A DNA stretch of 64,000 nucleotides from an uncultured Candidatus Bathyarchaeia archaeon (GTDB lineage: Archaea; Thermoproteota; Bathyarchaeia; 40CM-2-53-6; DTDX01), in assembly GCA_964608455.1 (NCBI GenBank), contig CAZSNM010000005.1, positions 4,069 through 68,068 of the forward strand, read 5' to 3'. The notes under the pieces are model-generated. The model was not told the origin of the DNA, ran no database searches, and was given only the letters and a program-made list of their open reading frames with translations. The translations under genes were made by a program, and so were the position numbers. Numbering within the stretch: the first letter of the stretch is position 1; each line of letters starts with the position of its first letter. This document shows, one piece after another, positions 1 to 64,000 of this stretch.

Positions 1-232
1 TAACTCTAGATAAATGATTTAAATCGGTTTTGCTTTCTCTTGCTTGAGTGCAAAAACCACAGTTAGCAATGCATTTTCCTTCATAAAAAGTCATTAAATA
101 AATTGTTTTTGGAGAAACATTTATAAAGCCTTTTTTTAACCCAATTAATATTGCTGAACCTATTGAAACTCTAATTTTGCTTGGTAGAATTAAGTTTGAT
201 TCTTTAAATTTAATAGCAGTTTCCATTTTTAC

Positions 233-1477
233 TCAATAACCAAACTTTTCTGAAATACCCATATAGTTTGTTAAAATGGCCATTATATCCATTCCTTTTA
301 TTCTGCATAAATTTCCTTGAGAAGCTGTTTTTTCACAAAATTTCTTGATTTCACTATGAAAGGTTTCCGGTCCATGAATTAAAATTGGAGTGGGGTCGCC
401 TGAATGATCTTTAAAGTTTATTGGAGTGCAATGATCAGCTGTGATGGCAACGTATGTTTCATTTAAATCTAATTGATCAATTAATCTACCAATCATTTTA
501 TCTATATTTTCTATTGCTTCAACTTTAGCTTTAAAGTTTCCATCATGCCCTGCCACATCTGTAGCTTTTACATGAAGAAGAACAAAATCATAATGTTTTA
601 TAGCTTTAGCTGATTCATCAGCTTTACCATTAAAATTAGTGTTTAATCCTCCAGTAGCTCCTTTAACATCTATTATTTCCATTCCAGCTATACGGCAAAC
701 CCCTTTAACTAAAGCTACAGCTGCTATAGCAGCTGTTTTAATCCCATATTTTTCCTGAAAAGTTTTAAGTTTAAAATATGAGCCTGCACCTCTAGCTAAA
801 ATTATGTTTGCAGGTTTTTCACCTATTTTAACTCTATTTAAATTTATTTGATGGTTTTTAAGAACATGAAAAGATTTTTCCGTAAATTCATTTAAAGCTT
901 TAGCCATTCTTTCAGCTTCAATACTATCATCTAAAGGTTTAGATTTCAATGGTTTAACACCAATTTCATGCGGATCTGTATCGCTTACATTTTTAGAAAG
1001 TTTTTCTCCACGAAAAATTAAAACACCTCTATGCTCAATTGTTGGATAAAACTCTACTGAAACACCATTAACACTTTCAATTTTTATTTGATTTATTGCT
1101 TCGGCTAACTCCTTAATTCCAGTTTTTATTCTTCCAGCCCTTCTATCAACAATTGTTAAATCTTCATTTACAGTAGCAAAATTTGCTCTAAAAGCTATAT
1201 CACCAGGTTTAAGCTGGATTCCAGCTCCAGCAGCTTCTAAACTTCCTCTACCAGCATAACATTCATAGGGATTATAACCTAAAATAGCTAAATGAGCTAC
1301 ATCGCTTCCAGGTCTAATACCTGGACTTATAGGATCCATTAATCCAACTAACCCTTCTTTAGCTAACTTATTTAGGTTTGGAGTATTAGCTGCCTCAAGA
1401 GGTGTTTTATAATCATATTCTTTTGCAGGTCTATCGCCCATTCCATCGCAAATTATTAAAATAGCTTTTTTACTCAT
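233..1477 (-). CDS. apgM: 2,3-bisphosphoglycerate-independent phosphoglycerate mutase, archaeal type (ApgM)
   Basis: 414 aa ORF. The N-terminus KAILIICDGMGDRP is typical of archaeal cofactor-independent PGM, and the C-terminal metal-binding His/Asp-rich region (ITADHCTP) is present. Confidence 0.8.
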   Translation of the reverse strand: MSKKAILIICDGMGDRPAKEYDYKTPLEAANTPNLNKLAKEGLVGLMDPISPGIRPGSDVAHLAILGYNPYECYAGRGSLEAAGAGIQLKPGDIAFRANFATVNEDLTIVDRRAGRIKTGIKELAEAINQIKIESVNGVSVEFYPTIEHRGVLIFRGEKLSKNVSDTDPHEIGVKPLKSKPLDDSIEAERMAKALNEFTEKSFHVLKNHQINLNRVKIGEKPANIILARGAGSYFKLKTFQEKYGIKTAAIAAVALVKGVCRIAGMEIIDVKGATGGLNTNFNGKADESAKAIKHYDFVLLHVKATDVAGHDGNFKAKVEAIENIDKMIGRLIDQLDLNETYVAITADHCTPINFKDHSGDPTPILIHGPETFHSEIKKFCEKTASQGNLCRIKGMDIMAILTNYMGISEKFGY

Positions 1478-1560
1478 TTAACATCCTTCTCCTTAAAACA
1501 GTTAGAAAAATTATTAAGAATGTTAAAGATAAATATTTCAAGTTTTTAGAGGTTATAAAA

Positions 1561-2172
1561 TTGTATGCAGAATCATTAAGAAAACTTACCTCTCTATTAA
1601 TTTTAATTAACCTATCAACTTATGGTTTTTTAGCCTTTTTAAGCAAAAACCCATTAATTATAGATTATAATTTGCTTGCGATTTACGGTCAATATAATTT
1701 ATTTGTTTATGAAGGTTGGTATTGGCAACTTTTCACTTCATTATTTATTCATGCTAATTTGCTTCATGTTTTAGGTAATTCTTTATTCTTAGCTTTTTTC
1801 GGTTTTAAAGCTGAGGAATTATTTACAAAAAAAGTTTACTTATTTACATATTTTGCTTCAGGTTTAACAGGAAACTTGCTAACTTTGTTGATGGGAGCAA
1901 ATATTGTTTCAGTTGGAGCTTCGGGAGCAATTTTTGGTCTTTTCGGTGCCTCAACAATATATATGAGGAAAACAATGAATCAATCTATTTTAAGCGCTTT
2001 AATATATGCTATGTACTTATTTTTAATGAATATTGGAGCAAACATAAATTTAGTCTCTCATCTCGGAGGATTGGCAACTGGATTAATGATTGGTTATATT
2101 TTAGCTAAAAAACCAAGAAGCTACTATACTTTGCATTATAGTATACGCTATGTAAATGTAACTATTCCTTGA
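1561..2172 (+). CDS. rhomboid family intramembrane serine protease
   Basis: Polytopic membrane protein with GxSG motif (GASGAIFGLFGA) and a downstream His in a TM helix (HLGGLATG). Confidence 0.75.
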   Translation: MYAESLRKLTSLLILINLSTYGFLAFLSKNPLIIDYNLLAIYGQYNLFVYEGWYWQLFTSLFIHANLLHVLGNSLFLAFFGFKAEELFTKKVYLFTYFASGLTGNLLTLLMGANIVSVGASGAIFGLFGASTIYMRKTMNQSILSALIYAMYLFLMNIGANINLVSHLGGLATGLMIGYILAKKPRSYYTLHYSIRYVNVTIP

Positions 2173-2367
2173 TTAAAGTTAATTTTCCAGCTTCTAAAGA
2201 TAACTTTATTTATTAGTTTGAGTATTCATTACCTCTCTTCTATATTTTTCTTTTTCATTAAAGCATAAGTTATACCACCTGTTTCACTTTTGTCAACATA
2301 AGCTAATATGAAAAATGTTTTTCTAGTCTATTTTATAAAAAGATAAAGAATTTTTAGCTTCAATATT

Positions 2368-3033
2368 TCAAGTTGAGGCTTTAATTGCTAAATTGGATTC
2401 TGCAAAAAGAACTTCAGGCAATTCATAAAGAAAACTTTTAAACCTTAATATTGGCACTATTAATGAACCATTAAGGCTTTTATATGGTACATCAGCTAAA
2501 GTAATTATTAAAGGTAAAATCATAAAGCTTTTGTTTTTCTCAATTTTTAATTTTAAAATTAAATTAGGCAGCGATTTGCTAAATGATTTAACTCTTTTAA
2601 AATGTTTTTCTGCAGCTAAAGCAACCTTGCTTTTATACCAACCAAAACGCCATCCTTTGCAATCTAAGCATAGAATTACCGGTTCCTTAATGCCTATAAC
2701 ATCAATTTCCCATTTTTTATTTTTTATATCCTTAAATATGAATCTTTTAAAGGTTAAGTAATTGTTATACTCAAGAATTACAGAGCTGAATTCCTCAAAT
2801 TCTTTCCAATCTAGTAATCGAGAAATTTTTTCGAAATCAACTCCAAGATTTACAGCTTCAACAGCAATCATTAAACGATTAAAAGAATCAACATATATTT
2901 TTTCACCATCAAATTTTAATAAACCTTTATTAAAAGCCTCATTTATTTCAGTTAAATTAAACTTATTAAAAGTTAAAACTTTATTTTTTTTAGTTTGATT
3001 TAAAATGGAAAGAAGAAAATTTTTTGTAAACAT
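2368..3033 (-). CDS. hypothetical protein, possible PD-(D/E)xK nuclease fold
   Basis: 221 aa. The motif WEIDVIGIKEPVILCLDCKG resembles D...(D/E)xK restriction-endonuclease-like cores. No confident family assignment. Confidence 0.35.
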   Translation of the reverse strand: MFTKNFLLSILNQTKKNKVLTFNKFNLTEINEAFNKGLLKFDGEKIYVDSFNRLMIAVEAVNLGVDFEKISRLLDWKEFEEFSSVILEYNNYLTFKRFIFKDIKNKKWEIDVIGIKEPVILCLDCKGWRFGWYKSKVALAAEKHFKRVKSFSKSLPNLILKLKIEKNKSFMILPLIITLADVPYKSLNGSLIVPILRFKSFLYELPEVLFAESNLAIKAST

Positions 3034-3034
3034 T

Positions 3035-3394
3035 TTAAATCTTAATTGGTTTAATAATCCCCGCTAAAGTTAAATTAACAATACTGTTAATGCTTGCTTC
3101 TCCACTCACTTTACCATATTCATTTTTTATTTTAGTCCAAGCTAATTTGGTTCTTCCGCTTTTAGAAATATAAGTTATTTTTAAAATTTCTTTTGCCTTA
3201 ACAAATTTTACATTTTTAATCATCCCAAGCAACTCTTTATATTTAGCTTCAATAATAATTATTGATCCTTCACCAATTTTTTCAGGAAAAACCTCTTTAT
3301 TAAACATCCATTCTTTAGGAATAAAGCTTTGACAAACATTTAATATTAAGAATTTTCTAAAAGCTTCAAGTTTGCATAAAGCATTTATTTCCAT
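3035..3394 (-). CDS. hypothetical protein
   Basis: 119 aa ORF, separated by 1 nt from the upstream gene on the same strand. Confidence 0.4.
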   Translation of the reverse strand: MEINALCKLEAFRKFLILNVCQSFIPKEWMFNKEVFPEKIGEGSIIIIEAKYKELLGMIKNVKFVKAKEILKITYISKSGRTKLAWTKIKNEYGKVSGEASINSIVNLTLAGIIKPIKI

Positions 3395-3414
3395 ATTTTA
3401 TTAATTTTGAAGTT

Positions 3415-3735
3415 TTAGGAAACCTCAATAATTAATTGATATTCAGGAACATTTAATAATGTTAATTCTAATCTCCAAAATTCATCTTCAGCAGGAGAAG
3501 GTATTGAAAGCAAGCATTTTTTATAGCAATGATATTCTACATTTAAACCTGATACATTTATAATTGTTCTTTCAGTAATCTTCATATCCTTTTCGGTATA
3601 AACTTTATTTAATGCTTGAATTTTTACTTCAATTGAGCCCAAACCCAACCAAAAACATTCAATGCAAATTTGATTTGCTCCTTTCCTAACTTTAAAATTA
3701 AATGTTGCAGGAACCAAATAAGCTTCTTGAAGCAA
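3415..3735 (-). CDS. hypothetical protein
   Basis: 106 aa ORF, third member of a three-gene minus-strand cluster. Confidence 0.4.
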   Translation of the reverse strand: MLQEAYLVPATFNFKVRKGANQICIECFWLGLGSIEVKIQALNKVYTEKDMKITERTIINVSGLNVEYHCYKKCLLSIPSPAEDEFWRLELTLLNVPEYQLIIEVS

Positions 3736-3896
3736 ATTTTCACCTCCAATAAGTTTTTAAGTTAAATTATAAAAATAAACTTTCTTAAGCTTATTGAAAA
3801 TTGAATAAAATTATGAAGATTTTTACAAAAACAATTAAAAAATATTATTAAAAGCGGGTAAATTAAAAAAATAAAAAATATTTTTGGTGAATATGT

Positions 3897-4094
3897 TTGC
3901 CTCAAGAAACTGTTTGTTCAGGTTGCGGTACTATTCTATATAAGGGTTTAGAGCCTGAACCTCCAATTGAAACAGTTAAAAGATATAATGGTGTTTGCCC
4001 CAATTGCGGAAGAAAACTTAATATAGACCCTGAAGAAATTGAAATTCAAGCTTCAAGAAAAATTAAGCAAGTTATAAAGTTAACTAGCTTTTAA
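3897..4094 (+). CDS. small zinc-ribbon protein
   Basis: 65 aa with two CxxC pairs (CSGCG ... CPNCG). Confidence 0.45.
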   Translation: MPQETVCSGCGTILYKGLEPEPPIETVKRYNGVCPNCGRKLNIDPEEIEIQASRKIKQVIKLTSF

Positions 4095-4136
4095 ATAAGA
4101 AAAACTTTTAAAGCTTATTTTATTTACCGCTTATCT

Positions 4137-4403
4137 TTATTTCTTTTTTTCCTCAACTTTTTCAGCTATTTCCTTAGCAATTTCCTCTATGCTTTTTCCT
4201 CTAGTGTCTATCCCTAATTTTTCAGCTGTTTCTAAAATAGCTTCTTTTCCGCTTTTTTCAGATTCAGTTCCTTCAACAGCTTTTTTATATTGTCTTATTG
4301 AATCTCCAATGGATCTAGCAAGTTCAGGAAGTTTTTTTCCTCCAAATAAAATTAAAACTATAGCTAAAACCAATGCTATTTCCCATGGACCAATAAAGGC
4401 CAA
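4137..4403 (-). CDS. tatA: twin-arginine translocase subunit TatA/E
   Basis: 88 aa with an N-terminal TM helix followed by an amphipathic helix; MAFIGPWEIALVLAIVLILFGGKKLPELARSIG matches the TatA signature. Confidence 0.8.
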   Translation of the reverse strand: MAFIGPWEIALVLAIVLILFGGKKLPELARSIGDSIRQYKKAVEGTESEKSGKEAILETAEKLGIDTRGKSIEEIAKEIAEKVEEKKK

Positions 4404-4492
4404 AACTTTAAACCTCCTTTTCCTTTACATTTAAAATTAAGGTTTCCACTACTACTTAAATCTTTTTCACTTTTAGTAGTAAGTTATAGATT

Positions 4493-4729
4493 TTAAGCTG
4501 AAATTAATGTAGCAGTTTTAACTATTCCAGGAATCTTTCTAATCAATGCTACTGTTTCGCTTAAAATTGAAAAATCATTAAGCTCAATTCTAACTATTAC
4601 ATCATATTCTCCATAAACAACTTTTGCTTCTGTAACGCCTGGAAACTTTTTTGCTTCTTTAACTACTTCTCTTTCTCTTCCAGCTTGAGTATTTATAAGC
4701 ATATAAACAATTGATGATTTTTCCTTCAA
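4493..4729 (-). CDS. stand-alone Lrp/AsnC C-terminal (RAM) domain protein
   Basis: 78 aa; matches the AsnC-type ligand-binding domain (YDVIVRIELNDFS...). One of four such paralogs in the window. Confidence 0.65.
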   Translation of the reverse strand: MKEKSSIVYMLINTQAGREREVVKEAKKFPGVTEAKVVYGEYDVIVRIELNDFSILSETVALIRKIPGIVKTATLISA

Positions 4730-4796
4730 AAATTAATCAACCTCAAAATTTAATTTTACTTTTATATAGCAATTTTATGCTTTAAATATTTTAGAT

Positions 4797-5921
4797 TTAA
4801 AATGGAAAGGCTATAAAGCATAGAATTAACATAACTATGGAAAGTATATAAAGAATTTTTCTAGAGTTGCTTAATGGAGAAACATCATCTAATGGTTCAG
4901 CACCTATTACTCCTCGTCCACTTCCAAACATCCATAACAAAAGAAATAGAGCAAAAAACCAATATCCCGAAAAAATCAATATAATTAACCCAATTAAAGA
5001 AGCGACTTTATGTCCTGAAGCCCCGAATATAGCTCGAGCTACATGACCTCCATCAAGTTGCCATATTGGAAGAATATTTAAAAATGTTAGTAAAGCGCCA
5101 ACCCAGGCAGCAAACTCTATTTGAGTTAAAACAAGCCTAAAACCTTGAGGAATTTGACGAATCAAAGGTAAAAGAATTTCAAATAATAATGGTGATTTTG
5201 GCCAATCCATTCTTTGAACTAGTTTTTGCTGCTCCCAAACGGCTACTTCAGCTTCAGGCACAAGAAAACCTAATTGAAAACTTAATATAGCTATAAGAAT
5301 TGTAGCTATAAACCCTGCAAATGGACCTGCAAATCCTATATCAAAAAGCTCATCCTTATTTGTTGGAGGAGACTTTAATGATACTATTGCTCCAAAAGTT
5401 CCAAATGGTGGAGGACCAGGAATAAAATATGGTAAAGAAAAAGTTAATCCATGAATTTTACAAGCAAGAATATGCCCTGATTCATGTAAACCAATTATAG
5501 CAAAAAGCGATATAGTGAATAAAGCTGCTTGAAGAAAAGCATTTTCACTTTTCATTAAAATTTCTTTTAATATTGGAGTATTAATGAAGCTATAGTATCC
5601 GGCTAAAAATATTGTTCCTAAAGTTGCGCTTAATAATATAAGGTTTAAAAGGTTGCTTTTTCCTTTTCTTTCAAAAGGTTTTAAAAGAATTTTTATAACA
5701 TATCGATTTTCTTCTTTTCTTAAAAAAGGCATTAAATTAAGTTTCATAAATTCTTTAGAAGCTTTCTTAAAGTTTTCCTTGGTTATTTCAGGTGAAATAA
5801 TAAAGTTTGGAATTCCCTTTTCATCTATATATGCATCTAACACATTAAATTTAGAGGAAATTAAAGCTTTTAATTCAGGGAATGAAGGATAATAGGGTGT
5901 TTCTAAATAATTAAAAGCCAT
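4797..5921 (-). CDS. site-2 protease family (M50) membrane metalloprotease
   Basis: HExxH (HESGHILA) inside a TM helix, an LDGG motif (WQLDGGHVARAIFG), and multiple TM segments. Confidence 0.75.
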   Translation of the reverse strand: MAFNYLETPYYPSFPELKALISSKFNVLDAYIDEKGIPNFIISPEITKENFKKASKEFMKLNLMPFLRKEENRYVIKILLKPFERKGKSNLLNLILLSATLGTIFLAGYYSFINTPILKEILMKSENAFLQAALFTISLFAIIGLHESGHILACKIHGLTFSLPYFIPGPPPFGTFGAIVSLKSPPTNKDELFDIGFAGPFAGFIATILIAILSFQLGFLVPEAEVAVWEQQKLVQRMDWPKSPLLFEILLPLIRQIPQGFRLVLTQIEFAAWVGALLTFLNILPIWQLDGGHVARAIFGASGHKVASLIGLIILIFSGYWFFALFLLLWMFGSGRGVIGAEPLDDVSPLSNSRKILYILSIVMLILCFIAFPF

Positions 5922-6043
5922 TCTACTTCATCCTTTTAATTGGGATAATGATGTTTAATCTTATTTATTAATTTTATGAAATAATAATTGAAAATTAAAT
6001 AGAAAAACTTTAATAAAAATGAAGGTTTACGAATTTTCAGGAT

Positions 6044-6520
6044 TTGATAAAAATGTTTGTTATTAGAAGGTTTAATCCAAACGATTTGAATGCTGTAATC
6101 GAAATAAATAGAAGATGTCTTCCTGAAAATTATACAATTAATTTCTTTATGGATATTTATAGAAATTGTCCTGAAGCTTTTTTAGTGGCTGAAGCTGAAG
6201 ATAAAATTGTTGGATATATAATGTGCAGATTAGAATATGGCTTTTCAGATTTTAACAGATTTAAACTTGTTAAAAAGGGGCATATTGTTTCAATAGCTGT
6301 ACTTAATGAATATAGACGAAAAGGAATAGGTTCATCTTTAATTGCTCAAGCCTTAAAAGAGCTTGCTAATGCTCAAGCTAAAGAATGTTATTTAGAGGTT
6401 AGAATTACTAATGAAGCGGGAATAAACCTTTATAAAAAGTTTGGTTTTGTAATTACTCAAAGAATAGCTTATTATTATCATGATGGAGAAGATGCTTACG
6501 TAATGTCTAAAAAGCTTTAA
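6044..6520 (+). CDS. GNAT family N-acetyltransferase (RimI/Ard1-like)
   Basis: 158 aa with the acetyl-CoA binding motif RRKGIGSSLI. Confidence 0.75.
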   Translation: MIKMFVIRRFNPNDLNAVIEINRRCLPENYTINFFMDIYRNCPEAFLVAEAEDKIVGYIMCRLEYGFSDFNRFKLVKKGHIVSIAVLNEYRRKGIGSSLIAQALKELANAQAKECYLEVRITNEAGINLYKKFGFVITQRIAYYYHDGEDAYVMSKKL

Positions 6521-9261
6521 GTTTTAACTTCTGGATAACTCATAGACTTAAATTTTAAAGATTTAAGTTGAAGAGAAATCCTTTTTAATAATTCTTCTTC
6601 AGTGATGTTAAGGGAATGAAGCCAAGCTTCTAATTGTTTTTGAATAGAAACAACATTAATGTTTTTTTCCATTAAAATTTCCCATTCATCTTTAGAGTTT
6701 TCATAATTCCATTTTGGAAGTAAAAACTTGTTTATTTTCATTTTTTTGGCTTTTAAAGCTGCAAGAAATTTTCCTGCACCTCTCCATCCAACACCGCCTA
6801 CTGGACCGACATTCCCTTTAATATCTCCTTTTCCAGTCATAACTACTGTTGGTTCAACTTTTATTTGAGTAAGCTCTGAAATAGCTGCTACGCTAAAAGC
6901 AACTCCTAAGCTTGGACCGCTAACTCCTAAACCTGAAGCCCCCTCCAATGGGCTAACAACTTCAAATATAAAATCGAATTTGGAGATGTCTTCACCAATT
7001 TTTTCTCTAACATATTTTTTAATGTACTCAACTACGTTTGCAGCACTTTCAATTACGCTTGTATCTTCAATAGCTGTTGGACCAACAATTGTTGACTTTG
7101 AAGCGCCTGTTACAATAGTTTTTCCATCACCATTTGGATTTATTACACATTCAACTATAAGTATTATTCCTCTTCTACCAGTTGGATCAGTTCCAAGCCC
7201 ATAAGCCACACCAGTTTCTGGTTCCTCAAAAACAGCACTTTCCTGAACATCCATTAATTCCTTATCTATATCTTGTTCAAGTTGTTGTGCAGCTTTTTCA
7301 AAATGATAAAGTTTAATTTTATAGTTTTCTCCAGTTAAATCGATAGGATTTTTAATTAATTCTTCTTCTTTTAAATTTAATACTTCACAAAGCCTCTTTA
7401 TATCATCATAAAACATTTTTAAAACTTTGCGTTTATGATTTTCATCTCCTTTTTTAAGCTCCCAAGAAGCGATAATCTCTTGGGTTCTTAATCGATTAGC
7501 AGATCTTATTATTTCTGCAACAACCCTTGGAGAAACAATTCTATACTTTTTTATTATTCTTAATACGCCATCAATGGTAACTTCCGGATCTAAATGCTCT
7601 AAATAATGATTTAAATGAATTCTAATTATATCTCGTCTTTCAGCATCATTTCTTGGCAATGGTATTTCTATAATGTTTGGTTCAAAACGATTTAAAACAG
7701 CTTCATCAACAGCTTCAAGTCTATTTGTAGCAGCTATAACAATAACATTTTCGAGAGGTTGCAATCCATCAAGTTCAGTTAATATTTGAGCAGTTATTCT
7801 ATCGCCTACAGGATCTCCTTTACGCTTTCCAGCTATTATATCAAATTCATCAAAAAATATTATACTTGGAGCTGCTTTTCTAGCTATTGCAAATAAATCT
7901 CTTACATTTTTTTCAGGTTCACCAACCCATTTAGCATTAATAAGAAGTTGAGCTGCTGGAGCATAAAAGAATTCAGCACCATTTTCTCTAGCGATAGCTT
8001 TAGAAATATGAGTTTTACCACAGCCAGGTTCACCCCAAAGAATAAACCCCTTAGGAGGTATCCAACCAAGCTTATTTACAAGCTCGGGCTTTAAACTTAA
8101 TGAAATTGTTTTAAAAATTTTTTCCTTTATACCAAATAATCCTCCAACATCATCATAAGTTATTGAAGGTTTTATTTTAAGAACAGAACTTATAACTTCA
8201 ACGCTTTTTTCCTGTTCAACATATCCTCTAAGCTCTCTAGCTACAGCCTCAAAATCTTCTATTGAAACCCTATATTTAATCTCGCTTTTTTGAGTTAATC
8301 TTCTTTCTAGTCTTTCAAAAAGGCTTTTTCTAATTGGCGCTATTTTCTTTTCTCTAACCTTATTGCAAGCATCAATTATATCAAATGGGGTTAATTGTGT
8401 TTGCCTATAAATACTTACTCCTTTTTCTAAAGTTTTCATAACTTCCTCTGGATTTAAATAGTCCCATCCATGACTTTTAAGTTCTGAACTTAAAATAGCT
8501 AAAAGCATTTCCCTAGTTATGTTTTGATCCAAATCTATTGTAAACGCTCTTCTTCTTATATCTTCTCTAATAGATTCATACATGCTTGTAGCAGCTATTA
8601 AAATAGTTCTTGTTGATGTATCTAAAAGTCTTCTTAAATTATTTATGAAAATGCTTTGAACTCGTAAATCTTCCATTTCAGCTACTCTAGCCGCTTTAGC
8701 TGTATCAATTTTTTTACCAAAACTTTCAAATTCATCTATGAAAATTATGCTTGGCGTATTAAAGGCTTTATCAAAAATAGCCATTAAGTTTCTAGCTGAT
8801 TGACCATAGAGAGGATCAAAAACTTCAGGTCCTTTAACAAAAATTGGTTGAACATTTACACCATTTTTTATTCCATGCATAACTCCTTCTCTAATGCATA
8901 CTTCTGCAAGTAAAGATTTTCCGGTTCCGCTTGCACCTTTAAGAATAAAGAATTTTGGTGGTGGAGCATCCTTAAGTAATTCTTTTATATATTTATCTTG
9001 AACAACATGAAAGCTTATGCTGGACATTATAAGCTCATATTCTTTATCTCTTCCAACAAGTTTTTCTCTTTTTGAAGGATAATTTTTATCAAGCTCCTTC
9101 ATCAACTTTTGGAGTTTTCTTGGAGTTAACTTTGCATTTTTCCATCTTCGATACTCCTTAGTTGTAACATATAATGGGAAACTTAATAGCATACCAAGCT
9201 TAGGATAACGAATCCACCAAGGTTTAAATTCTTCATCATTCTTCTTCATCGATAAGCTCAT
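6517..9261 (-). CDS. tandem AAA+ ATPase fused to a Lon-type (S16) protease domain
   Basis: Two Walker A/B modules (GASGTGKS / IIFIDEFESF and GEPGCGKTH / IIFFDEFD). The C-terminal region has the Lon proteolytic signature (GVAYGLG ... GPSLGVAF ... VVMTGKGDIKGNVGPVGGV ... AGKFLAALKAKK) with the Ser-Lys dyad context. No TM helices seen. Confidence 0.7.
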   Translation of the reverse strand: MSLSMKKNDEEFKPWWIRYPKLGMLLSFPLYVTTKEYRRWKNAKLTPRKLQKLMKELDKNYPSKREKLVGRDKEYELIMSSISFHVVQDKYIKELLKDAPPPKFFILKGASGTGKSLLAEVCIREGVMHGIKNGVNVQPIFVKGPEVFDPLYGQSARNLMAIFDKAFNTPSIIFIDEFESFGKKIDTAKAARVAEMEDLRVQSIFINNLRRLLDTSTRTILIAATSMYESIREDIRRRAFTIDLDQNITREMLLAILSSELKSHGWDYLNPEEVMKTLEKGVSIYRQTQLTPFDIIDACNKVREKKIAPIRKSLFERLERRLTQKSEIKYRVSIEDFEAVARELRGYVEQEKSVEVISSVLKIKPSITYDDVGGLFGIKEKIFKTISLSLKPELVNKLGWIPPKGFILWGEPGCGKTHISKAIARENGAEFFYAPAAQLLINAKWVGEPEKNVRDLFAIARKAAPSIIFFDEFDIIAGKRKGDPVGDRITAQILTELDGLQPLENVIVIAATNRLEAVDEAVLNRFEPNIIEIPLPRNDAERRDIIRIHLNHYLEHLDPEVTIDGVLRIIKKYRIVSPRVVAEIIRSANRLRTQEIIASWELKKGDENHKRKVLKMFYDDIKRLCEVLNLKEEELIKNPIDLTGENYKIKLYHFEKAAQQLEQDIDKELMDVQESAVFEEPETGVAYGLGTDPTGRRGIILIVECVINPNGDGKTIVTGASKSTIVGPTAIEDTSVIESAANVVEYIKKYVREKIGEDISKFDFIFEVVSPLEGASGLGVSGPSLGVAFSVAAISELTQIKVEPTVVMTGKGDIKGNVGPVGGVGWRGAGKFLAALKAKKMKINKFLLPKWNYENSKDEWEILMEKNINVVSIQKQLEAWLHSLNITEEELLKRISLQLKSLKFKSMSYPEVKT

Positions 9262-9610
9262 ACCATTCCCTCTTTTTAGCTATTCCATAAACTATTCCAG
9301 TCAAAATAACAGGAAAAATAGGTAGGAGTAAAATGGATTTTGAAATATGGATAAACAGATTTTTTCCAGTTAAAAACTTGAAAGTAAAACTTCCAAAAGT
9401 TAAAATTAAAGCTTCAAGTTCAACAATTCCAAAAGCTATTAAAAAGGCATAAAATAAAACTCTTATAATCATCGCTATAGAATCCTTTTTAACCCATCTA
9501 TCTCTTTTCCTAACTTTCATATCTTTAATATTTAATATTCCAACTGAAATAAATAAAGTTAATATAACAGCATATGAAGCAAATACTATTAGGGGAAAAA
9601 AATTAACCAT
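9236..9610 (-). CDS. small integral membrane protein (3-4 TM)
   Basis: 124 aa hydrophobic ORF that overlaps the start of the AAA-Lon gene by 26 nt, so probably co-transcribed. Confidence 0.5.
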   Translation of the reverse strand: MVNFFPLIVFASYAVILTLFISVGILNIKDMKVRKRDRWVKKDSIAMIIRVLFYAFLIAFGIVELEALILTFGSFTFKFLTGKNLFIHISKSILLLPIFPVILTGIVYGIAKKREWYELIDEEE

Positions 9611-9682
9611 AAAAATGTTCCCTAGTAAATATTGTTTTTCATCCTCAAAAATATTTCGTTTTTCTTTGGTGATTAATTAAAA

Positions 9683-10810
9683 ATGCTTAGGCATAAAGAA
9701 TGTAAACTTTGCAGTAAAAAAAGCGAGTTAATCTCAAGCATTCTTAACCTTTGTATTAACTGCATTAAAGAAAAACCTGATGAAACTAAACAATTAATAT
9801 TAGAGGCTCATGAATCAATAAGAGCCTTTTATAATCTACCTCCAGTACCTCCTAAATCATTAGGAGGAATTCAATGCAATTTATGCGCTAATGAATGTAT
9901 AATTGGTGTTGGAGAAAAAGGATATTGCGGTTTAAGAAAAAACTTAAATGGAAAATTAATTTCTTTATCCAGCACTGATAAAGCAGTTTTACATTGGTAT
10001 CCTGACCCTCATGTTACAAATTGTTGTAGCGCTTGGTTTTGTCCAGCTGGGACAGGATCAGGGTACCCAAAATTTGCTTATACTAATGGGCCGGAGATAG
10101 GATATAAAAATTTAGCTATATTCTTTTATGGATGTAATTTTGATTGTTTATTTTGTCAAAATGCTTCCCATAAAGATATAGATGAGGCTTCAACAATTTC
10201 CTTAAATGAATTAACTAAGGTAATTAAAAATGATAAAAAATATTCTTGCATATGTTTTTTCGGCGGCTCACCTGAACCCCAACTCCCATTCGCTATATCA
10301 TTTTCAAAAAAGGTGCTTGAAGAAAATCCAAATAGAATAATTAGAATTTGTTTTGAATGGAATGGATGCGGAAACAAGCTTTTAGTTAAAGAAGCTGCAG
10401 AAATTGCTTTTAAAAGCGGTGGAAACATTAAATTTGATTTAAAATGTTTTAATGAAAATTTAAGTTTGGCTTTAAGCGGAGTTTCAAATAAAAAAGCTTA
10501 TGAAAATTTTGAGTTTATAGCTAATGAATTTTATAATGAAAGAAAAGATTTACCAGTTTTAACAGCTACAACGCTTTTAGTTTCAGGATATGTTGATGAG
10601 GAAGAAGTTAAGAAAATTTCAGAGTTTATTGCAAGTTTAAACCCTGAAATTCCATATTCACTTTTAGTTTTTCATCCAGACTTCATGATGAATGATCTTC
10701 CCATAACCCCAAAAAATCAAGCATTAAACTGTTATAAAATTGCTAAAAGATTTTTAAGAAATGTTTATTTAGGAAATATTCATTTGCTTAGCAATTTAAG
10801 AATTTATTAA
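9683..10810 (+). CDS. radical SAM enzyme, PflA/AmrS-like, with an N-terminal Cys4 extension
   Basis: CNFDCLFC (CxxxCxxC) radical SAM motif. Preceded by IQCNLCANECIIGVGEKGYCGLRKNLNGKL, which is typical of AmmeMemoRadiSam/PFL-activase-like enzymes. There is an extra N-terminal CKLC...CINC segment. Confidence 0.7.
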   Translation: MLRHKECKLCSKKSELISSILNLCINCIKEKPDETKQLILEAHESIRAFYNLPPVPPKSLGGIQCNLCANECIIGVGEKGYCGLRKNLNGKLISLSSTDKAVLHWYPDPHVTNCCSAWFCPAGTGSGYPKFAYTNGPEIGYKNLAIFFYGCNFDCLFCQNASHKDIDEASTISLNELTKVIKNDKKYSCICFFGGSPEPQLPFAISFSKKVLEENPNRIIRICFEWNGCGNKLLVKEAAEIAFKSGGNIKFDLKCFNENLSLALSGVSNKKAYENFEFIANEFYNERKDLPVLTATTLLVSGYVDEEEVKKISEFIASLNPEIPYSLLVFHPDFMMNDLPITPKNQALNCYKIAKRFLRNVYLGNIHLLSNLRIY

Positions 10811-10948
10811 ATTTCTATTGCATAGCTATTTATCATTTATTGTTATCTAGAAGAGAAAGCTTTAAATAGTTTTAAGAATAAAACATAATATTTGATTTTT
10901 CACTGTTAAATTTTAATTAAAATAAAATAGTAATGGAGCGCTTTAATA

Positions 10949-12382
10949 TTGGAGGAAAAAATTCAAACATTCAGGTTAATCTCAAATAATTTTTTCACAA
11001 GAAGCTTGTTAAAAAGTATTTCAAACTATTGCGAAAAAGATGGAAAAAATAGACTGGAAATAGGCTTAGAGCTTTATTCAGGAGTTAGAAAAGAAGCATG
11101 TTTAAAATGCAGGGTTACCGAAAAATTTTTAAATTTAATTTTAAAAATCGGTAGAAAAACATTTAACGTTTCAGAGGAGGAAATGAAAAAAACTTTTGCT
11201 GATGCTTATTGGAGAAGAGGGTTAAGCAGTGTAGTTAAAGGATTAGGTCTTTTCGGTGTTACAAAACCATTTACTCCAGGAGCACCATTTCAAGTTGTTT
11301 GGGAAATAACTAAAGCTTGTAATTTAAGATGTAAACATTGCTCAGCTAATGCTGGAGTTGGACTAGATGAATTAAATACAGAAGAAGCTTTAAAAGCAAT
11401 AGATAAACTTGATAAATTTGGTATAACGATTTTAGCCTTCTCCGGTGGAGAACCATTAATTCGAAAAGATTTTCCTAAACTTGCTAAATATGCAGCTGAT
11501 AAAGGAATATACGTAGCTGTAGCTACAAATGGTACATTAATAACTAAGGAAAAAGCGAAAGAAATGAAGGAAGCTGGAATAGAGTATGTGCAAATCAGCC
11601 TTGATGGAGCAGTTCCAGAAACCCATGATCACTTTAGGGGAGTACAAGGTGCATTTAATAAAACTATTGAAGGAATTAAAAATGTTGTAGCTGAAGATTT
11701 CTTTGTTAACGTTTCAACCACTGTAACTAAATTAAATTATAGGGAAATTCCAAAAATACTAGATTTATGCGAAAAGCTTGGTGTAGATTGGTTTATGGCA
11801 TATAATTTTATTCCAACTGGAAGGGGCATCGATATAGCAGAGTTAGATTTGACGCCGGAAGAAAGAGAAAATCTTTTAAAAATGCTTTATGAAAGAATGC
11901 AAAATTCAAATATAGCTATGCTTTCTACAGCTCCTCAACTTGCTAGAGTTTCTTTAGAAGCTTCCTGCCAAAGCGAAGCATTAGTTTTAAGCCACTTTTA
12001 CTCAGCTAAATCAAGGGAAAAAATTAAGAGTTTAGCTGAATTTATAGGTGGATGCGGTGCAGGAAGATTTTATATAGCTATAAAGCCTAATGGTGATATT
12101 CAACCATGCGTTTTTCTACCATTAAAACTTGGAAACATTAAAAGCGATAATCTGGAAGAATTATGGGTAACATCTAAAGTTTTAAAAGATCTTAGAAATA
12201 AAGATGCTTTAAAAGGACATTGTGGAATATGCGAATATAGATATTATTGTGGTGGATGTAGGGCAAGAGCTTATGGATACTTTAAAGACTATTTAGCACC
12301 TGACCCAGGTTGCATAAATAATAACGAGTATTATGCTATGTTGAAAAAAGAAGTTGAGTTAACTCCTGTTATTCAACGTTAA
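10949..12382 (+). CDS. radical SAM/SPASM domain protein
   Basis: CNLRCKHC radical SAM motif and a C-terminal Cys-rich SPASM-like region (GGCGAGRFYIAIKPNGDIQPCVF ... CGICEYRYYCGGC), plus a ~110-aa N-terminal extension. Confidence 0.7.
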   Translation: MEEKIQTFRLISNNFFTRSLLKSISNYCEKDGKNRLEIGLELYSGVRKEACLKCRVTEKFLNLILKIGRKTFNVSEEEMKKTFADAYWRRGLSSVVKGLGLFGVTKPFTPGAPFQVVWEITKACNLRCKHCSANAGVGLDELNTEEALKAIDKLDKFGITILAFSGGEPLIRKDFPKLAKYAADKGIYVAVATNGTLITKEKAKEMKEAGIEYVQISLDGAVPETHDHFRGVQGAFNKTIEGIKNVVAEDFFVNVSTTVTKLNYREIPKILDLCEKLGVDWFMAYNFIPTGRGIDIAELDLTPEERENLLKMLYERMQNSNIAMLSTAPQLARVSLEASCQSEALVLSHFYSAKSREKIKSLAEFIGGCGAGRFYIAIKPNGDIQPCVFLPLKLGNIKSDNLEELWVTSKVLKDLRNKDALKGHCGICEYRYYCGGCRARAYGYFKDYLAPDPGCINNNEYYAMLKKEVELTPVIQR

Positions 12383-12410
12383 GTTTTTTATTTATTTTTA
12401 AAAGATTTTT

Positions 12411-13982
12411 GTGGAGGGAAAATTATTGGTTGAGATCATACTTACTGCTGATAGAACGTTAATGAGTAATTATCATGGAAAAGAATTTCTTGGTTTTGCT
12501 ACTAGTGCTCCACCAAACATTTTGCCAACCTGGCTTTATAAATTTATGTTTTTCCCTCCAATAAAAAATAAAAATGGTATACCGATTGAGGCTCCTTATG
12601 CGCTTAGAAAAATTGAAGCAAAGCTTCTAGATGAAGGGTTTAACGTGCTTACAGTTGATCCGGATCATTTAAAAAAGTATATTAAAAACGCTAAAGTTCT
12701 ATGTGTTCATGTTATGGATCCCTTTGGTTTAGGACCTTCATCAACAACCTTTGCTAGAATTCTTCGTACAGGTGAGCCTTATCTATCAAAATATTTTAAA
12801 GAATTGCTTACAAAGAATGAGGTTAAAGAAGCTAAGAAGCGAGGTTTAAAGATAATTGTGGGTGGTCCTGGAGTTTGGCAATTTAAATATAGAGTTGAAG
12901 AACAAAAAGCTTATGGAATAGATTGTATAGTTTATGGAGAAGCAGAACGTATTATTAGTAATCTTATAAGAAAAGCTTTAAATGGGGAAGAGTTACCAAG
13001 CTATTTTGAAGTTAACCTTTATGAATTACCAAGTTTAAACGAGATTTCAGAAATTAAAAACCCTTCAATTAATGGTTTAATTGAAGTTGGTCGTGGATGC
13101 CCTAGAGGATGCGATTTTTGCAGCGTAACCCTAAAGCCTTTAAGATGGTACCCGCTTGATAAAATAGAAAAGGAACTTCAAGTAAATGTTAAAGGTGGGT
13201 TAACTTCAGGCATTCTTCATGCTGAAGATGTGCTTCTTTATGGTTCTAAATCTGTTATTCCTGATAGAGAAAAAGTTCTTGAATTACATAAATTAACTAA
13301 AAAATATTTAAAGAATTTTTGTTGGAGCCATGTTAGCATAGCAGCTATAGCAGCTGATCCAAAATTGTTTAAAGAAGTTTCAGAAATAATTATTGATGAA
13401 AATCAAAAATGGTGGGGTGCTCAAATAGGTATAGAAACAGGTTCACCTAGATTAGTTAAATTAACTATGCCAGCTAAAGCTAAGCCTTTTAAACCTGAAG
13501 AGTGGCCTTCTGTTGTAAAGGAAGCGGCAGGTTTAATGAATGATTATGGATTGATACCTGCTTGCACATTGATTACAGGTTTACCTGAAGAAACTGATGA
13601 AGATGTAATTAAAACCATAGAATTAATTGAAGATTTGGATTGGTTTAAAAGTATGATCGTTCCGTTATTTTTTGTTCCCATGGGTAAATTAAAGAATAAA
13701 GATTGGTTTAAATATGAAGATTTAACAGAGTTACAAAAAGAATTGATGGTTAAATGTCTCAGTCATGATATTAAATATGCAAGGGAAATTATGGATTGGT
13801 ATATTAAGGAGAAATGGTATAGCCCTATATTAAGAAGGCTTTATGATTTGTTTATTTGGTTAATAGAGCGTAAAGGGAAAAAAAGCAAAATTTTTGAATA
13901 TCAAAAAGTTTCAGTTTTTCATAAGGAAAGGGAGGAAATTAAAGAGGTTGAAGCTGTTAAAAGAGGCTACTACTATTGCTGA
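12411..13982 (+). CDS. radical SAM enzyme with an N-terminal B12-binding-like domain
   Basis: GCPRGCDFC CxxxCxxC motif preceded by a ~200-aa Rossmann-like N-terminal domain; 523 aa. Confidence 0.65.
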   Translation: MEGKLLVEIILTADRTLMSNYHGKEFLGFATSAPPNILPTWLYKFMFFPPIKNKNGIPIEAPYALRKIEAKLLDEGFNVLTVDPDHLKKYIKNAKVLCVHVMDPFGLGPSSTTFARILRTGEPYLSKYFKELLTKNEVKEAKKRGLKIIVGGPGVWQFKYRVEEQKAYGIDCIVYGEAERIISNLIRKALNGEELPSYFEVNLYELPSLNEISEIKNPSINGLIEVGRGCPRGCDFCSVTLKPLRWYPLDKIEKELQVNVKGGLTSGILHAEDVLLYGSKSVIPDREKVLELHKLTKKYLKNFCWSHVSIAAIAADPKLFKEVSEIIIDENQKWWGAQIGIETGSPRLVKLTMPAKAKPFKPEEWPSVVKEAAGLMNDYGLIPACTLITGLPEETDEDVIKTIELIEDLDWFKSMIVPLFFVPMGKLKNKDWFKYEDLTELQKELMVKCLSHDIKYAREIMDWYIKEKWYSPILRRLYDLFIWLIERKGKKSKIFEYQKVSVFHKEREEIKEVEAVKRGYYYC

Positions 13983-15184
13983 TTAATGATTTCTAAAATT
14001 AAATTTATAGTTGATTCTATTGCATTAAATGAATTTAAAATTTTAAAAAACTCATTTAATTTTTTTTCATTCTTAAAGTTAAGTAAGTTTTCTATTGCAT
14101 TTAATAATGTTTCCTTAGTAAGATTTTCCTGCACAATCATTTTCCCAATTTTTAAATGTTCAATTCGCTCAGCATTTCCATATTGTTCAGCTTGACCAGG
14201 AATTGGAATAGTTATAATTGGTTTTTTATAGGCTAAAGCCTTCATTATTATACCATGACCTGCACGTCCAATAATAACATCAGATGCTTTAAAAAGCTTA
14301 AATTGAGTTTCTTCATCAATCCATTCATATACTTTAACTTTTCCAATTTTCTTTAAGCAAAAATTTCCTTTAGGATTACCTTTAGAAATGATTATTTCAT
14401 ATTTTTCAGGGAAATCCTGAAAAATATCCATAAGCCTTTTTATTAAAAAGATTCTTTCTTTTTTTGGACCGCTAATCGCTGCATAAACAATTATTTTAGA
14501 GTCATTAAGGTTTAACTCTTTTTTAATAACTTTTTCTTCAGGAAGATCATTATATTTAATTGGAATTATAGGACCAATAAATTTTACTTTTTTCTTAAAA
14601 ATTTTTGGAATTATTAAGTTTTTAAATGAAATAGTGTATGGATAAGGTAAATCAGGGATTAAAATTTGATTACTTAAACCCCAAATTCCCTCTATAACAC
14701 TATTTGAAATACTCCATAAAAAATTCATAAAATTAAAAGATATTTTCTCGATTAAGGAATTTTTAAGGTTAGGATTTGCAATATTTATTTTGAATTGATT
14801 TAACATTAAAATGCTTGGTATCTTTAAGGCTTTAGCTATTAAAATTGGTGCCAATCTAGAATCTGAAAAAACTAAATTTGGATGATAACTTTTTATTCTT
14901 TTGAATTCAAAAATTAATTCTTTAAGGGAAAGTTTTATAGTTCGAAAAAAACCTGGATAATGTGCTAAAGATGCTTTATAATCAACCACTCCACTTTCGT
15001 TTGTAACATAGCTCATCTGTATCGTTTTAAAAACTTTATACCCCATTTTTATTAAGTACTCAACAGCTTCAAAACAAGTTGAAAAAACAACATTTACACC
15101 ATGATTTTTTAAGGCTCTAGCTATGGGTTCGCATCTAGTTACATGCCCTAACCCTATTCCGCAAGAGGCTATATAAACCTTCAA
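13973..15184 (-). CDS. GT1-family (MGT/UDP-glycosyltransferase-like) glycosyltransferase
   Basis: N-terminal GIGLGHVTRC and C-terminal GHGIIMKALAYKKPIITIPIPGQAEQYGNAERIE donor-binding motifs. Convergent with the radical SAM gene at 12411 and overlapping it by 10 nt. Confidence 0.7.
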   Translation of the reverse strand: MKVYIASCGIGLGHVTRCEPIARALKNHGVNVVFSTCFEAVEYLIKMGYKVFKTIQMSYVTNESGVVDYKASLAHYPGFFRTIKLSLKELIFEFKRIKSYHPNLVFSDSRLAPILIAKALKIPSILMLNQFKINIANPNLKNSLIEKISFNFMNFLWSISNSVIEGIWGLSNQILIPDLPYPYTISFKNLIIPKIFKKKVKFIGPIIPIKYNDLPEEKVIKKELNLNDSKIIVYAAISGPKKERIFLIKRLMDIFQDFPEKYEIIISKGNPKGNFCLKKIGKVKVYEWIDEETQFKLFKASDVIIGRAGHGIIMKALAYKKPIITIPIPGQAEQYGNAERIEHLKIGKMIVQENLTKETLLNAIENLLNFKNEKKLNEFFKILNSFNAIESTINLILEIINQQ

Positions 15185-15463
15185 AAAAAGTACCCCTCTT
15201 TTAAATTTGCAAATTTAAAATATATTCAACCTTTTCTTTTTTTAGAAAATAAAAAAGCTAAAAATAAAGCTAGTGTTGGAAAATAAAAAATGCAAATTTC
15301 AAATTCTAAAGCAAATATTTGAATGAAGAAAAGTTTTGAGATAAGTGAAATGAATGAAATAACAACCATAATTAAAAAAGAGAAGAAAATATTATTATTT
15401 TTCATAAAAATTCATGAGAAATCAAGTTAAAAAAAGAAAAACCTAAATAGGTTTTAATTTGAG

Positions 15464-15748
15464 TTAATCCTCTTCAGATTCTAAAAGAAGTTTCAAAGGA
15501 ATGTTCTGGCTTGTTCCATCTGGAAGCTGACGTCTAATGCTTATGGGTAAAATGCCTTCTTTCAATTCTAAAAGAGCTATTTCAATTGGAGATTTAACAC
15601 TTGGAGGTACATCTATTAATACAGGTGCTCCCATAGCTATTTGCATTGCTCGAGCCCCGACAATCCTAGTTTTTTCAAAGCGGGTAAGCTTTTTAGGACC
15701 GATCAGCGTAGTCTCTATAGAGTTAAGTTTCTCCGAGTTCTTCACCAC
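15464..15748 (-). CDS. rpoK: DNA-directed RNA polymerase subunit K (RpoK/Rpb6)
   Basis: [25 protein letters not shown] matches the RpoK/omega signature; 94 aa. Confidence 0.8.
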
Positions 15749-17402
15749 TCTCTTCTGGCCCCTTTGATGGCCCTTTTTCTTCTTTAGTTTTAGAAGCTGC
15801 TATTACATCATCTATTCTTAATATCATTGTTGCAGCTTCGCTTGCAGATTTAATAACTTGCATTTTAACAGCTAATGGTTCATAAACATCAAGTTTACTC
15901 ATATCAGCAACTTTACCCGAGAATACATCTACTCCAGCCCATTTTTCTCCTTTATCATGTTTAGCTCTTAACTCTGTAATTATATCTATTGGATCTAAAC
16001 CAGCATTTTCAGCTAAGGTCATTGGTATGCTCTCTAAAGCTTCAGCAAAAGCTAAAACAGCTAACTGTTCTTTTCCAGCTAGCTTCTCAGCATATTGCCT
16101 TAACCTTCTAGCGACTTCAGCTTCAGGTGCTCCACCGCCAGCTACTACTCTTGGGTCTCTAACAACATCTCTAACAACGCATAAGGCGTCATGAATGGCT
16201 CTTTCAGCTTCATTAACTATTCTTTCTGCACCTCCACGAACTAAAATAGTAACAGACTTAGGGTTTTTGCATCCTTCCACAAAAGTCATTTTATCATCTG
16301 CAACTTTTCTTTCTTCAACAAGTTTAGCAAAACCTAGATCATTTGGAGTTAAATCATCAAGGTTTGTTATTATCTTTCCTCCTGTAGCTTTAGCCAGTTT
16401 TTCCATATCAGATTCTTTAGCTCTTCTGACGGCTAAAATTCCTTTTTTAGCTAGGAAGTGTTGAGCCATATCATCGATTCCTTTTTGGCAAATAACAACG
16501 TCAGCTCCAGCTTTAGCAATTTTTTCAACCATTTCTTGAAGCATTCTTTCTTCTTCTTTAAGAAAAGCATCCATTTGCTCAGGTGTTTCTATGTTTATTT
16601 TAGCGTCCATTTCTGTTTTTTCTATTTCTAAAGGACAATTAAGCAAAGCTATTTTAGCGTTTTCTATTCTTTTAGGCATGCCTGGATGAACAACTTCCTT
16701 ATCAAGTACAACTCCTTTAACTAGCTTTGTATCCATTAGGGATTCTCCAGCTTTTTTTTCAACTTTCACATCGTCAATATCAACTTTATAACCTTCCAGA
16801 GTTTTTTCAGCCACCTGAAGAATAGCATCAACAGTTAAATCCGCTATATAATCTTTATATTCTGAAAGCAGTTTACTAGCTACAGCTACTTTAGCAACTT
16901 TCTTTAAAAATTCTTTATCACTTGGTTCCACTTTAATAGCTATTTCTTCAAGAGCTTTAAGAGCTTCTTCAGAAGCGGCTCTATAACCATCAACGATTAC
17001 AGTTGGATGAACATCTTTATCAATAAGCTCCTCAGCTTTAGTAAGGAGTTCTCCAGCTAATACTACGGCGGTTGTTGTTCCATCTCCTACTTCATCATCT
17101 TGTGTTTTAGCTACTTCAACCATCATTTTAGCTGCTGGATGTTGAACATCAATCTCATCAAGAATAGTAGCCCCATCATTAGTAATAGTAACATCACCAA
17201 AGCTGTCAACAAGCATTTTATCCATTCCCTTTGGTCCTAGGGAGCTTTTTACAGTTTCAGCGATAATTCTAGCAGCAGTAATATTTGCATGTTGAGCTTC
17301 TCTTCCTCTAGATCGGGTAGTACCTTCTTTTAATATCAAAATCGGAGTTCCAGCAAGTTCTGGAGTGGATTCGACTGCCATACCATAAAACCCCCTTTTC
17401 AA
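15723..17402 (-). CDS. ths: thermosome subunit (group II chaperonin)
   Basis: 559 aa with GPKGMDKML, the [12 protein letters not shown]-binding motif and a GDGTTT loop. Confidence 0.95.
16641..17228. repeat. 588-bp tract, identical apart from a single mismatch, to 61282-61869 in inverted orientation
   Basis: Direct nucleotide comparison of the reverse complement with the second thermosome gene: identical including synonymous sites, flanked by diverged sequence. Confidence 0.85.
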
Positions 17403-17799
17403 AATTTTATAGCATAAATTAAAATTCCGTAGACATATTAATGCAAAATATAAATGATAATATAAATTTTTCTCTTTACAACATCACTATAAAGCTTTAG
17501 TTTATTAATTTATTTGCTTTAAAGTGGGATTTTAAAATTCCTACAACTTTATTATGTTAAGTACTTATAAAAGCAATGGGATGCTTTCATAAATTGGATG
17601 TGGCCCAGGACTGGGCTTAACAGTCTATTTTAAGGCTTTAAATGCTGATAAAATTAGCCTAAGTATTAAGCTCACAATTCATAAAACTCAATAATATTTG
17701 ATTGTTAATTAAATATTGAAAGCTTTCTTTTTAATTGAAAAAAGAAATTTAGGCACTAGAATTTCTAGTGCCTAAGATATTTGTTTATTTTTGAAGTAA

Positions 17800-18021
17800 T
17801 TAAGATGTAGATTTGGCAAATTTAGTTATTTTAGAACCACATACTGGACATGTAGCTCTAAGCAAAATTCTTCCTTTGCTTGTTGTTTCTTTTTGTACAG
17901 CATTATCATCTACAGATACCTTTTTCCTGCATTTAACACAAAACATTTCCATTTTTCTATTCAACCTCCTTTTATCATAGAAAACTAACACATTATTTTT
18001 ATTAGCAGATAATAGTTCCAT
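17800..18021 (-). CDS. small zinc-ribbon protein
   Basis: 73 aa with CVKC ... CPVCG. Confidence 0.4.
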   Translation of the reverse strand: MELLSANKNNVLVFYDKRRLNRKMEMFCVKCRKKVSVDDNAVQKETTSKGRILLRATCPVCGSKITKFAKSTS

Positions 18022-18215
18022 ATTATAAGCTTTATAAATATTTAAAATTGACTTTTTCTTGTTAAAAAACAGCTTTACTTCATAAATTTTTTATTTGTAT
18101 TTATTCATACGTTTATAAATAGTTAAAAGTATTAGTATAACGTTACGTATATTATTTACTTTAATAGAAAAGTTTAAATACTTTAACGTTTAAAATAAAA
18201 ATATGTGAGTGGAGC

Positions 18216-18674
18216 TTGAAAATAAGAATAACCCTTCATAGAAGTTATGGAGATATAGAAATTGAAGGTGAAACCTTCGAGGAGGTAATAGAAAATCTTA
18301 AAGGTTTCCCAGAATGGCTTGAAGTTATCGATAGCATGATAGCTGCAAGCTCCAGCGTAAGTGAAAAAGAAATTCTTAAAGGGATAATTCAAAATACGCC
18401 TGATGGTCCCTTAATAACTGTTTCTAGAGAAAAATTAACTGATAGAGAAGCTGTAGGGTTGCTTCTTTATGCTATGGAACCTAATGGATTAAAACCTAAA
18501 GAATTAAGTCGATTATTAAATTTAAGCGGTTTTCTTTCAGTAGGTTTTGCCAGCAGACTCAGCGAATTAAAGCGAGAAGGTCTAGCCTATAAAGAAGGTG
18601 AAGTATATAGATTAACTGTTTCTGGAAAAAAATGGATAGAAAAGTTAATTTCCTCATTTAAACCAGGAGGTTAA
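18216..18674 (+). CDS. wHTH protein, paralog 1 of 3 (unknown family)
   Basis: 152 aa with a C-terminal winged helix (SRLSELKREGLAYKEGEVYRLTVSG). Shares architecture with the two ORFs that follow. Confidence 0.55.
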   Translation: MKIRITLHRSYGDIEIEGETFEEVIENLKGFPEWLEVIDSMIAASSSVSEKEILKGIIQNTPDGPLITVSREKLTDREAVGLLLYAMEPNGLKPKELSRLLNLSGFLSVGFASRLSELKREGLAYKEGEVYRLTVSGKKWIEKLISSFKPGG

Positions 18675-18677
18675 TCT

Positions 18678-19175
18678 TTGAGCGAAGAAAAAAAGATAGA
18701 GGTTTATTTAAAGCATAAAGATTTCGAAAAGAAAATTGTAGGAGAAGTTGATGAAGTTTTAAGAGAGCTTATCTCATTTTTAACAGAAATTTATCCTAAA
18801 ATGGAGTTGGCTTCAAAACTCTCATTAACAGTTGATGCTAATGATTTAATAAATGCATGTCAAGGAATAATTGCTGTGACGCCAGAAGGAGTTGTAACAT
18901 TAGTTGATGTTGAAACATTACCAGATAAAGAATTAATTTTATTTCATTTAGTAAAAGCAAAAATCAGCAGGTTGCTTAATAAATCTGAAAAGGAAAGCCT
19001 GCTTATTAGCGATATCCTTTCCTCAACAAAACATAGTGTTGGAAGCGTTGCAGGTAGATTAAGCGAATTATGTTCTGAAGGTTTCGTGGAACGAGTAGGA
19101 AAGGGCGAGTATAGAATAACAACTTATGGTTTAGATTATTTTTTAAAAAATGTCGTTCCAAAATTGAAGGGGTGA
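18678..19175 (+). CDS. wHTH protein, paralog 2 of 3
   Basis: 165 aa with GRLSELCSEGFVERVGKGEYRITTYG. Its start lies 4 nt after the paralog-1 stop. Confidence 0.55.
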   Translation: MSEEKKIEVYLKHKDFEKKIVGEVDEVLRELISFLTEIYPKMELASKLSLTVDANDLINACQGIIAVTPEGVVTLVDVETLPDKELILFHLVKAKISRLLNKSEKESLLISDILSSTKHSVGSVAGRLSELCSEGFVERVGKGEYRITTYGLDYFLKNVVPKLKG

Positions 19176-19181
19176 AAAAAT

Positions 19182-19700
19182 ATGAGTGCTAATGAAGAAA
19201 AAAAAGTTAGAGTTCAAATAGAATATAATGGATTAAAACATAGTGTAGAGGGTTCAGTTGAAGAAGCAATAAAAGAAGTGGTAAATTTTCTTTCTAAGGT
19301 ATGTCCCACATACGATGTAGCTTCAAAAATTATTTATGCGCCAAATTATATAGAAATTTTAAATGATCTTTCAGAAATAGTTAATTTAACTCCAAATGGG
19401 GAACTAATACTTTTAAAGCAAATACCTTCAACAGATGAAGCTATAGGAGTGCTTCTTTTAGCTGTTGAAGTGGCTTATAAACTTGGAAAAAGAAAAACAA
19501 ACGCTTTAAGCGCCGAAGAGTTAACAAAAATTCTTGGCAAAGCTGAAAAAACCATTAGAAACACTATAGCTGAAATGATTAAAGCAGGGTTAATTGAAAG
19601 AATTGAAAAAGGAACATATCATATTACAATCGTTGGTGTAAAAGAAGTAAGTGAATTTATAAAAATGCTTAAAGAAACTTCGGAAGATAAACAAAAATGA
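19182..19700 (+). CDS. wHTH protein, paralog 3 of 3
   Basis: 172 aa with NTIAEMIKAGLIERIEKGTYHITIVG. Its stop overlaps the next start (ATGA). Confidence 0.55.
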   Translation: MSANEEKKVRVQIEYNGLKHSVEGSVEEAIKEVVNFLSKVCPTYDVASKIIYAPNYIEILNDLSEIVNLTPNGELILLKQIPSTDEAIGVLLLAVEVAYKLGKRKTNALSAEELTKILGKAEKTIRNTIAEMIKAGLIERIEKGTYHITIVGVKEVSEFIKMLKETSEDKQK

Positions 19701-20818
19701 CATTTAATTTAAAGGAGGGAAAAAGAATTAAAACAAACGATATATACGCGTCGTTTAGAAATTCAATAATAAATGAAGTTTTTTTAAATGAAAAAACTCA
19801 ACTGTTAAAAGAAGAGTTAATTCCAAATTTCCTAATTAAATTAAGCGATTTTTCAATGAAAACAATGAGAGATTCCAGTTCCAATTTTATTCAAGCTTCT
19901 CCAGAATTGGAATTTGATGATGAACCTCAATTATGTTTAAATATTAAAGAGGAGTTAAGCGAACCAATTCCCATTTATCCAAATTATAAGGATTCAACAA
20001 TAATTGCTATTGATGTCTCAAGTATAAAAATTGGAGAGACAAATGATGGTGTTATATGTGCCATTAGAGGAGCTGTTGTTTGGAGAAAACAAGGAGAAGT
20101 AAACTTTTTCAGATGCGGACCATTAATTTTTCATATAACCGATTTTATTATTGAACAATTATATGGTAATGTAGGAGTTAAAGCTTTAGAGTTTCCTATA
20201 GGGATAGTTTCAAGACTTAGGAATTTACTTGAAAGATTTATTCAAGGAAATGTATGCACCCACTTTAAAGATTCAATAATTCTTTTTGATGGAAGTTTAA
20301 CAGCTGGCACTCCTGATAATCCAACTAACAGTTTAACTCAAATCCTTTCTAAAGCTAAAGAAAATGGAAATATTGTTTTAGCAATTTCAAAAACTACTAA
20401 AATAGGTTTATCAGGAGTTAAATTGTCAGAGCTTCTAAAAAACTTTAAGGGACCGTGTCTTTTAGATATAGATGAAAGTATAAGATCGCTTTTTCCAAAT
20501 CATCCAGTTCAACTTCTTGGGAAAGTTTATGCAACTAAACTTTCAGCTAAAGGTTTATCTTTTAGACTTGATGTAGATAGAAAAGTAGATCTTAAAGAAA
20601 CAATAGATTCTTTAGGAAAATTAATAGTAAATGATATTATAGATTACGGGTATCCAGATACTTTAAGGCTTGCTCATATATTTTCATCCTTTACAGCAAG
20701 TGATGTTATAGGTATACAAAGATTCCTTTCAAAGAAATTTAAGATACAAATAGTTCCAAAAATTAATTTAAGAAGAATTCTCTTCGGTCCATTTGGAAAT
20801 CCAATGGAGGTTTCCTAA
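19697..20818 (+). CDS. NurA-like nuclease domain protein
   Basis: 373 aa with an N-terminal IIAIDVSS motif resembling the NurA DGS catalytic motif. Translationally coupled on both sides. Confidence 0.45.
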   Translation: MTFNLKEGKRIKTNDIYASFRNSIINEVFLNEKTQLLKEELIPNFLIKLSDFSMKTMRDSSSNFIQASPELEFDDEPQLCLNIKEELSEPIPIYPNYKDSTIIAIDVSSIKIGETNDGVICAIRGAVVWRKQGEVNFFRCGPLIFHITDFIIEQLYGNVGVKALEFPIGIVSRLRNLLERFIQGNVCTHFKDSIILFDGSLTAGTPDNPTNSLTQILSKAKENGNIVLAISKTTKIGLSGVKLSELLKNFKGPCLLDIDESIRSLFPNHPVQLLGKVYATKLSAKGLSFRLDVDRKVDLKETIDSLGKLIVNDIIDYGYPDTLRLAHIFSSFTASDVIGIQRFLSKKFKIQIVPKINLRRILFGPFGNPMEVS

Positions 20819-22257
20819 TGAAAATTTATAAAAAGGAAGGTGATGTAATTCAAATAATAAGTTTTCCAAATGAAATTGTGGAGAAAGGAGATTATCTTTT
20901 AATTGAAGACCCAATTGTAGATAAAGGTCTTTTAGTTCAAGTTATAGATATTCAATTCGCAAATGTTCCAGGAGTATTTGAAGATATTTTAAGAGATGCC
21001 GTGTTAGAGGAAGGAATTGAAGGAGAAAATTATGATCCAATGGAGGTTTCCTCTCAAATATCAATATTAAAAGATACAAAACTTTTAGTATGTAGAATAA
21101 GAGGGGTTTTAAGTAATGGAGAAATAGTTTTTGGAATGAATTATTTACCTTCAAGAACTTTATCTAGAATAATTCCATATAAAATTGAGAATTTTATTAA
21201 TTCAACAAGTAGAAGCAGACCTTTTCAAGTTGGAAAAATTAGGGGAGAAGCAGAATTAATTTTAGATGTTAAAGCTTTAGATGGAAAATTAAATATTGTA
21301 ACAGGAAGGAAGGGTACAGGAAAATCTCATTTAGCTAAGCTATTAATTTTAAACTTAGTTAAATATGGTGCTCCATGCATAATCTTCGATATAAACGGTG
21401 AATACATAAATTTAAATAAGAAAAAAACGGGGGAAACTTTAAAATTTGGTAAGTTTATAACGTTAACCCCAAAAATTAATATGAAATTTACTTTATCTCA
21501 AGCTAAGCTTACTCCAGTATTAAATATGATGATTTATTCATTAGATTTGCCAAGCACTTCAGCTAGAGTTTTTATCAAGATTTGGAGAGAATTAGAAAGG
21601 AGAGGAGAATTAAATTTAACTTCTTTAGGTGAAGCCATATTAAAATGGGATTGCCATGAAAGCGTTAGAGATGCATTATATGCTAGATATAATATGATTA
21701 TTGAATCTGGGTTATTTACAGATAATATTAATGAATCTTTAGATTTTGAATTTTTAATGAAAAGCATATCAAATGGTGGAGTTGTTGTAATTAATTTAAA
21801 GAATCAACCAGCTATGATTAGAAAAATGATTGTTGAATTAACGCTTAATAAGCTTACGGAGCTTTTATCAAACTGGAAGCTTCAAGCAATATTTTTATTT
21901 GCTGAGGAAGCTCATCTTTATTTAAGAGAAACCTATTGGGATGATATAGTAACTAGAATGAGACATCTTGGAATATTTACAACTTTTATAACTAATCAAC
22001 CTGATACAATTCAAGAGACAATTTATCGACAAGCCGATAACATTTTCCTATTTAACTTTTCAAATGAGCATGATTTAGAGGTTGTTTCTAAAGCAGCTAA
22101 AATAGATTCTGAAACAATTAAAAAAATAGTTAAGGAGCTCCCACCACATTATTGTTTAATAATAGGAGATGTAGTAAATAATTTTCCAGTGGTAGTGAAA
22201 GTTGAACCGCTTGAATTTGAAACGATGGGGGAAACAAGATTCTTCTTTAAAAACTGA
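20818..22257 (+). CDS. HerA-like (DUF87) HAS-barrel P-loop ATPase
   Basis: N-terminal HAS-barrel-like beta region, Walker A GRKGTGKSHLAK immediately followed by IIFDINGEY (HerA/VirB4-type), and Walker B IFLFAEEAHLYL. Confidence 0.65.
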   Translation: MKIYKKEGDVIQIISFPNEIVEKGDYLLIEDPIVDKGLLVQVIDIQFANVPGVFEDILRDAVLEEGIEGENYDPMEVSSQISILKDTKLLVCRIRGVLSNGEIVFGMNYLPSRTLSRIIPYKIENFINSTSRSRPFQVGKIRGEAELILDVKALDGKLNIVTGRKGTGKSHLAKLLILNLVKYGAPCIIFDINGEYINLNKKKTGETLKFGKFITLTPKINMKFTLSQAKLTPVLNMMIYSLDLPSTSARVFIKIWRELERRGELNLTSLGEAILKWDCHESVRDALYARYNMIIESGLFTDNINESLDFEFLMKSISNGGVVVINLKNQPAMIRKMIVELTLNKLTELLSNWKLQAIFLFAEEAHLYLRETYWDDIVTRMRHLGIFTTFITNQPDTIQETIYRQADNIFLFNFSNEHDLEVVSKAAKIDSETIKKIVKELPPHYCLIIGDVVNNFPVVVKVEPLEFETMGETRFFFKN

Positions 22258-23083
22258 TTTTTTAAAAAACTGTGAACCCAGAATAGTTGAAATAAAAAAG
22301 GTTAAAAAAGAAACTCCTACAGTTAAAACCTTAAGTTTCTATGATGAAAAATGCGCTTTAGCTAAACCAGGTCAATTTATAATGGTTTGGATCCCAAATA
22401 TAGATGAAATACCTATGAGTATAGCTTTAACAAACAAAAAAGGTTTAGTTACAATTGCTGTAAAAAAGGTTGGAGAAGCAACTGAGGCATTGCATAATTT
22501 AACTTTTAAAGATAAAATTGGTGTAAGAGGACCATTTGGAACATTTTTTTCGAATTATTTAAGTGATAAAGAAGTTATTATTGCAGCAGGTGGAACAGGA
22601 ATAGCGCCATTAATGGGCGTAATTAAAGATTTAGCAAAATATAAAAAAAGAGCAAAAATAATTTTTGGTGCTGAGAATAGGCAGGAACTCCTTTTTTTAA
22701 AGGAAATTAAAAAAATAATTTTTAATAAGCCATTTTTAAAATTTATTCCAGTAACGCTAAATGGAAGCTATGGATTTAAAGGTGATGTAGTTTCTATTGT
22801 TGAAAATGAAATTAAAAAGTTTAATGGTCAAATTTTAACTTGCGGCCCAGAACCAATGATTTATAAAATTTTCAAGCTTTGCATTAAAAAAAAGATATTA
22901 CTTCAAGCAAGCTTAGAAAGAATAATGAAATGCGGAATAGGCATATGCGGAAGCTGCGATTTAGCAGGATTTAGAGTATGCAAAGATGGCCCAGTATTTA
23001 ATCTTAATGCATTAAAAATGATGAGAGAGGAACTAGGATTTTATAAAAGGGATTCCTCAGGAAAACTTATAAAACTAGTTTAA
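22202..23083 (+). CDS. PyrK-like FAD/NAD-binding oxidoreductase with a C-terminal 2Fe-2S motif
   Basis: Ferredoxin-reductase-like fold (GGTGIAPLMG) and C-terminal CGIGICGSC. Start uncertain: TTG inside the 3' end of the HerA-like gene; there is no ATG before MVWIP. Confidence 0.55.
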   Translation: MNRLNLKRWGKQDSSLKTDFLKNCEPRIVEIKKVKKETPTVKTLSFYDEKCALAKPGQFIMVWIPNIDEIPMSIALTNKKGLVTIAVKKVGEATEALHNLTFKDKIGVRGPFGTFFSNYLSDKEVIIAAGGTGIAPLMGVIKDLAKYKKRAKIIFGAENRQELLFLKEIKKIIFNKPFLKFIPVTLNGSYGFKGDVVSIVENEIKKFNGQILTCGPEPMIYKIFKLCIKKKILLQASLERIMKCGIGICGSCDLAGFRVCKDGPVFNLNALKMMREELGFYKRDSSGKLIKLV

Positions 23084-23091
23084 GAAAAAAG

Positions 23092-24087
23092 TTACAACTT
23101 AGGCAATAAACCTTTTTCCATATCTATTATATATGGAAGCCATGAATGAAGATGGCGGCGCCTCACCATTTTAAACACCCTGATATAATTTTCAGTTTTA
23201 TCTTCTATTTCTTCAATTTTCATTTCTATAACACCATCAGCTATTTCCTCGCAAGCAGCCAAGATAGCTGGATGAAAAGCTTTTCTATTTAAAGTAACGA
23301 AACATAAAGTTTTAGATTCCTTAATTTTACCTGCCAAGCTTCTTAAAAACTCTAAAGAACTTCTAACTCCTCCTTTTTGAATTAATGTGCTTAATGAATC
23401 AAATATAACAATAGGTGAATTAAACTCCTTTAAAATTTTAGAAATAATTATGCTTAAATTTGGAAAGTTTAATGGATCCTCACTATATTTTTCTTTGCTT
23501 TTTATTCCAGCTTGAGAAGAATAACAATCAATAAAAACTAGTTTATTTTCTTTTTCGAATGGTAATGGATTAAAACCAAATTCAAGCATAAACTCTCTTA
23601 TTTCATCAGGAAATTTATCTAAAGTTACAAATAACCCTTTTCTACCAGTTGAAACTTTCTCGCATAAAATTTGAAGAACTAAAATATCTTTACCAGCAGC
23701 TGGATCAGCTAAAATTAAAATTAAACCTGAGGAGGGAAAACCATCTGGAAGAAGCTTATCTAAAATTTCAACATTTATTTTTTCAATATCTTTGGTTAAC
23801 TCAAATGTTACATTTTCCTCTTTAGTTAAATCCTCTAAAACAAGTTTTTGAAGTTCTTTATCTACTTCAGAATTAAATGAATAATATTTAATTTCATTAA
23901 GTAAACCTAATTTAACAAAATCTTCAATAGCTTTTTTCACTTCTTCAATAGGCTTATTAATTTTTGAAGCTAATTCATTAAGGCTTCCGAAAAAAGAGGG
24001 GTTCTTGTGAAAAAAAATTAAAAGCTCAGCTTTAATATCTGAACCTAAAAGTTTATCAAATATAATTTTGCGTTTCTCAATTGACAT
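23092..24087 (-). CDS. KaiC/RadA-like RecA-superfamily ATPase with N-terminal wHTH
   Basis: P-loop LILADPAAGKD in a KaiC-like domain (GLFVTLDKFPDEI) and an N-terminal HTH-like region. Confidence 0.55.
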   Translation of the reverse strand: MSIEKRKIIFDKLLGSDIKAELLIFFHKNPSFFGSLNELASKINKPIEEVKKAIEDFVKLGLLNEIKYYSFNSEVDKELQKLVLEDLTKEENVTFELTKDIEKINVEILDKLLPDGFPSSGLILILADPAAGKDILVLQILCEKVSTGRKGLFVTLDKFPDEIREFMLEFGFNPLPFEKENKLVFIDCYSSQAGIKSKEKYSEDPLNFPNLSIIISKILKEFNSPIVIFDSLSTLIQKGGVRSSLEFLRSLAGKIKESKTLCFVTLNRKAFHPAILAACEEIADGVIEMKIEEIEDKTENYIRVFKMVRRRHLHSWLPYIIDMEKGLLPKL

Positions 24088-24248
24088 AAATTTTTCTCCT
24101 ATTAGAATAGAAGAAAGCTTTATTATAAACTTTGTGAAATCAAATTGATAAAAGCAAAAAATAAATGCTAAATTTAAAAAAATCTTTTGTTTTTAAAGGA
24201 TAAAATTTAAAAGCATGAATTGAACTTGGATTTATTGAGGTGAAATCT

Positions 24249-24425
24249 ATGCCTACTCATGGTTCAATAACTAAAGCTGGAAAAGTTAGATCTCAAACTC
24301 CTAAAATTCAAGGAAGAGAGAGGAGAGCGCCAATACCAAGAGTAAGAGTAAGAAGCAACGCTTATAAAAGATTAGTTTTAGGAAGAAAGCCAGGACAAAA
24401 CTGGATGTTTGTTAGTAACAAATAA
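24249..24425 (+). CDS. rps30e: 30S ribosomal protein S30e
   Basis: MPTHGSITKAGKVRSQTPKI ... is the eS30 signature. GAGGTGA Shine-Dalgarno 8 nt upstream. The ORF track begins at an upstream GTG. Confidence 0.8.
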   Translation: MPTHGSITKAGKVRSQTPKIQGRERRAPIPRVRVRSNAYKRLVLGRKPGQNWMFVSNK

Positions 24426-24447
24426 AATATTAAAAATAGGGAAAGCT

Positions 24448-25851
24448 TTAAGCTTTAACCCATTTTTCCTGTAGAAATTTAGAGATTCCAGAGGAATCCA
24501 TAGGTCCAACAAGAACTTTCCATCCTGTAAGCTCTTCTATTTCTCCACTAAGTCTAGAAGCTCTTCCAGGAATAATTATAGTTTTATGCTTAACTTTATT
24601 TTCAATTCCACTTCCCTTAATGCTTTCAGCAACTTTTTCAGCTGTAAGCTTTCTTCCAGCAACAGCACTTTCAACAGAAAGCCCTTCAGTGTCGACCACA
24701 AGCAAATAACAATCGATTTTGCTAGCTTCAATATCTGAAGCGACTGTATAATATGTTAAAGCAAAATTTGTTGTTAAAAGAATTGGAGATTCTTCAGTTG
24801 GGTTTCCGAAAACTTTAATGCCAGTTTCTACAGCTACAGGTTTTCTAGGATCAGTATATAGATTTTGCCTAAGGATTGTTAATGGAAGTAAAACCCAACC
24901 ATCAAGGCTATGCATTATTAAAACATCAGCATATCTAGTTATTAGCATTGATGCAAGGCAAGCTTCTTTCCATGCTGTTACCTCTGGAAATTCACTAGGT
25001 TCTATCCAAACTATTGCTGGAACACCAATTAATGGAAAACCCAAAAGTTCATCTTCTTCTTTGCATGCAGCTCTTCTTAACATCGTGAAATTATTTAATG
25101 TATCTGCAAGTCCGTTCCAAAATGTTCCAGGATCTAAAACTAGATCTTCAACTCCATAGGCTAATAATGTTTTTGTTAAAGATTTTAAAGTTCTTAAATC
25201 ATTTGGTGAAAAAACAGTTAATGGACATTTATACATTAATGAAAGTTCAGCCATTTCTTTCCAATTCTCTTTTGTAGCACCATAAATCAATGGTTTTTTA
25301 CTGGAAACCTCTATTAATCCGGCCTCCATAACATTTGGATCTAAAGAACATAAAATTAATGGAAGATTTGTAATTGAAGAAACCTTTTTAACAGTTGCCT
25401 TAAATGTATCTGGATCATTTAAAACAGATCTAATAGCAATTAAATCAAGCTTCAAATTTTGTCCAATATATGTATATGAAAAACTTTCAGCTTCCTTCAC
25501 TCTTTTAACTATTTCTTCTTCAGGCATATCATCTGAAACATCTATGGCAATAGCTGTTGGATTATGATATGTTAATTCATGCCTATACATAACTAGTTTA
25601 CCACCAATTTTAACAATGTTGCTTCCAGAACCTATAGTAACTTCCTTTACTGGAGGCTTAAGCATTTCCCATAAAGCTTTATATTCGTTTTTATATTTTT
25701 CAGTTAAAATAGGTGGGCATTTATCTAATGTAACTTCTCTATTAACAAGTTTAGCAGCAAAAGCCATGCAGTTTTCTTCTCCACATTCCTTACAATTAGT
25801 TTTAGGCAAATATTTATAAACTTCTGTTGGGCTTAAAGTTTTTTTAGGCAT
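24448..25851 (-). CDS. cdhE: ACDS gamma subunit (corrinoid Fe-S protein large subunit, CdhE/AcsC)
   Basis: N-terminal 4Fe-4S motif CKECGEENCMAF...DKCP; 467 aa; last gene of the cdh operon. Confidence 0.8.
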   Translation of the reverse strand: MPKKTLSPTEVYKYLPKTNCKECGEENCMAFAAKLVNREVTLDKCPPILTEKYKNEYKALWEMLKPPVKEVTIGSGSNIVKIGGKLVMYRHELTYHNPTAIAIDVSDDMPEEEIVKRVKEAESFSYTYIGQNLKLDLIAIRSVLNDPDTFKATVKKVSSITNLPLILCSLDPNVMEAGLIEVSSKKPLIYGATKENWKEMAELSLMYKCPLTVFSPNDLRTLKSLTKTLLAYGVEDLVLDPGTFWNGLADTLNNFTMLRRAACKEEDELLGFPLIGVPAIVWIEPSEFPEVTAWKEACLASMLITRYADVLIMHSLDGWVLLPLTILRQNLYTDPRKPVAVETGIKVFGNPTEESPILLTTNFALTYYTVASDIEASKIDCYLLVVDTEGLSVESAVAGRKLTAEKVAESIKGSGIENKVKHKTIIIPGRASRLSGEIEELTGWKVLVGPMDSSGISKFLQEKWVKA

Positions 25852-25858
25852 TTTATTA

Positions 25859-27064
25859 TCACCTTTTTAAGCTTGTAATCCAATTATAAATTTTTTCAGT
25901 CTCTTCTTTAACAGTTAATTTTTTAATTACTTCCTTAACGGTTTTAACAGCAGCAGGATGCATCATCATAAAATAGTCTACCCCAGCCAAAAGCAAAGTT
26001 AAGGCTGAAACAGTTTCCCAAATTGGTCCCCTAAGCTCCTTGGGACCCCATTTTGACTCCATAGTCATCCAAGCTTCTCTAGCAGCCCAAGCATTTGTTG
26101 TTCCTGAAGAAATTGGATGTTGAAGTTCAGCATCACCCATTAATGCGGCTAATCTAGTTCTTTCCATAACTGTAAAAGCATAATCTAAACCATAACCTAA
26201 AGCAGCTGTTGTTGTATCAATTACAATCTTATTTTTAGGTAAAAATTCATATAATTTACGATTTAATTCCCTAGCATCATCCATATTCATAGCTGTAAAA
26301 GCTATAACACAATGATTGTGTTTTTTAATGGCTTCCGCAACTTTTTTGATATCCATGTTTAAAGTTACTGAATTAAATAAAATGTTTTCTCCTTCAGCAA
26401 CTTCAGCAACTTTCTCGAAAACTTTTAAATCTTTTTCCGGATCACCACAACCACCAACAGTTAAAGGAACATCAACTGCTTGAAGAACGTCCTCAACTGT
26501 TTTAGCTGCTTCTGAAGGTTTAGTATCCTTAAGAAGGGGATCTATGCTTACTAAATGAAGGTTTATTACTTCAGCACCCCACTTTTCCACAGCTTTTTTA
26601 GCCCATGCTACAGGATCCTCAAGAACATCTTCCACATGCATTTTTACAGCTTTAGCTAAAGGAATCTTCATATCAAAAACATCTATGGAGATTACTGGAG
26701 GGTTTGGCGGTGGCGATTCAAAAAGATAAAATGCTGGTGCTTTTTCACCTCCTATAGTTACTGTTTTACCTCTTGAGCCTCCCTCGCTTTTAGTTGCACC
26801 AATTTTAACCTCAACTATTTCTCCAGGATATTTCATTATTGGTGGATGAAACTCCTCCTCTAAAATCTCTTTTGGTTTAACTTTTGGAGGAGCCTCAATT
26901 TTAGGTAATGGAATCCGGCTTATAAAAGGTTGAAGTAAAAACTCTAATTCTTTAACTTTTATCTCAACATTTTCAAGCTCTATTTCTTGAAATTCACTTA
27001 AAAGCTTAATTATGTCAAATCCAAAATCACTAAAATCTTCTTTTTCCTTATTCTTTTTGCTCAT
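25859..27064 (-). CDS. cdhD: ACDS delta subunit (corrinoid Fe-S protein small subunit, CdhD/AcsD)
   Basis: 401 aa TIM-barrel-like ORF between cdhC and cdhE; stop/start overlap with cdhC. Confidence 0.7.
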   Translation of the reverse strand: MSKKNKEKEDFSDFGFDIIKLLSEFQEIELENVEIKVKELEFLLQPFISRIPLPKIEAPPKVKPKEILEEEFHPPIMKYPGEIVEVKIGATKSEGGSRGKTVTIGGEKAPAFYLFESPPPNPPVISIDVFDMKIPLAKAVKMHVEDVLEDPVAWAKKAVEKWGAEVINLHLVSIDPLLKDTKPSEAAKTVEDVLQAVDVPLTVGGCGDPEKDLKVFEKVAEVAEGENILFNSVTLNMDIKKVAEAIKKHNHCVIAFTAMNMDDARELNRKLYEFLPKNKIVIDTTTAALGYGLDYAFTVMERTRLAALMGDAELQHPISSGTTNAWAAREAWMTMESKWGPKELRGPIWETVSALTLLLAGVDYFMMMHPAAVKTVKEVIKKLTVKEETEKIYNWITSLKR

Positions 27065-28461
27065 TTAGTTTTTCCCTCCCTTCTAATTATAGCTTTTTTA
27101 GCCGTTATTGTTGCGTCTTTTAAAATAATTTTGAATCCTCCTCCAGTTGTTAAGGGAAGAGTTGAAGCTTCCATTACAATAGGTGGCGCTTCTTCAATTT
27201 TTGGTGCAGCAACCTCTTCTTTTTTCTCTTTTTCTTCGATCTCCTTCCATCTTTGAATCACAGGATGATTTTTACTTTTAAGAAAGTTTTTTAATTCTTC
27301 TATTGTTTTAACATCGTTTTCAGTAGCTATTTTATCCACTATATCTTTTGGAATAAAATCTTTAACTCTTTCTTTAATACTGGATGGCATCCATACAATT
27401 CTATTCCATCCACCATCAGCTTGAAGAAATTTTGAAGAACGCATATATTCTATTGAGATTCCATGAAAACCATCAACTTGTCTACCTCCAGCTGTTGAAT
27501 CGGCCATAGTTGAAAACGGCAAACCGTTTACAGCTACACCTTTAAAATCTCTATGAATTATTCCAAGCCCATCAACCTCAGGTATATAAAAGGCTATTGC
27601 TTCAAAGCATCCACAAGAAGTATGAGGATAGTTAAAAGCTGTGTAAAGCCATACTCTTTCAATTTCTCCAAGTGATTTTTTCTTAACAGCCTCATTTACA
27701 CCACTCCATTCTCCTTTAAACGAATCTAAAACTTTTCCAACTTCTATTTTAAATATTGGACCTTTAGGATCTACTCTTGCAGCTGCTCTTCCATCAAACC
27801 AGCTTATGGCTCCGCAATTAGCATATCTTTGTGGGGTTATTACACATACATGGGTTGGAGCAAAAGATTGACAAAGTGTACAACCATAAAAACAATCCAC
27901 TTCTTCATCTTTTAATCCTCTAGCTCTAGCATCTCTTTTTTCATAAATTTCTCTAGCTATTTTTTCCATTTCTTTAACTTTTTCTTGATCAGTAATAAAT
28001 GTTATTTGAATTTTTTCTATTATTGGAAGCTCGCTTTTAAAAAGTCTTTGAAGGACTTTCCCTATTAAAATAAAGGAGTTTAAACCTTTTTTAAATGATT
28101 TTTTGCTTAACCTTAACCAGATATCATATCTTTGATTTAAATGCATAAAGCCTTCAATATAATTACAATATTCATGTATTCTTCTTTCTATAACGCCTTC
28201 AAGATCTTCTTCAATTTCTTTTCCAGCTACTTCAACAAGAATTCCTAGAGGATAACTTTTTCCTTCTTCTAAATCCTTAATATCTGGGCCTATAATTTGA
28301 ATTTTTCCATCTTCTATTTCATCCATTTTTCTAGCTTTTACAAGTTCAAATTTATTTTCTACTTTTGGTCCTCCAAACTCAACATGCATATCTGGCTTTC
28401 TAATTCTTTCACCTTCATAAATAACTCCAACATCAACTGGAATATCACTAAACATTGACAT
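27061..28461 (-). CDS. cdhC: ACDS beta subunit (acetyl-CoA synthase, CdhC)
   Basis: A-cluster motifs CFYGCTLCQSFAPTHVCVITP and HTSCGCFEAIAFYIPE; 466 aa. Confidence 0.9.
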   Translation of the reverse strand: MSMFSDIPVDVGVIYEGERIRKPDMHVEFGGPKVENKFELVKARKMDEIEDGKIQIIGPDIKDLEEGKSYPLGILVEVAGKEIEEDLEGVIERRIHEYCNYIEGFMHLNQRYDIWLRLSKKSFKKGLNSFILIGKVLQRLFKSELPIIEKIQITFITDQEKVKEMEKIAREIYEKRDARARGLKDEEVDCFYGCTLCQSFAPTHVCVITPQRYANCGAISWFDGRAAARVDPKGPIFKIEVGKVLDSFKGEWSGVNEAVKKKSLGEIERVWLYTAFNYPHTSCGCFEAIAFYIPEVDGLGIIHRDFKGVAVNGLPFSTMADSTAGGRQVDGFHGISIEYMRSSKFLQADGGWNRIVWMPSSIKERVKDFIPKDIVDKIATENDVKTIEELKNFLKSKNHPVIQRWKEIEEKEKKEEVAAPKIEEAPPIVMEASTLPLTTGGGFKIILKDATITAKKAIIRREGKTK

Positions 28462-28465
28462 AATT

Positions 28466-28996
28466 TTAACCTCCTTCTAAAGCCTTAATTAAAATATTTA
28501 AGCTTTTAATCCAATCGTTTATGGTTAAATTTGGAAAAGACCATGAAGCATGAGGTTGATAAAATCTATCAAGAGAAATCGTTATAATGTTTGAAAAATG
28601 TTTTATTCCGGAAAGTACAAGCCACTCTACATAATATGGAATAGCTATAAATAATGCTAGATCATGTGAACCTAAACCATCAACTCCACTCCAGTTTGGA
28701 TCTATAAGTTTGCTTCCAACTTCCACTATAGACATAAGGGAAACTGGAATAAACTTTTTAATTTCAGCGAAAGATTTTCCAGATGCCACCACAGGTATTT
28801 TTCCTGCTTTAGCAATTTTAACAATATATTCTATGAGTTTAATTTCATTGTTTGTTTCTTCAACAGCTTCATGACCAACTATAAGCACAGGATGTTTAGC
28901 TCTTTTTATTAATGTAGCTGCAACCTCAGGTTTTTGAATTATAAAACTTTTTGTTGGACCTGGAATTTCAGCTTTTTGCCATGGTTCAGCAGCCAT
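28466..28996 (-). CDS. cdhB: ACDS epsilon subunit (CdhB)
   Basis: 176 aa ORF immediately downstream of cdhA, in the conserved operon position. Confidence 0.7.
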   Translation of the reverse strand: MAAEPWQKAEIPGPTKSFIIQKPEVAATLIKRAKHPVLIVGHEAVEETNNEIKLIEYIVKIAKAGKIPVVASGKSFAEIKKFIPVSLMSIVEVGSKLIDPNWSGVDGLGSHDLALFIAIPYYVEWLVLSGIKHFSNIITISLDRFYQPHASWSFPNLTINDWIKSLNILIKALEGG

Positions 28997-28998
28997 TT

Positions 28999-31344
28999 TT
29001 ATTCCCTTCTTTTTCTAATTAATCTCGGTAAAAGTGTTGGATCAGGAATAATATTTTCTTTCCATCCCTTCTCCTTTAAAAATTCTAAAACTTCATCTTT
29101 CATAGTTATCGGTATGTCGGCAACTGTTCTAACGAATAGATGAAGATCATTAGGTAATGTTCCATATATTTTTTTATGCAAATCTATATAATGGGTAAGC
29201 TTTATTGCTCGCCCCTTTGTTGTATCATTTGGTCTCATGCAAAGCTTTGGAATCATAACTATCGCTTCTTCTTTACTTTCAGCTGAATAAAACAAATGTT
29301 CTGGAACTGGTCCAACATAAACTTTTTCTCCAGTTCTAGCATCATAAACATACCAATCTTCTTGATTTTCTTTTTTTCCTAAAAGCATTCTTCTATATTT
29401 AAATCCATGAGGGCCGACTATAACTGGTATTCCCAGCCTCCAAAATCCGCTGGCTATTGAAGCAGCTTTTTGAGACATTGCTCCCCAACCTACTCCAACA
29501 GCTCCAACTCTATTTAAAATATAATCAGCTATTTCCTCATAGTTTCCACGAAGTCTTCGTTTAGCAAATATGCTTGCTATTTTTATAGCTGCTCCAGCTA
29601 TATGAGAATTTGAAACACATGAACCAACATTGCTTACACCTCCAGCATCGAAAACTCCAGGATACATTTCATAAATTGTTTTTCCTTCACCATTTTTGTG
29701 CATAGCCATAGACATTGCTGCGCAGCCTGAAGCAACAATTATATAGTTTCTTTTAGCAAATTCCTCAGCCATTTCAGCAACCTCTTTACCGCTTTTAGGG
29801 TAGTTAGCGCATCCAACAAATGCTATAACGCCTGGAATTTCACCTAAAACTATTGGGCTTCCAACCTGACGAATTTCAACATCTTGAATAGCTCCTCTTC
29901 CAACTCTAATTTTAAATTTTTCCTCTTTAAGATTTTTCTCTGCAGCAACCTCCATAAAAGAATGAATGGGAAGGTCAATTGGGCAAGCGCTTTCGCATCT
30001 ACCGCAACCTATGCATAAATCCAGTAAATCAGCTAAATTTTTTAAATTTCCTTTTGAAGCTTCTGTTAATGCTTCAGGAATGGGCAAATTGTTTGGGCAA
30101 GCTCTGGAACATTCAAAACATTTTCTGCATTTTTTAGCTCCTTCAATAACACCTTGAATATCTGGAATGGCTTTAAATTTAGCTCTTTTAGGTGCAACTA
30201 ACAAAGCTGTTTTAACAGCAATTTCCCCCACTTTTTCTGGATCAAGTATTAAAGCACCCGGTATCACACCATTAACTAATTCATTAATTACATTGGTAGG
30301 CTGCTCAAAGGTTTTATCAATTAGACCTAAACAATTTTTCTCGCTTGTAGCAATTAATGGAGCTTTAATTTTTTGAGCTTCACTTAAGGCATCAGCCCTA
30401 ATGCATTGTTCATCCACAACAATTACATCTGGAATTCCAGATCTAATAAATCTTAACTGCCAAGATATTGGTCCGACAATTTTAGCTTTAGGATCATATC
30501 TTGAGAGGTCATGCGCTGTACAGCATATTCCACAAACTTCAACTTCATTTTTAAGTCCATTATCCTCTAAATAATCAACGATGCTTATAGCTGATGGAAC
30601 ATTATGACCTATAACAAGAATTACTGGTTTAGAGTTATCAACAACTCCAAAACCTATTTCAGTTAATGGGGCGTCAGGATCAGCTTTAGGAAAGCCATAA
30701 GCAGAAATCTGAGCTATATCAGCTACCTCCATAGCTGTATGATCAAGCATTCCTGCATGGAAAACCTTTGATTCAAAATCTATGAAACTCCCTTCTTGTC
30801 CAGTATGAGTGGCTGAAAGCAACTTTACTATTTCCCTTTCTACATAATTTAAAACTTCTTCCAAATCTCCTAATGTTTTAGGTCTTATTCCACAAACCAA
30901 TCTAATAATTGGAGCTTCAACTTCAACGCTTACACCTCCAACGTCTATTGGCCATTTTCTACCATATTTCTCTATTAAGTGCTCTACTAAATGTCTAGCA
31001 TGAGCTGTATGCGTAGCAGCACCAATACAGCATGCTAATAAAACTATTCTTGATTGTTGAGCAGGCATTGTTAAACCGCAAGCACCTTTTTTATCCTTTG
31101 TTAAATCGCATTTACCCATTGTGCATAAGCAGCAAACATCGCAAAAAGGCATATAAAAAGGTTTGTATCTTTCAAGAAGCTTTAAATCCCAATTTCTTAA
31201 ATCTGAAATAGATGGGAAAGGTGTAGGACCAGTTTCTTCCTCCCAAGCTTCCTCAAGAATTTTCCCAATAGAAATTTCAAAATCTTTTATTTCACCTAAA
31301 CTTGTTTTTAATTCCCCTATTTTTAGCTTTAAGGTTTTACTCAT
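28999..31344 (-). CDS. cdhA: ACDS alpha subunit (CO dehydrogenase catalytic subunit, CdhA)
   Basis: 781 aa with multiple Cys clusters (CDVCCLC, CRKCFECSRACP, CIGCGRCESACP ferredoxin-like inserts) and CODH C-cluster-region Cys/His. Confidence 0.9.
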   Translation of the reverse strand: MSKTLKLKIGELKTSLGEIKDFEISIGKILEEAWEEETGPTPFPSISDLRNWDLKLLERYKPFYMPFCDVCCLCTMGKCDLTKDKKGACGLTMPAQQSRIVLLACCIGAATHTAHARHLVEHLIEKYGRKWPIDVGGVSVEVEAPIIRLVCGIRPKTLGDLEEVLNYVEREIVKLLSATHTGQEGSFIDFESKVFHAGMLDHTAMEVADIAQISAYGFPKADPDAPLTEIGFGVVDNSKPVILVIGHNVPSAISIVDYLEDNGLKNEVEVCGICCTAHDLSRYDPKAKIVGPISWQLRFIRSGIPDVIVVDEQCIRADALSEAQKIKAPLIATSEKNCLGLIDKTFEQPTNVINELVNGVIPGALILDPEKVGEIAVKTALLVAPKRAKFKAIPDIQGVIEGAKKCRKCFECSRACPNNLPIPEALTEASKGNLKNLADLLDLCIGCGRCESACPIDLPIHSFMEVAAEKNLKEEKFKIRVGRGAIQDVEIRQVGSPIVLGEIPGVIAFVGCANYPKSGKEVAEMAEEFAKRNYIIVASGCAAMSMAMHKNGEGKTIYEMYPGVFDAGGVSNVGSCVSNSHIAGAAIKIASIFAKRRLRGNYEEIADYILNRVGAVGVGWGAMSQKAASIASGFWRLGIPVIVGPHGFKYRRMLLGKKENQEDWYVYDARTGEKVYVGPVPEHLFYSAESKEEAIVMIPKLCMRPNDTTKGRAIKLTHYIDLHKKIYGTLPNDLHLFVRTVADIPITMKDEVLEFLKEKGWKENIIPDPTLLPRLIRKRRE

Positions 31345-31449
31345 TTTAAATCACTTTTTTTACTTAAATTTAAAAAAAGACAAAAATAAACCTCTTAATT
31401 TAATTCTTTGAGTTAATAGAGTTATTCTTAATGGTATTTTAAAGATGTT

Positions 31450-33363
31450 TTAGCTTTTTAAACTTTTTTCTAAAACTGGATGATTAACTTTTTTTAGGAA
31501 AATTTTTAATTCCTCAATGTTTTTAGCTTCTTCCTCAGTAGCTATTTTACCATAAAGTTCACTTGGAATAGCATCTTTCACTTTTTCTTTCAGAGCTTTA
31601 GGCATCCATACAATTCTATTCCATCCACCATCAGCTTTCAAAAATTTGCGAGATTTAATATATTCTATTCCTATGCCCAAAAAACCTTCAACTTGTTTTC
31701 CTCCACCACAGAATCCAGCCATAGCTGGAAAATTCATTCCATTAACAGTTGGTTCTCTAAAACTTCTGTCTACAATTCCTATTCCATCAATTTCAGGAAT
31801 ATAAAAGGCTATTGCTTGAAAACATCCGCAAGAAGTATGAGGATGACCAAATATACTATGAAGATAAACTTTAGCTATAGAATTATGAGATTTAACTTTA
31901 ACAGCCTCATTTACACCACTCCATTCCCCTTTAACAGGATCTATACATTCCCCTTTATTTATTGGAAAGTTTGGTCCTGATGGATCTACACGATAAGATA
32001 TGCTTGCATCAAGCCAGCTTGTAGCACCGCATAAAGATATTCTTTCAGGAGTTATTACACATACATGGGTTGGAGCAAAAGATTGACAAAGTGTACAACC
32101 ATAAAAACAATCCACATTTTCCTCGGTTAACTCTTTTATTTTTAAATCTCTCTCCTTATATATTTTTTTGGCTTCATTAATTTTTTCTTCAACAATAGCT
32201 GGGTTAGTTAAAATTGTTACTTGAACTTTTTCTACTAAACGAGGAAAAGTTGAATGGAACATAAAGTATAGGATTTCCCCTAAATGTTTAATCTTTAAAT
32301 TTTTTTGAGTAGCCTCCTTGCTTATTCTAATCCATATTTCATCCCTAGAACCTAAATGCATTATTCCTTTAGCTTGATTTAAAAATTTATGAATACGTCT
32401 TTCAAAAACAGGTTCTAAAGTTTTCTCAAGTTTTGAACCTGCTAATTCAACTATTATTCCAAGCGGATAACTTTCCCCTTCCTTCATTTCATTAATTTCT
32501 AAACCCTCGACTTTTATTAAACCATCATTAACTTCATTCATAGATTTAATTTTAACAAGTTCAAAAGCTAAAGTTTTTCCTCCTCCAAATTCTACAAACA
32601 TTTCAGGTTTTCTTATTTTTTCACCTTCATAAATTGCCCCATACTCTATTGGTAAGGGGGGTTTAACAAATTTTTTTAACTTAATTTTTTTAGCATCGCA
32701 TCCAGCTTCAATAATTTTTTCATAGCTTGCTTGATAAATAAATAATGGGAAATCTTTTAGTTCAGGTTGATCAACAATTACAGGTATTCCTAAGCTTGAG
32801 AGCCCCACACCTATAGCCAAACCTTTATTATCAAGTTTTCCAAGCATTATAGCGAAGGTTGGAACCCTATTCTTAATATAACTTTTAATAGCTTCTTTAT
32901 CTCCAGGTTTAACTCCCCCAAACATTAATGGTGCTCTAATAATCAAATTTGCAGCATGAACAATTGATGAAAATTCTAATCCTAAAGGAATAATTTTTTC
33001 CTCTAAACCAAATTTAATGCCTATTTTCTCTATTTGATTTAAAACTAAACCTGAAACTAAACATAAAAGGTTTGTTTCTTGAATATCTTTGAGTAATTCT
33101 TCAGCAAGCGATTCTGCTTTAGCTAAACCATAAATTAAAATTACTCCTGGAATTGTTCCATTAGCTAACTCTAAACTAACTTCTCTAAAAGTTGCATCAG
33201 AAATAAAGCGTTTCAATTCTTTATTAAAAGCGTAATTAATAGCTTCAATAATTTCAAGCCCCATGAGTGAAGCTAAACCAATATTTAAAAGTTTTTCTTC
33301 ATTTTTACCTTCTTTGCTAATTAAAGATTTACATAAAATTATTGCTCCATTTAAATCTTTCAA
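31450..33363 (-). CDS. acetyl-CoA synthase (CdhC/AcsB) paralog with an N-terminal extension
   Basis: The C-terminal 400 aa are roughly 70-80% identical to CdhC (CFYGCTLCQSFAPTHVCVITP, HTSCGCFQAIAFYIPE). It carries an extra ~220-aa N-terminal domain; 637 aa in total. Confidence 0.8.
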   Translation of the reverse strand: MKDLNGAIILCKSLISKEGKNEEKLLNIGLASLMGLEIIEAINYAFNKELKRFISDATFREVSLELANGTIPGVILIYGLAKAESLAEELLKDIQETNLLCLVSGLVLNQIEKIGIKFGLEEKIIPLGLEFSSIVHAANLIIRAPLMFGGVKPGDKEAIKSYIKNRVPTFAIMLGKLDNKGLAIGVGLSSLGIPVIVDQPELKDFPLFIYQASYEKIIEAGCDAKKIKLKKFVKPPLPIEYGAIYEGEKIRKPEMFVEFGGGKTLAFELVKIKSMNEVNDGLIKVEGLEINEMKEGESYPLGIIVELAGSKLEKTLEPVFERRIHKFLNQAKGIMHLGSRDEIWIRISKEATQKNLKIKHLGEILYFMFHSTFPRLVEKVQVTILTNPAIVEEKINEAKKIYKERDLKIKELTEENVDCFYGCTLCQSFAPTHVCVITPERISLCGATSWLDASISYRVDPSGPNFPINKGECIDPVKGEWSGVNEAVKVKSHNSIAKVYLHSIFGHPHTSCGCFQAIAFYIPEIDGIGIVDRSFREPTVNGMNFPAMAGFCGGGKQVEGFLGIGIEYIKSRKFLKADGGWNRIVWMPKALKEKVKDAIPSELYGKIATEEEAKNIEELKIFLKKVNHPVLEKSLKS

Positions 33364-33645
33364 AGTTTCAATTTTTTTCCCGAGTAATCCATAAATTAAT
33401 GGTAAAGAGTATATGGTTTCTGGAAAAGTTATTGGAGTGTCTTCCCTTAGTTTTTCTAAGGCTTTTTTTAAATATTCCTCAGATAACTCTATAATTTCTT
33501 TAGCTCCAGAAAAAGCTAAGGAAAAGTTATTTAAACTCAGAATTTTTAGCCCCCTTTTTTCAAAACATTTTTATATAATACTTTGTTATATTTAATTTGA
33601 ATAGCAACATTTTTAAATTTTTCTATCTTTATAAGGTGTAGAAAA

Positions 33646-33825
33646 ATGTGTGAATTTAAAGTAATTTTAAATGGAAAAGTTATTTTTGAAGATGTTATAT
33701 ATGCTAAAACTGAGGGAGAAAAAATTATTCTTAAAAATATTTTAGGCGCCTTAAAAGAGGTTGAAAAATGTAAAATTGTTGAGGTAGATGTTAATTCTGA
33801 GCGTTTAACATTATCCTCAATTTAG
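33646..33825 (+). CDS. cooT: CooT-like nickel-binding CODH accessory protein (not in the ORF track)
   Basis: 59-aa ORF MCEFKVILNGKVIFEDVIYAKTEGEKIILKNILGALKEVEKCKIVEVDVNSERLTLSSI. It has the MC N-terminus and size of CooT, lies directly upstream of cooC, and has GGTG 10 nt upstream. Confidence 0.5.
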   Translation: MCEFKVILNGKVIFEDVIYAKTEGEKIILKNILGALKEVEKCKIVEVDVNSERLTLSSI

Positions 33826-33837
33826 AGTGATGTAATA

Positions 33838-34614
33838 TTGAAAATAGCTGTTTCTGGTAAGGGTGGTGTTGGAAAAACCTTTATAACAAGTGTTTTAGCA
33901 AGATATTTTCTTAAAAAAGGTTTTAAAGTTTTAGCTATAGATGCTGATCCATCTCCTAATCTAGGTGTAAATTTAGGTTTAACTTTTAATGAAGTGAAAA
34001 ATATAACACCTATATCGGAAAATTTTGATTTGATAAAAAGCAAAACCGACTCTGGAGTCCCAGGTGTATACAAGTTAACTTTTGAAGTTGAAGATGTAAT
34101 TAAAAATTACTCAATAGTTACTCCAAGTGGAGTAAACCTGATTATTATGGGAATTGTTAAATCAGCTGAATCGGGATGCACTTGCCCAGCAAATGCCTTT
34201 ATTAAATCATTGCTTAAACATTTGCTTAGCAAAAAAGATGAAATAGTAATTATGGATATGGAAGCGGGAACAGAACATCTTGGAAGGGGAACAGCCAAAT
34301 ATGTGGATTTAATGCTTATAGTTTCTGATTCAAGTTTAAAATCATTAGAGATAGCATTTAAAATTTATGAATTAGCAGTTAACATGGGTTTAAAACGAAT
34401 ATTTCTTGTTGGAAATAAGATCTTAAATAAAAGGGATGAAGAAACCATATTAAGCTTTTCCTTTAAAAATGGATTAAACGTTATTGGGTTTATTCCATAT
34501 GATTATAAAATAGTTGAAGCTGATTTACATGGAGAATATTCATATGTATTTCAATCAAAAAGCATTTATGCTATAGAGGATATTGGAGAAAAAATATTAA
34601 ATATGAAAAATTAA
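33838..34614 (+). CDS. cooC: CODH nickel-insertion accessory ATPase CooC
   Basis: MinD/ParA-type deviant Walker A KIAVSGKGGVGKTF; the CxC motif (SGCTCP) is typical of CooC; 258 aa. Confidence 0.85.
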   Translation: MKIAVSGKGGVGKTFITSVLARYFLKKGFKVLAIDADPSPNLGVNLGLTFNEVKNITPISENFDLIKSKTDSGVPGVYKLTFEVEDVIKNYSIVTPSGVNLIIMGIVKSAESGCTCPANAFIKSLLKHLLSKKDEIVIMDMEAGTEHLGRGTAKYVDLMLIVSDSSLKSLEIAFKIYELAVNMGLKRIFLVGNKILNKRDEETILSFSFKNGLNVIGFIPYDYKIVEADLHGEYSYVFQSKSIYAIEDIGEKILNMKN

Positions 34615-34635
34615 ATTGAAAAAAATTAAAAATTT

Positions 34636-35535
34636 TTATTTTTTAGCTTGAGAAATAACATAATCAGCTATTTCGCTTGCTATATCAATTTTAGTTGTTG
34701 TTTGTAATCCTCTCCATCCAGGTTGAGAATTAACCTCATTAATAAATAGGCCTTTATCGCTTTCAAGTAAATCTACCCCAGCTATTTCGCAACCTAAAAC
34801 TTTAGCTGATTTTACAGCTAATTCTTCAGCTTCCTTAGAAATTTTTGTTTTCACTGGTTTAGCACCTAAACTTACATTTGTTTTCCAAGTTGAAGCGACC
34901 CTATGCATAGCAGCAACAACTCTTCCATCAATAACAAATGCCCTTAAATCTTTCAATCCATGAGGTATATATTCTTGAACATAAATAACATGCTTAAAAA
35001 ATCTTAATGTTCTAAAGCTTCTTTCAGCTATATCAAAGTTAGATATTCTAGCGATTCCAATACCTCTTGAGCCAAAAACTGGTTTTACAACGATATCTTT
35101 AAATTTCTTAAAGCTTAATAAAGCTTCTTTAATATTTTCTGTAACGATTGTTTTTGGTATTGGTATTCCAGCATCTTCAAGCAAAGCTAAAGTATAATAT
35201 TTATCAACAGCCTTTTCTATGGCTGAAGGCTTATTTATAACATTTAAACCTTTTGAATAAAGTCTATGAAGCGTGTTAACTTGAAAAATTATTTCTTCAA
35301 GTGATCCTCTACCCATAGGTCTAACAAGCAATGCTGAAAGCTCTTTAATCGGATTTATTCCTTTAACTATGAAAGGGGGTTGAAAACCAACTTGAGCCTT
35401 TAATTGGTTAAAGTTAAAAAAGAAGGGGGATACCCCTTTCTTTTTAAAGGCTTTTCCTAACCTAGCTGAGCACCAAGCTTTTTCATTTCTAGTTAAAATC
35501 CCTATTTTCACTCTTGTTTCACTTGAAAACCACAT
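34636..35535 (-). CDS. RimK-family ATP-grasp ligase (MptN/CofF-like alpha-L-glutamate ligase)
   Basis: 299 aa with ATP-grasp motifs (VVKPVFGSRGIGI, FINEVNSQPGWRG). Confidence 0.65.
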   Translation of the reverse strand: MWFSSETRVKIGILTRNEKAWCSARLGKAFKKKGVSPFFFNFNQLKAQVGFQPPFIVKGINPIKELSALLVRPMGRGSLEEIIFQVNTLHRLYSKGLNVINKPSAIEKAVDKYYTLALLEDAGIPIPKTIVTENIKEALLSFKKFKDIVVKPVFGSRGIGIARISNFDIAERSFRTLRFFKHVIYVQEYIPHGLKDLRAFVIDGRVVAAMHRVASTWKTNVSLGAKPVKTKISKEAEELAVKSAKVLGCEIAGVDLLESDKGLFINEVNSQPGWRGLQTTTKIDIASEIADYVISQAKK

Positions 35536-35882
35536 CTAGGGCAAAACTTTGCTTTAGAAGGAATTTTAGATTTGCAATTGGGGCATTCAATTGTTAAAGG
35601 TGGGGGAGGAGGAGTTGGAATTGGACGTAAGGATGGTGTTGAAGGTTTTTGAAGTTCAATTTCCTTATTTAATAATACAACATCTCCAATAGATTTGATG
35701 CTTGACCATTCAATTTTAGATTCGCTACCATCCCTCATTGAAACAAGAAGAGAAACAATCCCTTCAGGAATAGAAATAATTAATTCTTTAACATTTCCAA
35801 CTAGGGTTCCATTTACATCTATAACTTGTTTTCCCTCAAACTCTCTGGAGGAAATGCTTGTTTTTTCATTTTTTTTACTCAT
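35508..35882 (-). CDS. PRC-barrel domain protein with a C-terminal zinc ribbon
   Basis: PRC-barrel-like GKQVIDVNGTLVGNVKELI plus CPNCK...CPRCG; a proline-rich linker. Overlaps the RimK start by 28 nt. Confidence 0.5.
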   Translation of the reverse strand: MSKKNEKTSISSREFEGKQVIDVNGTLVGNVKELIISIPEGIVSLLVSMRDGSESKIEWSSIKSIGDVVLLNKEIELQKPSTPSLRPIPTPPPPPLTIECPNCKSKIPSKAKFCPRCGFQVKQE

Positions 35883-36057
35883 TAGAGTTTACCTCTAAAA
35901 GCTTTCATTAAAATATAATTTCTATGGTTTAAAGATAAAAACTTTTAAACTCGACTTATTTTTAATTAAAGTTTTAACCATAAATCCATAAATAAGTTTT
36001 TTCGATTTTATAAGGAAGAAGGAAATAAAATGTTTAAGAAAGAAGGGGATTAAAATT

Positions 36058-36624
36058 ATGCGTGCTAAACCAACATTTTTAGGTTTGGCAATTCTTCTTT
36101 TGGGTATTTTACTTATTTCCTTAAGCTATAGAACTTATATGGTTGAAGTTAAAAAAATTAAAAAGGAACCTTTAATTGAAAAATCTAAATTTATAGTTGG
36201 AGACTTTAAAGTTTTGCAAAAATATTTAACAAGCGGCTATTCAATAGTTTGCTATGGTAAAGTTTACATCCCTGAAACTGGAAATTTAAGCGATATAAAT
36301 TTTTATATTATGGATGAAGAAAATTATGGTAAATGGTTTAAGGGGAAAAATGCTGAAGCGCTTTTAGAAAAAAAGAAAGTAACAATTTTAAATGTTTCAA
36401 TACCAATAACAAGCAATGGCACATATTATTTTATTTTTGATAATACATATGCTGAACTTTATAAAAAAGAGGTAGAATTTGAAGCTTATAAACAATATGA
36501 AGTAATTGAAACTGAACCTACTCAAATGAAAACATTAATTAATTTAGGTTTACCATTAACTTTCATAGGGCTTATAATAATGATTTATGGAATATTAAAA
36601 AAACCTGAAATAACTTGGATGTAA
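36058..36624 (+). CDS. membrane-anchored hypothetical protein
   Basis: 188 aa with N- and C-terminal TM helices. Confidence 0.4.
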   Translation: MRAKPTFLGLAILLLGILLISLSYRTYMVEVKKIKKEPLIEKSKFIVGDFKVLQKYLTSGYSIVCYGKVYIPETGNLSDINFYIMDEENYGKWFKGKNAEALLEKKKVTILNVSIPITSNGTYYFIFDNTYAELYKKEVEFEAYKQYEVIETEPTQMKTLINLGLPLTFIGLIIMIYGILKKPEITWM

Positions 36625-36633
36625 AAAATGGTT

Positions 36634-37602
36634 TTAACGATAGTTTTGCAAAGCTCTTAAACGCTTTACAATATTTGGATGGGTTGAAAAAAGCTCGATT
36701 ATTCTATCTGCTAAGGTTATTTTTCTTTGCAATAATTGCTGAACTAAATCTTTTTCTCTTCCAAAGTATTTATACAAAGTTTTAGCTTCTTCTTCAGCTT
36801 TTTCAGGATCAGCTATAAGCAATGCTTTAAAACTATTTAAACGATTTGCATAAAACTTATAGTAACGCCCTATTCGCATTTGACTTGTTGAAAAAACTAT
36901 TTTAGCTAAGGCTCTTGACAATTTTTCAGCTCCATTCGGAATTGCTGTAGCACTTAATTGATCAGCATAGTATTCTCTTAACCTACTTAAACCAAGAACT
37001 AAAAGCGTAAGAATCCAATAAGCAGCTATTGAAATTAAACCTATTAAAGGCGCTAAAGAGTTCCCCCCTTCCCTACTATCCCTTCTGTAACTTGAAAACA
37101 TTAAGCTATAACCTATATAATAGAATAATGCTGGTAAAAGCGAAGCAATCATCATTATTTGTACATCCCTATGCTTTAAATGACCAAGTTCATGTCCAAT
37201 AACAGCTTCAACTTCATCTTCATCAAGTTGATTTAATAATCCTGAGGTTACAGCAATCCTTGAACCGGCTATTGGAGAGCCATAAGCAAAAGCATTTGGA
37301 ATAGGAATTTCAGCAAGCATTAATTGAGGGGTTTTAAGGTTGATTTTTCGGCATAATGCTTCTACAGCAGCATGCAATCTTGGATTTTCCTGTTTAGAAA
37401 GTTTTCTAACCCTATAAATGGTGTCAATCAAATAAGGTGCAAAAAGCCATTGAACCAAATTAAAAAGCACAACTAAGCTTGCTAAAAGGATTACATTAAA
37501 AACTCCAAGTAAGGTTAGTATTATGGTCAATATTAAAGTTGATACTCCAATGATTAAAGCTAAAGTACCTATCATGGAAAGCCTTAGCTTCAATAAGCTC
37601 AT
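36634..37602 (-). CDS. htpX: zinc metalloprotease HtpX (M48)
   Basis: HELGHLKHRD zinc motif within a four-TM topology; 322 aa. Confidence 0.8.
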   Translation of the reverse strand: MSLLKLRLSMIGTLALIIGVSTLILTIILTLLGVFNVILLASLVVLFNLVQWLFAPYLIDTIYRVRKLSKQENPRLHAAVEALCRKINLKTPQLMLAEIPIPNAFAYGSPIAGSRIAVTSGLLNQLDEDEVEAVIGHELGHLKHRDVQIMMIASLLPALFYYIGYSLMFSSYRRDSREGGNSLAPLIGLISIAAYWILTLLVLGLSRLREYYADQLSATAIPNGAEKLSRALAKIVFSTSQMRIGRYYKFYANRLNSFKALLIADPEKAEEEAKTLYKYFGREKDLVQQLLQRKITLADRIIELFSTHPNIVKRLRALQNYR

Positions 37603-37761
37603 TTCAAGTCACCCAATAAAAAATCTACTAATGCCTAAATAAAAATCTTATCTCTTTTAAATAAAAGCGTTAAATAAGGTTTATTAATTTAAAAAGCGAA
37701 AGTTTTAAAGCTTTTAGTGAAATATAAAATGGAGTATACAGGAAAAGTATAAGGGATTAAA

Positions 37762-38007
37762 ATGAGCAATATTAGCAAAAAAACAATAATTGTAGATGAA
37801 AACTTATCAAAAATTATTGGTGTAGATGCTGGAACATTGATTAGTTATAGTGAATTAGCAAAAGGAATACATGAATATATAAAAACTCATAATCTAAAAA
37901 AGAAGTCTGAAAAAACAGAAAAAAGAAAGTTTAAGTTTTGCTTTAAGTGTGGAGCTCAAATACCTGAAAAAGCAATATATTGCGATCAATGCGGAGCAAA
38001 ACAATAG
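37762..38007 (+). CDS. small zinc-ribbon protein
   Basis: 81 aa; C-terminal CFKCGAQ...CDQCGA. Confidence 0.45.
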   Translation: MSNISKKTIIVDENLSKIIGVDAGTLISYSELAKGIHEYIKTHNLKKKSEKTEKRKFKFCFKCGAQIPEKAIYCDQCGAKQ

Positions 38008-38052
38008 AGAAATAAATATTAAAAATGGAATAAGAGAAATGGAGGTTACTTA

Positions 38053-39582
38053 ATGAGTGTTGGAATAGTTGGTTATGGGGTTTATGTACCTAGACAAAGA
38101 ATTGCTACAGAAGAAATAGTTAAGGTAAGAGAAAGTAAAAGAAAAGATTTAAATGAACTTATTGAAAAAATAAGATATGGATTGCTTTTAAAAAATAAAG
38201 CAATTGCTGATTTTTCTGAAGATACTATAACAATGGCTACTGAAGCTGCTGAAAATGCTGTTTTAATGGCAGGTATAGATCCATCCATGATTGGTTCAGT
38301 AACAGTTGGGACAGAATCTAAACCATATGCTGTTGGATCCACAGCCAGACATGCAGCTTCATTTATAGGAGTAAAATCAAATGCTTATGTTGCAGATTTA
38401 GAGGGAGCTTGTAATGCTGGAATGCAAGGATTAGAAATAATTAAGGATCAAATTTTAAGCGGAGAAATAGAGTATGGTTTAGCTATTGGATCAGATGTAG
38501 CTCAAGCCCCAGAAGGTGATCCATTAGAGTATGCTTGCGGAGCTGGAGCTGCAGCGTTTATACTTGGGAAAAAGAATGTTTTAGCTACAATTAAGGATAC
38601 AGCTCCATATTCAAGCTTAACCATGGATTTTTGGAGAAGAGAAGGTTCACCTGTTCCAAAACACTTTGGAAAAACAACCGTTGAAGCATATATTATGCAT
38701 GTTGTTGGTGCGATAATTAATTTACTAAAGAAAAATCGTGATTTAACTCTTTCTAGTTTTGATCATATAACTTTTCATCAACCCTCAGGTTATATGCCAT
38801 TAAAAACATGCAAAACTCTTTTAAATCCTGCTTTACTGATTCAAGATAAAGAATTAGCTGAAAGAATTAAGTTAACTCAAGAGGATATTGAAAAAAAAGT
38901 TATGCCATGGCTTAAAGTTTTAGAAATTGGAAATACATATGCTGCTTCAACCTTAATAGGCTTAGCTTCAATATTGGATAAATCAAATCCTGGAGACAAC
39001 ATTTTAGCTGTATCATATGGGTCTGGAGCATATTCTATAGCTGCATGGATTAAAGTTGAAGAAAAAATAAAGGAAAAGGTTGGAATTGTACCAACAGTTG
39101 ATGAATATATAAATAGAAGAAAAGAAATAAACTTTCAAAAATATAAGGAAAATATTAAGGAAAGGTTGGCTCGCATTAAAAGAAGATTAAGTTACCCAAC
39201 AAGAATAATTGGAGAAATTGAACCTTTAGGAAAAGAAGTTATTGAAGCAACCCTTTGTGATGGATGTAAAAGGATTTATTATCCACCTAGGGAAAAATGT
39301 TTAGAATTTGAATGTAAAGGACCAATAATGAATAAGGTTTTCCCAAGAAGAGCCTTGCTAAAATCTTTTAGAAAGTTAACTCCTAAAGAAAAATTTACCT
39401 TAAACTATAGTATAATTAGAGATGGAAAAATCATTTTAGTGGATTGTGATTTAGAGGAATTAAAAGAAAACATGGAGTTAGAGTTAGTAATTAGAAGATT
39501 AGATTATGAAGGGGGGGATGGTTTAATAATTTATGGACCAACCTATAGACCGGCTTTTAGACGATTAACTTATCCATATTAA
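38053..39582 (+). CDS. hydroxymethylglutaryl-CoA synthase fused to a C-terminal DUF35 (Zn-ribbon + OB-fold) domain
   Basis: Residues 1-350 are archaeal HMGCS-like (GIVGYGVYVPRQRI, catalytic-Cys region EGACNAG). Residues ~390-509 contain a CDGC...C...C ribbon and an OB-like fold, typical of DUF35 scaffold proteins. Confidence 0.7.
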   Translation: MSVGIVGYGVYVPRQRIATEEIVKVRESKRKDLNELIEKIRYGLLLKNKAIADFSEDTITMATEAAENAVLMAGIDPSMIGSVTVGTESKPYAVGSTARHAASFIGVKSNAYVADLEGACNAGMQGLEIIKDQILSGEIEYGLAIGSDVAQAPEGDPLEYACGAGAAAFILGKKNVLATIKDTAPYSSLTMDFWRREGSPVPKHFGKTTVEAYIMHVVGAIINLLKKNRDLTLSSFDHITFHQPSGYMPLKTCKTLLNPALLIQDKELAERIKLTQEDIEKKVMPWLKVLEIGNTYAASTLIGLASILDKSNPGDNILAVSYGSGAYSIAAWIKVEEKIKEKVGIVPTVDEYINRRKEINFQKYKENIKERLARIKRRLSYPTRIIGEIEPLGKEVIEATLCDGCKRIYYPPREKCLEFECKGPIMNKVFPRRALLKSFRKLTPKEKFTLNYSIIRDGKIILVDCDLEELKENMELELVIRRLDYEGGDGLIIYGPTYRPAFRRLTYPY

Positions 39583-39620
39583 TTCTCTAATAAACGTTAA
39601 GATTAAATAATAAATAAACT

Positions 39621-40580
39621 TTATAATAAAGGTTTTTTAATTGTTAATTCATTAACGCATTCTCCAAAAGCTAAAATTTGATATTCATTTTCTTTTATTG
39701 GGAAACCAAAAAAATATTGCAAATTAAGCTTCATTAAATCTTTTATTTTTTCTTTAACTTCTTTATGCTCTCCATAAATTGTTAAATCTGCTACAGCATT
39801 AACTAAAAAAGTGCCAAGCTTGCTTGATAAAAGTTTTGGAGATAAAGGCTTTTTTTCTTGAACAATCTCTTTTAACATCGTAAGGCTTGGTTCATATCCT
39901 AAAGCTTTAAGCTCTTTTTGAACCCATCTTCTTCTAAGAATGTAACCCGCTAACCTAACTAAAATGTCATGAAGCAACCTTGGATAATTTTTTGAAATTA
40001 AATATGGAGCATAAAGTGCAGTTTTAATGGTTTTATCAACATCTTTTATATACTCTAAGTTGCTTTTGAACTCTCTATCTAAAATAAGCATTGGTATTAA
40101 TTCGTATTCTGCAGCTAATTGAGCGGCAGTTTTAATTAAACCTTCAGCTCCAATAAAAACTAGTATTTTAGGATAGTTTTTCTTAATAAATTTGATAGTT
40201 TCAATTAAAGCTTTTGATAGATTACGATTAATTTCACTAGAAGTTAAGTAAACTTTGTTTCCAGCCACAATATTTACTCCAATGATTTTATTTAAGTTTT
40301 CTGCAACTGCTAAAGTTTGATGTAAAATTTTAAGGATATTTCTATGCCTAGCTGTAAAGGTTAATATAGTTAAAACTTTAGAGTAAGAAAGAAGTTTTTC
40401 AACTTCATAACTCATTAAATAATACCATTTCCATTCTGAATCAATTAAATGAGTTGAAAGCCCTGCTTTATTACAAAGCTCAGCTACATTTAGACATCTT
40501 AAAAGCCTTTCTCCAGAGGAGGGACCAAAACGTGAAAGCTTGGTTGCTTTACCGAAAAAATAATTCAAAACATTTTTCAC
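39621..40580 (-). CDS. hypothetical protein
   Basis: 319 aa ORF; no confident motif. Confidence 0.4.
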   Translation of the reverse strand: MKNVLNYFFGKATKLSRFGPSSGERLLRCLNVAELCNKAGLSTHLIDSEWKWYYLMSYEVEKLLSYSKVLTILTFTARHRNILKILHQTLAVAENLNKIIGVNIVAGNKVYLTSSEINRNLSKALIETIKFIKKNYPKILVFIGAEGLIKTAAQLAAEYELIPMLILDREFKSNLEYIKDVDKTIKTALYAPYLISKNYPRLLHDILVRLAGYILRRRWVQKELKALGYEPSLTMLKEIVQEKKPLSPKLLSSKLGTFLVNAVADLTIYGEHKEVKEKIKDLMKLNLQYFFGFPIKENEYQILAFGECVNELTIKKPLL

Positions 40581-40852
40581 CTAGCAACTTTTTTTAAAAA
40601 AATTAATTAAAAACATTTTTAAGGAATACCAATCTTTTTTAATTAAACGTAATGTTATATAACTGTAAAATAATATAAAAGGCTTGAGGGATAAAAATGA
40701 GCTTTGAATTAGAAAAATTTTCTGAAAAAGAAATTGAGGAACTTTTTTATCCTCCTAAAAAAACATTATTAACAAAAGTTTTGGAAAGAATAGAAAGTGT
40801 TATTCAAGCTTATCCAGTTCATACATTAGGTTTAGCTTTTGCAATAGGAGTT

Positions 40853-41995
40853 TTAATTGGAGCAACGATGGCAAACTTTAATTCTAAAGAAAAGAGCTAG
40901 CCTTATTTTTATGCTTAACTTTTTCTTGCTTATAACTCTTTTTAACCTTTTCGATATACTGTTGAAAGTTAAAGTTAAATCCCATCCTGATTCCTTAAAA
41001 GAAATTAATTTTCTGCTTGTATTTATATTTACGTCAACTTCATACAATCCTTTCTTTAATGTTTTAATGTTAGCTTTAGCCTCTATTAAATCTGGGTAAA
41101 CTTTAGCTATATTGCTGACACTTTTAGTAAACTTAATTTTAATTAATTCGCTGCTTAAAAAATCATTTGGTAAACCAATTATATAAACTGGAAAATTCAT
41201 GGTGTTTTCGCTGCTTTCATAAAATAACTTCATATAATCCCTAAAGGTTACAATGCCTTGAGGTTCACTCCATAAAGTTATTAATGCATAATCTAATTTT
41301 TGAGTAAACATTTTTTCTAAAGTTAAATGAGCATCTTCATTAAATTCTACAGTAAATGCTTCTTCCATCAAGCTTTCAATTGGGATGCTAGATCGTTTTA
41401 AGGTTTCTTTCATCAATTCTCCTCTTTTAGAAGCTTCCATTAAAAATAAATGAAAAACTATTTGAGTGGATCTTATTATACCAGCTAATTTATTTGAGTC
41501 TAAGATAGGTAAATGATCAATATCATTTTTCACCATTAAATTTTTAGCTTTCATTATTGAGGCATTTCTTTGAATAAAAGTAAGGTTTAAATTAGCTAAT
41601 TTGTTTATAGGTAAACTCCATGCTTTCTTTAAGCTTGCTTCAAGAATAGAGGAAGCTTTCACAACTTTAGTTAATTTATTACCGTCAAAAATTGGTAAAG
41701 CTTTAATGCGGTATTCATCCATAAGCCTAACAGCTTCATTTACTTTAATTTCTGAGGAAACTTTAGGGATGGAAGAAGCTATAGAAGAAACTTTGCTATT
41801 TACATTAGTTGATTTTAAAATTTCTCGAATAGAAACAACATTAACTTTATTTTCCTTTAATATAAATGCTTCATAAGCATTTTCTTCTTTTAAAATTCCA
41901 ATAACCTTTAGAATGGGTAAATTTGAGGATATTATTAAGGGTGGTTCTCCAAACGCTTCAACTTTCATTTGTTTAATTTCATTTAATGTTTCCAT
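40853..41995 (-). CDS. CBS-domain repeat protein
   Basis: 380 aa with several CBS-like repeats (V..I.E..A..L....I..LPI.D). Confidence 0.55.
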   Translation of the reverse strand: METLNEIKQMKVEAFGEPPLIISSNLPILKVIGILKEENAYEAFILKENKVNVVSIREILKSTNVNSKVSSIASSIPKVSSEIKVNEAVRLMDEYRIKALPIFDGNKLTKVVKASSILEASLKKAWSLPINKLANLNLTFIQRNASIMKAKNLMVKNDIDHLPILDSNKLAGIIRSTQIVFHLFLMEASKRGELMKETLKRSSIPIESLMEEAFTVEFNEDAHLTLEKMFTQKLDYALITLWSEPQGIVTFRDYMKLFYESSENTMNFPVYIIGLPNDFLSSELIKIKFTKSVSNIAKVYPDLIEAKANIKTLKKGLYEVDVNINTSRKLISFKESGWDLTLTFNSISKRLKRVISKKKLSIKIRLALFFRIKVCHRCSN

Positions 41996-42083
41996 AGAAT
42001 TCTTCCTTGAAATTAATATTTAATTTTTAAAAGTTAATAAGCTTTAAGCTTTGTTAAGCTTTTGAAAAAAGAGGAGGAAAAAA

Positions 42084-42629
42084 TTGAGGGAAGAAGTTGT
42101 TTCTTCAAAAGTAATTTATGAGGGAAAAATATTGAAGATTAAGCTTGATGAAGTAAAACTACCAAATGGTTATGTTACAGTTAGAGAGATTGTTGAGCAT
42201 CCAAATGCAGTAGCTTTAATTCCTATAGATAATGATGGAAAAATTATTATGATAAATCAATATAGGCATTCTGCTCAAGAAGTTTTATTGGAAATTCCAG
42301 CAGGAACAATGGAAAAAAATGAAGCGCCTGAAGAATGCGCTAAAAGAGAACTTCTTGAAGAAACTGGTTATGAAGCGAAAAAATTAAAAAAAATATTTAG
42401 TTGTTATTTGGCACCAGGTTATAGTACAGAATTTCTTCATGTTTTTTTAGCTACAGACCTTGTATATAAAGGGCAAAAAACAGAGGCTGATGAACAAATA
42501 AAAGTTGTTAAATTAAGCTTAAGGGAAGTGTTTGAAAAAATCAAGAAAAATGAAGTTAAAGATGCTAAAACTATATGCAGCATTCTTTTCTTTATTTATT
42601 TTCATAATAAAAATAAAATAAACCTTTAG
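42084..42629 (+). CDS. Nudix hydrolase (ADP-ribose pyrophosphatase-like)
   Basis: Nudix box GTMEKNEAPEECAKRELLEETGY. Confidence 0.8.
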   Translation: MREEVVSSKVIYEGKILKIKLDEVKLPNGYVTVREIVEHPNAVALIPIDNDGKIIMINQYRHSAQEVLLEIPAGTMEKNEAPEECAKRELLEETGYEAKKLKKIFSCYLAPGYSTEFLHVFLATDLVYKGQKTEADEQIKVVKLSLREVFEKIKKNEVKDAKTICSILFFIYFHNKNKINL

Positions 42630-42676
42630 GCTTATAAAGCTTTAAAAACATATTTCTTTTAGAGGTATGATTAAAA

Positions 42677-42913
42677 ATGGTTTTAGCGTATGTATTAATT
42701 AATTCTGAAATAGGCAAGGAAAACGAACTTCTTAAAGCATTAAAAAATATTGATGGAGTTAAAGAAGTTTTCAGTGTTTATGGCGTTTATGATATAATAG
42801 CTAAGGTTGAAGGAAAAACAGTAAATGAATTAAAAGAAGTTGTTATTGCAAAAATTAGACAGTTAAATTATGTAAGGAGTACCTTAACAATGATAGTTAT
42901 GGAGAATATGTAG
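42677..42913 (+). CDS. stand-alone Lrp/AsnC RAM domain protein
   Basis: 78 aa; VYGVYDIIAKVEGKT. Paralog of 4493-4729, 53198-53449 and 57780-58040. Confidence 0.65.
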   Translation: MVLAYVLINSEIGKENELLKALKNIDGVKEVFSVYGVYDIIAKVEGKTVNELKEVVIAKIRQLNYVRSTLTMIVMENM

Positions 42914-42917
42914 GCAA

Positions 42918-43328
42918 ATGAAAGTTAAAATTAAAGAGATTAAAGTAGAAACAAATGAAAGAATTCAATTAATTGATGTTACAAATCAAGTAGAGGAATT
43001 CATAAAAGAAAGCGAAATAAAAAATGGGTTATGCTTAATTTCTTCTCTTCATTCAACGACAGCCATAATTATAAATGAAAATGAGAGCGGATTAATTCAA
43101 GATATACTTTATGAAGTTCAAAAAGTTTTTCCTAAAGATGAAAAATGGCTTCATAACAGAATAGATGATAATGCAGATTCTCATTTAGCTTCAGCTTTTA
43201 TTGGTTCATCAAAAACTTTCCCTATAAAAGATGGAAAAATAATTAGAGGGACTTGGCAAAACATTTTTCTTTTAGAATTAGATGGACCGCGCATAAGAAG
43301 AATTATTCTTGAAGCTTTAGGAGAATAA
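42918..43328 (+). CDS. YjbQ/UPF0047 family protein
   Basis: 136 aa; GLCLISSLHSTTAIIINENE matches the YjbQ family. Confidence 0.7.
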   Translation: MKVKIKEIKVETNERIQLIDVTNQVEEFIKESEIKNGLCLISSLHSTTAIIINENESGLIQDILYEVQKVFPKDEKWLHNRIDDNADSHLASAFIGSSKTFPIKDGKIIRGTWQNIFLLELDGPRIRRIILEALGE

Positions 43329-43342
43329 ACCTAGGATAAATA

Positions 43343-44386
43343 ATGAAACTTAAATTAAAAGTGGAAAATTACAATATAGATTTAACCTTTAAACCTTCAT
43401 TTCTTTCTAGTCTTTATTTAACGAGGAAACCTAAGGAATGGAATAAAATAGCAGGTCATTTAGCTTTTAAACTCAACTTTAAACAAGTGAATAATGCTTT
43501 AATTGTTGAAAGTGAAGGTGGATTAACACTAGAAGCATTGCATAGAAGAGTTTTGCTTGAAACTGGTCTTTATAAAGAGCCTTATGAATATTTAATTCAA
43601 GATTTACCAAGCAAAGTTAAACCCCAAGTTGAAGCTTTAGCTAAAACATATAAAGGTGTAAGATTGCCTTATGCACCCTTAGATTTTAAATATATTTTGG
43701 TTGCTGCAACCCTTTCTAAAAGAGTTAATTATGAAAGAGTGATAAATTGGTGTAGAAGCATATGGGAAAAAACAAATGGAAGATTAGATTTAACAATTAA
43801 GTTAACTAAAAATGAATTAAAAGAAATTGGAGAAAGCTATCAAATTTTTCAGCTTCAAAAAACAATTAAAGATTTTTTAACTTTATCCAATCATTTGCAT
43901 GAAAAAGTTAAATATTTAATAGGTGAACCTTATGTTCCACCTGAAGAATATATTCTTTGGTTACCTCCTGAATTAGCTAGATTAACGCTAATAAAAGGTT
44001 GCTGGGGGATAGGCCCTAAAACAGCAGATTCAATTATATTAACAACATTTAAATCCACAAATATTATTCCATGTGATACACATATGAAGACTGTGGCTAT
44101 TAGGCTTAATTTAGTGGATAAAGCAGTTATGCCTGAAAAACATTTTTGTTCAAGATTTGTATGCGATCATAAAGCTTCTTCAACATTTCAAATTCCATTA
44201 TGCCCTCAAGCTGAAAAAAACTTATGCTTAAAAGCTAAATTAAGCTATTTTAAAGATTTAGGAGGATGGATTCAAACTTTAATTTATCTTCATGGAAAAA
44301 ACTTTTGTAAGCTTAATAAACCTTTATGTTGGATTTGTCCAATTAAAAAAGAATGTAATTGGGAAGAAAAAATAATAAAAAAATGA
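43343..44386 (+). CDS. HhH-GPD DNA glycosylase (endonuclease III family) with a 4Fe-4S cluster loop
   Basis: HhH GIGPKTADSIIL followed by catalytic PCDTHMKTVAIRLNL; a C-terminal C-x6-C-x2-C-x5-C (CKLNKPLCWICPIKKEC). Confidence 0.7.
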   Translation: MKLKLKVENYNIDLTFKPSFLSSLYLTRKPKEWNKIAGHLAFKLNFKQVNNALIVESEGGLTLEALHRRVLLETGLYKEPYEYLIQDLPSKVKPQVEALAKTYKGVRLPYAPLDFKYILVAATLSKRVNYERVINWCRSIWEKTNGRLDLTIKLTKNELKEIGESYQIFQLQKTIKDFLTLSNHLHEKVKYLIGEPYVPPEEYILWLPPELARLTLIKGCWGIGPKTADSIILTTFKSTNIIPCDTHMKTVAIRLNLVDKAVMPEKHFCSRFVCDHKASSTFQIPLCPQAEKNLCLKAKLSYFKDLGGWIQTLIYLHGKNFCKLNKPLCWICPIKKECNWEEKIIKK

Positions 44387-44388
44387 GT

Positions 44389-46341
44389 TTAAATATAGGT
44401 TGTTTCAATTATTTTTCTTAATTCTTCAACAGATTCAGGATTCATTAATGTGGTGATGTCTCCTACAGGCTCTTTTGTAATCAACTTCTTTATTATTCGC
44501 CTCATTATTTTTCCGCTTCGAGTCTTAGGCAGATCTGAAACATAAATAATTTTTTTAGGTCTAGCTGTTGGACCTATAATATGCTCTACTTGCTTTATCA
44601 ATTGATTAGTTAACTCTTCTGAAGGTGTATATCCCTTCTCTAAAACAACAAAGGCTATAGGTACTTCACCTTTAATTGGATCTGGAGCAGCCACTACAGC
44701 GCTTTCTATAACAGCTTCATGCCTATTTAAAGCATCCTCTACCTCTGCATTAGCTAATCTATGTCCAGCCACTTTCATAACATCATCTACTCTACCAGTT
44801 ATTCTAGTGTTTCCCATTTCATCTATGATTTTAGCTCCATCACCAGTTGTATAGTAGTTTTCTCCAAATCTACTCCAATATTGTTCCTTATATCTTTTAG
44901 GATCCTTAAATATTCCTCTAAGCATTCCAGGTGGAAATGGATTGCATATAACTAGGTTTCCTTCTTTGCTAGGTTTACCTTCATCATCAAGAATTTCTCT
45001 TTTAACACCTGGGAAAGGTCTTCCAGCAACCGTAGGTATAAATGGGCCTATACCCGGTAAAGCATTTATTAATGTTCCTCCAGTTTCAGTTTGCCACCAA
45101 GTATCAATTATTGGGCATCTTCCACCACCAATATTATTGAAATACCACATCCAAGCGTCTCTATCAATTGGCTCACCAACAGTACCTAATATTCTTAAAC
45201 TTGATAAATCATGTTTTTTAACCCATTCTTCACCAAACATCATAAACATTCTAATTGCTGTTGGAGCTGTATAAAATATTGTTACACCATATTTTTCTAT
45301 TATTTGCCAGAATCTATCTGGTGCTGGATAATCTGGAGCTCCCTCATAAGTCACCATTGTTGCTCCACATAGCAATGGACCATAGCAAGCATATGTATGC
45401 CCTGTTATCCATCCAATATCAGCTGTACACCATAGAATGTCTTCATCATGCAAATCAAAATCCCATTTAGTTGTCCAATAAGCTTGAGTAGCATATCCTC
45501 CCGTATGGTGAACTACACCCTTAGGTTTACCTGTTGTTCCACTAGTATATAGAATAAATGATGGATCCTCACTGTCCATAACTTCAGGTTCACAGTATGA
45601 ATCTGCTTTTTCCATTAATTCATGCCACCAAAAGTCTCTTCCAGCTTTCATTTCAACATTTAATCCAGCTCTTTTAACAACAATAACTTTCTCTACAGCT
45701 GTTTCTTTGATTCCTTCATCAGCATTAGCTTTAAGGTTTATAATTTTTCCTCTGCGGTAGTATCCATCAGCTGTAATTAAAACTTTTGCTTCAGCATCTA
45801 TTAATCTGCTTTTTAAAGATTCTGGACTAAAAGCAGAGAAAACTACACTGTGAACAGCTCCTATTCGAGTACAAGCTAACATAGCTATTTGAACTTCAGG
45901 AACTATAGGCATATAAATTCCAACTCTATCACCTTTTTTCACACCAAGATTCTTAAGTACATTAGCAAATTTGTTAACTTCCCTGTAAAGATCATTATAT
46001 GTTAAAACTCTGTTTCTTTCCTCAGGCGGTTCAGGTTCCCAAATTATAGCAGCTTTATTTTTTCTCCAAGTTTTAACATGTCTATCTACAGCATTATAAC
46101 AAATATTTAGTTTACCGCCAATAAACCATTTAAAGTATGGTGGATTCCATTCATAGATTTTATCCCATTCTTTAAACCATTCTAAACCTTCACGAGCTCT
46201 TTCAGCCCAAAAAGCTAATGGATCTTTATTGGCTTTTTCATAAATTGATTCATCAGATAGCCAAGCTATTTTTTTAAGTTCAGGTGATGGCCAAAATATT
46301 TCTCCTTCTCCCTTAACAACCCAGTTTTTTCCTTTTTGCAA
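44389..46341 (-). CDS. acs: acetyl-CoA synthetase (AMP-forming)
   Basis: 650 aa; [14 protein letters not shown]-binding motif and a C-terminal lysine region (SGKIMRR). Confidence 0.9.
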
Positions 46342-46451
46342 TATTATTCACATCTCCTTCATTTTTTAAAAAGAATTAAAAACTTAATTCAGCTTTGAAA
46401 AGAGAACTTTTAAATCTTTCTTTTTTCATCTCATTAAAGATGATGAAGTCT

Positions 46452-47009
46452 TTAAATTTTAATTATTTCCTTAACAGTTTCTTCATAAACTTTTAGGTCT
46501 TCTTCCTTAAATAAAACTATTCTAACTTCCTTTAAATGTGAGGATTCCTTTTCTAAGAAATCTTTTATGGCTTTAAGCGCTACTTTACTAGCTTTTTCTA
46601 TTGGATAACCATAGGCACCCGTGCTTATAGAGGGGAAAGCTATTGTTTTTAAACCTTTTTCAACAGCTAATTTTAAAGAGTTTTTATAAGCTTCAGCTAA
46701 AAGTTCAGGTTCCCCTTCATTTCCACCTCTCCATATTGGTCCAACCGTATGAATTACATACTTAGCTTTTAAGTTTCCTCCAGAAGTTATTACAGCTTTA
46801 CCTGTTGGTAACCCATTTGGATATAAAGTAGCTCTAATTTTTTTGCATTCCTCCAAAATTTTTGGACCGCCCTTTCTATGAATTGCACCATCAACACCTC
46901 CACCACCCATTAAACTTGGATTTGCAGCATTAACTATCGCATCAACTTCCTGCTCTGTTAAATCTCCCTGGATAATTCTTAAGGTTGTATTCCCAATTTT
47001 TAATTCCAT
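46452..47009 (-). CDS. macro domain protein (O-acetyl-ADP-ribose deacetylase-like)
   Basis: IVNAANPSLMGGGGVDGAIHRKGG macro-domain signature. Confidence 0.8.
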   Translation of the reverse strand: MELKIGNTTLRIIQGDLTEQEVDAIVNAANPSLMGGGGVDGAIHRKGGPKILEECKKIRATLYPNGLPTGKAVITSGGNLKAKYVIHTVGPIWRGGNEGEPELLAEAYKNSLKLAVEKGLKTIAFPSISTGAYGYPIEKASKVALKAIKDFLEKESSHLKEVRIVLFKEEDLKVYEETVKEIIKI

Positions 47010-47144
47010 CTTTTTTCATCTCATAATAACTTTAACGTGAGAAATCCTTTATTAATACTTTATGGTATTATATGAGTTTTTATCCATATATGGGTTTAAA
47101 CTTATATATAACTACTTAAAATTTTTTCCTGAGGTGAAAGAAAA

Positions 47145-47675
47145 ATGAGGAAAAACTTAACCATTTATCTAAGTTTATCAACGGTTTTCGCAGGTTTGGT
47201 AGCAGTTTCAACAATGATTATTAGGATTCCAGTTGCAGCTACTGGAGGCTATATAAACATTGGGGATGCCATGATATTTATTTGCGCTTTAACTTTTGGT
47301 TCAATTATTGGTGGATTAGCTGGAGGAATTGGATCAGCAATAGCAGATATGATCGGCTATCCTGCTTACGCACCTTTTACGCTTATTATAAAAGGGTTAG
47401 AAGGTTTTTCAGCAGGTTTTATTAAAGATGGAAAAAATATTAAAAGGGATTTACTTGCATGGGGAACAGGTTCTTCAATAATGGTTATAGGCTATTTTAT
47501 TGTTGAAAGCTATATTATGAAGCTTGGTGTAGCAGCTGCTTTAGTAGAAGTGCCAGGAAATCTGTTTCAGGTATTTTTTGGAGGGTTAGTTGGCATACCA
47601 GTAACTAAAATTTTGAGGAAAAGATTAGCAAATATTTCTACTTTAAAACCCTTTCTTGAAAGGTTTTCTTCTTAA
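47145..47675 (+). CDS. ECF-transporter S-component-like membrane protein
   Basis: 176 aa with 5-6 TM helices and Gly-rich helices, as in ThiW/QueT-like substrate-capture proteins. Confidence 0.45.
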   Translation: MRKNLTIYLSLSTVFAGLVAVSTMIIRIPVAATGGYINIGDAMIFICALTFGSIIGGLAGGIGSAIADMIGYPAYAPFTLIIKGLEGFSAGFIKDGKNIKRDLLAWGTGSSIMVIGYFIVESYIMKLGVAAALVEVPGNLFQVFFGGLVGIPVTKILRKRLANISTLKPFLERFSS

Positions 47676-48671
47676 AGCTTTCCATAACTCATCTGTTTTG
47701 GGCATAAATATTTTCTTAATTCTTCCATTCTTAGTTATAATATATTTTTCTTTAGGATTAGGAAGTGTTTCACCAATTATTGAAGCATTTATACCAACAT
47801 CTTTAAGTTTAGTTACAATGCCTTCAGCTTTGGTTGGTTCAGCAACTATAAGCAACGATCCTGAACTAATTAATTGAAGAGGATCAATTTTAAATAAATT
47901 GCATATAACAATTGTTTCTTTATTAACAGGTATTTTATCTTCATAAATTTTAACACCTAAATTTGCAGCTGCAATTAATTCATATAAACCTCCTAAAATC
48001 CCCCCTTCAGTTGGATCATGCATTGCTTGCACACCTCCAAAGCTAAAGGCTGTTAAAGCTTCCTTTACTACACTAACTAAATTTATATAATTTTTTGCTT
48101 TTTCCACAGTTTTTCTTCCAAGAATTTTAGTAAGCTCTTTTTCTTTTTCAATAGCTAAAATCGCTGTTCCTTCTATTCCAGCTCCTTTAGTTAAAATTAT
48201 TTTTCCTCCAGGTTTTGCTTTACTACATGTAACATATTTTCCTTCTTCAACTTTTCCAGCACAAAACCCGACAACAATTGGACGGTTTAAGCCTGGGGAA
48301 ACTTCAGTATGTCCACCTATAATAGCTATTTCAAGTTTTTTAGAGGCTAAATCCATTTGTTTGCATATTGTTTTTAAAACATTTAATTTAGAATTTTTAG
48401 GAAGTAAAATGCATGAAAGAAACCAACTGGGTTTGACTCCTCGAGTAGCTACATCATTCGCTGAAATATTAACAGCTAACCAACCAACATTTTTTATTGA
48501 ACCGCTTATTGGATCGCAAGAAGCGGCAATTAATTCTTCTCCAATTTTTATTAAAGCGGCGTCCTCGCCTTTAGAAGGTCCCAAAATTACATCAGATCTT
48601 TTAAAGCCAAGATGCTTAAATACTATTTTTTCTAAAAGTTTTGGATGAAGCTTGCCATATGGAAAACTCAA
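47643..48671 (-). CDS. PurM-superfamily (AIR synthase-related) protein, possibly thiamine-monophosphate kinase
   Basis: N-terminal GEDAALIKIG...ASCDPI and PurM-like N and C domains; 342 aa; no HypE C-terminal Cys. Confidence 0.5.
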   Translation of the reverse strand: MSFPYGKLHPKLLEKIVFKHLGFKRSDVILGPSKGEDAALIKIGEELIAASCDPISGSIKNVGWLAVNISANDVATRGVKPSWFLSCILLPKNSKLNVLKTICKQMDLASKKLEIAIIGGHTEVSPGLNRPIVVGFCAGKVEEGKYVTCSKAKPGGKIILTKGAGIEGTAILAIEKEKELTKILGRKTVEKAKNYINLVSVVKEALTAFSFGGVQAMHDPTEGGILGGLYELIAAANLGVKIYEDKIPVNKETIVICNLFKIDPLQLISSGSLLIVAEPTKAEGIVTKLKDVGINASIIGETLPNPKEKYIITKNGRIKKIFMPKTDELWKALRRKPFKKGF

Positions 48672-49205
48672 TTAAAACTCACCATTGCAAAATTTTTATA
48701 AAGAATGAAGCTTATTAGGTTTATTAACAATAAATAAAATAACGATAAAAATTAATATTTGATTTGATAGGTCGCATAATTCATGTCTAAAAAAGGAATA
48801 TAAACCTAAATAAAAAATATGTTAATGAAATGTTTAAAAAGTTTTATTCATTGTATAAAACTCTCTTTTTAGTAAGAGAGGTGAAAATTAAAAATTTGTT
48901 TGGAATAAATATGCTTAAAGAATCATTATTAAAATTTGTGAAGGCAAAGGTTTTTAGTTTAGCGCTTTATTTAATAGTAACATTTATCTCTTTATTGCTG
49001 ATTTTTTCATTAATATGGAATGAAGTAAAATTTGAAGTTAACACTGCAGAAATGAATGTTCTTCTTTTTATTTATAACCCGCTTATAATCAGTTTTATAA
49101 TTTTGTTAAGTTTAAAAATAAGCGAGATATAAGATTTTTTCATTAAATAAAATTTGAGAATATATTAAAATTTGCCATTATCCTTGCTTACATTTACTTA
49201 TACTG

Positions 49206-50000
49206 CTAAAATATTTTAAGAAACATTTTAATCAATAAAGCTAACACGTCTCCAAAACTAAGATTAACTATAAAACTTAAAGCAATAAATACGATCATTG
49301 GTAATCCTGGTGTAACCCAAATCATTTTTGAAATATTATCTTTAGCAAAAGCATTTTTCAAGTTTTCAATAAGCTTTTCTCTATTTGATTCAACATCAAA
49401 AACTATTCTTAATTTTCTTAAAGCTTTATTATTAATCCATATGATTTCTTCCATAGGATATAGATGAATTGAATTTTCAACCTTAGAAAAATCCTCTTTA
49501 TAACCTAAAATTAAAACTAAAAGTTTTTTCCATTTAGGTTCATGAGTTAAACCATTAAATATTTTTTTATTTGATTTAAAATAAAGCAGGTTTCTTGCTA
49601 AAATATAAATTGGATAGCTACAAGAAAGTAGAAAAGCATTATAAAGTGTTGATAAAGGAAAAAATGGATGAAAAAATATTAAAATTGATTTTTTAGGATG
49701 TAAAGGCATAGCTAAAGATAAACAAACCATTGCTTTAAAATCTGCTCCACCAAAAAAACCTGCTTCAAATAAAAGAAAAGAAATAAAACTTGTTAAAAAT
49801 ATTGAAGTTATTGAAAGCCAAAAACCGTTTGGATAAAAAATAAACCTGAGTAAAAACAAAGTTAAGCTTGCTAAACCATAAAAAAGCCAAATAACATCTG
49901 AAACTTCTCTACGCTTTAAATCGCTTATGGAAGCTAAGCTTAAAGCAATGATAGAAGCTAAAATAGATAATAAACTTAAAATATTTAGAGGTAAACTCAA
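49206..50000 (-). CDS. A24-family prepilin/preflagellin peptidase
   Basis: Polytopic protein with two Asp regions (SISDLKRREVSD and GGADFKAM), the catalytic pair of type IV prepilin peptidases. Confidence 0.65.
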   Translation of the reverse strand: MSLPLNILSLLSILASIIALSLASISDLKRREVSDVIWLFYGLASLTLFLLRFIFYPNGFWLSITSIFLTSFISFLLFEAGFFGGADFKAMVCLSLAMPLHPKKSILIFFHPFFPLSTLYNAFLLSCSYPIYILARNLLYFKSNKKIFNGLTHEPKWKKLLVLILGYKEDFSKVENSIHLYPMEEIIWINNKALRKLRIVFDVESNREKLIENLKNAFAKDNISKMIWVTPGLPMIVFIALSFIVNLSFGDVLALLIKMFLKIF

Positions 50001-50110
50001 ATAAAACCCCCAGAATAATTTAATAATTTACTGTTAAACTTTTGCTTTCATTATTTTTAATATTTATAATTTATAAATGCCTTAAAATCTTAATAGATAG
50101 GGTGAATGCG

Positions 50111-53100
50111 ATGGAAAGGGGACGGTTAATAATCCTTTTAGTTTTTTTATTAACCGTCTCCTTTATGATTAAAGTAAATGAATATAAAGCCTTAGAGTTT
50201 TCTCCATCCAAAGGTTGGGGCATGTTTTTTAATACTACTGGAAATATTAAAATAAATATAACGGAACCTGGGGTAGCAGTTAAAATTGAGGTCCCAAGAG
50301 AGTTTCTTGAGGGTAAACTTGAAAATGACACTTCTTTTCTTTATTCAGACATAACTAGAGACTATTATTATTATATTGTTATTGATCAATCACGTCATTA
50401 TCCTTATGATGAAAATGCACCCTATATAATTGAGGTTTTAAATCCTCCAGTTTATATTCAACCTAATTGCATTAAAACTTTCTTTAATTTTACACCTCCA
50501 AAATATATTTTAATGAAAAATTTAAAAGCTCCAAGAATAGCTGGATTATATAACTTTTCAATTTATATAGCTAAAAAAGTTGATGTTAACGGTTTACCCA
50601 TTTATCCAGCTAAACCATCAAATATTGTAACGGTTCCGGTAAGTATGAGGGAGGATCCAAGCAGCATTAGCGGTTATATAGTAGATGAAATAACAGGAGT
50701 TCGAATTAAAGCTAAAGGTGTGGTTTATGCTATTGAAGTAAATACAGGAGTTATGGCAAGAGCTTATGTTAATGCTTCAACCGGATTTTTTAATTTAACA
50801 GGATTATATAAAGGAACTTATAGAATTGAAGCTTCCGCAGGTTACTTTCAAGAAACAGGTTATGCATATGCTTTAACAGAAGCGTCAGAACCAGTTATTA
50901 TTAATAATGTAGCTCAAAAAATAAATATTGGAAATTTAAGTTTGAAAAGAGGGAATATAATTTCGGGGGAAATCATTTATTTAGACACATTTAACTTAAT
51001 TGATGAAATTCAACCTCTTGAAAGCCCATATTTAAAAGCTTTAGGGTTTAAGGGTTTAAACTATACAGTCGAGGTTTACGATGAGCAAAATAGAATTGTT
51101 GCTTCAAACATTTATGAATCAAAAAATCTATCTCATGAACCATTTCGTTTAATAACTAGAAATGGAACAAAACATGTTGGTTATTCGTCTGTTGGAACAG
51201 AATATGCAGGTTTTGGTCCAGGGGTATACACTTTAAAAGTTTGGGTTTTCGGTTTTCTTCAACGTAACACTCTTTCAATCACTATTACAGGATATGGTAT
51301 AGAATTTTCAAACGTTAAAATTCAACTTATTTATGGTGGATTAATAAATGGAACGATAAGGCTTTTTAATAATCAAACAAGAAATTTGGAAAGTCCTAGA
51401 AAAGCTGAACAATTAACTTTTGGAACTTCTACAGGTACATATTATGGAGGAAACATTGTTATTAAAGCTTATAATGAAGTAGGAGAATTAAAAGGATTAA
51501 CTTTAATTAATGCAACTTATTCAAATGGAACGATAGCTTACGCCGATGAAGCAACAATTAAGTTTTATATTTTAGGTTTTAGCGAATTTTACAATAAGAC
51601 TTATTCTGGTACATGGAGAATAGGTTCTTACCCTGGACCAAGCCCATGGGATTCTGGATTACCTGAAGGCCGATATGAAGTTAAAGTTTGGATTAGAGGG
51701 TATATTCAATCAAATAAAGCTATAGTAAGCTTATCTACTGGAGGAAGAAGTAGTGTAACAGTTGATATGGTTCGTGGTGGAGCTTTTCAAGTAACAGTTA
51801 TTTCGATGCACAGCAGACCTGGAACAAGATATCCTCGAGCAGAAGCCCATTGGAGATTCTTAAATTTATGTCCACAACCTTACTTAAGAGTTTATTTTTA
51901 TAGGCTTGGGGTTGAGGAGGGATTTGGAGAGACCCAACTTAAATTAGGTTTTCCAGGAGTAACTGAAACAAGAGCTAAAATAAATTTTTCAGGAGATAAT
52001 CCATCTATAAAATCAATTATTTATAATGGAGTTATTCCTTCAGCTTTACGCGAAGGAGAATACCTTATAAAAGTATATACATATGGTTATATTCAAGCTA
52101 ATGATGTAATAGTTTACTTGTATTCAAGCCAGCTTCAATCAGCTACGGTAATTTTATTGATGGGTTCTGGAATAAATGGAACAGTAACCTTGATTGCTAA
52201 TGAAGTTTTTAGTGAATTAACAGAAAATGCATTCATAGAAGTTGATGCTTTGCTTAATGAAAATTTAAAAGGAGTAGATGTAGTTAATGTTTCTAAAGGA
52301 TCAAGTGTATTTACTTTTTCCATTTATGGTTTTTATGGAAAAGGACATTTCTTTTATGTGGCTCCTGATGGAACTAAATGGCCGGATTATGGTTTAGATG
52401 TTGGGAATTACACTGTTTATGTTCCTGAATTTGGGTTTGAATGGAAATATATGCAGAAGAAACTTGTTTATGCTAATATTCAAGATTTAGGCGTTACTGT
52501 TGGAATTCATTTTTCCCTATATAGACTTGGGAAAATTTATGGTATAATTAAAGGAGAAGCAAAAACACCATTCATTAACTATATTCCGCTTGTTTGGGCT
52601 TTAATAACAGCTGATAATATAGAAGCATATTCTTTTGATGGAGATTATGTTATTCATCTTCCGGAAGGAGAATATAATGTTGAATATTCATATCCAGGTT
52701 ATGAAGCTCAAACAATTCATATTTCTATTGGAGGAAGCTTTGCTATCAGCCAAGATATTATTTTAAGGCAAGCTACGCCTACACCTTCTTTCCCAACAGC
52801 TTCATTAACAATTTCCCTTAAAGATAATTCAAGTGGATTCTATATTCTTTCAGCAAATTTATTAAATGAAAGCTCTCTTGAAAATAATGCGGTTTTTCTA
52901 TGGTTTTCAAATTCAGGAAAATTTAATTCAACTATTGGAAAAACTGTTTTATGGATTCCCACAGATTATAGGGAAGAGCATGAAATTAAAGTTATAGCTA
53001 TTGTTGATGGTAAAGCCTTATCTTCAACTAGCATTAAATTATTAAATATAGAGACTCCAGAATTTCCAAATAATTCCTTAAATTTAATTTTTACACTAAT

Positions 53101-53155
53101 TATTTTAACTATTGCTTTTAAATTAGCATTAGGAAAAAAGAGTTTGGAAAAATAA
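50111..53155 (+). CDS. large secreted cell-surface protein with repeated beta-sandwich modules and a PEF-CTERM-like anchor
   Basis: Start placed at the ATG giving MERGRLIILLVFLLTVSFMI (signal peptide/TM). Recurring G.Y.VKVW..GYIQ modules. C-terminal PEFPNN + TM helix + GKK. Confidence 0.6.
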   Translation: MERGRLIILLVFLLTVSFMIKVNEYKALEFSPSKGWGMFFNTTGNIKINITEPGVAVKIEVPREFLEGKLENDTSFLYSDITRDYYYYIVIDQSRHYPYDENAPYIIEVLNPPVYIQPNCIKTFFNFTPPKYILMKNLKAPRIAGLYNFSIYIAKKVDVNGLPIYPAKPSNIVTVPVSMREDPSSISGYIVDEITGVRIKAKGVVYAIEVNTGVMARAYVNASTGFFNLTGLYKGTYRIEASAGYFQETGYAYALTEASEPVIINNVAQKINIGNLSLKRGNIISGEIIYLDTFNLIDEIQPLESPYLKALGFKGLNYTVEVYDEQNRIVASNIYESKNLSHEPFRLITRNGTKHVGYSSVGTEYAGFGPGVYTLKVWVFGFLQRNTLSITITGYGIEFSNVKIQLIYGGLINGTIRLFNNQTRNLESPRKAEQLTFGTSTGTYYGGNIVIKAYNEVGELKGLTLINATYSNGTIAYADEATIKFYILGFSEFYNKTYSGTWRIGSYPGPSPWDSGLPEGRYEVKVWIRGYIQSNKAIVSLSTGGRSSVTVDMVRGGAFQVTVISMHSRPGTRYPRAEAHWRFLNLCPQPYLRVYFYRLGVEEGFGETQLKLGFPGVTETRAKINFSGDNPSIKSIIYNGVIPSALREGEYLIKVYTYGYIQANDVIVYLYSSQLQSATVILLMGSGINGTVTLIANEVFSELTENAFIEVDALLNENLKGVDVVNVSKGSSVFTFSIYGFYGKGHFFYVAPDGTKWPDYGLDVGNYTVYVPEFGFEWKYMQKKLVYANIQDLGVTVGIHFSLYRLGKIYGIIKGEAKTPFINYIPLVWALITADNIEAYSFDGDYVIHLPEGEYNVEYSYPGYEAQTIHISIGGSFAISQDIILRQATPTPSFPTASLTISLKDNSSGFYILSANLLNESSLENNAVFLWFSNSGKFNSTIGKTVLWIPTDYREEHEIKVIAIVDGKALSSTSIKLLNIETPEFPNNSLNLIFTLIILTIAFKLALGKKSLEK

Positions 53156-53197
53156 TACTTCAAAAGTTTTTTATTTCTTAATTTTTATATTTTTATA

Positions 53198-53449
53198 ATG
53201 CTGAGGAGGATGAAGTTGGCGTTAGCGTTTGTTTTAATAAATGCTGAAATAGGTTCTGAAAGTGAACTTGTAGAGGAGCTTAGAAAAATGCCATATGTTA
53301 AAGAAGCTTATTTGGTCTATGGTGTTTATGATATAATAGCTAGAATTGAAGCTGAAAGTATGGATAAACTAAAAGAAATAGTTACATGGAAAATTAGAAA
53401 ACTAAATAAGGTTCGTTCAACTTTAACAATGATTGTTATGGAAAGTTAA
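53198..53449 (+). CDS. stand-alone Lrp/AsnC RAM domain protein
   Basis: 83 aa; VYGVYDIIARIEAES. Confidence 0.65.
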   Translation: MLRRMKLALAFVLINAEIGSESELVEELRKMPYVKEAYLVYGVYDIIARIEAESMDKLKEIVTWKIRKLNKVRSTLTMIVMES

Positions 53450-53515
53450 TAAACCTCCCTTTTTATTTTTTAACTTTTTTATCTTAAGCAACTTTATTTT
53501 TTAAGGTTGAATTTA

Positions 53516-54853
53516 ATGGAGCATACTTGTCATATTGGAATAGATGATACTGATTCCCCAAGAATGGGTTGTACAACTTATATAGCTGCTTTACTAGTTG
53601 AAAAACTTGAGAAAATTGGGTGTAAATTTATCGATTATCCTAATTTAATTAGGTTAAATCCTAATGTACCATGGAAAACAAGAGGTAATGGCGCTGTAGC
53701 TTTAAGATTTAAATTTTTAAACAATCAACTTGAATTTGAAGATATTAAATCCATAGTTTTAAGTGTTGTTAAGGAAAACTCCGATTTAAATTATCCTAAA
53801 ACAGATCCTGCCATAGCTTTTTTAAAAGGTGAAGTCCCGGAAAAACTTTTTTTATTTGCTAAAAAAGCTATTCAAAATGTTGTTTCAATTAAAGAAGCTG
53901 AGAAAATAGCTGAATTATACAATGTTGAAGTAAATTTAATTAAAGGAAAAAGAGGAATTGTTGGAGCTTTAGCTGCTTTAGGAGAAACACTTCAAAATGA
54001 TTACACATATGAATTAATAGCTTATCGAACCATTGAAAATAGAGGAACAAAAAGGAAAGTAAATGAGGAATCTGTAAAAAAAATGGATGAATTAACTAAA
54101 CCTTTAACCTTTAACAATTATGATTATGAAAAGGAAAGAGTGTTAATTACACCTAGAGGAAAAGATCCAATTTTATTTGGCATTAGAGGAGAGAATCCTT
54201 TTATTCTTCTTAAAGCTTTTAAAATAGTTGAAGTTTATGAAGAAATTGAAAGGTGGGTAATTTTTAGGACTAATCAAGGAACAGATGCGCATTTAAGAAA
54301 AGTAAATTTTATTAATGAAATTTCACCTTATCAACCTGTTGTTGTGGTTGGTGAAGTGGCATCTCAACCGAAAACCATTCCTGGAGGACATGTAATTTTT
54401 AAAATAAAGGATGAAAGTGGAGAAATTGAATGTGCTGCCTATGAACCAACAGGAAAATTTAGAAATATAATTAGAAAATTAATTCCTGGAGATTTAATTG
54501 AGGTTGCTGGTGGAGTTAGAGCTCCAACAAAAAAACATGGAAAAACAATTAATATAGAAAAAATAAAAATTCTAAAGCTAGCTGAAGAATACATTTATTT
54601 AAATCCTTTATGCGAAAAATGCGGGAAAAGAATGAAGTCTCTAGGTAAAAACCAAGGTTTTAAATGCGAAAAATGCGGATTTAAAACTTTTAAAAAAGAA
54701 AAAGTTAAGATTAAAGTTGAAAGAGAATTAAAGGAGGGTTTATATTTACCTCCGCTTAGAGCACAAAGACATTTAACTAAACCTGAAATAAGATATGGTC
54801 AAGAAAAACATGGAAAAAACTTTGAATTTATAGAGAAATGGCATAATCCATAA
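53516..54853 (+). CDS. tiaS: tRNA(Ile2) 2-agmatinylcytidine synthetase TiaS
   Basis: N-terminal HIGIDDTDSPRMGCTTY kinase-like motif and a C-terminal CEKCG...CEKCG zinc ribbon. Start moved to the ATG (MEHTCH); the track uses an upstream TTG. Confidence 0.8.
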   Translation: MEHTCHIGIDDTDSPRMGCTTYIAALLVEKLEKIGCKFIDYPNLIRLNPNVPWKTRGNGAVALRFKFLNNQLEFEDIKSIVLSVVKENSDLNYPKTDPAIAFLKGEVPEKLFLFAKKAIQNVVSIKEAEKIAELYNVEVNLIKGKRGIVGALAALGETLQNDYTYELIAYRTIENRGTKRKVNEESVKKMDELTKPLTFNNYDYEKERVLITPRGKDPILFGIRGENPFILLKAFKIVEVYEEIERWVIFRTNQGTDAHLRKVNFINEISPYQPVVVVGEVASQPKTIPGGHVIFKIKDESGEIECAAYEPTGKFRNIIRKLIPGDLIEVAGGVRAPTKKHGKTINIEKIKILKLAEEYIYLNPLCEKCGKRMKSLGKNQGFKCEKCGFKTFKKEKVKIKVERELKEGLYLPPLRAQRHLTKPEIRYGQEKHGKNFEFIEKWHNP

Positions 54854-54856
54854 AGC

Positions 54857-55510
54857 TCAAGATTTATGTTTTAAATTTAATGTTTTAATTAAAAATTTAA
54901 AAGCTTCATCTCCGGCTTCTCTATCTAAAACTAAAGATGTGCTAGGTTTAATTATTCCTATTCCGTCTAAATTTTTTAATTTTGCTAATCCAAGAAGAAC
55001 ACCGCTACTTCCAGGAAGCTCAGTAGCTTTTAAAAATTTCCCTCCAAAACCAGCTAATTTTTTAATTAGGCTTTTTGAAGTAGCCACAACATAAATATCT
55101 TTACCATAATTTGATAAAGCCGCAACGCCATCTATTACAATTAATTTTTTAACTTTAAGTTTTAAACCGAAATTTAAAATTTCATCTAATACTGTATAAT
55201 ATGCTTCAGGTTCATCAATAGCAATTCTTGAATTTTCAACAGCAATTATAAGATTTGGATGGCAAATATTACTTTCATAAAATTCCCATTTGGGTAAACT
55301 ACAAATACCATCATTTTGAATTAAAGCTTGATCAAGAAAATAGCAACTATAAAAACTTGAGAAAAGTTTGGCTTGACTCCATTCTATAAGTAATCGAGCT
55401 GAAACTTTACCGACACCACCAACTCCTGAAACTCCAATTATATAAATGGGATTTTTTAATTTAGGTAAATATTCCAAATGAAAAGAACCTGAAGAAAATT
55501 TATTAAACAT
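54857..55510 (-). CDS. PAC2-family (proteasome assembly chaperone-like) protein
   Basis: 217 aa; N-terminal PIYIIGVSGVGGVG and a central TELPGSSG, resembling archaeal PAC2/PbaB. Confidence 0.45.
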   Translation of the reverse strand: MFNKFSSGSFHLEYLPKLKNPIYIIGVSGVGGVGKVSARLLIEWSQAKLFSSFYSCYFLDQALIQNDGICSLPKWEFYESNICHPNLIIAVENSRIAIDEPEAYYTVLDEILNFGLKLKVKKLIVIDGVAALSNYGKDIYVVATSKSLIKKLAGFGGKFLKATELPGSSGVLLGLAKLKNLDGIGIIKPSTSLVLDREAGDEAFKFLIKTLNLKHKS

Positions 55511-55577
55511 TTTTGTTCCTTTTTCAACATAAATAAAGCGTTGCAGATAAATATTTATATTTGAGAAGAAACTTCAA

Positions 55578-55587
55578 GTTTAAAATA
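55578..55587 (+). promoter_or_regulatory. TATA-box-like element upstream of tRNA-iMet
   Basis: GTTTAAAATA ~25 nt upstream of the tRNA 5' end. Confidence 0.3.
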
Positions 55588-55607
55588 GATAAAGACTGCC
55601 TAAGGGA

Positions 55608-55685
55608 AGCGGGGTGGGGTAGCCAGGTTAACCCGCAGGGCTCATAACCCTGAGATCGGACGTTCGAATCGTCCCCCCGCTACCA
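55608..55685 (+). tRNA. initiator tRNA-Met (CAT), CCA encoded
   Basis: Hand-folded cloverleaf: acceptor AGCGGGG/CCCCGCT with an A1:U72 pair; anticodon stem carrying three consecutive G-C pairs (GGG/CCC); loop CTCATAA; T-loop TTCGAAT; discriminator A then CCA. Confidence 0.8.
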
Positions 55686-55811
55686 AATTTTTATAATTTT
55701 ATTAAAAACTGAATTTTCCACCAGTTTAAATTGACATTTTAATGTTAAAGATTACAAAAAATTTATATCAAGGCTTTTTCTTCTTTACTAATTTCAAACG
55801 TTCTCTTTATA

Positions 55812-57776
55812 ATGCAAGCCTTAATATTTGTAAGAAATTTTATGGTGAATTTAATGAATAAAAATAACAGTGAAGAATCTTTAAAGCGGGAAGTTGGTTG
55901 GTTTGGTTCTTTTTGCATGGGTTATGCAGATGTAGGAGCTGACATTTATGTTGCTATAGGATTGGTGGCTTATTATGCTGCTGGAGCAGCTCCTATAGCT
56001 TTTTTAATCGCTTCTATAACATATATTTGTACTGGATTAGCTTATGCTGAATTAGCTTCAATTTATCCTTATGCTGGTGGAGCACACATTTATGCTATGA
56101 AAGCTTTTAATGATCTTGTTGGTTTTATAGCTGGTTGGGCAGTAATGCTTGATTATACAGTTGATGTAACCTTGTTTTCTTTAGCTTCAGCAGGTTATTT
56201 AAGCTTCTTTTTTCCATGGTTAAAGAATTCTAATATTAATTTAAACATTTTTGGGAAATCATTTAATTTAAGCTATCTTAACTTAATAGCTTTAATGTTA
56301 ATTTTAATGCTTTTGCTGCTTAACATAATTGGAATAAGAGAATCTTCAATTTTTAATGAAGCTTTAGTTTCTTTAGATTTAATTGTTGAATCAATTATTT
56401 TAATTTTTGGTTTTGCTTTAGCATTTAATACTTATCTTTTCTTAAAGCAAATATTAATTTTTGGAGCTCCATCATCTTTACCAAATATTTCTTATATTAT
56501 TAAAGGGTTAAATGTTGAATCTCAAAATTTTATTTATGGTGTTACTTTAGCGATGACTTCATATATAGGGATAGAATCTATAGCTCAAGCTGCTGAAGAA
56601 ACTGTGAGACCTTATAAATGGATTCCTAGAGCCAATAAATTATCTATTTTATCCGTAATAATTTTTGCGGTCGGTTTATCAACGCTTAGTGTAGGTGTTA
56701 TGCCTTGGAATGTTTTAGGTGAGGCGAGAGAGGATCCTATGGCTGCTTTAGCTCATGCCATACCGATAATTGGAAAGTTTATATCTCCTATCGTGGCTTT
56801 AACAGGTTTCGCAATATGTCTTGTTTCAACAAATACAGGTGTGATAGGAGTTTCAAGAGTTACATTTTCTATGGGTAGATTTAATCTTATGCCTAAGTCT
56901 CTTTATAGGGTTCATCCAAAATTTAAAACACCATATTTAACAATAATTATTTTTGGATCAATTAGCGGATTAATGCTGTTTTTAGGAGATTTAAGAGTAA
57001 TTGCAGATCTTTATAATTTTGGAGCTTTACTTTCTTATATCATAGTTAATTTATGCTTAATTATTCTTAGAAATACTGAACAGGAAGTTTATAGGCCTTG
57101 GAAAATGCCAGGAGAATTCACTTTAAAAATTGGAAATAAAAAAATATTTATGCCTATACTTGGTTTAATAGGGTTTATATCATGCTTAATTGTTTGGAGT
57201 TTAGTTTTAATTTATCATAAGGAAGGTAGAATTTTAGGAGCAATTTGGCTTTTAATAGGTTTAACCATATTTTATTTTTATAGAAAAGCAATATTGAAAA
57301 TGCCGGTTTTATATAAGGAAACTGGAAAACTTATTAAACCGAGTGGATACATGATTAATGCATTGGTTCTTGTAAGAACACCTGAAGATTATGAGGATGT
57401 AGCTAAAGCTATAAATGAAGCTTTAGATAAAAGATTTAAACTTAATTTATTAACAATTCTTGATCCCGAATCTTTTGGTTTAAGCAAAGAGCATATAAAA
57501 GATTATGAAGAGCTTTTAGAGCTTAGAAGAGATGCTTGGATTGAACTTCAAAATTTAGCTAAAAAACTTTCAAACTTAGGTTTTGAATGCAAAGTTAAAG
57601 TTGAAGTGGGAAGCTTAAAGCCTTTATTAATGGAGGAGGCTGAAAAAAACGATTTAATAGTTTTAATAAAAAGAAAAACTGTTAGAGATGAATTAGAAAA
57701 GGAAAGGGTTGATTCTGCATATGCAATATTATCTAAATATTTTCCAGGAAAATTAATAGTGGTAAGAAGGGTTTAA
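55812..57776 (+). CDS. APC-family amino acid transporter fused to a C-terminal universal stress protein domain
   Basis: ~12 TM permease core plus a C-terminal Usp-like domain (VLVRTPEDYEDV ... LIVVRRV). Exact start uncertain (several in-frame Met). Confidence 0.65.
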   Translation: MQALIFVRNFMVNLMNKNNSEESLKREVGWFGSFCMGYADVGADIYVAIGLVAYYAAGAAPIAFLIASITYICTGLAYAELASIYPYAGGAHIYAMKAFNDLVGFIAGWAVMLDYTVDVTLFSLASAGYLSFFFPWLKNSNINLNIFGKSFNLSYLNLIALMLILMLLLLNIIGIRESSIFNEALVSLDLIVESIILIFGFALAFNTYLFLKQILIFGAPSSLPNISYIIKGLNVESQNFIYGVTLAMTSYIGIESIAQAAEETVRPYKWIPRANKLSILSVIIFAVGLSTLSVGVMPWNVLGEAREDPMAALAHAIPIIGKFISPIVALTGFAICLVSTNTGVIGVSRVTFSMGRFNLMPKSLYRVHPKFKTPYLTIIIFGSISGLMLFLGDLRVIADLYNFGALLSYIIVNLCLIILRNTEQEVYRPWKMPGEFTLKIGNKKIFMPILGLIGFISCLIVWSLVLIYHKEGRILGAIWLLIGLTIFYFYRKAILKMPVLYKETGKLIKPSGYMINALVLVRTPEDYEDVAKAINEALDKRFKLNLLTILDPESFGLSKEHIKDYEELLELRRDAWIELQNLAKKLSNLGFECKVKVEVGSLKPLLMEEAEKNDLIVLIKRKTVRDELEKERVDSAYAILSKYFPGKLIVVRRV

Positions 57777-57779
57777 AAA

Positions 57780-58040
57780 ATGCTTGTAATCTTAAATATA
57801 TTTGTTGAACAGAAAAAGGGCGATAAAGTGGTTAAGGAACTTTCTAAACTTCCAGAAATAAAAGATATTTATGAAGTTGTTGGAGAATGCGATTTAATAG
57901 CTTTAGCTTCAATTGAAAATGCAAATGATTTTAGAGAGTTTTTAAAAAACAAAGCTTTAAACATTAAAGGTGTAAAAAGCGCTGTAACAATGGTTGTTTC
58001 TCATATTTATAAAAAGGATGGGAAACCAACATATGAATAA
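57780..58040 (+). CDS. stand-alone Lrp/AsnC RAM domain protein
   Basis: 86 aa; IYEVVGECDLIALASIEN. Confidence 0.6.
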   Translation: MLVILNIFVEQKKGDKVVKELSKLPEIKDIYEVVGECDLIALASIENANDFREFLKNKALNIKGVKSAVTMVVSHIYKKDGKPTYE

Positions 58041-58482
58041 TAATGAGGAATATCATGAAGCGTCAATATTAATTCCAATATCTACTTTTATAGATAAAGA
58101 AAGATTAATTAAAGCATTACATGTTCTTTCCATATTTCAAAAACTTAAAATAGTTTTATTTCATGTTGTAGAGCTTAAAAGTAGAACATCCCCTGTTGAA
58201 GCTGAATTTTTTAAAAGCCATGTAGATAAAACTAAAAGATTTCTTAATGAGATTAAAGAATGGTTAATAAAACAGGGATATAATGCTTTAGTTAAAGTTG
58301 TTGTTGCAAGAAGCATTTCTGAAGGAATAATTTATGAAGCTAACTCTGGAGATTACAATATTATAATTATGATGAAAAGAAAACCTAGAAAAGGTGTTAA
58401 AAAGCTTTTTCATAAAAGCATAAGTGAGGCTGTAATAAAGCATGCTAGAAAGCTAGTTTTGATTATTCCAACAGATTTTTAA
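58033..58482 (+). CDS. universal stress protein (UspA family)
   Basis: Start placed at ATG 58033 (MNNNEEYH). C-terminal VIKHARKLVLIIP is Usp-like. Confidence 0.55.
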   Translation: MNNNEEYHEASILIPISTFIDKERLIKALHVLSIFQKLKIVLFHVVELKSRTSPVEAEFFKSHVDKTKRFLNEIKEWLIKQGYNALVKVVVARSISEGIIYEANSGDYNIIIMMKRKPRKGVKKLFHKSISEAVIKHARKLVLIIPTDF

Positions 58483-58583
58483 ATTTTTTAAATTAACCTA
58501 AATAACAACTATTTATTTATTTATATTGAAGAATTGCAATGTAAGTTTATAAAAAGGTTAAGGCATTAAGGAGCGCTTAAAAA

Positions 58584-58778
58584 ATGCCAGCAGAAATATT
58601 TAATCTTGAAGAATTTATTAAATTAAGCGAGTCTGCTTTAGAGTGCAGAGTAAAAAGAACAAAGGGAATTGTTAAACTCAAGTTAAGAACTAAAAGAAGG
58701 CTTTATACAATTAAACTAAAAGAGAATGAAGCTGAAGAAGCCTTAAAAAAAATTAAATGTCCAATTGTTGAAATTTAA
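58584..58778 (+). CDS. rpl38e: 50S ribosomal protein L38e
   Basis: 64 aa; MPAEIFNLEEFIKL...RLYTIKLKENEAEEALKKI resembles eL38. Confidence 0.6.
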   Translation: MPAEIFNLEEFIKLSESALECRVKRTKGIVKLKLRTKRRLYTIKLKENEAEEALKKIKCPIVEI

Positions 58779-59062
58779 CCTCCATGCACAATTGGAATAA
58801 TTGTTATTTCGCTTTTATCTTTAACCAACGTATTTAATCCATTTAAAGCTGAAATTTCAATTCCATTAACGAATATTACGCAGCTTCCTGGAGACTCCAA
58901 AACGCTTTTAAATTCTTTTTTATTAATCAACTCTATAAGTTTCTTTAAAACTGTTTTTAACTCAATAATTTTGTTTTCAATATTGATTTCTATAGTTTTT
59001 CTTTCAGCAAACCTTTCCAAGCTTCCATAAAGTTTAACGGTAATAACCATAATTGTTTTCAC
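58775..59062 (-). CDS. MoaD/ThiS-family ubiquitin-like protein with a C-terminal GG
   Basis: 95 aa ending in ...TIIPIVHGG; beta-grasp-like. Confidence 0.6.
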   Translation of the reverse strand: MKTIMVITVKLYGSLERFAERKTIEINIENKIIELKTVLKKLIELINKKEFKSVLESPGSCVIFVNGIEISALNGLNTLVKDKSEITIIPIVHGG

Positions 59063-59913
59063 TTAAAAAGAAATATTTCTTCCTCATAACGTCTTCCTTC
59101 AAAAAGTGATCCAGGAGGAATTCTTTCAATTTCCCTTTTAGATAAAAACTCTGTTAAAAGCTTGTTAGCTTCCTCAAGCGATATTGATTCATCTTTAAGC
59201 CATTTTAATGGCACATTAATTTCCATTGGTCTAGCTGGAATAACATGCCTAGTGACTTTATGGGGAAAAACTAAACCTTTTAAAGCAAAATTTATTACAT
59301 CTTCTTTAGTTACTGGTGGAGTGGCCATAACCATATCTACAGCCTTATTTAAAAGCTTTTTTTCAGCATCAAATTCAGTTTCATAACTTACTTTTTTACC
59401 AGCTTCAACAAGTTTACTTTCAATTAACTTAACAATTTCATAAGCTTTCTTTAAGTTTTCTTGCCATTTAATTGAAAAACATTTTTCTCGAGTTAAAAAA
59501 GAGGTTGAGGCCTCTCTATTAAATAAAGCTTTTTTAGCAGCTTCAAAATTTAACTCAATTAATTCAAGGTTAAGCTGTAAAGCTTTTTTTTGAAGTGTTT
59601 TAATTAAATTTTCTCCATTAAAAGTTCTATACCATACACCAACTTTTATAGATGGATTAGAATAATCAAGCAGGCAAACAAGCATTCTAAGGCAACCTGC
59701 TTTTTTAGCTGCTTCAACTCTATGCATCCCATCTAAAACTACAAGCGAACTTTTATCTACAATAACTGGATTTTTAATTATTTTTTCTTGAATCATAGAA
59801 GATGCTATTTCATCTACAAGATTTGGAATAGTTTCTTCATGTAAAAAAAGTTTATTTATATCCATTAAAGCTATTTCAAATTCAAGATTTTTTGAGAAAA
59901 TTTTAAAACTCAA
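59059..59913 (-). CDS. ParB/sulfiredoxin-like domain protein
   Basis: N-terminal VVLDGMHRVEAAKKAGC matches the ParB/Srx DGxHR motif; 284 aa; stop/start overlaps with both neighbours. Confidence 0.5.
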   Translation of the reverse strand: MSFKIFSKNLEFEIALMDINKLFLHEETIPNLVDEIASSMIQEKIIKNPVIVDKSSLVVLDGMHRVEAAKKAGCLRMLVCLLDYSNPSIKVGVWYRTFNGENLIKTLQKKALQLNLELIELNFEAAKKALFNREASTSFLTREKCFSIKWQENLKKAYEIVKLIESKLVEAGKKVSYETEFDAEKKLLNKAVDMVMATPPVTKEDVINFALKGLVFPHKVTRHVIPARPMEINVPLKWLKDESISLEEANKLLTEFLSKREIERIPPGSLFEGRRYEEEIFLFK

Positions 59914-60323
59914 TTTTTTTCACCTTTAATAAAACTAAATCTTTTTAAAGCTTCTTTAACTATAGCTGAAGAGGCTTCAAGAGTTTTTTCAGCTAAAACA
60001 AGAATTTTATCTTTTCCAGCAGTAAATTGAGGGTCAACCGTTTTTTTAACTAAAATATTTATTTTTTCCATTAACCTAATTAAGGGTTCTTTTTTTAAGC
60101 CTTTAACTAAAGCTTCTTCAAAAATATATTCCATTATATTGGGATCGCCAAAAGCATATTGAATAGCTAATTGAGCTTTTCTCATTGAAATAGCTGAAAG
60201 CTCTTTTATAAGCTCTATAGAATCGCATTCCTTAGCTAAAGAAAGGTCAGCTTCAGCTTCCCTTAAATATCTTAAAGCCCAACTTTTCATAAATTCATCT
60301 AAAATTGAAAATTCAAAAGGCAA
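59910..60323 (-). CDS. HEPN-like helical domain protein (tentative)
   Basis: 137 aa all-alpha; LREAEADLSLA...RKAQLAIQYAF resembles HEPN helices; the Rx4-6H motif is not clear. Confidence 0.3.
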   Translation of the reverse strand: MPFEFSILDEFMKSWALRYLREAEADLSLAKECDSIELIKELSAISMRKAQLAIQYAFGDPNIMEYIFEEALVKGLKKEPLIRLMEKINILVKKTVDPQFTAGKDKILVLAEKTLEASSAIVKEALKRFSFIKGEKN

Positions 60324-60370
60324 CTTACATTTTTCACCCTATCTATTAAACTCTAGAATTTAATATTATT

Positions 60371-60619
60371 TTAATCTGGTGCAGGTGCAGATGTTGAAGC
60401 GATTAAACCAGCTTTTCTTTTTTCCTCAATCTTTTTTAAGTTTGATATATAACCTGCAATTCTATTTCTTAATTTTTTACCATAAACCTCCAAAAGTTGA
60501 TTTACAACTTTTTTATTTTCCTCAAAATTTGTTGTAAACATGTTTGGATAAGCCGCTAATAACTCTTTAGCGGTTTTTTTAATTATACGTGTTCTAACTT
60601 TACCCAATTTTTTAATCAC
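60371..60619 (-). CDS. rps17e: 30S ribosomal protein S17e
   Basis: KVRTRIIKKTAKELLAAYPNMFTTNFEENKKVV...KKLRNRIAGYI is the eS17 signature. Confidence 0.8.
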   Translation of the reverse strand: MIKKLGKVRTRIIKKTAKELLAAYPNMFTTNFEENKKVVNQLLEVYGKKLRNRIAGYISNLKKIEEKRKAGLIASTSAPAPD

Positions 60620-60794
60620 CAGTTAATGCTTTTGAATTGTTTAACTTTGGCATCTTCTCTATTTTAAGTTTTTTCTTTTTTATTTATTTTCTTGTTAATT
60701 TTTCATGTTTTAAATTAAATTTTAGCTTGAAAGGCTTAAAGATAAATTTTTAAGCTTCATTTTATTGTTAAAACTAAAATATTAGGGAGATTTT

Positions 60795-61016
60795 ATGGAG
60801 AAAAAAGAAATTTCAACAGCAGCTATTCATCGATTGCTTTTAAAGGGAGGTGCTGCTAGAGTAGGTGATGATGCAATTGAAGAATTAAGAAAAATTCTTG
60901 AGGATTTAGCGGTTAAAATAGGAAGAGGCGCTTGGGAAGTAGCTGTTTATGGAAAAAGAAAAACAGTTAAAGCTGGAGATGTTAAATTAGCAGCTAAAAG
61001 ATTTATTAAGGAGTAG
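60795..61016 (+). CDS. archaeal histone (HMf family)
   Basis: 73-aa histone fold; AIHRLLLKGGAARVGDDAIEELRKILEDLAVKIGRGAWEVAVYGKRKTVKAGDVKLAAKRF. Confidence 0.8.
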   Translation: MEKKEISTAAIHRLLLKGGAARVGDDAIEELRKILEDLAVKIGRGAWEVAVYGKRKTVKAGDVKLAAKRFIKE

Positions 61017-61134
61017 TAACAATAAATTTTTAAAGGAACCACCTATAAATAAGCTTTAATGAAAATAATAATTTAAGGATAGGTTTAATGCTATTTAAAT
61101 TAAAAAAAGTTAATTTTATAGTTTTTGGAGGTGA

Positions 61135-62778
61135 ATGATGAAGATGGCTTATCTTGCTGGTCAACCGATTTTAATACTTAAGGAAGGGACTAGCAGAAGG
61201 AAAGGTAGAGATGCTCAAAAAGCAAATATTACTGCTGCTAGAATTATCGCTGAAACTGTAAAAACAACGCTTGGCCCTAGAGGAATGGATAAAATGCTTG
61301 TTGACAGCCTTGGTGATGTTACTATTACTAATGATGGGGCTACTATTCTTGATGAGATTGATGTTCAACATCCAGCAGCTAAAATGATGGTTGAAGTAGC
61401 TAAAACACAAGATGATGAAGTAGGAGATGGAACAACAACCGCCGTAGTATTAGCTGGAGAACTCCTTACTAAAGCTGAGGAGCTTATTGATAAAGATGTT
61501 CATCCAACTGTAATCGTTGATGGTTATAGAGCCGCTTCTGAAGAAGCTCTTAAAGCTCTTGAAGAAATAGCTATTAAAGTGGAACCAAGTGATAAAGAAT
61601 TTTTAAAGAAAGTTGCTAAAGTAGCTGTAGCTAGTAAACTGCTTTCAGAATATAAAGATTATATAGCGGATTTAACTGTTGATGCTATTCTTCAGGTGGC
61701 TGAAAAAACTCTGGAAGGTTATAAAGTTGATATTGACGATGTGAAAGTTGAAAAAAAAGCTGGAGAATCCCTAATGGATACAAAGCTAGTTAAAGGAGTT
61801 GTACTTGATAAGGAAGTTGTTCATCCAGGCATGCCTAAAAGAATAGAAAACGCTAAAATAGCTTTGCTTGATGCACCATTAGAAATAGAGAAAACAGAAA
61901 TAAGCGCCGAAATAAGAATTAGAGATCCAGCTCAAATGAAGGCTTTCCTAGATGAAGAAACAAGAATGATGAAGGAAATGGTTGAGAAAATCGCCAAAAC
62001 AGGAGCTAATGTTGCTCTTTGCCAAAAAGGAATCGATGATATGGCTCAGCATTTCCTAGCTAAAAAAGGAATAATGGCTGTTAGAAGAATAAAGAAGTCA
62101 GATATGGAGAAATTAGCTAGAGCAACAGGTGGAAAAATCGTTACAAACCTAGATGACCTTAAACCATCAGATTTGGGAGAATGCAAACTAGCTGAAGAAA
62201 GAAAGATTGGAGATGATAAAATGGTTTTCATCGAGGGATGCAAAGATCCTAAATCTGTAGCAATATTAATTAGAGCGGGATTAGAAAGACTTGTGGATGA
62301 AGCTGAAAGATCATTAACTGATGCCTTATCAGTAATAGCAGATGTTTATGAGAAAAATAGAATTGTTGCTGGAGGAGGAGCTGTTGAGGCTGAATTAGCT
62401 AAAAGACTAAAAGAATATGCTGCTAAGGTTGGTGGTAGAAAACAATTAGCTATAGAAGCATTTGCTAAATCATTGGAAATTATTCCAAAGGCTTTAGCTG
62501 AAAATTCAGGTTTAGACCCTGTAGACATAATGGTTTCGCTTAGAGCAGCTCATGAATCCCCTGATGGAAAATGGATGGGAGTTGATGTTTACACAGGTAA
62601 AATAGAGGATATGATGAAGAAAGGCGTAATAGAACCTGTTAAAGTTAAAGAGCAAGCTATTAAATCTGCTGTTGAAGCAGCCGCTATGATTCTTAGAATC
62701 GATGATGTTATAGCTGCAGCTAAACCACCGCCAACTCCATCCAAGAAAGGTGAAAAAGGAGCATCTGAAGAAGAATAG
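61135..62778 (+). CDS. ths: thermosome subunit (second paralog)
   Basis: 547 aa group II chaperonin; C-terminal Gly/Pro-rich tail. Confidence 0.95.
61282..61869. repeat. 588-bp inverted copy of the 16641-17228 tract (thermosome gene-conversion segment)
   Basis: Identical nucleotides apart from one mismatch, compared by eye. Confidence 0.85.
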
Positions 62779-62786
62779 CAAAAAAC

Positions 62787-62795
62787 CTTTTTAAA
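62787..62795 (+). promoter_or_regulatory. TATA-box-like element upstream of tRNA-Glu
   Basis: CTTTTTAAA ~26-34 nt upstream of the tRNA 5' end. Confidence 0.3.
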
Positions 62796-62820
62796 CCGGC
62801 TTTTTCTATTTTATTTTCGG

Positions 62821-62964
62821 GCTCCGGTAGTATAGCCCGGTTAAGCAAGCCGAAAGTATGGCGGGCTCTCGCTCTAAACAGTTTAGAGGAGAGACCCGTC
62901 GACGCGGGTTCAAAAGCAAGGAAAAAGATTTTTATCCTTGCTGAAAATCCCGCCCGGAGCACCA
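62821..62964 (+). tRNA. tRNA-Glu (CTC) with three putative introns, CCA encoded
   Basis: Acceptor GCTCCGG/CCGGAGC + A + CCA (Glu-like). Proposed exons 62821-62847, 62861-62871, 62894-62913 and 62947-62964 sum to 76 nt. Proposed introns: 13 nt at 26/27 (62848-62860), 22 nt at 37/38 (62872-62893, in a long bulged hairpin) and 33 nt in the T-loop (62914-62946, hairpin AGCAAGG...CCTTGCT). The D-stem pairing is weak. Confidence 0.5.
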
Positions 62965-62995
62965 TTCTTTTAATAAATAAGAAAAGGCGTTTAAA

Positions 62996-63667
62996 ATGCT
63001 TGAAATAAATGAAAAAATAACATCGCTTTTAGATGAAGTTAAATTTAAAACAGGAAAGAAACTTTCTTTAATTCCAAGAAGCAATTTACCGGTTAGGGCG
63101 TCTATAATAGAAGATAATCGAAAGAAAATAGCGATTCAATATTCTCCAGAAAAATGTGAGGCTGGAGATTTAGCTTATGAACTTCTTAGAGCAATACAAT
63201 TAAATAGTCAAGAATGGATTCATGAAACTTCCCTTAATATAAGAGAAGAAAATGAAATTGTAAAATGGATTAAAACATTGGTATATACACCTTGGATTAT
63301 GCTTGAATTAAAACGAAGAGGATTAAATTCTAATGGAATAATTCTTGATAATTTTGAAGTTAACTTAGAATATTTAAGAGAAGAGGATCCGCCTTATTGC
63401 CATATAGAAAATCCAAACCTTAGATTAATTTTCTCTATAGTGAACTATGCATTTTATCTTTTAACTAAAAATGAGATTAATTATGGTGAAAAAGGCATAA
63501 TTTATGAAAAGCTTTATAAAATGAAGGATCCTAAAGCCTTGGAACTTGGAGAGAAAACTGTGGAAATAATAAAGCGCAACAAATGTTTAACACCTAAAGA
63601 AGCTGCAAATGCATTAAAAGATGTTTTCTTTATGCTAAAGCTAGAAATAAAAGACTTAAAAGTTTAG
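62996..63667 (+). CDS. hypothetical protein
   Basis: 223 aa ORF between two tRNA genes; no recognised motif. Confidence 0.4.
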   Translation: MLEINEKITSLLDEVKFKTGKKLSLIPRSNLPVRASIIEDNRKKIAIQYSPEKCEAGDLAYELLRAIQLNSQEWIHETSLNIREENEIVKWIKTLVYTPWIMLELKRRGLNSNGIILDNFEVNLEYLREEDPPYCHIENPNLRLIFSIVNYAFYLLTKNEINYGEKGIIYEKLYKMKDPKALELGEKTVEIIKRNKCLTPKEAANALKDVFFMLKLEIKDLKV

Positions 63668-63692
63668 GGTAAGAATTTAATTTTATAGTTTA

Positions 63693-63796
63693 GCGGGGGT
63701 TGCCAAGCCAGGTCAAAGGCGCAGGGCTTAGGATGAATATATACATAGGAGACCCTGTCCCGTAGGGGTTCGTGGGTTCAAATCCCACCCCCCGCA
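63693..63796 (+). tRNA. tRNA-Leu (TAG) with a 19-nt canonical intron
   Basis: Acceptor GCGGGGG/CCCCCGC, discriminator A, no encoded CCA. 3-bp D-stem GCC/GGC. Anticodon stem CAGGG/CCCTG with loop CTTAGG|intron 63733-63751|A. Long variable arm (CCCGTAGGGG). T-arm GTGGG TTCAAAT CCCAC. Confidence 0.75.
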
Positions 63797-64000
63797 CTAA
63801 TATTCTTTATTAGCATTTTTCATGAAGGTTAAAAAAGATAAAAGGCTTTTAGATATAGGTATTTTATATTGAGCTTTTTTCTTGCCTTAAGTCCAAATTT
63901 ATTTAATTATTTGCTAACATTTTTTATGGCAGAACCACCAGTCGTAGCATTCAAATTCGCCTGCTTTTGCTTTTTCAAGCCTTTCTTTCATTGTTTTCAC

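What the first reader, a model, noticed from the sequence alone, without database searches (positions are those of the whole stretch)
6517..9610. Unusual protease: two AAA+ modules fused to a Lon S16 proteolytic domain, with a separate small membrane protein
Archaeal LonB normally has a single AAA+ module with an inserted membrane anchor. This 914-aa protein has two complete Walker A/B modules (CDC48/ClpA-like tandem arrangement), a C-terminal Lon protease domain (GPSLGVAF ... K) and no predicted TM helix. The downstream 124-aa 3-4 TM protein overlaps its start and may act as the membrane tether. A double-ring AAA-Lon is an uncommon architecture.
Basis: seen in the sequence. Interest (0 to 1): 0.6.

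Follow-up and report, generated by a model that had tools for sequence, protein, structure and literature searches.

The report
Membrane-tethered double-ring AAA–Lon protease
This archaeal operon encodes an undescribed ATP-driven protease, made of a Cdc48-like pair of AAA motors fused to a Lon peptidase, plus a small membrane protein that is its likely anchor because Asgard archaea encode the two as one protein.

Summary
ORF 6517-9261 (-) encodes a 914-aa protein with two intact classic-clade AAA modules, collinear with Cdc48/VAT D1-D2. It ends in a Lon S16 domain whose Ser784-Lys831 dyad is invariant across 76 homologues. It has no hydrophobic segment.

The 124-aa three-helix membrane protein (9236-9610, -) lies upstream, not downstream, and overlaps the protease start by 26 nt.

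In Odin-, Hod- and Promethearchaeota the membrane protein is the in-frame N-terminus of the protease. In all 59 testable metagenomic loci it is a separate ORF ending W-Y-E/D-L-I-D-E, with the protease gene in the +1 frame.

The family spans Bathyarchaeia, Nezhaarchaeales, Methanomethylicia, Sulfolobales-order MAGs, Nitrososphaerota-labelled MAGs and Asgard archaea. Databases call it only "AAA family ATPase", and I found no description of it in the literature I could search.

It fails the defining tests for LonA, LonB and Cdc48. The AAA clade is wrong for Lon, the catalytic Ser is preceded by Pro rather than LonB's Asp, the Ser-Lys spacing is 46 rather than 42, and there is no Cdc48 N domain.

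The most likely function is a membrane-tethered hexameric unfoldase-protease, analogous to FtsH. This is a new variant of a known kind. Interest 0.68.

The parts
9236..9610 (-). Gene for the 124-aa membrane partner. It has three predicted TM helices with an inferred N-out/C-in topology. The cytoplasmic loop is strongly basic (KDMKVRKRDRWVKKD), and the conserved cytoplasmic tail is ...KREWYELIDEEE*.
   Evidence: ORF. Hydrophobic blocks at 1-29, 42-76 and 84-112. It aligns at 34% identity (E 4e-15) to the N-terminal extension of the fused Odinarchaeial protein P0023. A partner with the same tail motif is present in 59 of 59 loci. No Pfam, NCBIfam or PADLOC family matches.
9236..9272 (-). Junction between the two genes. 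It holds an SD-like GAGGG (9272-9268), a 6-nt spacer, the protease start ATG (9261-9259) embedded in the partner's W-Y-E codons, and the partner's TGA stop (9238-9236). The overlap is 26 nt, with the protease in the +1 frame.
   Evidence: Sequence. The same frame relation holds in every locus examined. Overlaps are 14-26 nt (up to 53 nt) where an ATG precedes the conserved WW motif. The stop is TGA in 40 of 45 distinct sequences. A GGAGG/GAGGG sits 5-9 nt before the ATG in most loci.
8977..9261 (-). N-terminal helical region of the protease (aa 1-95). W15, W16 and W40 are invariant, within a PWW...YRRW motif. This region replaces the Cdc48 N domain and directly follows the membrane domain in the fused Asgard forms.
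   Evidence: Alignments. The AF2 model shows helices 15-60 at pLDDT 77-88. The CDC48 profile match begins only at profile position 210, and there is no CDC48_N hit.
8227..8976 (-). AAA module D1 (aa 96-345). It carries Walker A GASGTGKS (K115), pore loop Y152-G153, Walker B D176-E177, T225-S226 at the sensor-1 site, and R236-R238.
   Evidence: Pfam AAA match. The residues listed are invariant across 76 sequences. D1 aligns better to D1 of VAT/p97 (43.5 bits) than to D2 (30.7 bits).
7582..8169 (-). AAA module D2 (aa 365-560). It carries Walker A GEPGCGKT (K416), pore loop K-W445-V-G447, Walker B D471-E472, sensor-1 N513 and a single Arg finger R525 (LNRFEP, Vps4-like).
   Evidence: Best Pfam AAA stretch is 407-530. 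PDB matches align D2 to D2 of VAT/p97 over 310-566. Conservation.
7234..7581 (-). D2 lid plus a helical linker (aa 561-676). It includes the invariant S577-P578-R579 at the position where classic AAA proteins have 'SGA'.
   Evidence: AF2 helices 563-676. Conservation. No Pfam family covers this stretch.
6649..7233 (-). Lon S16 proteolytic domain (aa 677-871). Catalytic Ser784 lies in GVSGPSLG, T809 in MTGK, and catalytic Lys831 follows a family-specific GWRG insertion.
   Evidence: Pfam Lon_C E 3.1e-13. It aligns to the A. fulgidus LonB P domain 1z0b with S784 matching Ser509 and K831 matching Lys552. S784, K831, G822/G823 and G828/G830 are invariant.
6517..6648 (-). C-terminal helical tail (aa 872-914) and stop codon. 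There is no HbYX motif. The stop overlaps the 3' end of the convergent GNAT acetyltransferase gene (6044-6520, +) by 4 nt.

Best explanation
The two genes form an operon for a membrane-tethered, ATP-dependent, self-compartmentalising protease of a type not yet described.

The 914-aa subunit is a Cdc48-derived type II AAA unfoldase (D1 and D2). Its substrate-binding N domain has been replaced by a short Trp-rich helical region. Its C-terminus carries a Lon (S16) Ser-Lys peptidase instead of a proteasome-docking tail.

By analogy with Cdc48 and Lon, it should assemble as a hexamer of three stacked rings. Substrates would be gripped by the D1 and D2 pore loops, unfolded, threaded and delivered into the Lon chamber.

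The 124-aa three-helix protein places the D1 face against the cytoplasmic side of the membrane. It does this as a separate subunit in Thermoproteota and as a covalent N-terminal domain in Asgard archaea. Membrane proteins or membrane-proximal proteins are therefore the likely substrates. This is a role analogous to bacterial FtsH and overlapping with archaeal LonB.

The protease ORF is most likely translated by SD-directed initiation or by termination-reinitiation inside the 3' end of the partner gene, which would couple the amounts of the two subunits.

Shown here: domain composition, conservation of the catalytic residues, and the gene fusion and gene linkage. Inferred: hexamer formation, threading direction, membrane localisation of the split form, and substrate class.
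For: - Domains and motifs.
- Catalytic and ATPase residues are invariant across 76 homologues down to 35% identity (14-sequence view).
- Collinear with Cdc48. TIGR01243 matches residues 100-674 to profile positions 210-723. D2 aligns to D2 and D1 to D1. The AF2 model has mean pLDDT 83.5, and Foldseek's top PDB hits are p97/Cdc48 at E about 3e-29 over roughly 640 columns.
- Lon active site. It aligns with AfLonB Ser509 and Lys552.
- Tether, fused form. The fusion occurs in Odin, Hod and Prometheoarchaeota proteins P0046, P0023, P0022 and P0035, including the complete Odinarchaeum genome. The pairwise alignment scores E 4e-15. AF2 of P0023 gives three long helices, then a low-confidence linker (117-124), then the PWW region.
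- Tether, split form. A separate partner ORF is present in 59 of 59 loci, always in the same frame relation.
- More distant clades. A partner of similar architecture lies upstream in one clade (L147, 26-nt spacer) and is divergently transcribed in another (L146).
- Translation. SD-like GGAGG/GAGGG lies 5-9 nt before the internal ATG in most loci.
- Context from the literature. Archaea are said to have only the proteasome and LonB as ATP-dependent proteases and to lack FtsH (PMC4343526).
Against: - No biochemical data exist for any family member.
- Neither the hexamer nor the complex with the partner was modelled. Only monomer predictions were possible, and the coordinates could not be inspected.
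- In the fused form the linker between the membrane domain and the protease is predicted to be flexible. So there is no evidence of a packed interface that would hold the split subunits together.
- The partners of the distant clades are not significantly similar in sequence to the close-clade partner.
- One locus (L095) has no ATG, GTG or TTG before the conserved N-terminal motif. Simple reinitiation does not explain this.
- Sensor-1 in D1 is Ser in this window where most homologues have Asn.
- I could not test whether LonB coexists in the same genomes.
Confidence: 0.7

Rival explanations
1. Programmed +1 ribosomal frameshifting at the end of the partner ORF makes a single fused polypeptide in Thermoproteota as well, reproducing the Asgard architecture. 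The 124-aa protein would be only the termination product.
For: - The protease ORF is in the +1 frame in every locus examined, across class-level divergence.
- The partner's stop lies at an almost fixed position and is TGA in 40 of 45 distinct sequences.
- The open stretch of the protease frame upstream of the overlap is short (14-62 nt).
- One clade has lost the ATG and has at most a TTG. L095 has no canonical start before the invariant WW motif.
- A +1 shift at the stop would give ...YELIDEEE-DEEFKPWW, which is collinear with the Asgard ...YELIDEELYGFKPWW.
Against: - The last sense codon before the stop varies (GAT, TAC, GAG, GAC, GAA, TTC, GGT, GGC), and none can re-pair in the +1 frame. There is no conserved slippery site.
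- Most loci have a well-spaced SD plus ATG.
- In a distant clade the two genes are separated by a 26-nt spacer (L147), and in another they are divergently transcribed (L146). The system therefore works as two polypeptides there.
- The partner's conserved W-Y-E/D and I-D codons readily generate ATG or TTG codons in the +1 frame.
Confidence: 0.07
2. The small membrane protein is not a passive anchor. It is a regulator, adaptor or substrate-gating subunit, comparable to HflK/C for FtsH. Alternatively, the long forms sense the extracellular side through their ectodomain.
For: - Many lineages encode a long partner of 257-302 aa with a signal peptide, an ectodomain of about 130-150 aa rich in N-glycosylation sequons, and the same C-terminal TM module.
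- The conserved acidic tail W-Y-E-L-I-D-E-E could be a docking peptide.
Against: - The fusion in Asgard archaea and the short 124-aa forms show that the three-helix module alone is the conserved core.
- No domain family is recognisable in the ectodomain.
- This reading is compatible with anchoring and does not exclude it.
Confidence: 0.1
3. The protein is a membrane-associated unfoldase or segregase in which one ring, or the Lon domain, is structural only. Precedents are p97 D1, NSF D2 and the non-ATPase LonC.
For: - In type II AAA proteins one ring is often catalytically weak (established knowledge).
- D1 has Ser at the sensor-1 site in this window.
- D2 has a single Arg finger.
- LonC shows that Lon-family modules can lose activity (PMC3391209 abstract).
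Against: - Walker A Lys, Walker B Asp-Glu, pore-loop aromatic-Gly and the Arg residues are invariant or nearly invariant in both rings.
- Ser784, Lys831 and Thr809 are invariant or at least 90% conserved in 76 sequences.
- Such conservation is not expected for dead sites.
Confidence: 0.08
4. The adjacency to the membrane protein is incidental and the enzyme is a soluble cytoplasmic protease.
For: The 914-aa protein has no hydrophobic segment. Outside the partner gene, the gene neighbourhood is not conserved.
Against: - There is an in-frame fusion in at least four Asgard lineages.
- Linkage holds in 59 of 59 loci, with a conserved overlap.
Confidence: 0.03

Closest known systems
Cdc48 / VAT / p97 (type II classic-clade AAA unfoldases)
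   Same: Both have a tandem D1-D2 of classic AAA modules that align collinearly, D1 to D1 and D2 to D2. Cdc48-type proteins are the best sequence and structure matches (VAT 5g4g at E 8e-80; p97 by Foldseek at E 3e-29). The pore loops and second region of homology are retained.
   Different: - There is no double-psi-barrel N domain.
- The C-terminus has no HbYX motif for docking to the 20S proteasome and instead carries its own Lon peptidase.
- It scores 210 bits against the 803-bit cut-off of TIGR01243.
- The Arg-finger regions are Vps4-like (RRR in D1, NRFEP in D2).
- It is membrane-tethered through a dedicated TM partner.
Archaeal LonB (MEROPS S16.005)
   Same: Both have a C-terminal S16 Ser-Lys peptidase. 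The closest solved P domain is A. fulgidus LonB. Both are membrane-associated ATP-dependent proteases of archaea.
   Different: - LonB has one Lon-type (HCLR-clade) AAA+ module with the membrane anchor inserted inside it. This protein has two classic-clade modules, and the anchor is a separate or N-terminally fused three-helix domain.
- LonB has Asp before the catalytic Ser; this protein has Pro.
- The Ser-Lys spacing is 46 residues here against 42 in LonB (criteria from PMC9569914).
- It scores 57 bits against the 517-bit cut-off of TIGR00764.
LonA / LonBA
   Same: The active site is A-type, with Pro before the Ser (GPS). Like Bacillus LonBA, the membrane segment is N-terminal rather than inserted in the AAA module (PMC9569914).
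   Different: - There is no LON N domain and no coiled-coil insertion.
- There are two AAA modules, of a different clade.
- The Lys loop carries a 4-residue insertion.
- It scores 60 bits against the 608-bit cut-off of TIGR00763.
FtsH (bacterial and organellar membrane AAA protease)
   Same: The overall logic is the same: an N-terminal membrane anchor, with an ectodomain in the long partner forms, then a classic-clade AAA module, then a C-terminal peptidase in the same assembly. Membrane-protein quality control is the likely role. FtsH is absent from archaea (PMC4343526).
   Different: FtsH has one AAA ring and an M41 zinc metallopeptidase on a single polypeptide. This protein has two rings and a Ser-Lys Lon peptidase, and the anchor is usually a separate polypeptide. 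The two are analogous, not homologous as whole assemblies.
ClpAP / ClpCP and Cdc48-20S (double-ring unfoldase plus separate peptidase)
   Same: A double AAA ring feeds a self-compartmentalised peptidase.
   Different: In those systems the peptidase is a separate oligomer with a symmetry mismatch. Here it is covalently fused and presumably has matching six-fold symmetry. The ClpA and ClpB rings also belong to different AAA+ clades.

Membership tests
Peptidase family S16 (Lon_C, PF05362) | Match to the Lon proteolytic domain above the curated threshold | tested here: met
   50.2 bits against a cut-off of 21.1, E 3.1e-13, residues 677-871.
Peptidase family S16 (Lon_C, PF05362) | Ser-Lys catalytic dyad present and conserved | tested here: met
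   S784 and K831 align to AfLonB Ser509 and Lys552. Both are invariant in 76 sequences.
LonB (archaeal, S16.005) | Single Lon-type AAA+ module | tested here: not met
   There are two PF00004 classic AAA modules. TIGR00764 matches only residues 656-894, at 57.4 bits against a cut-off of 516.6.
LonB (archaeal, S16.005) | Membrane-anchoring segment inserted within the AAA+ module | tested here: not met
   No hydrophobic window reaches 1.6 anywhere in the 914-aa protein. The definition comes from PMC9569914.
LonB (archaeal, S16.005) | Asp immediately before the catalytic Ser ([E/D]GDSA[S/T]) | tested here: not met
   The motif is GVSGPSLG, with Pro783 before Ser784. P783 is at least 90% conserved. 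Criteria come from PMC9569914 and PMC2605481.
LonA / LonB (both) | Catalytic Ser and Lys separated by exactly 42 residues | tested here: not met
   S784 and K831 are separated by 46 residues. The difference is a family-wide insertion, GG-x-G/D-W/x-R-G-x-G-K. The criterion comes from PMC9569914.
LonA | N-terminal LON domain and one AAA+ module; equivalog score | tested here: not met
   There is no LON-domain hit. TIGR00763 scores 59.8 bits against a cut-off of 608.
LonA | Pro before the catalytic Ser (A-type centre) | tested here: met
   GPS784.
Cdc48 / VAT / p97 | Tandem D1-D2 classic AAA modules | tested here: met
   TIGR01243 aligns collinearly over residues 100-674. D1 matches D1 and D2 matches D2. 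Foldseek top hits are p97.
Cdc48 / VAT / p97 | N-terminal double-psi barrel / beta-clam substrate-adaptor domain | tested here: not met
   The profile match starts at position 210 of 733 and no CDC48_N or CDC48_2 hit is found. AF2 shows only short helices in residues 15-95.
Cdc48 / VAT / p97 | Subfamily score threshold (TIGR01243) | tested here: not met
   209.7 bits against a cut-off of 802.65.
Cdc48 (archaeal, proteasome-activating) | C-terminal HbYX motif for 20S docking | tested here: not met
   The C-terminus is ...SYPEVKT and lies after a Lon domain. The motif definition is from my own knowledge (Barthelme & Sauer 2012).
FtsH | M41 zinc metallopeptidase domain after a single AAA module | tested here: not met
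   There is no Peptidase_M41 hit. TIGR01241 matches only the D2 AAA region (363-553), at 135.9 bits against a cut-off of 600.
Hexameric ring AAA+ protease (functional class) | Hexamer with an axial pore feeding an enclosed peptidase chamber; ATP-dependent proteolysis | not testable with these tools
   Only monomer models were possible. This needs multimer modelling, cryo-EM and enzymology.
Anti-phage defence systems (PADLOC) | Specific match to a defence-system protein | tested here: not met
   Only generic AAA similarity to IetA and TRIP13 over the D2 region was found, and nothing for the partner.

The most novel reading that the evidence does not exclude
This is a third, previously unrecognised class of ATP-dependent protease in Archaea, alongside the proteasome and LonB. 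It would be a membrane-tethered Cdc48-Lon machine, ancestral to Thermoproteota plus Asgard archaea, that extracts and degrades membrane proteins. It would fill the role FtsH has in bacteria and anticipate Cdc48-driven membrane extraction in eukaryotes.

A less likely variant is that the conserved +1 overlap is a programmed frameshift that produces the fused form in Thermoproteota.
Probability: 0.45. Interest if true: 0.78.

Novelty: new variant of a known kind. Interest (0 to 1): 0.68.

Why it matters
[quoted passage not shown] This family would add a third.

It combines a Cdc48-type double motor with a Lon peptidase and a dedicated membrane anchor. It is conserved in lineages that include the closest archaeal relatives of eukaryotes.

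It is a natural covalent unfoldase-peptidase with presumably matched six-fold symmetry. That is useful for mechanistic work on how two stacked AAA rings hand a polypeptide to a peptidase.

It also bears on where membrane-associated Cdc48 functions came from. The split and fused gene forms give a clean handle for studying subunit coupling by overlapping genes in archaea.

In practical terms, many database entries labelled 'AAA family ATPase', 'Vps4 family ATPase' or 'transitional endoplasmic reticulum ATPase' could be re-annotated.

Tried and rejected
- **Genome-contig scan with the full-length alignment.** The tool chose generic AAA motifs (GEPGCGKT, GEPEK...) and returned ordinary Cdc48/AAA loci from many phyla. 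As a result I could not list named or cultured species that carry the family, or test co-occurrence with LonB.
- **afdb50 fold search.** The library was unavailable.
- **Literature.** Seven full-text searches and reading five papers found no description of an AAA-AAA-Lon_C protein. The papers were the ESCRT/Vps4 phylogeny PMC11188069, the LonBA classification PMC9569914, the 2008 serine-protease architecture survey PMC2605481, the Cdc48-family evolution paper PMC5070193, and the archaeal membrane-protease review PMC4343526. The 2008 survey lists LON-AAA-Lon_C, Sigma54-AAA-Lon_C and Mg_chelatase-Lon_C, but not this architecture. Subscription-only literature was not searched, so absence is not proven.
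- **Defence-system hypothesis.** Rejected. PADLOC gives only generic AAA hits, and the distribution looks vertical.
- **Assembly or fusion artefact.** Rejected. The exact 914-aa and 124-aa sequences recur on several independent contigs from NCBI, JGI and ENA.
- **Sequence link between close-clade and distant-clade partners.** BLASTP was not significant. Only the two distant-clade partners match each other weakly, at E 2e-4. I treat the distant partners as suggestive only.
- **Amphipathic-helix test of the N-terminal PWW region.** It gave no clear signal, so I make no claim that this region is an in-plane membrane anchor.
- **LonA versus LonB affinity of the P domain.** Not resolved. The bit scores are similar, and the active-site motif is A-type while the best solved match is LonB.
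- **'Bacterial' labels on some members (Methylomirabilota, Dormibacteraeota).** I read these as binning errors. P0017 is 68% identical to the window protein. The one distant-clade locus I examined (L147, the P0086 locus) has archaeal-type neighbours, namely class I LysRS and split GMP synthase.

Full report
**What is there**

On the minus strand, ORF 9610-9236 encodes a 124-aa protein and ORF 9261-6517 encodes a 914-aa protein. The two overlap by 26 nt. The protease ATG (9261-9259) lies inside the W-Y-E codons of the small protein's tail ...KREWYELIDEEE*, and a GAGGG sits 6 nt upstream of it.

The window is about 30% G+C. It also carries CODH/ACS genes, two thermosome subunits and acetyl-CoA synthetase. 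The closest protein in public data is 93% identical and labelled Bathyarchaeia. The exact 914-aa and 124-aa sequences are already in NCBI, JGI and ENA, either unnamed or as 'AAA family ATPase' and 'hypothetical protein'.

**Domain anatomy**

Pfam finds two AAA (PF00004) stretches at a combined E of 9.5e-52, and Lon_C over residues 677-871 at E 3.1e-13, above threshold.

NCBIfam aligns residues 100-674 collinearly with positions 210-723 of the CDC48 model. The score is 210 bits against a cut-off of 803. LonA, LonB and FtsH equivalogs are all far below their cut-offs.

The best solved relatives are Thermoplasma VAT and p97/Cdc48. D1 on its own prefers D1 of VAT/p97 (43.5 against 30.7 bits), and D2 aligns to D2. 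The tandem therefore descends from a Cdc48-type ancestor and is not a local duplication.

An AF2 model built on 76 homologues has mean pLDDT 83.5. It shows two Rossmann-type AAA folds with lids, a helical linker at 561-676 and an alpha/beta Lon domain. Foldseek's top PDB hits are p97 chains at E about 3e-29 over roughly 640 columns.

Residues 1-95 form short helices with invariant W15, W16 and W40. They replace the Cdc48 N domain. The C-terminus has no HbYX motif.

**Are the modules active?**

The answer comes from a 76-sequence alignment that reaches 35% identity (the 14-sequence view is).

Invariant positions:
- D1: G109, G112, G114 and K115 (Walker A), Y152 and G153 (pore loop), D176 and E177 (Walker B), R236-R238.
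- D2: G410, P412, G413, G415 and T417 (Walker A), G447 (pore loop), D471 and E472 (Walker B), N513 (sensor-1), R525 (Arg finger).
- Lon domain: S784, K831, G822, G823, G828 and G830.

K416, T809 and P783 are at least 90% conserved.

D2 keeps sensor-1 and one arginine finger, in a Vps4-like 'NRFEP' context. D1 keeps three arginines. In this window the D1 sensor-1 position is Ser, where most homologues have Asn.

An invariant S577-P578-R579 sits where classic AAA proteins have 'SGA'. This would place an Arg at the sensor-2 position, but that is an inference from motif position only.

**The Lon domain**

The best solved match is the A. fulgidus LonB P domain, at E 1e-8. S784 aligns with Ser509 and K831 with Lys552.

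Rotanova and co-workers give two criteria for the Lon subfamilies. [quoted passage not shown] By these criteria this domain fits neither subfamily. It has Pro783, which is A-type, and a separation of 46 residues caused by a family-wide insertion (GGVGWRGAGK).

**The membrane partner**

The 914-aa protein has no hydrophobic window of 1.6 or above. The 124-aa protein has three hydrophobic blocks.

The decisive result is that orthologues from Odinarchaeia (including the complete Odinarchaeum yellowstonii genome), Hodarchaeota and Promethearchaeota are about 100 aa longer at the N-terminus. That extension is homologous to the 124-aa protein, at 34% identity and E 4e-15 over residues 14-122 of P0023. 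It runs straight from ...YELIDEE into ...FKPWW, the start of the protease. This is a Rosetta-stone fusion.

AF2 of the fused protein predicts three long helices (2-35, 42-78, 91-112). They are followed by a low-confidence linker (117-124) and then the PWW helices.

The basic loop after helix 1, together with the cytoplasmic AAA domains, implies an N-out/C-in topology.

**Conservation of the split form**

A metagenome scan with a family-specific D1-lid motif returned 60 loci. In all 59 that have 5' sequence:
- an upstream same-strand ORF ends W-[YF]-[DE]-L-[IV]-D-[EA]-E-x*;
- the protease ORF is in the +1 frame;
- overlaps are 14-26 nt (up to 53 nt) in the loci where an ATG precedes the conserved WW motif, and in a minority clade the first ATG lies downstream of that motif.

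The partners are either short (124-126 aa) or long (257-302 aa). The long forms add a signal peptide and an ectodomain before the same three-helix module. This is seen in Nezhaarchaeota, among others.

A more distant clade, at about 37% identity, has a partner of similar architecture. It lies upstream with a 26-nt spacer in L147 and is divergently transcribed in L146. The sequence link is weak: E 2e-4 between those two partners, and none to the close-clade partner. No other neighbouring gene is conserved.

**How the second ORF is translated**

Most loci have GGAGG or GAGGG 5-9 nt before an ATG at position -23 relative to the first base of the partner's stop codon. Others have TTG-ATG at -14/-11.

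The stop is TGA in 40 of 45 distinct sequences, but the preceding codon varies and offers no +1 re-pairing. I therefore favour ordinary SD-directed initiation or termination-reinitiation coupling.

I give programmed +1 frameshifting about 7%. One clade has lost the ATG, and one locus (L095) has no canonical start before the invariant WW motif. That remains unexplained.

**How it most likely works**

Established mechanisms of Cdc48/p97 and Lon suggest the following, all of it inference. Six subunits form stacked D1, D2 and Lon rings. The partner holds the D1 entrance at the membrane. Substrates are gripped by the Y152-G153 and W445-V-G447 pore loops, unfolded with ATP, and cleaved in the Lon chamber by Ser784-Lys831.

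The overall layout of membrane anchor, optional ectodomain, classic AAA module and peptidase parallels FtsH. FtsH is absent from archaea, where only the proteasome and LonB are listed as ATP-dependent proteases (PMC4343526).

**Distribution and novelty**

Full-length members at 58-93% identity come from:
- Bathyarchaeia and Hecatellales;
- Nezhaarchaeales;
- Methanomethylicia;
- Sulfolobales-order and Desulfurococcaceae MAGs;
- Odin-, Hod- and Promethearchaeota.

A second tier, at about 37% identity, comes from MAGs labelled Thermoproteota, Nitrososphaerota or Brockarchaeota.

A search of 1.84 billion representative proteins with the C-terminal 354 aa found 33 clusters at E <= 1e-10. About 20 full-length representatives have two Walker A motifs plus GPS[AL]G. 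Beyond these the hits are ordinary LonA.

No Pfam or NCBIfam model is specific to the family, and no paper I could search describes it.

The family fails defining features of LonA, LonB, Cdc48 and FtsH, yet it works on the same principles as they do. I therefore class it as a new variant of a known kind. It is not categorically new.

**Limits**

- No multimer model, and no access to model coordinates.
- The genome-contig scan was wasted on generic motifs, so cultured hosts and co-occurrence with LonB are unknown.
- The LonA versus LonB affinity of the P domain is unresolved.
- All functional statements are inferences from conservation and homology.

Noticed in passing
L095:1483-1630 (also L093, L096, L101, L115, L116, L130, L111): In one clade of short-partner loci the internal ATG of the protease ORF is lost through a change that is synonymous in the partner frame (GAT to GAC). 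Most of these loci keep only a TTG. L095 has no ATG, GTG or TTG before the invariant FKYWW motif, so how its protease is initiated is unexplained.
   Followed up: partly
window 7525-7533 (aa 577-579): An invariant Ser-Pro-Arg in the D2 lid lies where classic-clade AAA proteins have 'SGA'. This would restore a sensor-2-like arginine, which the classic clade normally lacks. The call rests on motif position only.
   Followed up: no
window 63693-63796 (+): Rfam finds a 104-nt tRNA (45 bits) that ARAGORN does not report. It is probably an intron-containing archaeal tRNA. A normal tRNA-Met lies at 55608-55685.
   Followed up: no
window 4137-5921 (-) and 2368-3735 (-); L001:9371-13597: Several membrane-proteostasis and export genes lie just beyond the protease operon: a site-2 protease (Peptidase_M50, 4797-5921), an AsnC-type regulator and TatA. 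In close relatives a rhomboid is also nearby. This neighbourhood is conserved only among close Bathyarchaeia relatives and is absent in the Odin, Nezha and distant-clade loci.
   Followed up: partly
window 9683-13982 (+): Three consecutive radical-SAM genes (375, 477 with a SPASM domain, and 523 aa) are transcribed divergently from the partner gene. They are conserved in close relatives (L001-L003). Their function was not examined.
   Followed up: no
window 15723-17402 (-), 61135-62778 (+), 28999-33363 (-), 44389-46341 (-): Two thermosome (Cpn60/TCP-1) subunit genes, a CODH/ACS alpha-beta pair and an acetyl-CoA synthetase are present. This fits a Wood-Ljungdahl Bathyarchaeia genome.
   Followed up: partly
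window 50042-53155 (+): A 1037-aa ORF whose only Pfam match is a CarboxypepD_reg domain. It is probably a large surface protein.
   Followed up: no
P0017, P0091; L147: Some family members are labelled as bacterial MAGs (Methylomirabilota, Dormibacteraeota). P0017 is 68% identical to the window protein. The examined distant-clade locus L147 (P0086) has archaeal-type neighbours, namely class I LysRS and split GMP synthase. The bacterial labels therefore look like binning contamination.
   Followed up: partly
L005:4205-5026; L147:3087-3974; L146:3173-3985 (-): Long partner forms carry an N-terminal signal peptide and an ectodomain of about 130-150 aa with several N-x-S/T sequons. The ectodomain has no Pfam match and would be an uncharacterised extracellular domain attached to the protease anchor.
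   Followed up: partly
P0282 / P0283: On one NCBI MAG contig the protease is annotated as two partial proteins (598 and 356 aa). This is probably a frameshift or assembly error, and it shows how the family can be missed in annotation.
   Followed up: no

Follow-up and report, generated by a model that had tools for sequence, protein, structure and literature searches.

The locus described here lies in a low-GC Bathyarchaeia genome, within a stretch of 64,000 nucleotides (the window). An earlier note on this DNA, made from the sequence alone, had described three consecutive same-strand radical-SAM genes, each with a CxxxCxxC motif, that converge with a glycosyltransferase gene. The four open reading frames were confirmed:

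9683–10810, + strand: rSAM-1, a PFL-activase-like radical SAM protein
10949–12382, + strand: rSAM-2, gms homologue, 477 aa, with radical SAM and SPASM domains
12411–13982, + strand: rSAM-3, grs homologue, a B12-binding-type radical SAM protein of 523 aa when read from the GTG at 12411
13973–15184, − strand: GT-B glycosyltransferase (GT28-C/MJ1255-like), convergent with grs

In a Pfam search rSAM-1, rSAM-2 and rSAM-3 each match PF04055 above the cutoff, and the CxxxCxxC motif is invariant within each of the three family alignments. The three proteins do have different architectures, as had been proposed: rSAM-2 combines a SPASM domain with an N-terminal extension, and rSAM-3 has a predicted fold of the class-B type. 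The overlap between the glycosyltransferase and the 3' end of rSAM-3 was likewise confirmed, and spans 10 nt (13973–13982). The 523-aa reading frame reported for rSAM-3 is present. However, its true start is likely the TTG at 12426, giving a protein of 518 aa, because a GGAGG lies 8 nt upstream and a database protein that is 99% identical to rSAM-3 (P0001) is also 518 aa in length. A scan for sigma-70 promoters and terminators returned 22 sites compared with 29.7 expected; this model is uninformative for an archaeal host.

The second gene encodes a protein that matches PF04055 with 107.7 bits and the SPASM domain (PF13186) with 38.1 bits. Its radical SAM motif (C124-x3-C128-x2-C131) and seven cysteines of the SPASM domain (C369, C387, C425, C428, C434, C437 and C455) are invariant in an alignment of 15 sequences. 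The HMMs for AhbD, NirJ and TIGR04053 all begin to align at residues 112–116. Since the AhbD model (310.4 bits against a cutoff of 500, E 1.7e-92) aligns only from residue 116, rSAM-2 carries an N-terminal extension of approximately 115 aa. Residues 1–115 are conserved within the family, with C28, C51 and C54 invariant. This is the architecture by which the GMGT (H-GDGT) synthase Gms has been defined, namely an AhbD-like radical SAM/SPASM enzyme with an N-terminal extension of about 100 aa that has no counterpart in AhbD (PMC11214058; PMC11186832), and rSAM-2 has both the domains and the extension.

The Gms of M. okinawensis has been characterised biochemically in vitro, and we compared rSAM-2 with characterised Gms through a close relative, MBS7658551.1, which is 88% identical to rSAM-2 and of equal length. 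Li et al. 2024 (sheet 'Archaeal domain-Gms-homologs') list this protein as 52.38% identical to the M. okinawensis enzyme, with an E value of 1e-130; both figures belong to the proxy. Via the proxy, the similarity lies within the published thresholds for Gms (E<1e-50, >30% identity and >420 aa, or E<1e-80 and at least 400 aa). Three further members of the rSAM-2 family appear in the same table. The family retains approximately 60% identity between archaeal phyla, and its range coincides with that published for Gms (Bathyarchaeia, Thermoplasmata, Archaeoglobi, Methanomethylicia and Methanomassiliicoccales). Judged by homology and architecture, rSAM-2 is a homologue of Gms.

Several other identities were considered for rSAM-2. 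The earlier note had pointed to the tetraether synthase Tes (GDGT-MAS), which is of similar size and is also a radical SAM enzyme with auxiliary clusters. The match to the solved structure of this enzyme (7tol, MJ0619) is restricted to residues 119–291 of the radical SAM core, with 55 bits and an E value of 6e-14, and among solved structures it ranks below the matches to SkfB and PqqE. With a close homologue that is instead 52% identical to Gms, an assignment of rSAM-2 as Tes is extremely improbable, and no Tes was found in the window. A role in heme or heme d1 synthesis (AhbD, AhbC or NirJ), with the cluster serving tetrapyrrole cofactor maturation, is suggested by NCBIfam, where rSAM-2 scores highest with AhbD, at 310 bits, followed by NirJ2 at 280 bits. 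However, these scores are far under the equivalog cutoffs of 500–650, the extension of rSAM-2 is not found in AhbD, and no other Ahb or Nir genes are present among the annotated ORFs of the window. Moreover, sequence similarity networks and trees explicitly set the Gms family apart from AhbC and AhbD (PMC11186832), and we regard a heme-related function as very unlikely.

The remaining alternative is maturation of a RiPP or of a peptide-derived cofactor, in which the N-terminal domain of rSAM-2 would be a peptide-recognition element. The SPASM maturases SkfB and PqqE are its best matches among solved structures and have N-terminal extensions of comparable length. Nevertheless, the intergenic gaps of the cluster contain no ORF for a small precursor peptide, a feature whose presence the earlier note had suggested checking. 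The level of identity kept between archaeal phyla is atypical of RiPP maturases, and there is direct support for rSAM-2 as Gms, which leaves peptide maturation with a negligible probability. Every match to the AhbD, NirJ, PqqE, anSME and mycofactocin families falls under the curated cutoffs. The earlier proposal of cofactor or peptide maturation finds no precursor ORF, no Ahb/Nir genes and no equivalog match in its favour.

[quoted passage not shown] A BLASTP comparison of rSAM-3 with the genetically characterised GrsA of S. acidocaldarius (Saci_1585, WP_011278400.1) gave 50% identity and an E value of 7e-138 over 397 aa, out of 399 GrsA residues that were available. At 518–523 aa the protein lies well inside the published BLASTP limits for Grs (E<=1e-40 to S. 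acidocaldarius GrsA, at least 20% identity, at least 70% coverage and a length of at least 400 aa). Nine proteins listed as GrsA share 44–51% identity with it. The radical SAM motif is C230-x3-C234-x2-C237, and the match to the B12-binding domain (PF02310) is weak (E 1e-3, under the Pfam cutoff). An AlphaFold model (pTM 0.82) has beta-alpha repeats at residues 60–200, a barrel at 220–420 and helices at 440–517, and the best Foldseek matches to it are MgmA, MiaB and TsrM, of the class-B/MiaB type. The fold expected of Grs, with a Rossmann-like N-domain of the B12-binding type, a partial TIM barrel carrying CX3CX2C and C-terminal helices, is therefore present in the model. The N-terminal coiled-coil domain of the GrsB type is absent from rSAM-3; like GrsA, the protein opens with the conserved 'ILTADRTLMSNYHGKEF' block. 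At the level of sequence, rSAM-3 is a homologue of the GrsA-like GDGT ring synthases. We infer the GrsA subtype from the 50% identity and the absent GrsB-type extension, in a comparison that took GrsA sequences only.

Among 80 grs loci, 17, spread over several phyla, have a gms-family gene next to grs. Eight of the 17 have the order seen in the window; seven of these are labelled Thermoplasmata or Thermoplasmatota and one comes from an unclassified archaeon. The remaining adjacencies are found in Bathyarchaeia and Baldrarchaeota, in either order. The pairing is not obligatory, as 63 of the 80 grs loci have no gms nearby and none of three unbiased gms loci has a nearby grs. In two loci (L174/L175) gms is near CarS. 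A Geoglobus locus (L001) was rejected as an orthologous arrangement of three radical SAM genes; its B12-type protein is 21% identical to rSAM-3, and its 273-aa radical SAM protein is unrelated to rSAM-1.

The first gene is less readily placed. The rSAM-1 protein has the motif C151-x3-C155-x2-C158 and a cysteine-rich N-terminal extension of approximately 140 aa, with a Zn-ribbon-like CxxC...CxxC and a CxxCxxxC...C, and conservation is about 60% among TACK archaea. It misses the cutoffs of all families, including AmmeMemoRadiSam (TIGR04337; 68.7 bits against 220, over residues 149–367 only) and PflA (TIGR02493; cutoff 231.75 bits). Neither a glycyl-radical enzyme nor an AMMECR1 or Memo partner was found near rSAM-1, and a literature search on rSAM-1-like proteins (AmmeMemoRadiSam/PflX) returned nothing relevant. 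Clustering the neighbourhoods of 80 rSAM-1 loci gave no functional lead except the polyprenyl-diphosphatase BacA/UppP, and no gene recurs more often than this one (8 of 80). The glycosyltransferase matches Glyco_tran_28_C (PF04101) and Glyco_trans_1_3 (PF13528) above the Pfam cutoffs, and reaches 99.5 bits with TIGR00661 (MJ1255/VC2487), under the cutoff of 195.9.

The earlier note had treated the three radical SAM genes and the glycosyltransferase as one cluster. If the four genes worked together as one module, rSAM-1 would act as a further enzyme that modifies lipids or supports Gms, and the glycosyltransferase would glycosylate the modified tetraether core. In favour of this, rSAM-1 lies beside gms on the same strand repeatedly, upstream of it in the window and in L088, L169 and L170, downstream in L085/L086, L087, L097 and L099, and with one gene inserted between the two in L171/L172. 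By a rough estimate, a third radical SAM gene would stand beside the pair by chance in only a few percent of cases. The place of BacA as commonest neighbour of rSAM-1 elsewhere points in the same direction, as does a different glycosyltransferase (GT4) that adjoins grs in L004, L022, L027 and L035. Because the same-strand adjacency recurs in both orders and with varied flanks, it is conceivable, though improbable, that in a subset of Bathyarchaeia rSAM-1 modifies tetraether lipids in a way not yet described or assists Gms, with the glycosyltransferase adding a sugar headgroup. If true, the locus would be a four-gene lipid-tailoring island.

Against a module, gms adjoins rSAM-1 in only 2 of 80 rSAM-1-anchored loci, in a few Bathyarchaeia lineages, and rSAM-1 occurs within 10 kb of grs in none of 80 other grs loci. 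It is also missing from all three unbiased gms loci and from all eight gms–grs loci with the order of the window, and its core resembles protein activases (PFL-AE). No homologue of the glycosyltransferase lies within 10 kb of grs in the 80 other loci. Clear homologues near grs or gms are confined to L088, L169 and L170, close relatives in which synteny is fully conserved, and the full four-gene arrangement is likewise conserved only in close relatives. A single module is therefore unlikely. Lipid tailoring, one of the functions proposed in the earlier note, is thus largely borne out once the genes are reassigned, with support for two of the four, rSAM-2 and rSAM-3. Most likely, these two genes sit beside the pair through lineage-specific gene order and are not obligate partners, and rSAM-1 probably falls outside the lipid pair.

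We put the probability at about 85% that positions 10949–13982 hold a gms–grs pair whose products tailor the tetraether lipids of the archaeal membrane, with rSAM-1 and the glycosyltransferase as lineage-specific neighbours. The explanation draws on homology, architecture and recurrent adjacency, and the activities, ring positions and products are predictions from these. The gms product would be a radical SAM/SPASM enzyme that carries three [4Fe-4S] clusters and binds lipid through its N-terminal domain, and the GrsA-like B12-binding-type enzyme would put cyclopentane rings into the biphytanyl chains. With Tes encoded elsewhere in the genome, ring-containing GDGTs and GMGTs would be the expected products. 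The source organism is an anaerobic and probably thermophilic Bathyarchaeion.

GMGTs and ring-bearing GDGTs serve as palaeo-environmental biomarkers, and the Bathyarchaeia are abundant, mostly uncultured archaea of sediments and hot springs whose lipids are largely unknown. Adjacent gms and grs genes in a Bathyarchaeia genome predict a source of cyclised GMGTs. However, Gms was described in 2024 and clusters of gms, grs and gmm have been published (PMC11214058). As about 190 Bathyarchaeota homologues of Gms, including the 88% identical relative of rSAM-2, are already in published surveys, the window adds an example and not a concept. With two radical SAM genes homologous to known lipid enzymes, and rSAM-1 and the glycosyltransferase apparently incidental, the finding is real and mostly already explained.

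The closest known Gms proteins are those of M. okinawensis (METOK_RS04425/AEH06837.1), T. guaymasensis (WP_062369926.1) and P. furiosus (PF0647). Like Gms, rSAM-2 has four parts, namely a putatively helical N-terminal domain, a radical SAM core, a bridging region and a SPASM domain, and it is of the same length class (477 aa compared with 466 aa). The cysteines mutated in M. okinawensis Gms (C123, C127, C370 and C438) lie at almost the same residue numbers as the invariant C124, C128, C369 and C437. By residue numbering alone, most members of the rSAM-2 clade seem to have Ala371 where the M. okinawensis enzyme has C372. Unlike these Gms proteins, rSAM-2 comes from Bathyarchaeia, where the activity is predicted. 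AhbD (M. barkeri Mbar_A1458; TIGR04545) is the nearest curated HMM to the rSAM/SPASM core, but lacks the N-terminal domain and acts on a different class of substrate. In contrast to PFL activating enzyme and AmmeMemoRadiSam, rSAM-1 has an extra Zn-ribbon-like Cys4.

The CX3CX2C context of rSAM-3 is shared with GrsA, as is the predicted succession of Rossmann-like N-domain, radical SAM barrel and C-terminal helices. However, rSAM-3 belongs to a separate, highly conserved subclade of Bathyarchaeia and Thermoplasmata, with 55–72% identity inside the clade compared with 42–51% to crenarchaeal GrsA, and it differs from GrsA in a C-terminal tail of approximately 25 aa that is modelled with low confidence. 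A gms–grs–gmm cluster has been published for T. guaymasensis (Garcia et al. 2024, PMC11214058). The window resembles it in grouping the genes for GDGT cross-linking and cyclisation, gms and grs. It differs in having no gmm, which encodes a MoeK5-like B12 methylase, and in the PFL-activase-like radical SAM gene and GT-B glycosyltransferase that flank the pair.

An earlier note had recognised three same-strand radical-SAM genes (rSAM-1 to rSAM-3) and a convergent glycosyltransferase (GT) in this AT-rich window (GC approximately 30%), and the four open reading frames were confirmed at the following positions.

9683-10810, + strand, rSAM-1, 375 aa
10949-12382, + strand, rSAM-2 (gms), 477 aa
12411-13982, + strand, rSAM-3 (grs), 523 aa
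13973-15184, - strand, glycosyltransferase, 403 aa, sharing 10 nt with the end of rSAM-3

The closest homologues of the window proteins come from Candidatus Bathyarchaeia MAGs, many from hot-spring assemblies. All three radical-SAM proteins match PF04055 above the cutoff, a CX3CX2C motif is invariant in the family alignment of each, and the three architectures are distinct as had been described. None of the proteins reaches an NCBIfam equivalog cutoff. The true grs start is probably the TTG at 12426 rather than the GTG at 12411; there is a GGAGG 8 nt upstream, and a 99%-identical database protein (P0001) is 518 aa long. The gaps between the genes hold no small ORF suited to encode a precursor peptide. 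A very hydrophobic 59-aa ORF in the region between GT and RpoK (15226-15405, - strand) is uncalled in relatives and is probably spurious.

Sequence comparison identifies rSAM-2 as a predicted Gms, the synthase of GMGTs (H-GDGTs), and not as the tetraether synthase Tes. Among curated models, AhbD (310 bits against a cutoff of 500), TIGR04053, and NirJ2 score highest, and in all of them the alignment begins only at residue ~116. Two 2024 papers describe Gms as an AhbD-like radical-SAM/SPASM enzyme with an N-terminal extension of ~100 aa that forms a hydrophobic lipid-binding domain, carried by obligate anaerobes among which Bathyarchaeota are the largest group (PMC11214058; PMC11186832). Homologues of rSAM-2 that are ~60% identical and of equal length occur in Bathyarchaeia, Thermoplasmata, Archaeoglobi, Methanomassiliicoccales and Methanomethylicia. 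When the NCBI accessions of these homologues were looked up in the Source Data of Li et al., MBS7658551.1, which is also 477 aa and 88% identical to the window protein, was found in the sheet 'Archaeal domain-Gms-homologs' (E 1e-130, 52.38% identity to the query); the window protein is compared with Gms through this proxy. The query of that sheet is the M. okinawensis Gms characterised in vitro (MoGms, AEH06837.1), and the family members MBS7645768.1, HID43622.1, and MBO8180320.1 are entered there as well. The cysteines of MoGms that were mutated by Li et al. (C123, C127, C370, C438) have nearly the same numbering as the invariant C124, C128, C369, and C437 of rSAM-2. The match to GDGT-MAS/Tes (7tol), by comparison, is restricted to the radical-SAM core and, at 55 bits, is weaker than those to the solved structures of SkfB and PqqE; rSAM-2 is therefore not Tes. 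Residue 371 is alanine in 14 of 15 family members, where MoGms, by numbering alone, has the auxiliary-cluster ligand C372. If this correspondence holds, one auxiliary cluster could be left with an open coordination site.

The third gene, by the same kind of comparison, is assigned as a GrsA-like GDGT ring synthase. Using the GrsA sequences in the FASTA sheet of the Li et al. Source Data as references, rSAM-3 is 50% identical over 397 aa to the genetically characterised S. acidocaldarius GrsA (WP_011278400.1; BLASTP, E 7e-138). It is 44–51% identical to nine listed GrsA sequences, which are themselves 54–82% identical to the Sulfolobus protein. These values are far above those published for recognising Grs (E<=1e-40, >=20% identity). 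The family is extremely conserved, with ~150 invariant alignment columns. The N-terminal coiled coil that is reported for GrsB-clade proteins is missing from rSAM-3. An AlphaFold model (pTM 0.82) predicts a Rossmann-like N-terminal domain, a radical-SAM barrel and C-terminal helices, and is nearest to the class-B/MiaB-type enzymes MgmA, MiaB, and TsrM. This predicted fold is consistent with the published description of Grs.

To place the pair in context, one genome per species was scanned for Grs relatives and 10-kb flanks were taken, giving 80 loci. A gms-family gene directly adjoins grs in 17 of them. Eight have the window order, gms followed by grs, with gms 59–62% identical (seven labelled Thermoplasmata/Thermoplasmatota and one unclassified archaeon); eight Bathyarchaeia/Baldrarchaeota loci have gms 41–49% identical in either order, and in the remaining locus gms is truncated by the contig end. 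T. guaymasensis has an already published gms-grs-gmm cluster. The pair is therefore a recurrent and already known kind of association. It is not obligatory: gms is absent from 63/80 grs loci and grs from all three gms loci sampled without bias.

Several other genes recur around these loci. A conserved gene for a 135-aa TrmB-type HTH regulator precedes the window-order pair in L014, L015, L036, L046, L053, L058, and L083. In Bathyarchaeia (L016-L082) the usual arrangement places grs divergently to an operon for a four-subunit 2-oxoacid:ferredoxin oxidoreductase (32–39 of 80 loci; POR_N, POR, TPP_enzyme_C, and a 2x[4Fe-4S] delta subunit), often with a PadR regulator in between. In two of the three unbiased loci, on unrelated contigs, gms has a gene for a CarS-like CDP-archaeol synthase ~2 kb upstream (L174 3601-4086, L175 4972-5451). 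Several MAGs have two separate grs loci (L011/L028, L009/L074, L041/L042, L075/L083), suggesting that Grs has paralogues in Bathyarchaeia and Thermoplasmatales. At the Geoglobus locus L001 (9388-10749 +, 7054-7875 -), a 63%-identical gms overlaps a gene for another kind of B12-binding radical SAM protein (453 aa, 21% identical to Grs), which may be gmm; an unrelated radical SAM gene of 273 aa also flanks gms.

None of the 80 grs loci showed either of the remaining two genes, rSAM-1 and GT, in its 10-kb flanks. GT recurs only in the close relatives L088, L169, and L170, and there the complete set of eight neighbouring genes is conserved (AAA-Lon, TM protein, rSAM-1, gms, grs, GT, RpoK, thermosome). 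Homologues of rSAM-1, which has a Cys-rich N-terminal extension of ~140 aa, are ~60% identical across TACK archaea. Among 80 metagenome loci anchored on rSAM-1, gms adjoins it in only two. The commonest neighbour, found in eight of these loci (L089-L168, e.g. L109 1607-2419), is a gene for the polyprenyl-diphosphatase BacA/UppP in divergent orientation. A residual signal remains: gms and rSAM-1 occur on the same strand in that order, the opposite of the window order, in L085/L086, L087, L097, and L099, with varied flanks, and L171/L172 have a protease gene inserted between them. We read the adjacency of rSAM-1 and gms as a lineage-restricted gene order; a real functional link behind it is unlikely. 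The data do not support the three radical-SAM genes and GT as a single module. The idea of lipid tailoring is largely borne out for two genes, gms and grs, with rSAM-2 as a predicted Gms rather than a Tes.

No Tes or further lipid-tailoring gene was found within the window, in which the sole other lipid-related gene is an HMG-CoA-synthase-like ORF 24 kb away. Other genes of the window include the following.

6517-9261, - strand, 914-aa fusion of two AAA+ domains and a C-terminal Lon protease domain, with an nSTAND3 match
9236-9610, - strand, 124-aa membrane protein without a family match, following the AAA-Lon gene; the two are kept together in L088, L169, and L170
15723-17402, - strand, and 61135-62778, + strand, 559- and 547-aa ORFs that by sequence resemble thermosome (group II chaperonin) paralogues; the L169 gene at the equivalent position carries Cpn60_TCP1
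18216-22257, + strand, a tandem array of three small paralogous ORFs (152, 165, 172 aa) directly upstream of NurA (19697-20818) and HerA (20818-22257); the one scanned, 18678-19175, has no Pfam match
~24448-33363, - strand, apparent CODH/ACS (acetyl-CoA decarbonylase/synthase) block; ORF 31450-33363 has CdhC and ACS_CODH_B_C domains, and a second CxxxCxxC ORF (27061-28461) and further subunits were recognised by eye

By analogy with the characterised homologues, a Tes encoded elsewhere would join two archaeols into GDGT. The GrsA-like enzyme would close cyclopentane rings by means of 5'-deoxyadenosyl radicals, probably with cobalamin, and Gms would employ its radical-SAM cluster together with one auxiliary cluster to couple two sp3 carbons of opposing biphytanyl chains. 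The expected products would be GMGTs, bearing rings when Gms and Grs both act. Ring-bearing GMGTs have been seen in A. profundus and V. distributa, two organisms in which gms and grs are both present.

Follow-up and report, generated by a model that had tools for sequence, protein, structure and literature searches.

The window, by which we mean the whole stretch of 64,000 nucleotides that was analysed (64 kb, taken from a 69-kb contig), has a G+C content of about 30%, and the closest proteins in protein searches all bear the annotation Bathyarchaeia or Bathyarchaeota. It carries two diverged thermosome (group II chaperonin) genes, which we refer to as A and B (Table 1). Both encode full-length subunits as judged by profile scores: the NCBIfam model thermosome_beta (NF041083) gave 856 bits for gene A and gene B alike (cut-off 400), and TIGR02339 gave 820 and 805 bits for the two genes (cut-off 671). 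The best solved relatives are thermosome subunits of Sulfolobus and Thermococcus (E ~1e-204). The genes are in inverted orientation with 44 kb between them, and the 5' end of each points towards the other. A histone-fold gene is located directly upstream of gene B; the other upstream flank is marked by DUF5679, and the downstream flanks of the two genes by Rpb6 and by an ORF of 223 aa. The ATG of gene A is backed by orthologues, among them a protein (P0001) that matches it at 100% over 552 aa and begins at the same ATG, with the TTG at 17402 chosen by the ORF finder sitting upstream; the protein encoded by gene B also has a 100% match (P0121). Since two distinct paralogs are kept across the six genomes compared here, we infer that the two subunits may assemble into a hetero-oligomeric double ring.

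Table 1. Positions of the two thermosome genes and of the segments shared between them (window coordinates; B nt, position counted from the ATG of gene B)
Feature	Position	Strand	B nt	Partner in A	Remarks
Thermosome paralog A (putative donor)	15723..17381	minus			552 aa; ORF, profile match, P0001 match
Thermosome paralog B (putative acceptor)	61138..62778	plus			546 aa; alternative ATG at 61135; P0121 match
Inverted-repeat arm in gene A	16641..17228	minus			self-comparison, base-by-base
Inverted-repeat arm in gene B	61282..61869	plus			self-comparison, base-by-base
S0	61222..61264	plus	85-127	17246-17288	43-nt identical patch
S1	61282..61461	plus	145-324	17049-17228	180 nt; contains mismatch 61309
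Middle segment	61462..61806	plus	325-669	16704-17048	345 nt, 115 codons, A-type
S2	61807..61869	plus	670-732	16641-16703	63 nt, 21 residues
S3	62018..62048	plus	881-911	16462-16492	identical patch, 11-residue region

When the window is compared with itself, a single long inverted repeat emerges, in which 16333-17357 and 61153-62177 are 90% identical. Within it, the reverse complement of the arm in gene A and the arm in gene B agree base by base over 588 nt with exactly one mismatch, a C at 61309 against a T at 17201, which corresponds to the Leu/Phe codon 59 of B (B nt 172, where B nt numbers are window positions minus 61137). The perfect run is thus 560 nt long (B nt 173-732), and the inverted arms are separated by 44,053 nt. 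Outside the tract, the two proteins are 70.8% (aa 1-48) and 68.1% (aa 245-470) identical and synonymous divergence is saturated (dS 1-1.7), in comparison to a dS of 0 in the tract. Among codons for the same amino acid, 189/189 are identical in the tract and 85/148 (57%) outside it (P ~1e-46), and a run of 560 identities would be expected by chance at a 70% background with a probability of ~1e-87. Chance is excluded as the source of the 588-nt identity. The original prediction, made from the window alone, had described two thermosome paralogs of about 70% protein identity that share a 588-bp segment identical save for one mismatch, third codon positions included, and on all of these points the profile matches and the self-comparison agree with it.

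The availability of the two genes in related genomes allowed us to resolve this tract into parts. We compared the paralog DNA of the window and of five other Bathyarchaeia genomes (G2-G6). G2 has A and B on a single JGI contig of 166 kb, inverted as in the window and at a distance of about 44 kb; in G3, G4 and G5 both genes are on contigs of 263, 121 and 111 kb, respectively, and G6 is an NCBI MAG. A scan of species-representative genomes with generic peptide patterns was uninformative in this respect, as the matches listed were distant thermosomes of at most 73% identity with no orthologous pairs among them. Across the six genomes, the 588-nt tract is not one homogeneous unit but consists of a patch shared by the paralogs (S1), a middle segment of 345 nt and a second shared patch (S2), with further identical patches upstream (S0) and downstream (S3). 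S1 encodes the stretch beginning GMDKMLVDS, which we take to be the part of the equatorial domain that binds ATP (...NDGATIL...GDGTTT...), and the nucleotide-binding motifs of this domain (...NDGATIL...) are found within it in both proteins. The middle segment presumably extends from the end of the N-terminal equatorial segment through the N-terminal segment of the intermediate domain to the first apical residues, and S2 presumably encodes the start of the apical domain.

These patches are present in six independent genomes. For S1, perfect runs between A and B span 146-152 nt in G2-G6 (nt 173-324; nt 145-324 with one mismatch), for S2 the runs in the relatives are 32-57 nt long (nt 670-725) and for S3 they are 47-55 nt long (nt 886-935). 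Between S0 and S1 lie 17 nt, 9 of which are mismatched. S0 itself matches perfectly over 43 nt in G2-G4 and over 35 nt in G6; in G5 its identity is 93% and all perfect runs stay below 25 nt. In the strain group of the window, 152-180 nt of S1 and 56-63 nt of S2 are identical between A and B, and S2 reaches 63 nt in the window because nt 726 and 729 of gene A are of the B type there.

The bases that vary within the patches reveal how this identity is maintained. There are 14 variable sites in S1 across the six genomes, and at least 10 of them group the sequences by genome and not by paralog. At sites 147, 165, 168, 186, 219, 276 and 313, both G6 paralogs have one base and all other sequences another, and at sites 201, 288 and 303 the two paralogs of G5 and those of G6 together depart from the rest. 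The same grouping by genome is seen in S0 (93, 99, 111), S2 (693, 706) and S3 (894, 897, 900, 909). Outside the patches, i.e. at the 5' end, in the middle segment of the relatives and in the 3' parts, the sequences group by paralog. The distribution of these sites demonstrates recurrent, patchy and non-reciprocal ectopic gene conversion that keeps S0-S3 identical within each genome. The remainder of the two genes is saturated at synonymous sites in the relatives, too (paralog dS 1-1.7).

One could ask whether recombination is needed at all, or whether extreme purifying selection or codon constraint would produce the identity. S1 does encode the region of the protein with the highest conservation, and its synonymous divergence between species is about four-fold below that of the rest of the gene. 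However, at no fewer than 10 sites of S1 the two paralogs of one genome have a derived state in common, which is not a pattern that constraint produces, and the middle segment is 39% divergent in nucleotides, with 65/115 residues different, in every other genome. We therefore rejected selection at the nucleotide level as the cause of the identity on the grounds of the concerted sites, and consider an explanation without any recombination to be next to impossible.

The original prediction had read the whole tract as the signature of recent gene conversion. Conversion between the paralogs does take place in this lineage, as the sites of S1 that group by genome indicate, but about 240 nt of the tract are old and recurrently homogenised, so that a single recent event of 588 nt is not established. 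The comparison with orthologous thermosome pairs that had been proposed as a check gave a divided answer: S1 and S2 are common to all relatives, and identity of the middle segment occurs just in the window contig. The lone mismatch is not a post-conversion mutation, since nt 172 separates A from B orthologues in G2-G5, i.e. in four of the five relatives, and is thus paralog-specific.

What sets the window apart is therefore the middle segment. In the relatives, the paralogs have 60-61% nucleotide identity over this segment and differ at 65 of its 115 residues. In the window, the middle segment of gene B is 100% identical to that of gene A, 93.9% to that of G2 A and 85.2% to that of G5 A, in comparison to 60.6% to the B type, and it includes the strain-specific residues EPSDKEF and EKTLEGY of A. 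The effect is visible in the proteins: orthologues of gene A (P0002-P0005) have 97-99% identity to the window protein, whereas the next-best orthologues of gene B (P0122-P0128) reach just 87-88%, some of them being encoded on the same long contigs as A orthologues of 98-99%. It is the middle segment that lowers the identity of B, since the B orthologues are essentially equal to the window B save for residues 109-223, where all carry the B-type LLRYGEELLNENIHPTIIVSGYKEAAEK...

The direction and age of the transfer that this would imply can be read from the neighbouring strains. Gene A of the window is 100% identical over the gene to an independent JGI contig (L081) and has kept its A-type middle. 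As B holds the strain-specific changes of A and A is unaltered, A would have been the donor and B the acceptor in a non-reciprocal transfer. A second JGI contig (L088), from another sample, carries the ordinary middle segment of B (at its positions 5722-6066). Over about 8 kb outside this segment, it differs from the window by just three substitutions and an indel of a single base; the persistence of the B-type segment there, together with the absence of any difference in 560 nt, points to a very recent origin. Two of the three substitutions between this contig and the window are A-type bases within gene B, at 61202 (nt 65) and 61309 (nt 172). Judging from these and from the bases of the B type that gene A has at nt 726 and 729, conversion appears to be active at the strain level. 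SNPs and indels that the JGI contigs have in common set the window apart from them as a distinct strain, which makes a strain-specific allele plausible. We also considered homopolymer indels as a sign of a long-read origin of the contig and rejected it: there are just four, all in intergenic runs of A or T, and they look like strain differences, the one at 17970 being common to two JGI contigs.

The A-type middle in gene B was found nowhere else in the data that we searched. A full-length search of 5.8 billion proteins returned no second copy of the converted form, and a search with the junction peptide in the same 5.8 billion proteins gave a best identity of 74%; its matches were all short (335 aa or less), and it argues only weakly against a second converted allele. 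Likewise, in a scan of JGI metagenome contigs with an S1 pattern, 8/8 loci were canonical and none had a converted middle. The middle segment of B orthologues is under strong constraint by comparison of G5 with the unconverted JGI contig L088 (dN/dS ~0.09). Since all B orthologues keep a middle of their own, long tracts are probably removed by selection in most cases, which would explain an allele seen once; a converted B would be an unusual allele and probably one that is disfavoured by selection.

We slightly favour, at a little better than an even chance, the view that the middle segment results from a very recent conversion from A to B. A break or gap in the middle segment of B would have been repaired in one event templated by A. 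S1 (152-180 nt) and S2 (63 nt), being identical, would have provided the homology arms, so that the divergent 345 nt between them were copied from A. The route could have been gap repair or synthesis-dependent strand annealing via the archaeal RadA pathway. The resulting B subunit would have A residues at 65 positions, located at the end of the N-terminal equatorial segment, in the intermediate-domain segment and at the start of the apical domain.

The strongest competitor is an artefact of assembly, in which the true gene B is ordinary and its 345-nt path was collapsed onto that of gene A between the shared S1 and S2. We regard such a collapse as quite possible, if short of an even chance, and grade in the same way the route by which the collapsed edge would have been threaded through both loci as if it were strain variation; in a variant of this explanation, an overlap-based merger would have joined fragments via S1 and S2. 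The boundaries of the tract are exact repeats that already exist in the relatives, and the A-type and B-type middles are both 345 nt long and align without gaps. That the tract ends exactly at pre-existing repeats and encloses middles of equal length is the geometry of an assembly bulge, which a de Bruijn-graph assembler could collapse, and counts against a real conversion. So does the fact that the contig passes through two copies of a perfect repeat of 560 nt, which is unusual for short reads. Furthermore, the converted allele is a singleton in public data, the near-identical contig L088 has an unconverted B and other assemblies of the locus break or form hybrids at S1. The assembler metaSPAdes collapses larger bulges than SPAdes, and the projected paths then serve repeat resolution (PMC5411777); merging of equal-length paths that are reused for repeats would give an output that matches the tract. 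However, this procedure is meant for strain variants, whereas the two paths here belong to paralogs of 61% identity, form a long bulge (about 400 k-mers) and would be expected to have equal coverage. The artefact also requires a final k of 62 or less, given the 63 nt of S2, or a permissive overlap merger. Reads of 100-150 nt cross S2 and would contradict the collapsed path; ordinary Illumina reads exceed S2 in length, so that a change of path there would not be expected of most assemblers. Finally, the strain of the window is not identical to the JGI strain with the unconverted allele, and real micro-conversions are found in the same strain group.

A reciprocal exchange would also place an A-type middle in gene B, if an inversion at S1 were followed by a re-inversion at S2 so that the middles were swapped. 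As inverted repeats, the genes have homology that would suit such an exchange, and hybrid genes with a crossover in S1 exist in other assemblies, but such an exchange predicts a B-type middle in gene A, and gene A of the window is A-type and 100% identical to the JGI contig L081. We rejected the reciprocal double crossover because gene A still has its own middle segment, and deem it highly improbable.

The original prediction had also pointed out that the repeat pair is a substrate for inversion of the intervening segment and a hazard for assembly. Other assemblies of this locus bear this out, be it through inversion or through mis-joins, with contig ends in S1 and hybrid genes with swapped flanks. 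Contigs or partial proteins that start or end in S1 are L092, L095, P0010, P0011 and P0167. Hybrids with the 5' part of A and the 3' part of B occur on a JGI contig of the window strain group (L082), in an ENA entry (P0130) and in an NCBI MAG of the G6 species (L098); the opposite hybrid, with the 5' part of B and the 3' part of A, occurs in another G6 MAG (L097), and a protein from a more distant species (P0137) combines an A-like 5' end with a B-like body. The hybrid junctions fall within S1 and the flanks are swapped to match. For example, L097 equals G6 B over nt 1-327 and G6 A from nt 178 on, and L098 is its mirror image.

The hybrids come from different MAGs or samples and are consistent with either a 44-kb inversion by crossover in S1 or mis-joins at the inverted repeat of 150-180 nt. 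They all lie on contigs of 12.5 kb or less. The inverted arrangement was found on a single spanning molecule in 0/5 of the contigs that hold both genes (the window and the contigs of G2-G5), all of which are parental. Because the hybrids are confined to short contigs and all contigs with both genes are parental, the inversion is unproven. We find it unlikely that S1 is a recombination switch at which crossovers invert the 44-kb segment, with the hybrids of five assemblies, from at least three species-level lineages, being real isomers. As the 5' ends of the genes face inward, an inversion would give each gene body the promoter and the first ~58 codons of the other. If such a switch were true, there would be a population polymorphism in the regulation of the two subunits, and long conversion tracts would be non-crossover products of the same process.

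Gene conversion between thermosome paralogs in other archaea was reportedly described by Archibald and Roger in 2002 (J Mol Biol 316:1041; J Mol Evol 55:232). The locus studied here resembles those chaperonins in that duplicated thermosome genes are homogenised chiefly where they are conserved, for example in the ATP-binding equatorial domain, and are divergent elsewhere. It differs in the host, which belongs to the Bathyarchaeia and not to crenarchaeal or euryarchaeal taxa, and in the nucleotide- and strain-level evidence, with exact patches and polymorphic boundaries. It also differs in the possible event of 345 nt, which would cross a functionally diverged segment in a single genome. In bacteria, tufA and tufB are essential, inverted and distant paralogs subject to RecA-dependent gene conversion, and their repeats are also substrates for inversion; work by Abdulkarim and Hughes in 1996 and by Hughes in 2000 is said to have described their co-evolution in Salmonella and E. 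coli. As in that system, inverted distant paralogs are kept similar here by conversion and their repeats could invert the segment between them. In contrast to the tuf genes, which are near-identical throughout, the paralogs here are about 30% divergent and homogenised in short patches, and inversion is just suggested by hybrid contigs. On a broader scale, two papers, one on concerted evolution of paralogs in prokaryotes that is long-lasting or recurrent (PMC6053082) and one on gene conversion between RF1 and RF2 (PMC4530459), describe repeated conversion that leaves part of a gene closer to its paralog than to its orthologue, as we see here; there the evidence is at the phylogenetic scale, whereas boundaries are mapped to the base and strains differ in our case.

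The phenomenon as such is known; what is new is its occurrence in a Bathyarchaeia lineage and its resolution at the level of bases and strains. On a practical matter, exact inverted repeats of 150-180 nt break contigs and yield hybrids, so that chaperonin phylogenies and the gene content of MAGs need care in this clade. If the central tract is real, it would offer a rare snapshot of a long conversion between functionally diverged subunits before selection acts. The tract and the patches together would then illustrate conversion supplying variants and selection confining homogenisation to the ATP-binding core.

Hybrid thermosome genes, joining the 5' part of one paralog to the 3' part of the other in both combinations (A5'::B3' and B5'::A3'), are present in assemblies other than that of the window: in a JGI contig close to the window strain (L082, JGI 3300017406), in two MAG contigs (L097, GCA_038871755.1; L098, GCA_038868775.1) and among database proteins (P0130, from ENA, and P0137). 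The switch between A and B falls within S1, the first section of the near-identical tract, and the neighbouring genes are exchanged accordingly. All the hybrids lie on contigs of at most 12.5 kb, and they are either mis-joins or isomers produced by inversion of the 44-kb segment.

S1 (61282-61461 / 17049-17228) also has a low synonymous divergence between species, with a dS of ~0.14 between the window and the related genome G5, about four-fold below the 0.5-0.6 found in the remainder of either thermosome gene. This low value is not obviously explained by conversion by itself.

Exchange on a smaller scale is suggested by single-base differences. Three substitutions and a one-base indel over ~8 kb separate the window from the closely related JGI contig L088 outside the 345-nt middle segment of the tract. 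Two of these substitutions are A-type bases in gene B, at 61202 (B nt 65) and 61309 (B nt 172), alongside which nearby B-specific sites are kept; this looks like patchy micro-conversion. Conversely, gene A of the window's strain group carries B-type bases at 16644 (B nt 729) and 16647 (B nt 726), where it differs from gene A of three related genomes (G2-G4), a base pattern suggesting a small B-to-A conversion. S2, the last section of the tract, is thereby extended from 56 to 63 nt in this strain group.

Other features of the window
Feature	Position	Strand	Details
Genes matching DUF87 (HerA-like ATPase) and, faintly, NurA	~19697-22257		L082 gene calls
CODH/acetyl-CoA synthase cluster	27061-33363	-	cdhC, 466 aa; cdhB, 176 aa; cdhA, 781 aa; second cdhC paralog, 637 aa
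tRNA	63693-63796	+	Rfam 45 bits; span 104 nt

The direct repeats D1, D2 and D4 found by self-comparison of the window (70-76% identity, 4.2 kb apart) arise because the CODH/acetyl-CoA synthase cluster holds two cdhC genes, the longer with an N-terminal extension of ~235 aa. A further direct repeat pairs 42758-42903 with 53297-53442 (146 nt, 72% identity, spacing 10.5 kb). ARAGORN called no tRNA at the Rfam match, which is probably an intron-containing archaeal tRNA.

The DUF87 and NurA candidates are a few kb away from gene A, on its upstream side. Their proximity is probably a coincidence; they would place DNA-end-resection functions beside the recombining thermosome locus.

Follow-up and report, generated by a model that had tools for sequence, protein, structure and literature searches.

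A conserved trio of winged-helix paralogs encoded with a dedicated NurA-HerA pair in Thermoproteota

In the Bathyarchaeia DNA studied here, a 64-kb window (the whole stretch that was analysed), genes for a NurA-family nuclease and a HerA-family ATPase are preceded by three small winged-helix genes, and the locus raises the question of what the small proteins do for the two enzymes: whether they regulate their expression, direct them against foreign DNA or form with them a machine that processes cellular DNA. In the canonical arrangement of Sulfolobus, Pyrococcus and Thermococcus (herA-mre11-rad50-nurA), HerA and NurA constitute an end-resection complex (PMC3326311, PMC5715905). As a preliminary description of the locus had stated, no Mre11 or Rad50 homologue was found within the 64-kb window.

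Organization of the five-gene operon

Five tightly packed genes on the same strand were confirmed at 18216-22257 (+) (Table 1). The gaps between the first three are indeed small, but the lengths of 4 and 7 nt previously ascribed to them are coordinate differences; the junctions, read directly, contain a 3-nt spacer between A and B (TAA-TCT-TTG, with AGGAGG upstream) and a 6-nt spacer between B and C (TGA-AAAAAT-ATG). Direct reading also showed that the stop of C and the start of NurA share an ATGA overlap, and that the stop of NurA and the start of HerA share a TAATG overlap with GGAGG upstream. Gene A begins with TTG, a start that fits its orthologues, which begin with MKVRVVLHR. A TTTAAATA box, recognized by eye at 18173-18180, is located about 36 nt 5' of this start, and together with the AT-rich region that contains it may represent an archaeal promoter.

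Table 1. Coordinates of the operon and of its upstream region within the window
Feature	Position	Strand	Product length	Remarks
AT-rich intergenic region 5' of gene A	18022-18215	+		Putative archaeal promoter; by-eye reading
Paralog A	18216-18674	+	152 aa	TTG start; ORF at exactly these coordinates
Paralog B	18678-19175	+	165 aa	TTG start; ORF
Paralog C	19182-19700	+	172 aa	ORF
NurA-family nuclease	19697-20818	+	373 aa	Pfam PF09376
HerA-family hexameric-type ATPase	20818-22257	+	479 aa	Pfam DUF87

The family of winged-helix paralogs

Comparison of the three ~160-aa proteins by BLASTP bore out their suspected mutual paralogy (B-C 9e-18, A-C 1e-9, A-B 4e-8). According to an AF2 model and alignments, each of them consists of an acidic N-terminal beta-hairpin and helix (beta-beta-alpha) module of ~40 residues followed by a basic winged helix (wH) that is extended by a helix and a hairpin; the N-terminal half folded alone was predicted with low confidence (pLDDT 54.5). 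Paralog A represents class 'A', the class adjoining B; paralog B, with the recognition helix GTVAGRLSEL and the wing GKGEYRIT, is the best-conserved member of the family; and the winged helix of paralog C is closest to Csa3 (PADLOC 3.6e-7) and AbiEi (4.6e-7), these matches being confined to the wH region. Each locus carries at least one A-type paralog along with B and C, a fourth paralog is present in many genomes, and all four classes are found together in 12 loci.

None of the three proteins reached the curated cut-off of any Pfam or NCBIfam model, the best Pfam matches below it being AbiEi_4 (20.1 versus 25) and HVO_A0261_N (13.8-18.8 versus 35). The curated wHTH families MarR, ArsR/HTH_5, TrmB, AbiEi_4 and HVO_A0261_N were rejected as assignments, all scores lying under the Pfam gathering cut-off. 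The family accounts for no more than 406 clusters in 1.84 billion representatives, and a literature search found no description of it. These results, along with PADLOC matches that are weak and restricted to the wH region, substantiate the earlier impression of an unrecognized family. It differs from the winged-helix domains of Csa3, AbiEi, MarR, DtxR-type and HVO_A0261_N proteins in possessing its own N-terminal module and an extended winged helix, in lacking a CARF, toxin-partner or metal-sensing domain, and in being present as three or four paralogs that form a fixed set. We propose, on the basis of architecture and adjacency, that the beta-beta-alpha and extended-wH paralogs linked to NurA-HerA constitute a new family.

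When small wHTH proteins are the first to be encoded in an operon, they frequently act as plain transcriptional regulators, which counts against the trio being subunits of a machine. The trio might thus be ordinary transcription factors that autoregulate nurA-herA, for example by derepression after DNA damage. Such a role would suit the C-terminal domain, a classical wHTH fold resembling the MarR, ArsR, DtxR and Csa3 regulators, as well as the position of the paralog genes, which come first in the operon by the promoter region, and the names 'ArsR family regulator' and 'wHTH transcriptional regulator' given to some database entries of the family; the divergent paralog of the Nitrososphaeria-type loci described below is also a common regulator layout. 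However, one autoregulator would do, yet three to four paralog classes have been kept over class-to-phylum-level time, and gaps of 3-6 nt together with stop/start overlaps couple the trio to the enzymes. Moreover, the acidic N-terminal module, conserved across the family, is absent from every matched regulator, the family modules are fused elsewhere to enzymes (kinase, DUF488, TIR-like) and not to ligand sensors, and the trio stays when NurA and HerA are swapped for a non-orthologous pair. Autoregulation is hence regarded as an unlikely function of these proteins.

The NurA-HerA pair and the canonical double-strand break repair operon

The assignment of the ATPase to the HerA/DUF87 type, as opposed to a generic AAA or ParA-type enzyme, was upheld by Pfam DUF87/PF01935 (52.1 bits, cut-off 23.2; model positions 2-218 of 220) and by hhalign to canonical HerAs (99.5% probability, E 1.3e-22, residues 8-473). 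Sulfolobus HerA (PDB 4d2i) was matched over residues 133-472 (E 7e-8). The Walker A motif GRKGTGKS (G163-S170), the Walker B motif FLFAEEAH (359-366) and the catalytic E363-E364 are invariant in orthologues. A HAS barrel was not matched by Pfam PF09378; residues 8-130, however, are aligned with the HerA barrel region as part of the full-length hhalign match, the target profile of which contains PF09378-positive HerAs.

The nuclease exceeded the cut-off of Pfam PF09376 by a narrow margin (25.5 bits versus 21, model positions 2-249 of 254), which sustains its designation as NurA-like. Precomputed annotation shows PF09376 in most of its orthologues, some of which are named 'DNA double-strand break repair nuclease NurA' by PGAP. 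A cross-lineage alignment revealed D106, E179, D198(G199), D292 and H327 to be invariant from Bathyarchaeia to Nitrososphaeria-type proteins, and these acidic and histidine residues probably correspond to the published RNase-H-like active site of NurA. Sequence and profile searches of the PDB gave no match for the nuclease and recovered no solved NurA, and PADLOC likewise gave no match.

The pair has in common with canonical HerA-NurA the two enzyme families, their adjacency and translational coupling, the Walker motifs and the NurA-type acidic and histidine residues, and by analogy would presumably act in the same manner, as a ring translocase and a dimeric nuclease on DNA ends. Contrary to the canonical pair, which lacks winged-helix paralogs, it is always accompanied by three, sometimes four, of these small proteins, and linkage to mre11-rad50 is absent from most lineages.

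The locus could nevertheless be read as an ordinary Mre11-Rad50-HerA-NurA operon for double-strand break repair that has been split, with unrelated regulators standing upstream by chance. The product name assigned by PGAP points in this direction, as do the adjacency of mre11-rad50 to the trio in two loci (L083, L085) and the literature on ammonia-oxidising archaea (AOA), in which herA and nurA are labelled homologous-recombination genes (PMC7554672). Against the NCBIfam HerA equivalogs NF040819 and NF040937, however, the HerA studied here reached 25.2 and 29.3 bits, with cut-offs of 970 and 800. In NJ analysis the trio-linked HerAs form one clade with 38-46% identity across classes and 16-19% identity to other HerAs; the Mre11/Rad50-linked Bathyarchaeia HerA, at 16-19% identity, falls into a separate clade. 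The linked NurAs also cluster together and keep the invariant D/E/D/H set. Adjacency to mre11 or rad50 was observed in none of ~75 Bathyarchaeia and 80 Nitrososphaeria-type loci, being confined to a divergent clade (L083/L085/L086), one member of which (L086) has the trio cluster in addition to a canonical rad50-nurA-herA-mre11 cluster. The canonical operon occurs separately in L090/L091, and it coexists with the present pair in some Bathyarchaeia. The winged-helix genes are also not incidental, as their linkage to the pair (64/64 and 29/31 loci, see below) demonstrates. The split operon is contradicted by the equivalog scores, the clade, the coexistence and the linkage, and is considered very improbable; the pair is distinct from the double-strand break repair HerA and NurA, as had been supposed.

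Distribution, genomic context and proposed function

Of the Bathyarchaeia species loci, 64 have 3.3 kb or more of downstream sequence, and all of these show the order paralogs, NurA, HerA. The same arrangement occurs in 29 of the 31 Nitrososphaeria-type metagenome loci, the HerA of which clusters with proteins of cultured Ca. Nitrosocosmicus. Among these related loci such an arrangement is far beyond chance, and the median spacing between NurA and HerA is 1 nt. Paralogs, NurA and HerA are also carried by Aigarchaeota-type loci (L096/L097), in which an Ogg glycosylase gene follows HerA. The module belongs to Thermoproteota, where it occurs in Bathyarchaeia, in Aigarchaeota-type lineages and in Nitrososphaeria, Ca. 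Nitrosocosmicus among them.

Nitrososphaeria-type loci contain three signature genes, with one paralog inverted, that is, divergently transcribed. The inverted gene matches the Bathyarchaeia family (hhalign 90.5%, E 1.3e-6) and the upstream gene (97.7%, E 1.3e-12); since the direct match of the upstream gene to the Bathyarchaeia family is weak (6.8%), its membership follows by transitivity. In loci L083-L088 the same trio is followed by a NurA/HerA pair that is not orthologous; the link of the trio survives replacement of its partners. A few loci (L006/L007, L117, L119) have a family member with no NurA or HerA nearby.

The locus had previously been framed in terms of defence and mobile-element systems, and the winged-helix proteins might indeed sense the DNA of viruses or plasmids and unleash NurA-HerA on it. 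Such immunity would be consistent with the best defence-library (PADLOC) matches of HerA, mad8 (68 bits) and defence HerA (62 bits), both partial and weak, with the Csa3/AbiEi-like winged helix of paralog C, and with the solo member in L006/L007, which adjoins a HEPN/nucleotidyltransferase pair. Locus L092, which holds family modules, a TIR-like effector and a PbeA-like helicase, is defence-like as well. It also speaks for immunity that in bacteria Sir2-HerA and DUF4297-HerA serve in defence (PMC11472057, PMC11291478); these systems and MADS mad8 resemble the present one in combining a HerA-family ATPase with an effector nuclease or NADase, whereas here the effector is NurA and the context is core-chromosomal and vertically inherited. 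Thermoproteales possess a CRISPR-associated cluster of nurA-csm6-herA paralogs (Bernick et al. 2012, PMC3396285), which likewise counts in favour of immunity. It is similar in being a vertically inherited paralogous pair apart from the recombination pair, with one or more accessory proteins, non-enzymatic or sensory, encoded in the cluster. The accessory there is Csm6 (CARF-HEPN), encoded beside CRISPR arrays, in contrast to three beta-beta-alpha and wH paralogs here, and the comparison indicates that several specialised machines of the NurA-HerA type are maintained in Thermoproteota.

The genomic surroundings speak against immunity. Instead of a defence island, the neighbours of the cluster in the window are thermosome, Rpo6, PyrK-like, KaiC-like and CODH/ACS genes, relatives are flanked by housekeeping genes, GatDE among them, and PADLOC matches up to 12 kb away are of a generic AAA+ and radical-SAM kind. 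There are no CRISPR or cas neighbours, no CARF or HEPN domains in the accessory proteins, and none of the known system-level partners Sir2, DUF4297 and Csm6. The cluster is not patchy: it occurs in all of the surveyed Bathyarchaeia loci for which the flank was long enough. Its synteny with GatD/GatE and aminoacyl-tRNA synthetase genes, conserved into Nitrososphaeria- and Aigarchaeota-type genomes, is a pattern of vertical inheritance. The cross-class identity of HerA likewise reflects slow evolution, untypical for defence genes. A known PADLOC anti-phage system was rejected in view of the housekeeping neighbours and of matches limited to partial HerA/mad8 and wH-region hits. The defence and mobile-element framing was not borne out, and we judge immunity to be quite unlikely.

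We assign a probability of roughly one half to the reading in which the module is an ancient, vertically inherited helicase-nuclease machine with winged-helix subunits that bind DNA and load or gate it. The mechanism would resemble that of characterised HerA-NurA: the HerA ring ATPase would pull DNA and the NurA dimer would digest it. The small proteins may join through their N-terminal modules into a hetero-oligomer, in physical complex with the enzymes, the winged helices binding DNA; the trio would then recognise the substrate or load or gate the helicase-nuclease, akin to the role of Mre11-Rad50 for the canonical pair. The cellular role would most likely be the processing of chromosomal DNA ends or forks in genome maintenance. 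Such a machine is favoured by the strict linkage of the trio to the pair, also when the partners are replaced, the clades formed by the linked HerAs and NurAs, the links to repair genes (mre11-rad50 in L083/L085/L086 and Ogg in L096/L097), translational coupling, the fixed paralog classes, the fusions, and the housekeeping flanks with GatDE synteny; the low-confidence fold predicted for the N-terminal module, the narrow passage of NurA in Pfam and its lack of a match to a solved NurA, the defence-library matches of HerA, locus L092 and the solo members weigh against it. Conservation from Bathyarchaeia to soil ammonia-oxidising archaea argues that the module is probably an old, unstudied machine for DNA processing rather than a mobile defence island.

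A bolder and doubtful extension is that the trio functionally replaces Mre11-Rad50: as a hetero-oligomeric sensor and loader at DNA ends or stalled forks, it would serve a second HerA-NurA machine for resection, also of ancient origin, and this machine would be the main route of double-strand break processing in mostly mesophilic Thermoproteota, among them the globally abundant Bathyarchaeia and the soil ammonia oxidisers.

Family modules were also encountered in other protein contexts. A kinase is fused to B-like and C-like wH modules, another module is fused to DUF488, and in L092 modules lie beside the XPB/PbeA-like helicase and are fused to TIR-like and putative PD-(D/E)xK domains.

An operon of three winged-helix genes with NurA and HerA

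The five genes heading this analysis were recovered by ORF calling at exactly the positions proposed in the preliminary description, all on the + strand. The first three encode ~160-aa winged-helix (wH) proteins, here named A, B and C and collectively the trio, which proved to be true paralogs by BLASTP (B-C 9e-18, A-C 1e-9, A-B 4e-8). Direct reading of the junctions gave TAA-TCT-TTG between A and B (spacer 3 nt, AGGAGG in front) and TGA-AAAAAT-ATG between B and C (spacer 6 nt), followed by an ATGA overlap joining the C and NurA genes and a TAATG overlap, with GGAGG in front, joining those of NurA and HerA. The A, B and C genes share one reading frame (18216-19700), separated by only the stop codon and one codon (A/B) or two codons (B/C), and stop-codon read-through would give a fused A-B-C protein. 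The shared frame is probably incidental, because it is not kept in relatives such as the homologous locus L001, where the paralog genes use different frames.

The 373-aa protein, previously described as NurA-like, was matched by the Pfam NurA model over almost its full length (25.5 bits against a threshold of 21), and the HerA assignment of the 479-aa protein was confirmed by DUF87/HerA (52 bits). The best solved relative of the latter is Sulfolobus HerA (4d2i), and profile-profile comparison with canonical, i.e. Mre11/Rad50-linked, HerAs gave a probability of 99.5% over residues 8-473. The proposed HAS barrel is covered by this alignment only, a direct Pfam match being absent. Searches of the PDB with the window NurA returned nothing, either by single sequence or by profile. 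NurAs of other lineages score only with the window-type profile, and D106, E179, D198, D292 and H327 are invariant across lineages. Alignment of the two NurA clades by hhalign, with only four sequences per profile, was not significant; each was therefore tied to NurA separately via Pfam.

Coordinates of the operon and of features at related loci
Location	Positions	Strand	Feature	Basis
Window	18216-18674	+	paralog A	ORF
Window	18678-19175	+	paralog B	ORF
Window	19182-19700	+	paralog C	ORF
Window	19697-20818	+	373-aa NurA-family protein	ORF + Pfam
Window	20818-22257	+	479-aa HerA/DUF87 protein	ORF + Pfam
Window	6517-9261	-	914-aa protein: nSTAND3, two AAA domains, Lon_C protease domain	
Window	9683-13982	+	three consecutive radical-SAM genes; one SPASM-type, one with B12-binding domain	
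Window	23092-24087	-	331-aa protein: N-terminal winged-helix-like region fused to KaiC/RecA-type ATPase	
Window	24448-33363	-	CODH/acetyl-CoA synthase cluster	
L092	1082-5982		defence-like locus from family modules, five proteins	
L086	43-4244		canonical rad50-nurA-herA-mre11 cluster	
L086	6520-11111		trio-NurA-HerA cluster	
L086	8019-8420		133-aa ORF, N-module only	
L090	11973-13564		lysyl-tRNA synthetase (PF01921)	
L003	13413-15110		lysyl-tRNA synthetase (PF01921)	
L005	13864-15489		lysyl-tRNA synthetase (PF01921)	
L096	11524-12147		Ogg-HhH gene	
L097	3755-4378		Ogg-HhH gene	
L006/L007	7173-8513		HEPN/nucleotidyltransferase pair and solo family member	

Architecture and fusions of the small proteins

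The AlphaFold2 model of B, built with 26 sequences (pLDDT 84.6), comprises from N to C terminus a beta-hairpin (residues 7-22), three helices (24-60), a second hairpin (65-74), a classical winged helix (83-147) and a C-terminal helix. Residues 1-80 modelled alone reached a pLDDT of 54.5, and residues ~50-80 probably belong with the winged helix, because they are confident solely in the full-length model, which suggests that they pack on it. The autonomous N-terminal unit (N-module) suggested by these models would be a beta-beta-alpha structure of ~40 residues. Consistent with this, a Ser/Thr kinase fused to B-like and C-like wH modules (P0243) carries two module copies, each from profile position ~39, and an extra gene in the trio cluster of locus L086 encodes the N-module only. 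The N-module is acidic and the wH half basic (about +4, pI ~9.4-9.7) in all four classes of the family. The small proteins stay below the cut-off of every Pfam and NCBIfam model, and a profile search of 1.84 billion representatives returned only 406 clusters at E ≤ 1e-3; the trio family is small and undescribed.

The P0243 fusion also provides a Rosetta-stone hint that B and C may act together. In a further protein, P0367, the module is fused to DUF488, and locus L092 encodes a wH-only protein, an ORF with an 'ECK' motif, an XPB/PbeA-like helicase, an A′-like wH joined to an effector domain of TIR-like type (PADLOC E 8e-12) and a module joined to a putative PD-(D/E)xK domain of ~200 aa, which shows a PD...E.K motif and no Pfam match. 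L092 may represent a separate uncharacterised system. The module thus recurs beside nucleic-acid enzymes and effectors, and the range of its partners (kinase, TIR-like, DUF488, XPB-like) suggests a reusable adaptor domain. These fusions to enzymes, together with the translational coupling and a paralog set that is multiple and ancient, argue against the trio being an autoregulator of its operon, a model that we regard as unlikely.

Conservation of the cluster and its relation to the canonical operon

The nearest homologues are proteins of Candidatus Bathyarchaeia MAGs (91-96% identity). From the GTDB species genomes 80 loci were retrieved, and NurA and HerA were counted in them with HMMs from our own alignments: NurA and then HerA followed on the same strand in 64/64 loci with at least 3.3 kb downstream of B, at a median NurA-HerA spacing of 1 nt. 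The family comprises four orthologous classes, namely B, C, A, which adjoins B as in the window, and A′, located 0.5-2 kb upstream, with inserted genes intervening at some loci, e.g. L003. The order A′-B-C was found at 42 loci, A′-A-B-C at 12, A-B-C at 11 and in the window, where no fourth paralog copy is present, and B-C at 13, many with a truncated flank. Flanking genes vary by lineage and are housekeeping genes. Four contigs carry the archaeal cluster under bacterial bin names (L054, L063, L065 and L067; Methylomirabilota, Acidoferrum, Dormiibacterota and 'bacterium'), and a NurA orthologue (P0202) carries the label [Eubacterium] cellulosolvens; in each case the source is probably Bathyarchaeia DNA that was mis-binned or came in as contamination.

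Remote family members occur in Nitrososphaerota/Aigarchaeota (Ca. Wolframiiraptor, Ca. Geocrenenecus) and Nitrososphaerales. The gene order at L096/L097 is GatD-GatE, two paralogs, one inverted paralog, NurA, HerA and an Ogg glycosylase. The last, of 8-oxoguanine DNA glycosylase type, overlaps the end of the wH-linked HerA gene, suggesting co-transcription of a base-excision-repair enzyme with HerA at Aigarchaeota-type loci. Two Wolframiiraptor contigs (L008/L009) were wrongly taken to lack NurA/HerA; judging by the longer L096/L097, they end before these genes are reached. A metagenome scan with the Nitrososphaeria-type subfamily yielded 80 loci (soil, peat and marine metagenomes), with NurA and HerA present in 29/31 of those with at least 3.5 kb downstream. 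At Nitrososphaeria-type loci the same N-terminal signature is also found in two further genes, one of ~165 aa lying upstream and one of ~135 aa in inverted orientation. By hhalign, the inverted gene is related to the Bathyarchaeia family (90.5%, E 1.3e-6) and to the upstream gene (97.7%, E 1.3e-12), the direct match of the upstream gene to that family being weak (6.8%). Genes for GatD/GatE, GlyRS, PhoU and an XRE-type HTH protein recur in the neighbourhood. Exceptions are L006/L007, L117 and L119, with a family member and no NurA/HerA nearby. The solo member of L006/L007, a Nitrososphaerales-labelled MAG, directly follows a HEPN/nucleotidyltransferase pair resembling an MNT-type toxin-antitoxin, and NurA/HerA are absent within 8 kb.

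In a rough NJ tree, the HerAs of the three lineages group in a single clade (38-46% identity) that is well separated from all other HerAs compared, the Mre11/Rad50-linked ones included (16-19%). Loci L083-L088 were wrongly scored as devoid of NurA/HerA, as narrow profiles missed a divergent pair. At the five divergent loci concerned, including two closed ~1.1-Mb chromosomes, the trio precedes another type of NurA (Pfam 67-71 bits) and another HerA (DUF87 40-43 bits), the latter placed outside the main trio-linked clade. Hence, the trio-NurA-HerA link survives non-orthologous enzyme replacement. Our data show a five-to-six-gene module that is fixed and co-inherited.

At L083 and L085, mre11 and rad50 adjoin the trio in divergent orientation. 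L086 carries a canonical cluster with trio-NurA-HerA about 2.3 kb downstream, the canonical operon stands on its own at L090 and L091 (other Bathyarchaeia), and its close clusters number only about 65, compared with more than 1,100 matches for the trio-linked NurA. The trio-linked NurA/HerA is therefore a further, paralogous system rather than the canonical pair moved to another site, and an ordinary repair operon that has been split is essentially excluded. In the window, phmmer with Bathyarchaeia Mre11 and Rad50 found nothing, and the two largest ORFs encode a Lon/AAA+ protein and a CarboxypepD_reg protein rather than Rad50. A lysyl-tRNA synthetase gene lies just downstream of the canonical operon at L090 and ~2 kb from the trio cluster at L003 and L005, which could reflect positional equivalence of both systems or coincidence.

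Proposed role and genomic surroundings

We give a probability of about 0.5 to a helicase-nuclease machine with a housekeeping role in genome maintenance, whose dedicated winged-helix subunits would bind DNA and load or gate the enzyme. End resection in archaea is driven by HerA-NurA, which is essential in Sulfolobus (PMC4351679). That the trio substitutes for Mre11-Rad50 as DNA-end sensor or loader is a doubtful extension of this proposal.

The preliminary description had leaned towards defence, and a defence role would accord with L092, with PADLOC matches of HerA and with a precedent in Thermoproteales, where nurA-csm6-herA is CRISPR-linked (PMC3396285); the core-genome synteny of the present cluster, its ubiquity and its slow evolution render such a role rather improbable. 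Nor do the operon surroundings (window G+C about 30%) form a defence island: the neighbours, i.e. thermosome, RNA polymerase Rpo6, a DUF5679 zinc ribbon, a PyrK-like flavoprotein, a wHTH-KaiC ATPase and the CODH/ACS (cdh) cluster, are housekeeping or metabolic, and PADLOC matches within ±12 kb are confined to AAA+ and radical-SAM domains of generic type, at distances of 7-12 kb.

NurA-HerA pairs as such are already known, as is the existence of paralogous pairs in Thermoproteota and, for one such cluster, of accessory proteins; to our knowledge, HerA-NurA targeting has been studied only together with Mre11-Rad50. Literature searches found no description of this gene cluster, and the beta-beta-alpha and wH family was absent from the searched literature, as were its fixed set of three to four members and the near-invariant link to a distinct HerA/NurA clade. 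This HerA-NurA clade is kept across Bathyarchaeia, Aigarchaeota-type archaea and Nitrososphaeria, near-invariantly tied to the wH set. If the wH proteins are subunits, they would represent a new means by which DNA substrates are recognised or gated for a ring translocase-nuclease, and the routine labels 'hypothetical', 'ArsR regulator' and 'ATP-binding protein' would be corrected. One HerA cluster (≥90% identity) takes in proteins of Ca. Nitrosocosmicus franklandus, N. hydrocola and sp. FF01, annotated only as ATP-binding/DUF87; the presence of this HerA in cultured Ca. Nitrosocosmicus opens the question to direct testing.

Several other genes of the window were recorded. The 331-aa KaiC-type protein (Pfam KaiC 109 bits, DUF7504) is encoded convergently with the downstream neighbour of the operon. 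The 914-aa protein matches PADLOC IetA (140 bits, E 3.6e-41) and could be a defence-type ATPase-protease or merely a generic AAA+ match. The radical-SAM genes may constitute a cluster for maturation of a peptide or cofactor, the pVip (viperin) match of the SPASM-type gene (86 bits) being likely generic radical-SAM similarity. The CODH/ACS cluster contains two CdhD-type genes, a Prismane/CODH alpha gene and two CdhC/ACS-beta genes (466 and 637 aa), the beta subunit thus being duplicated.
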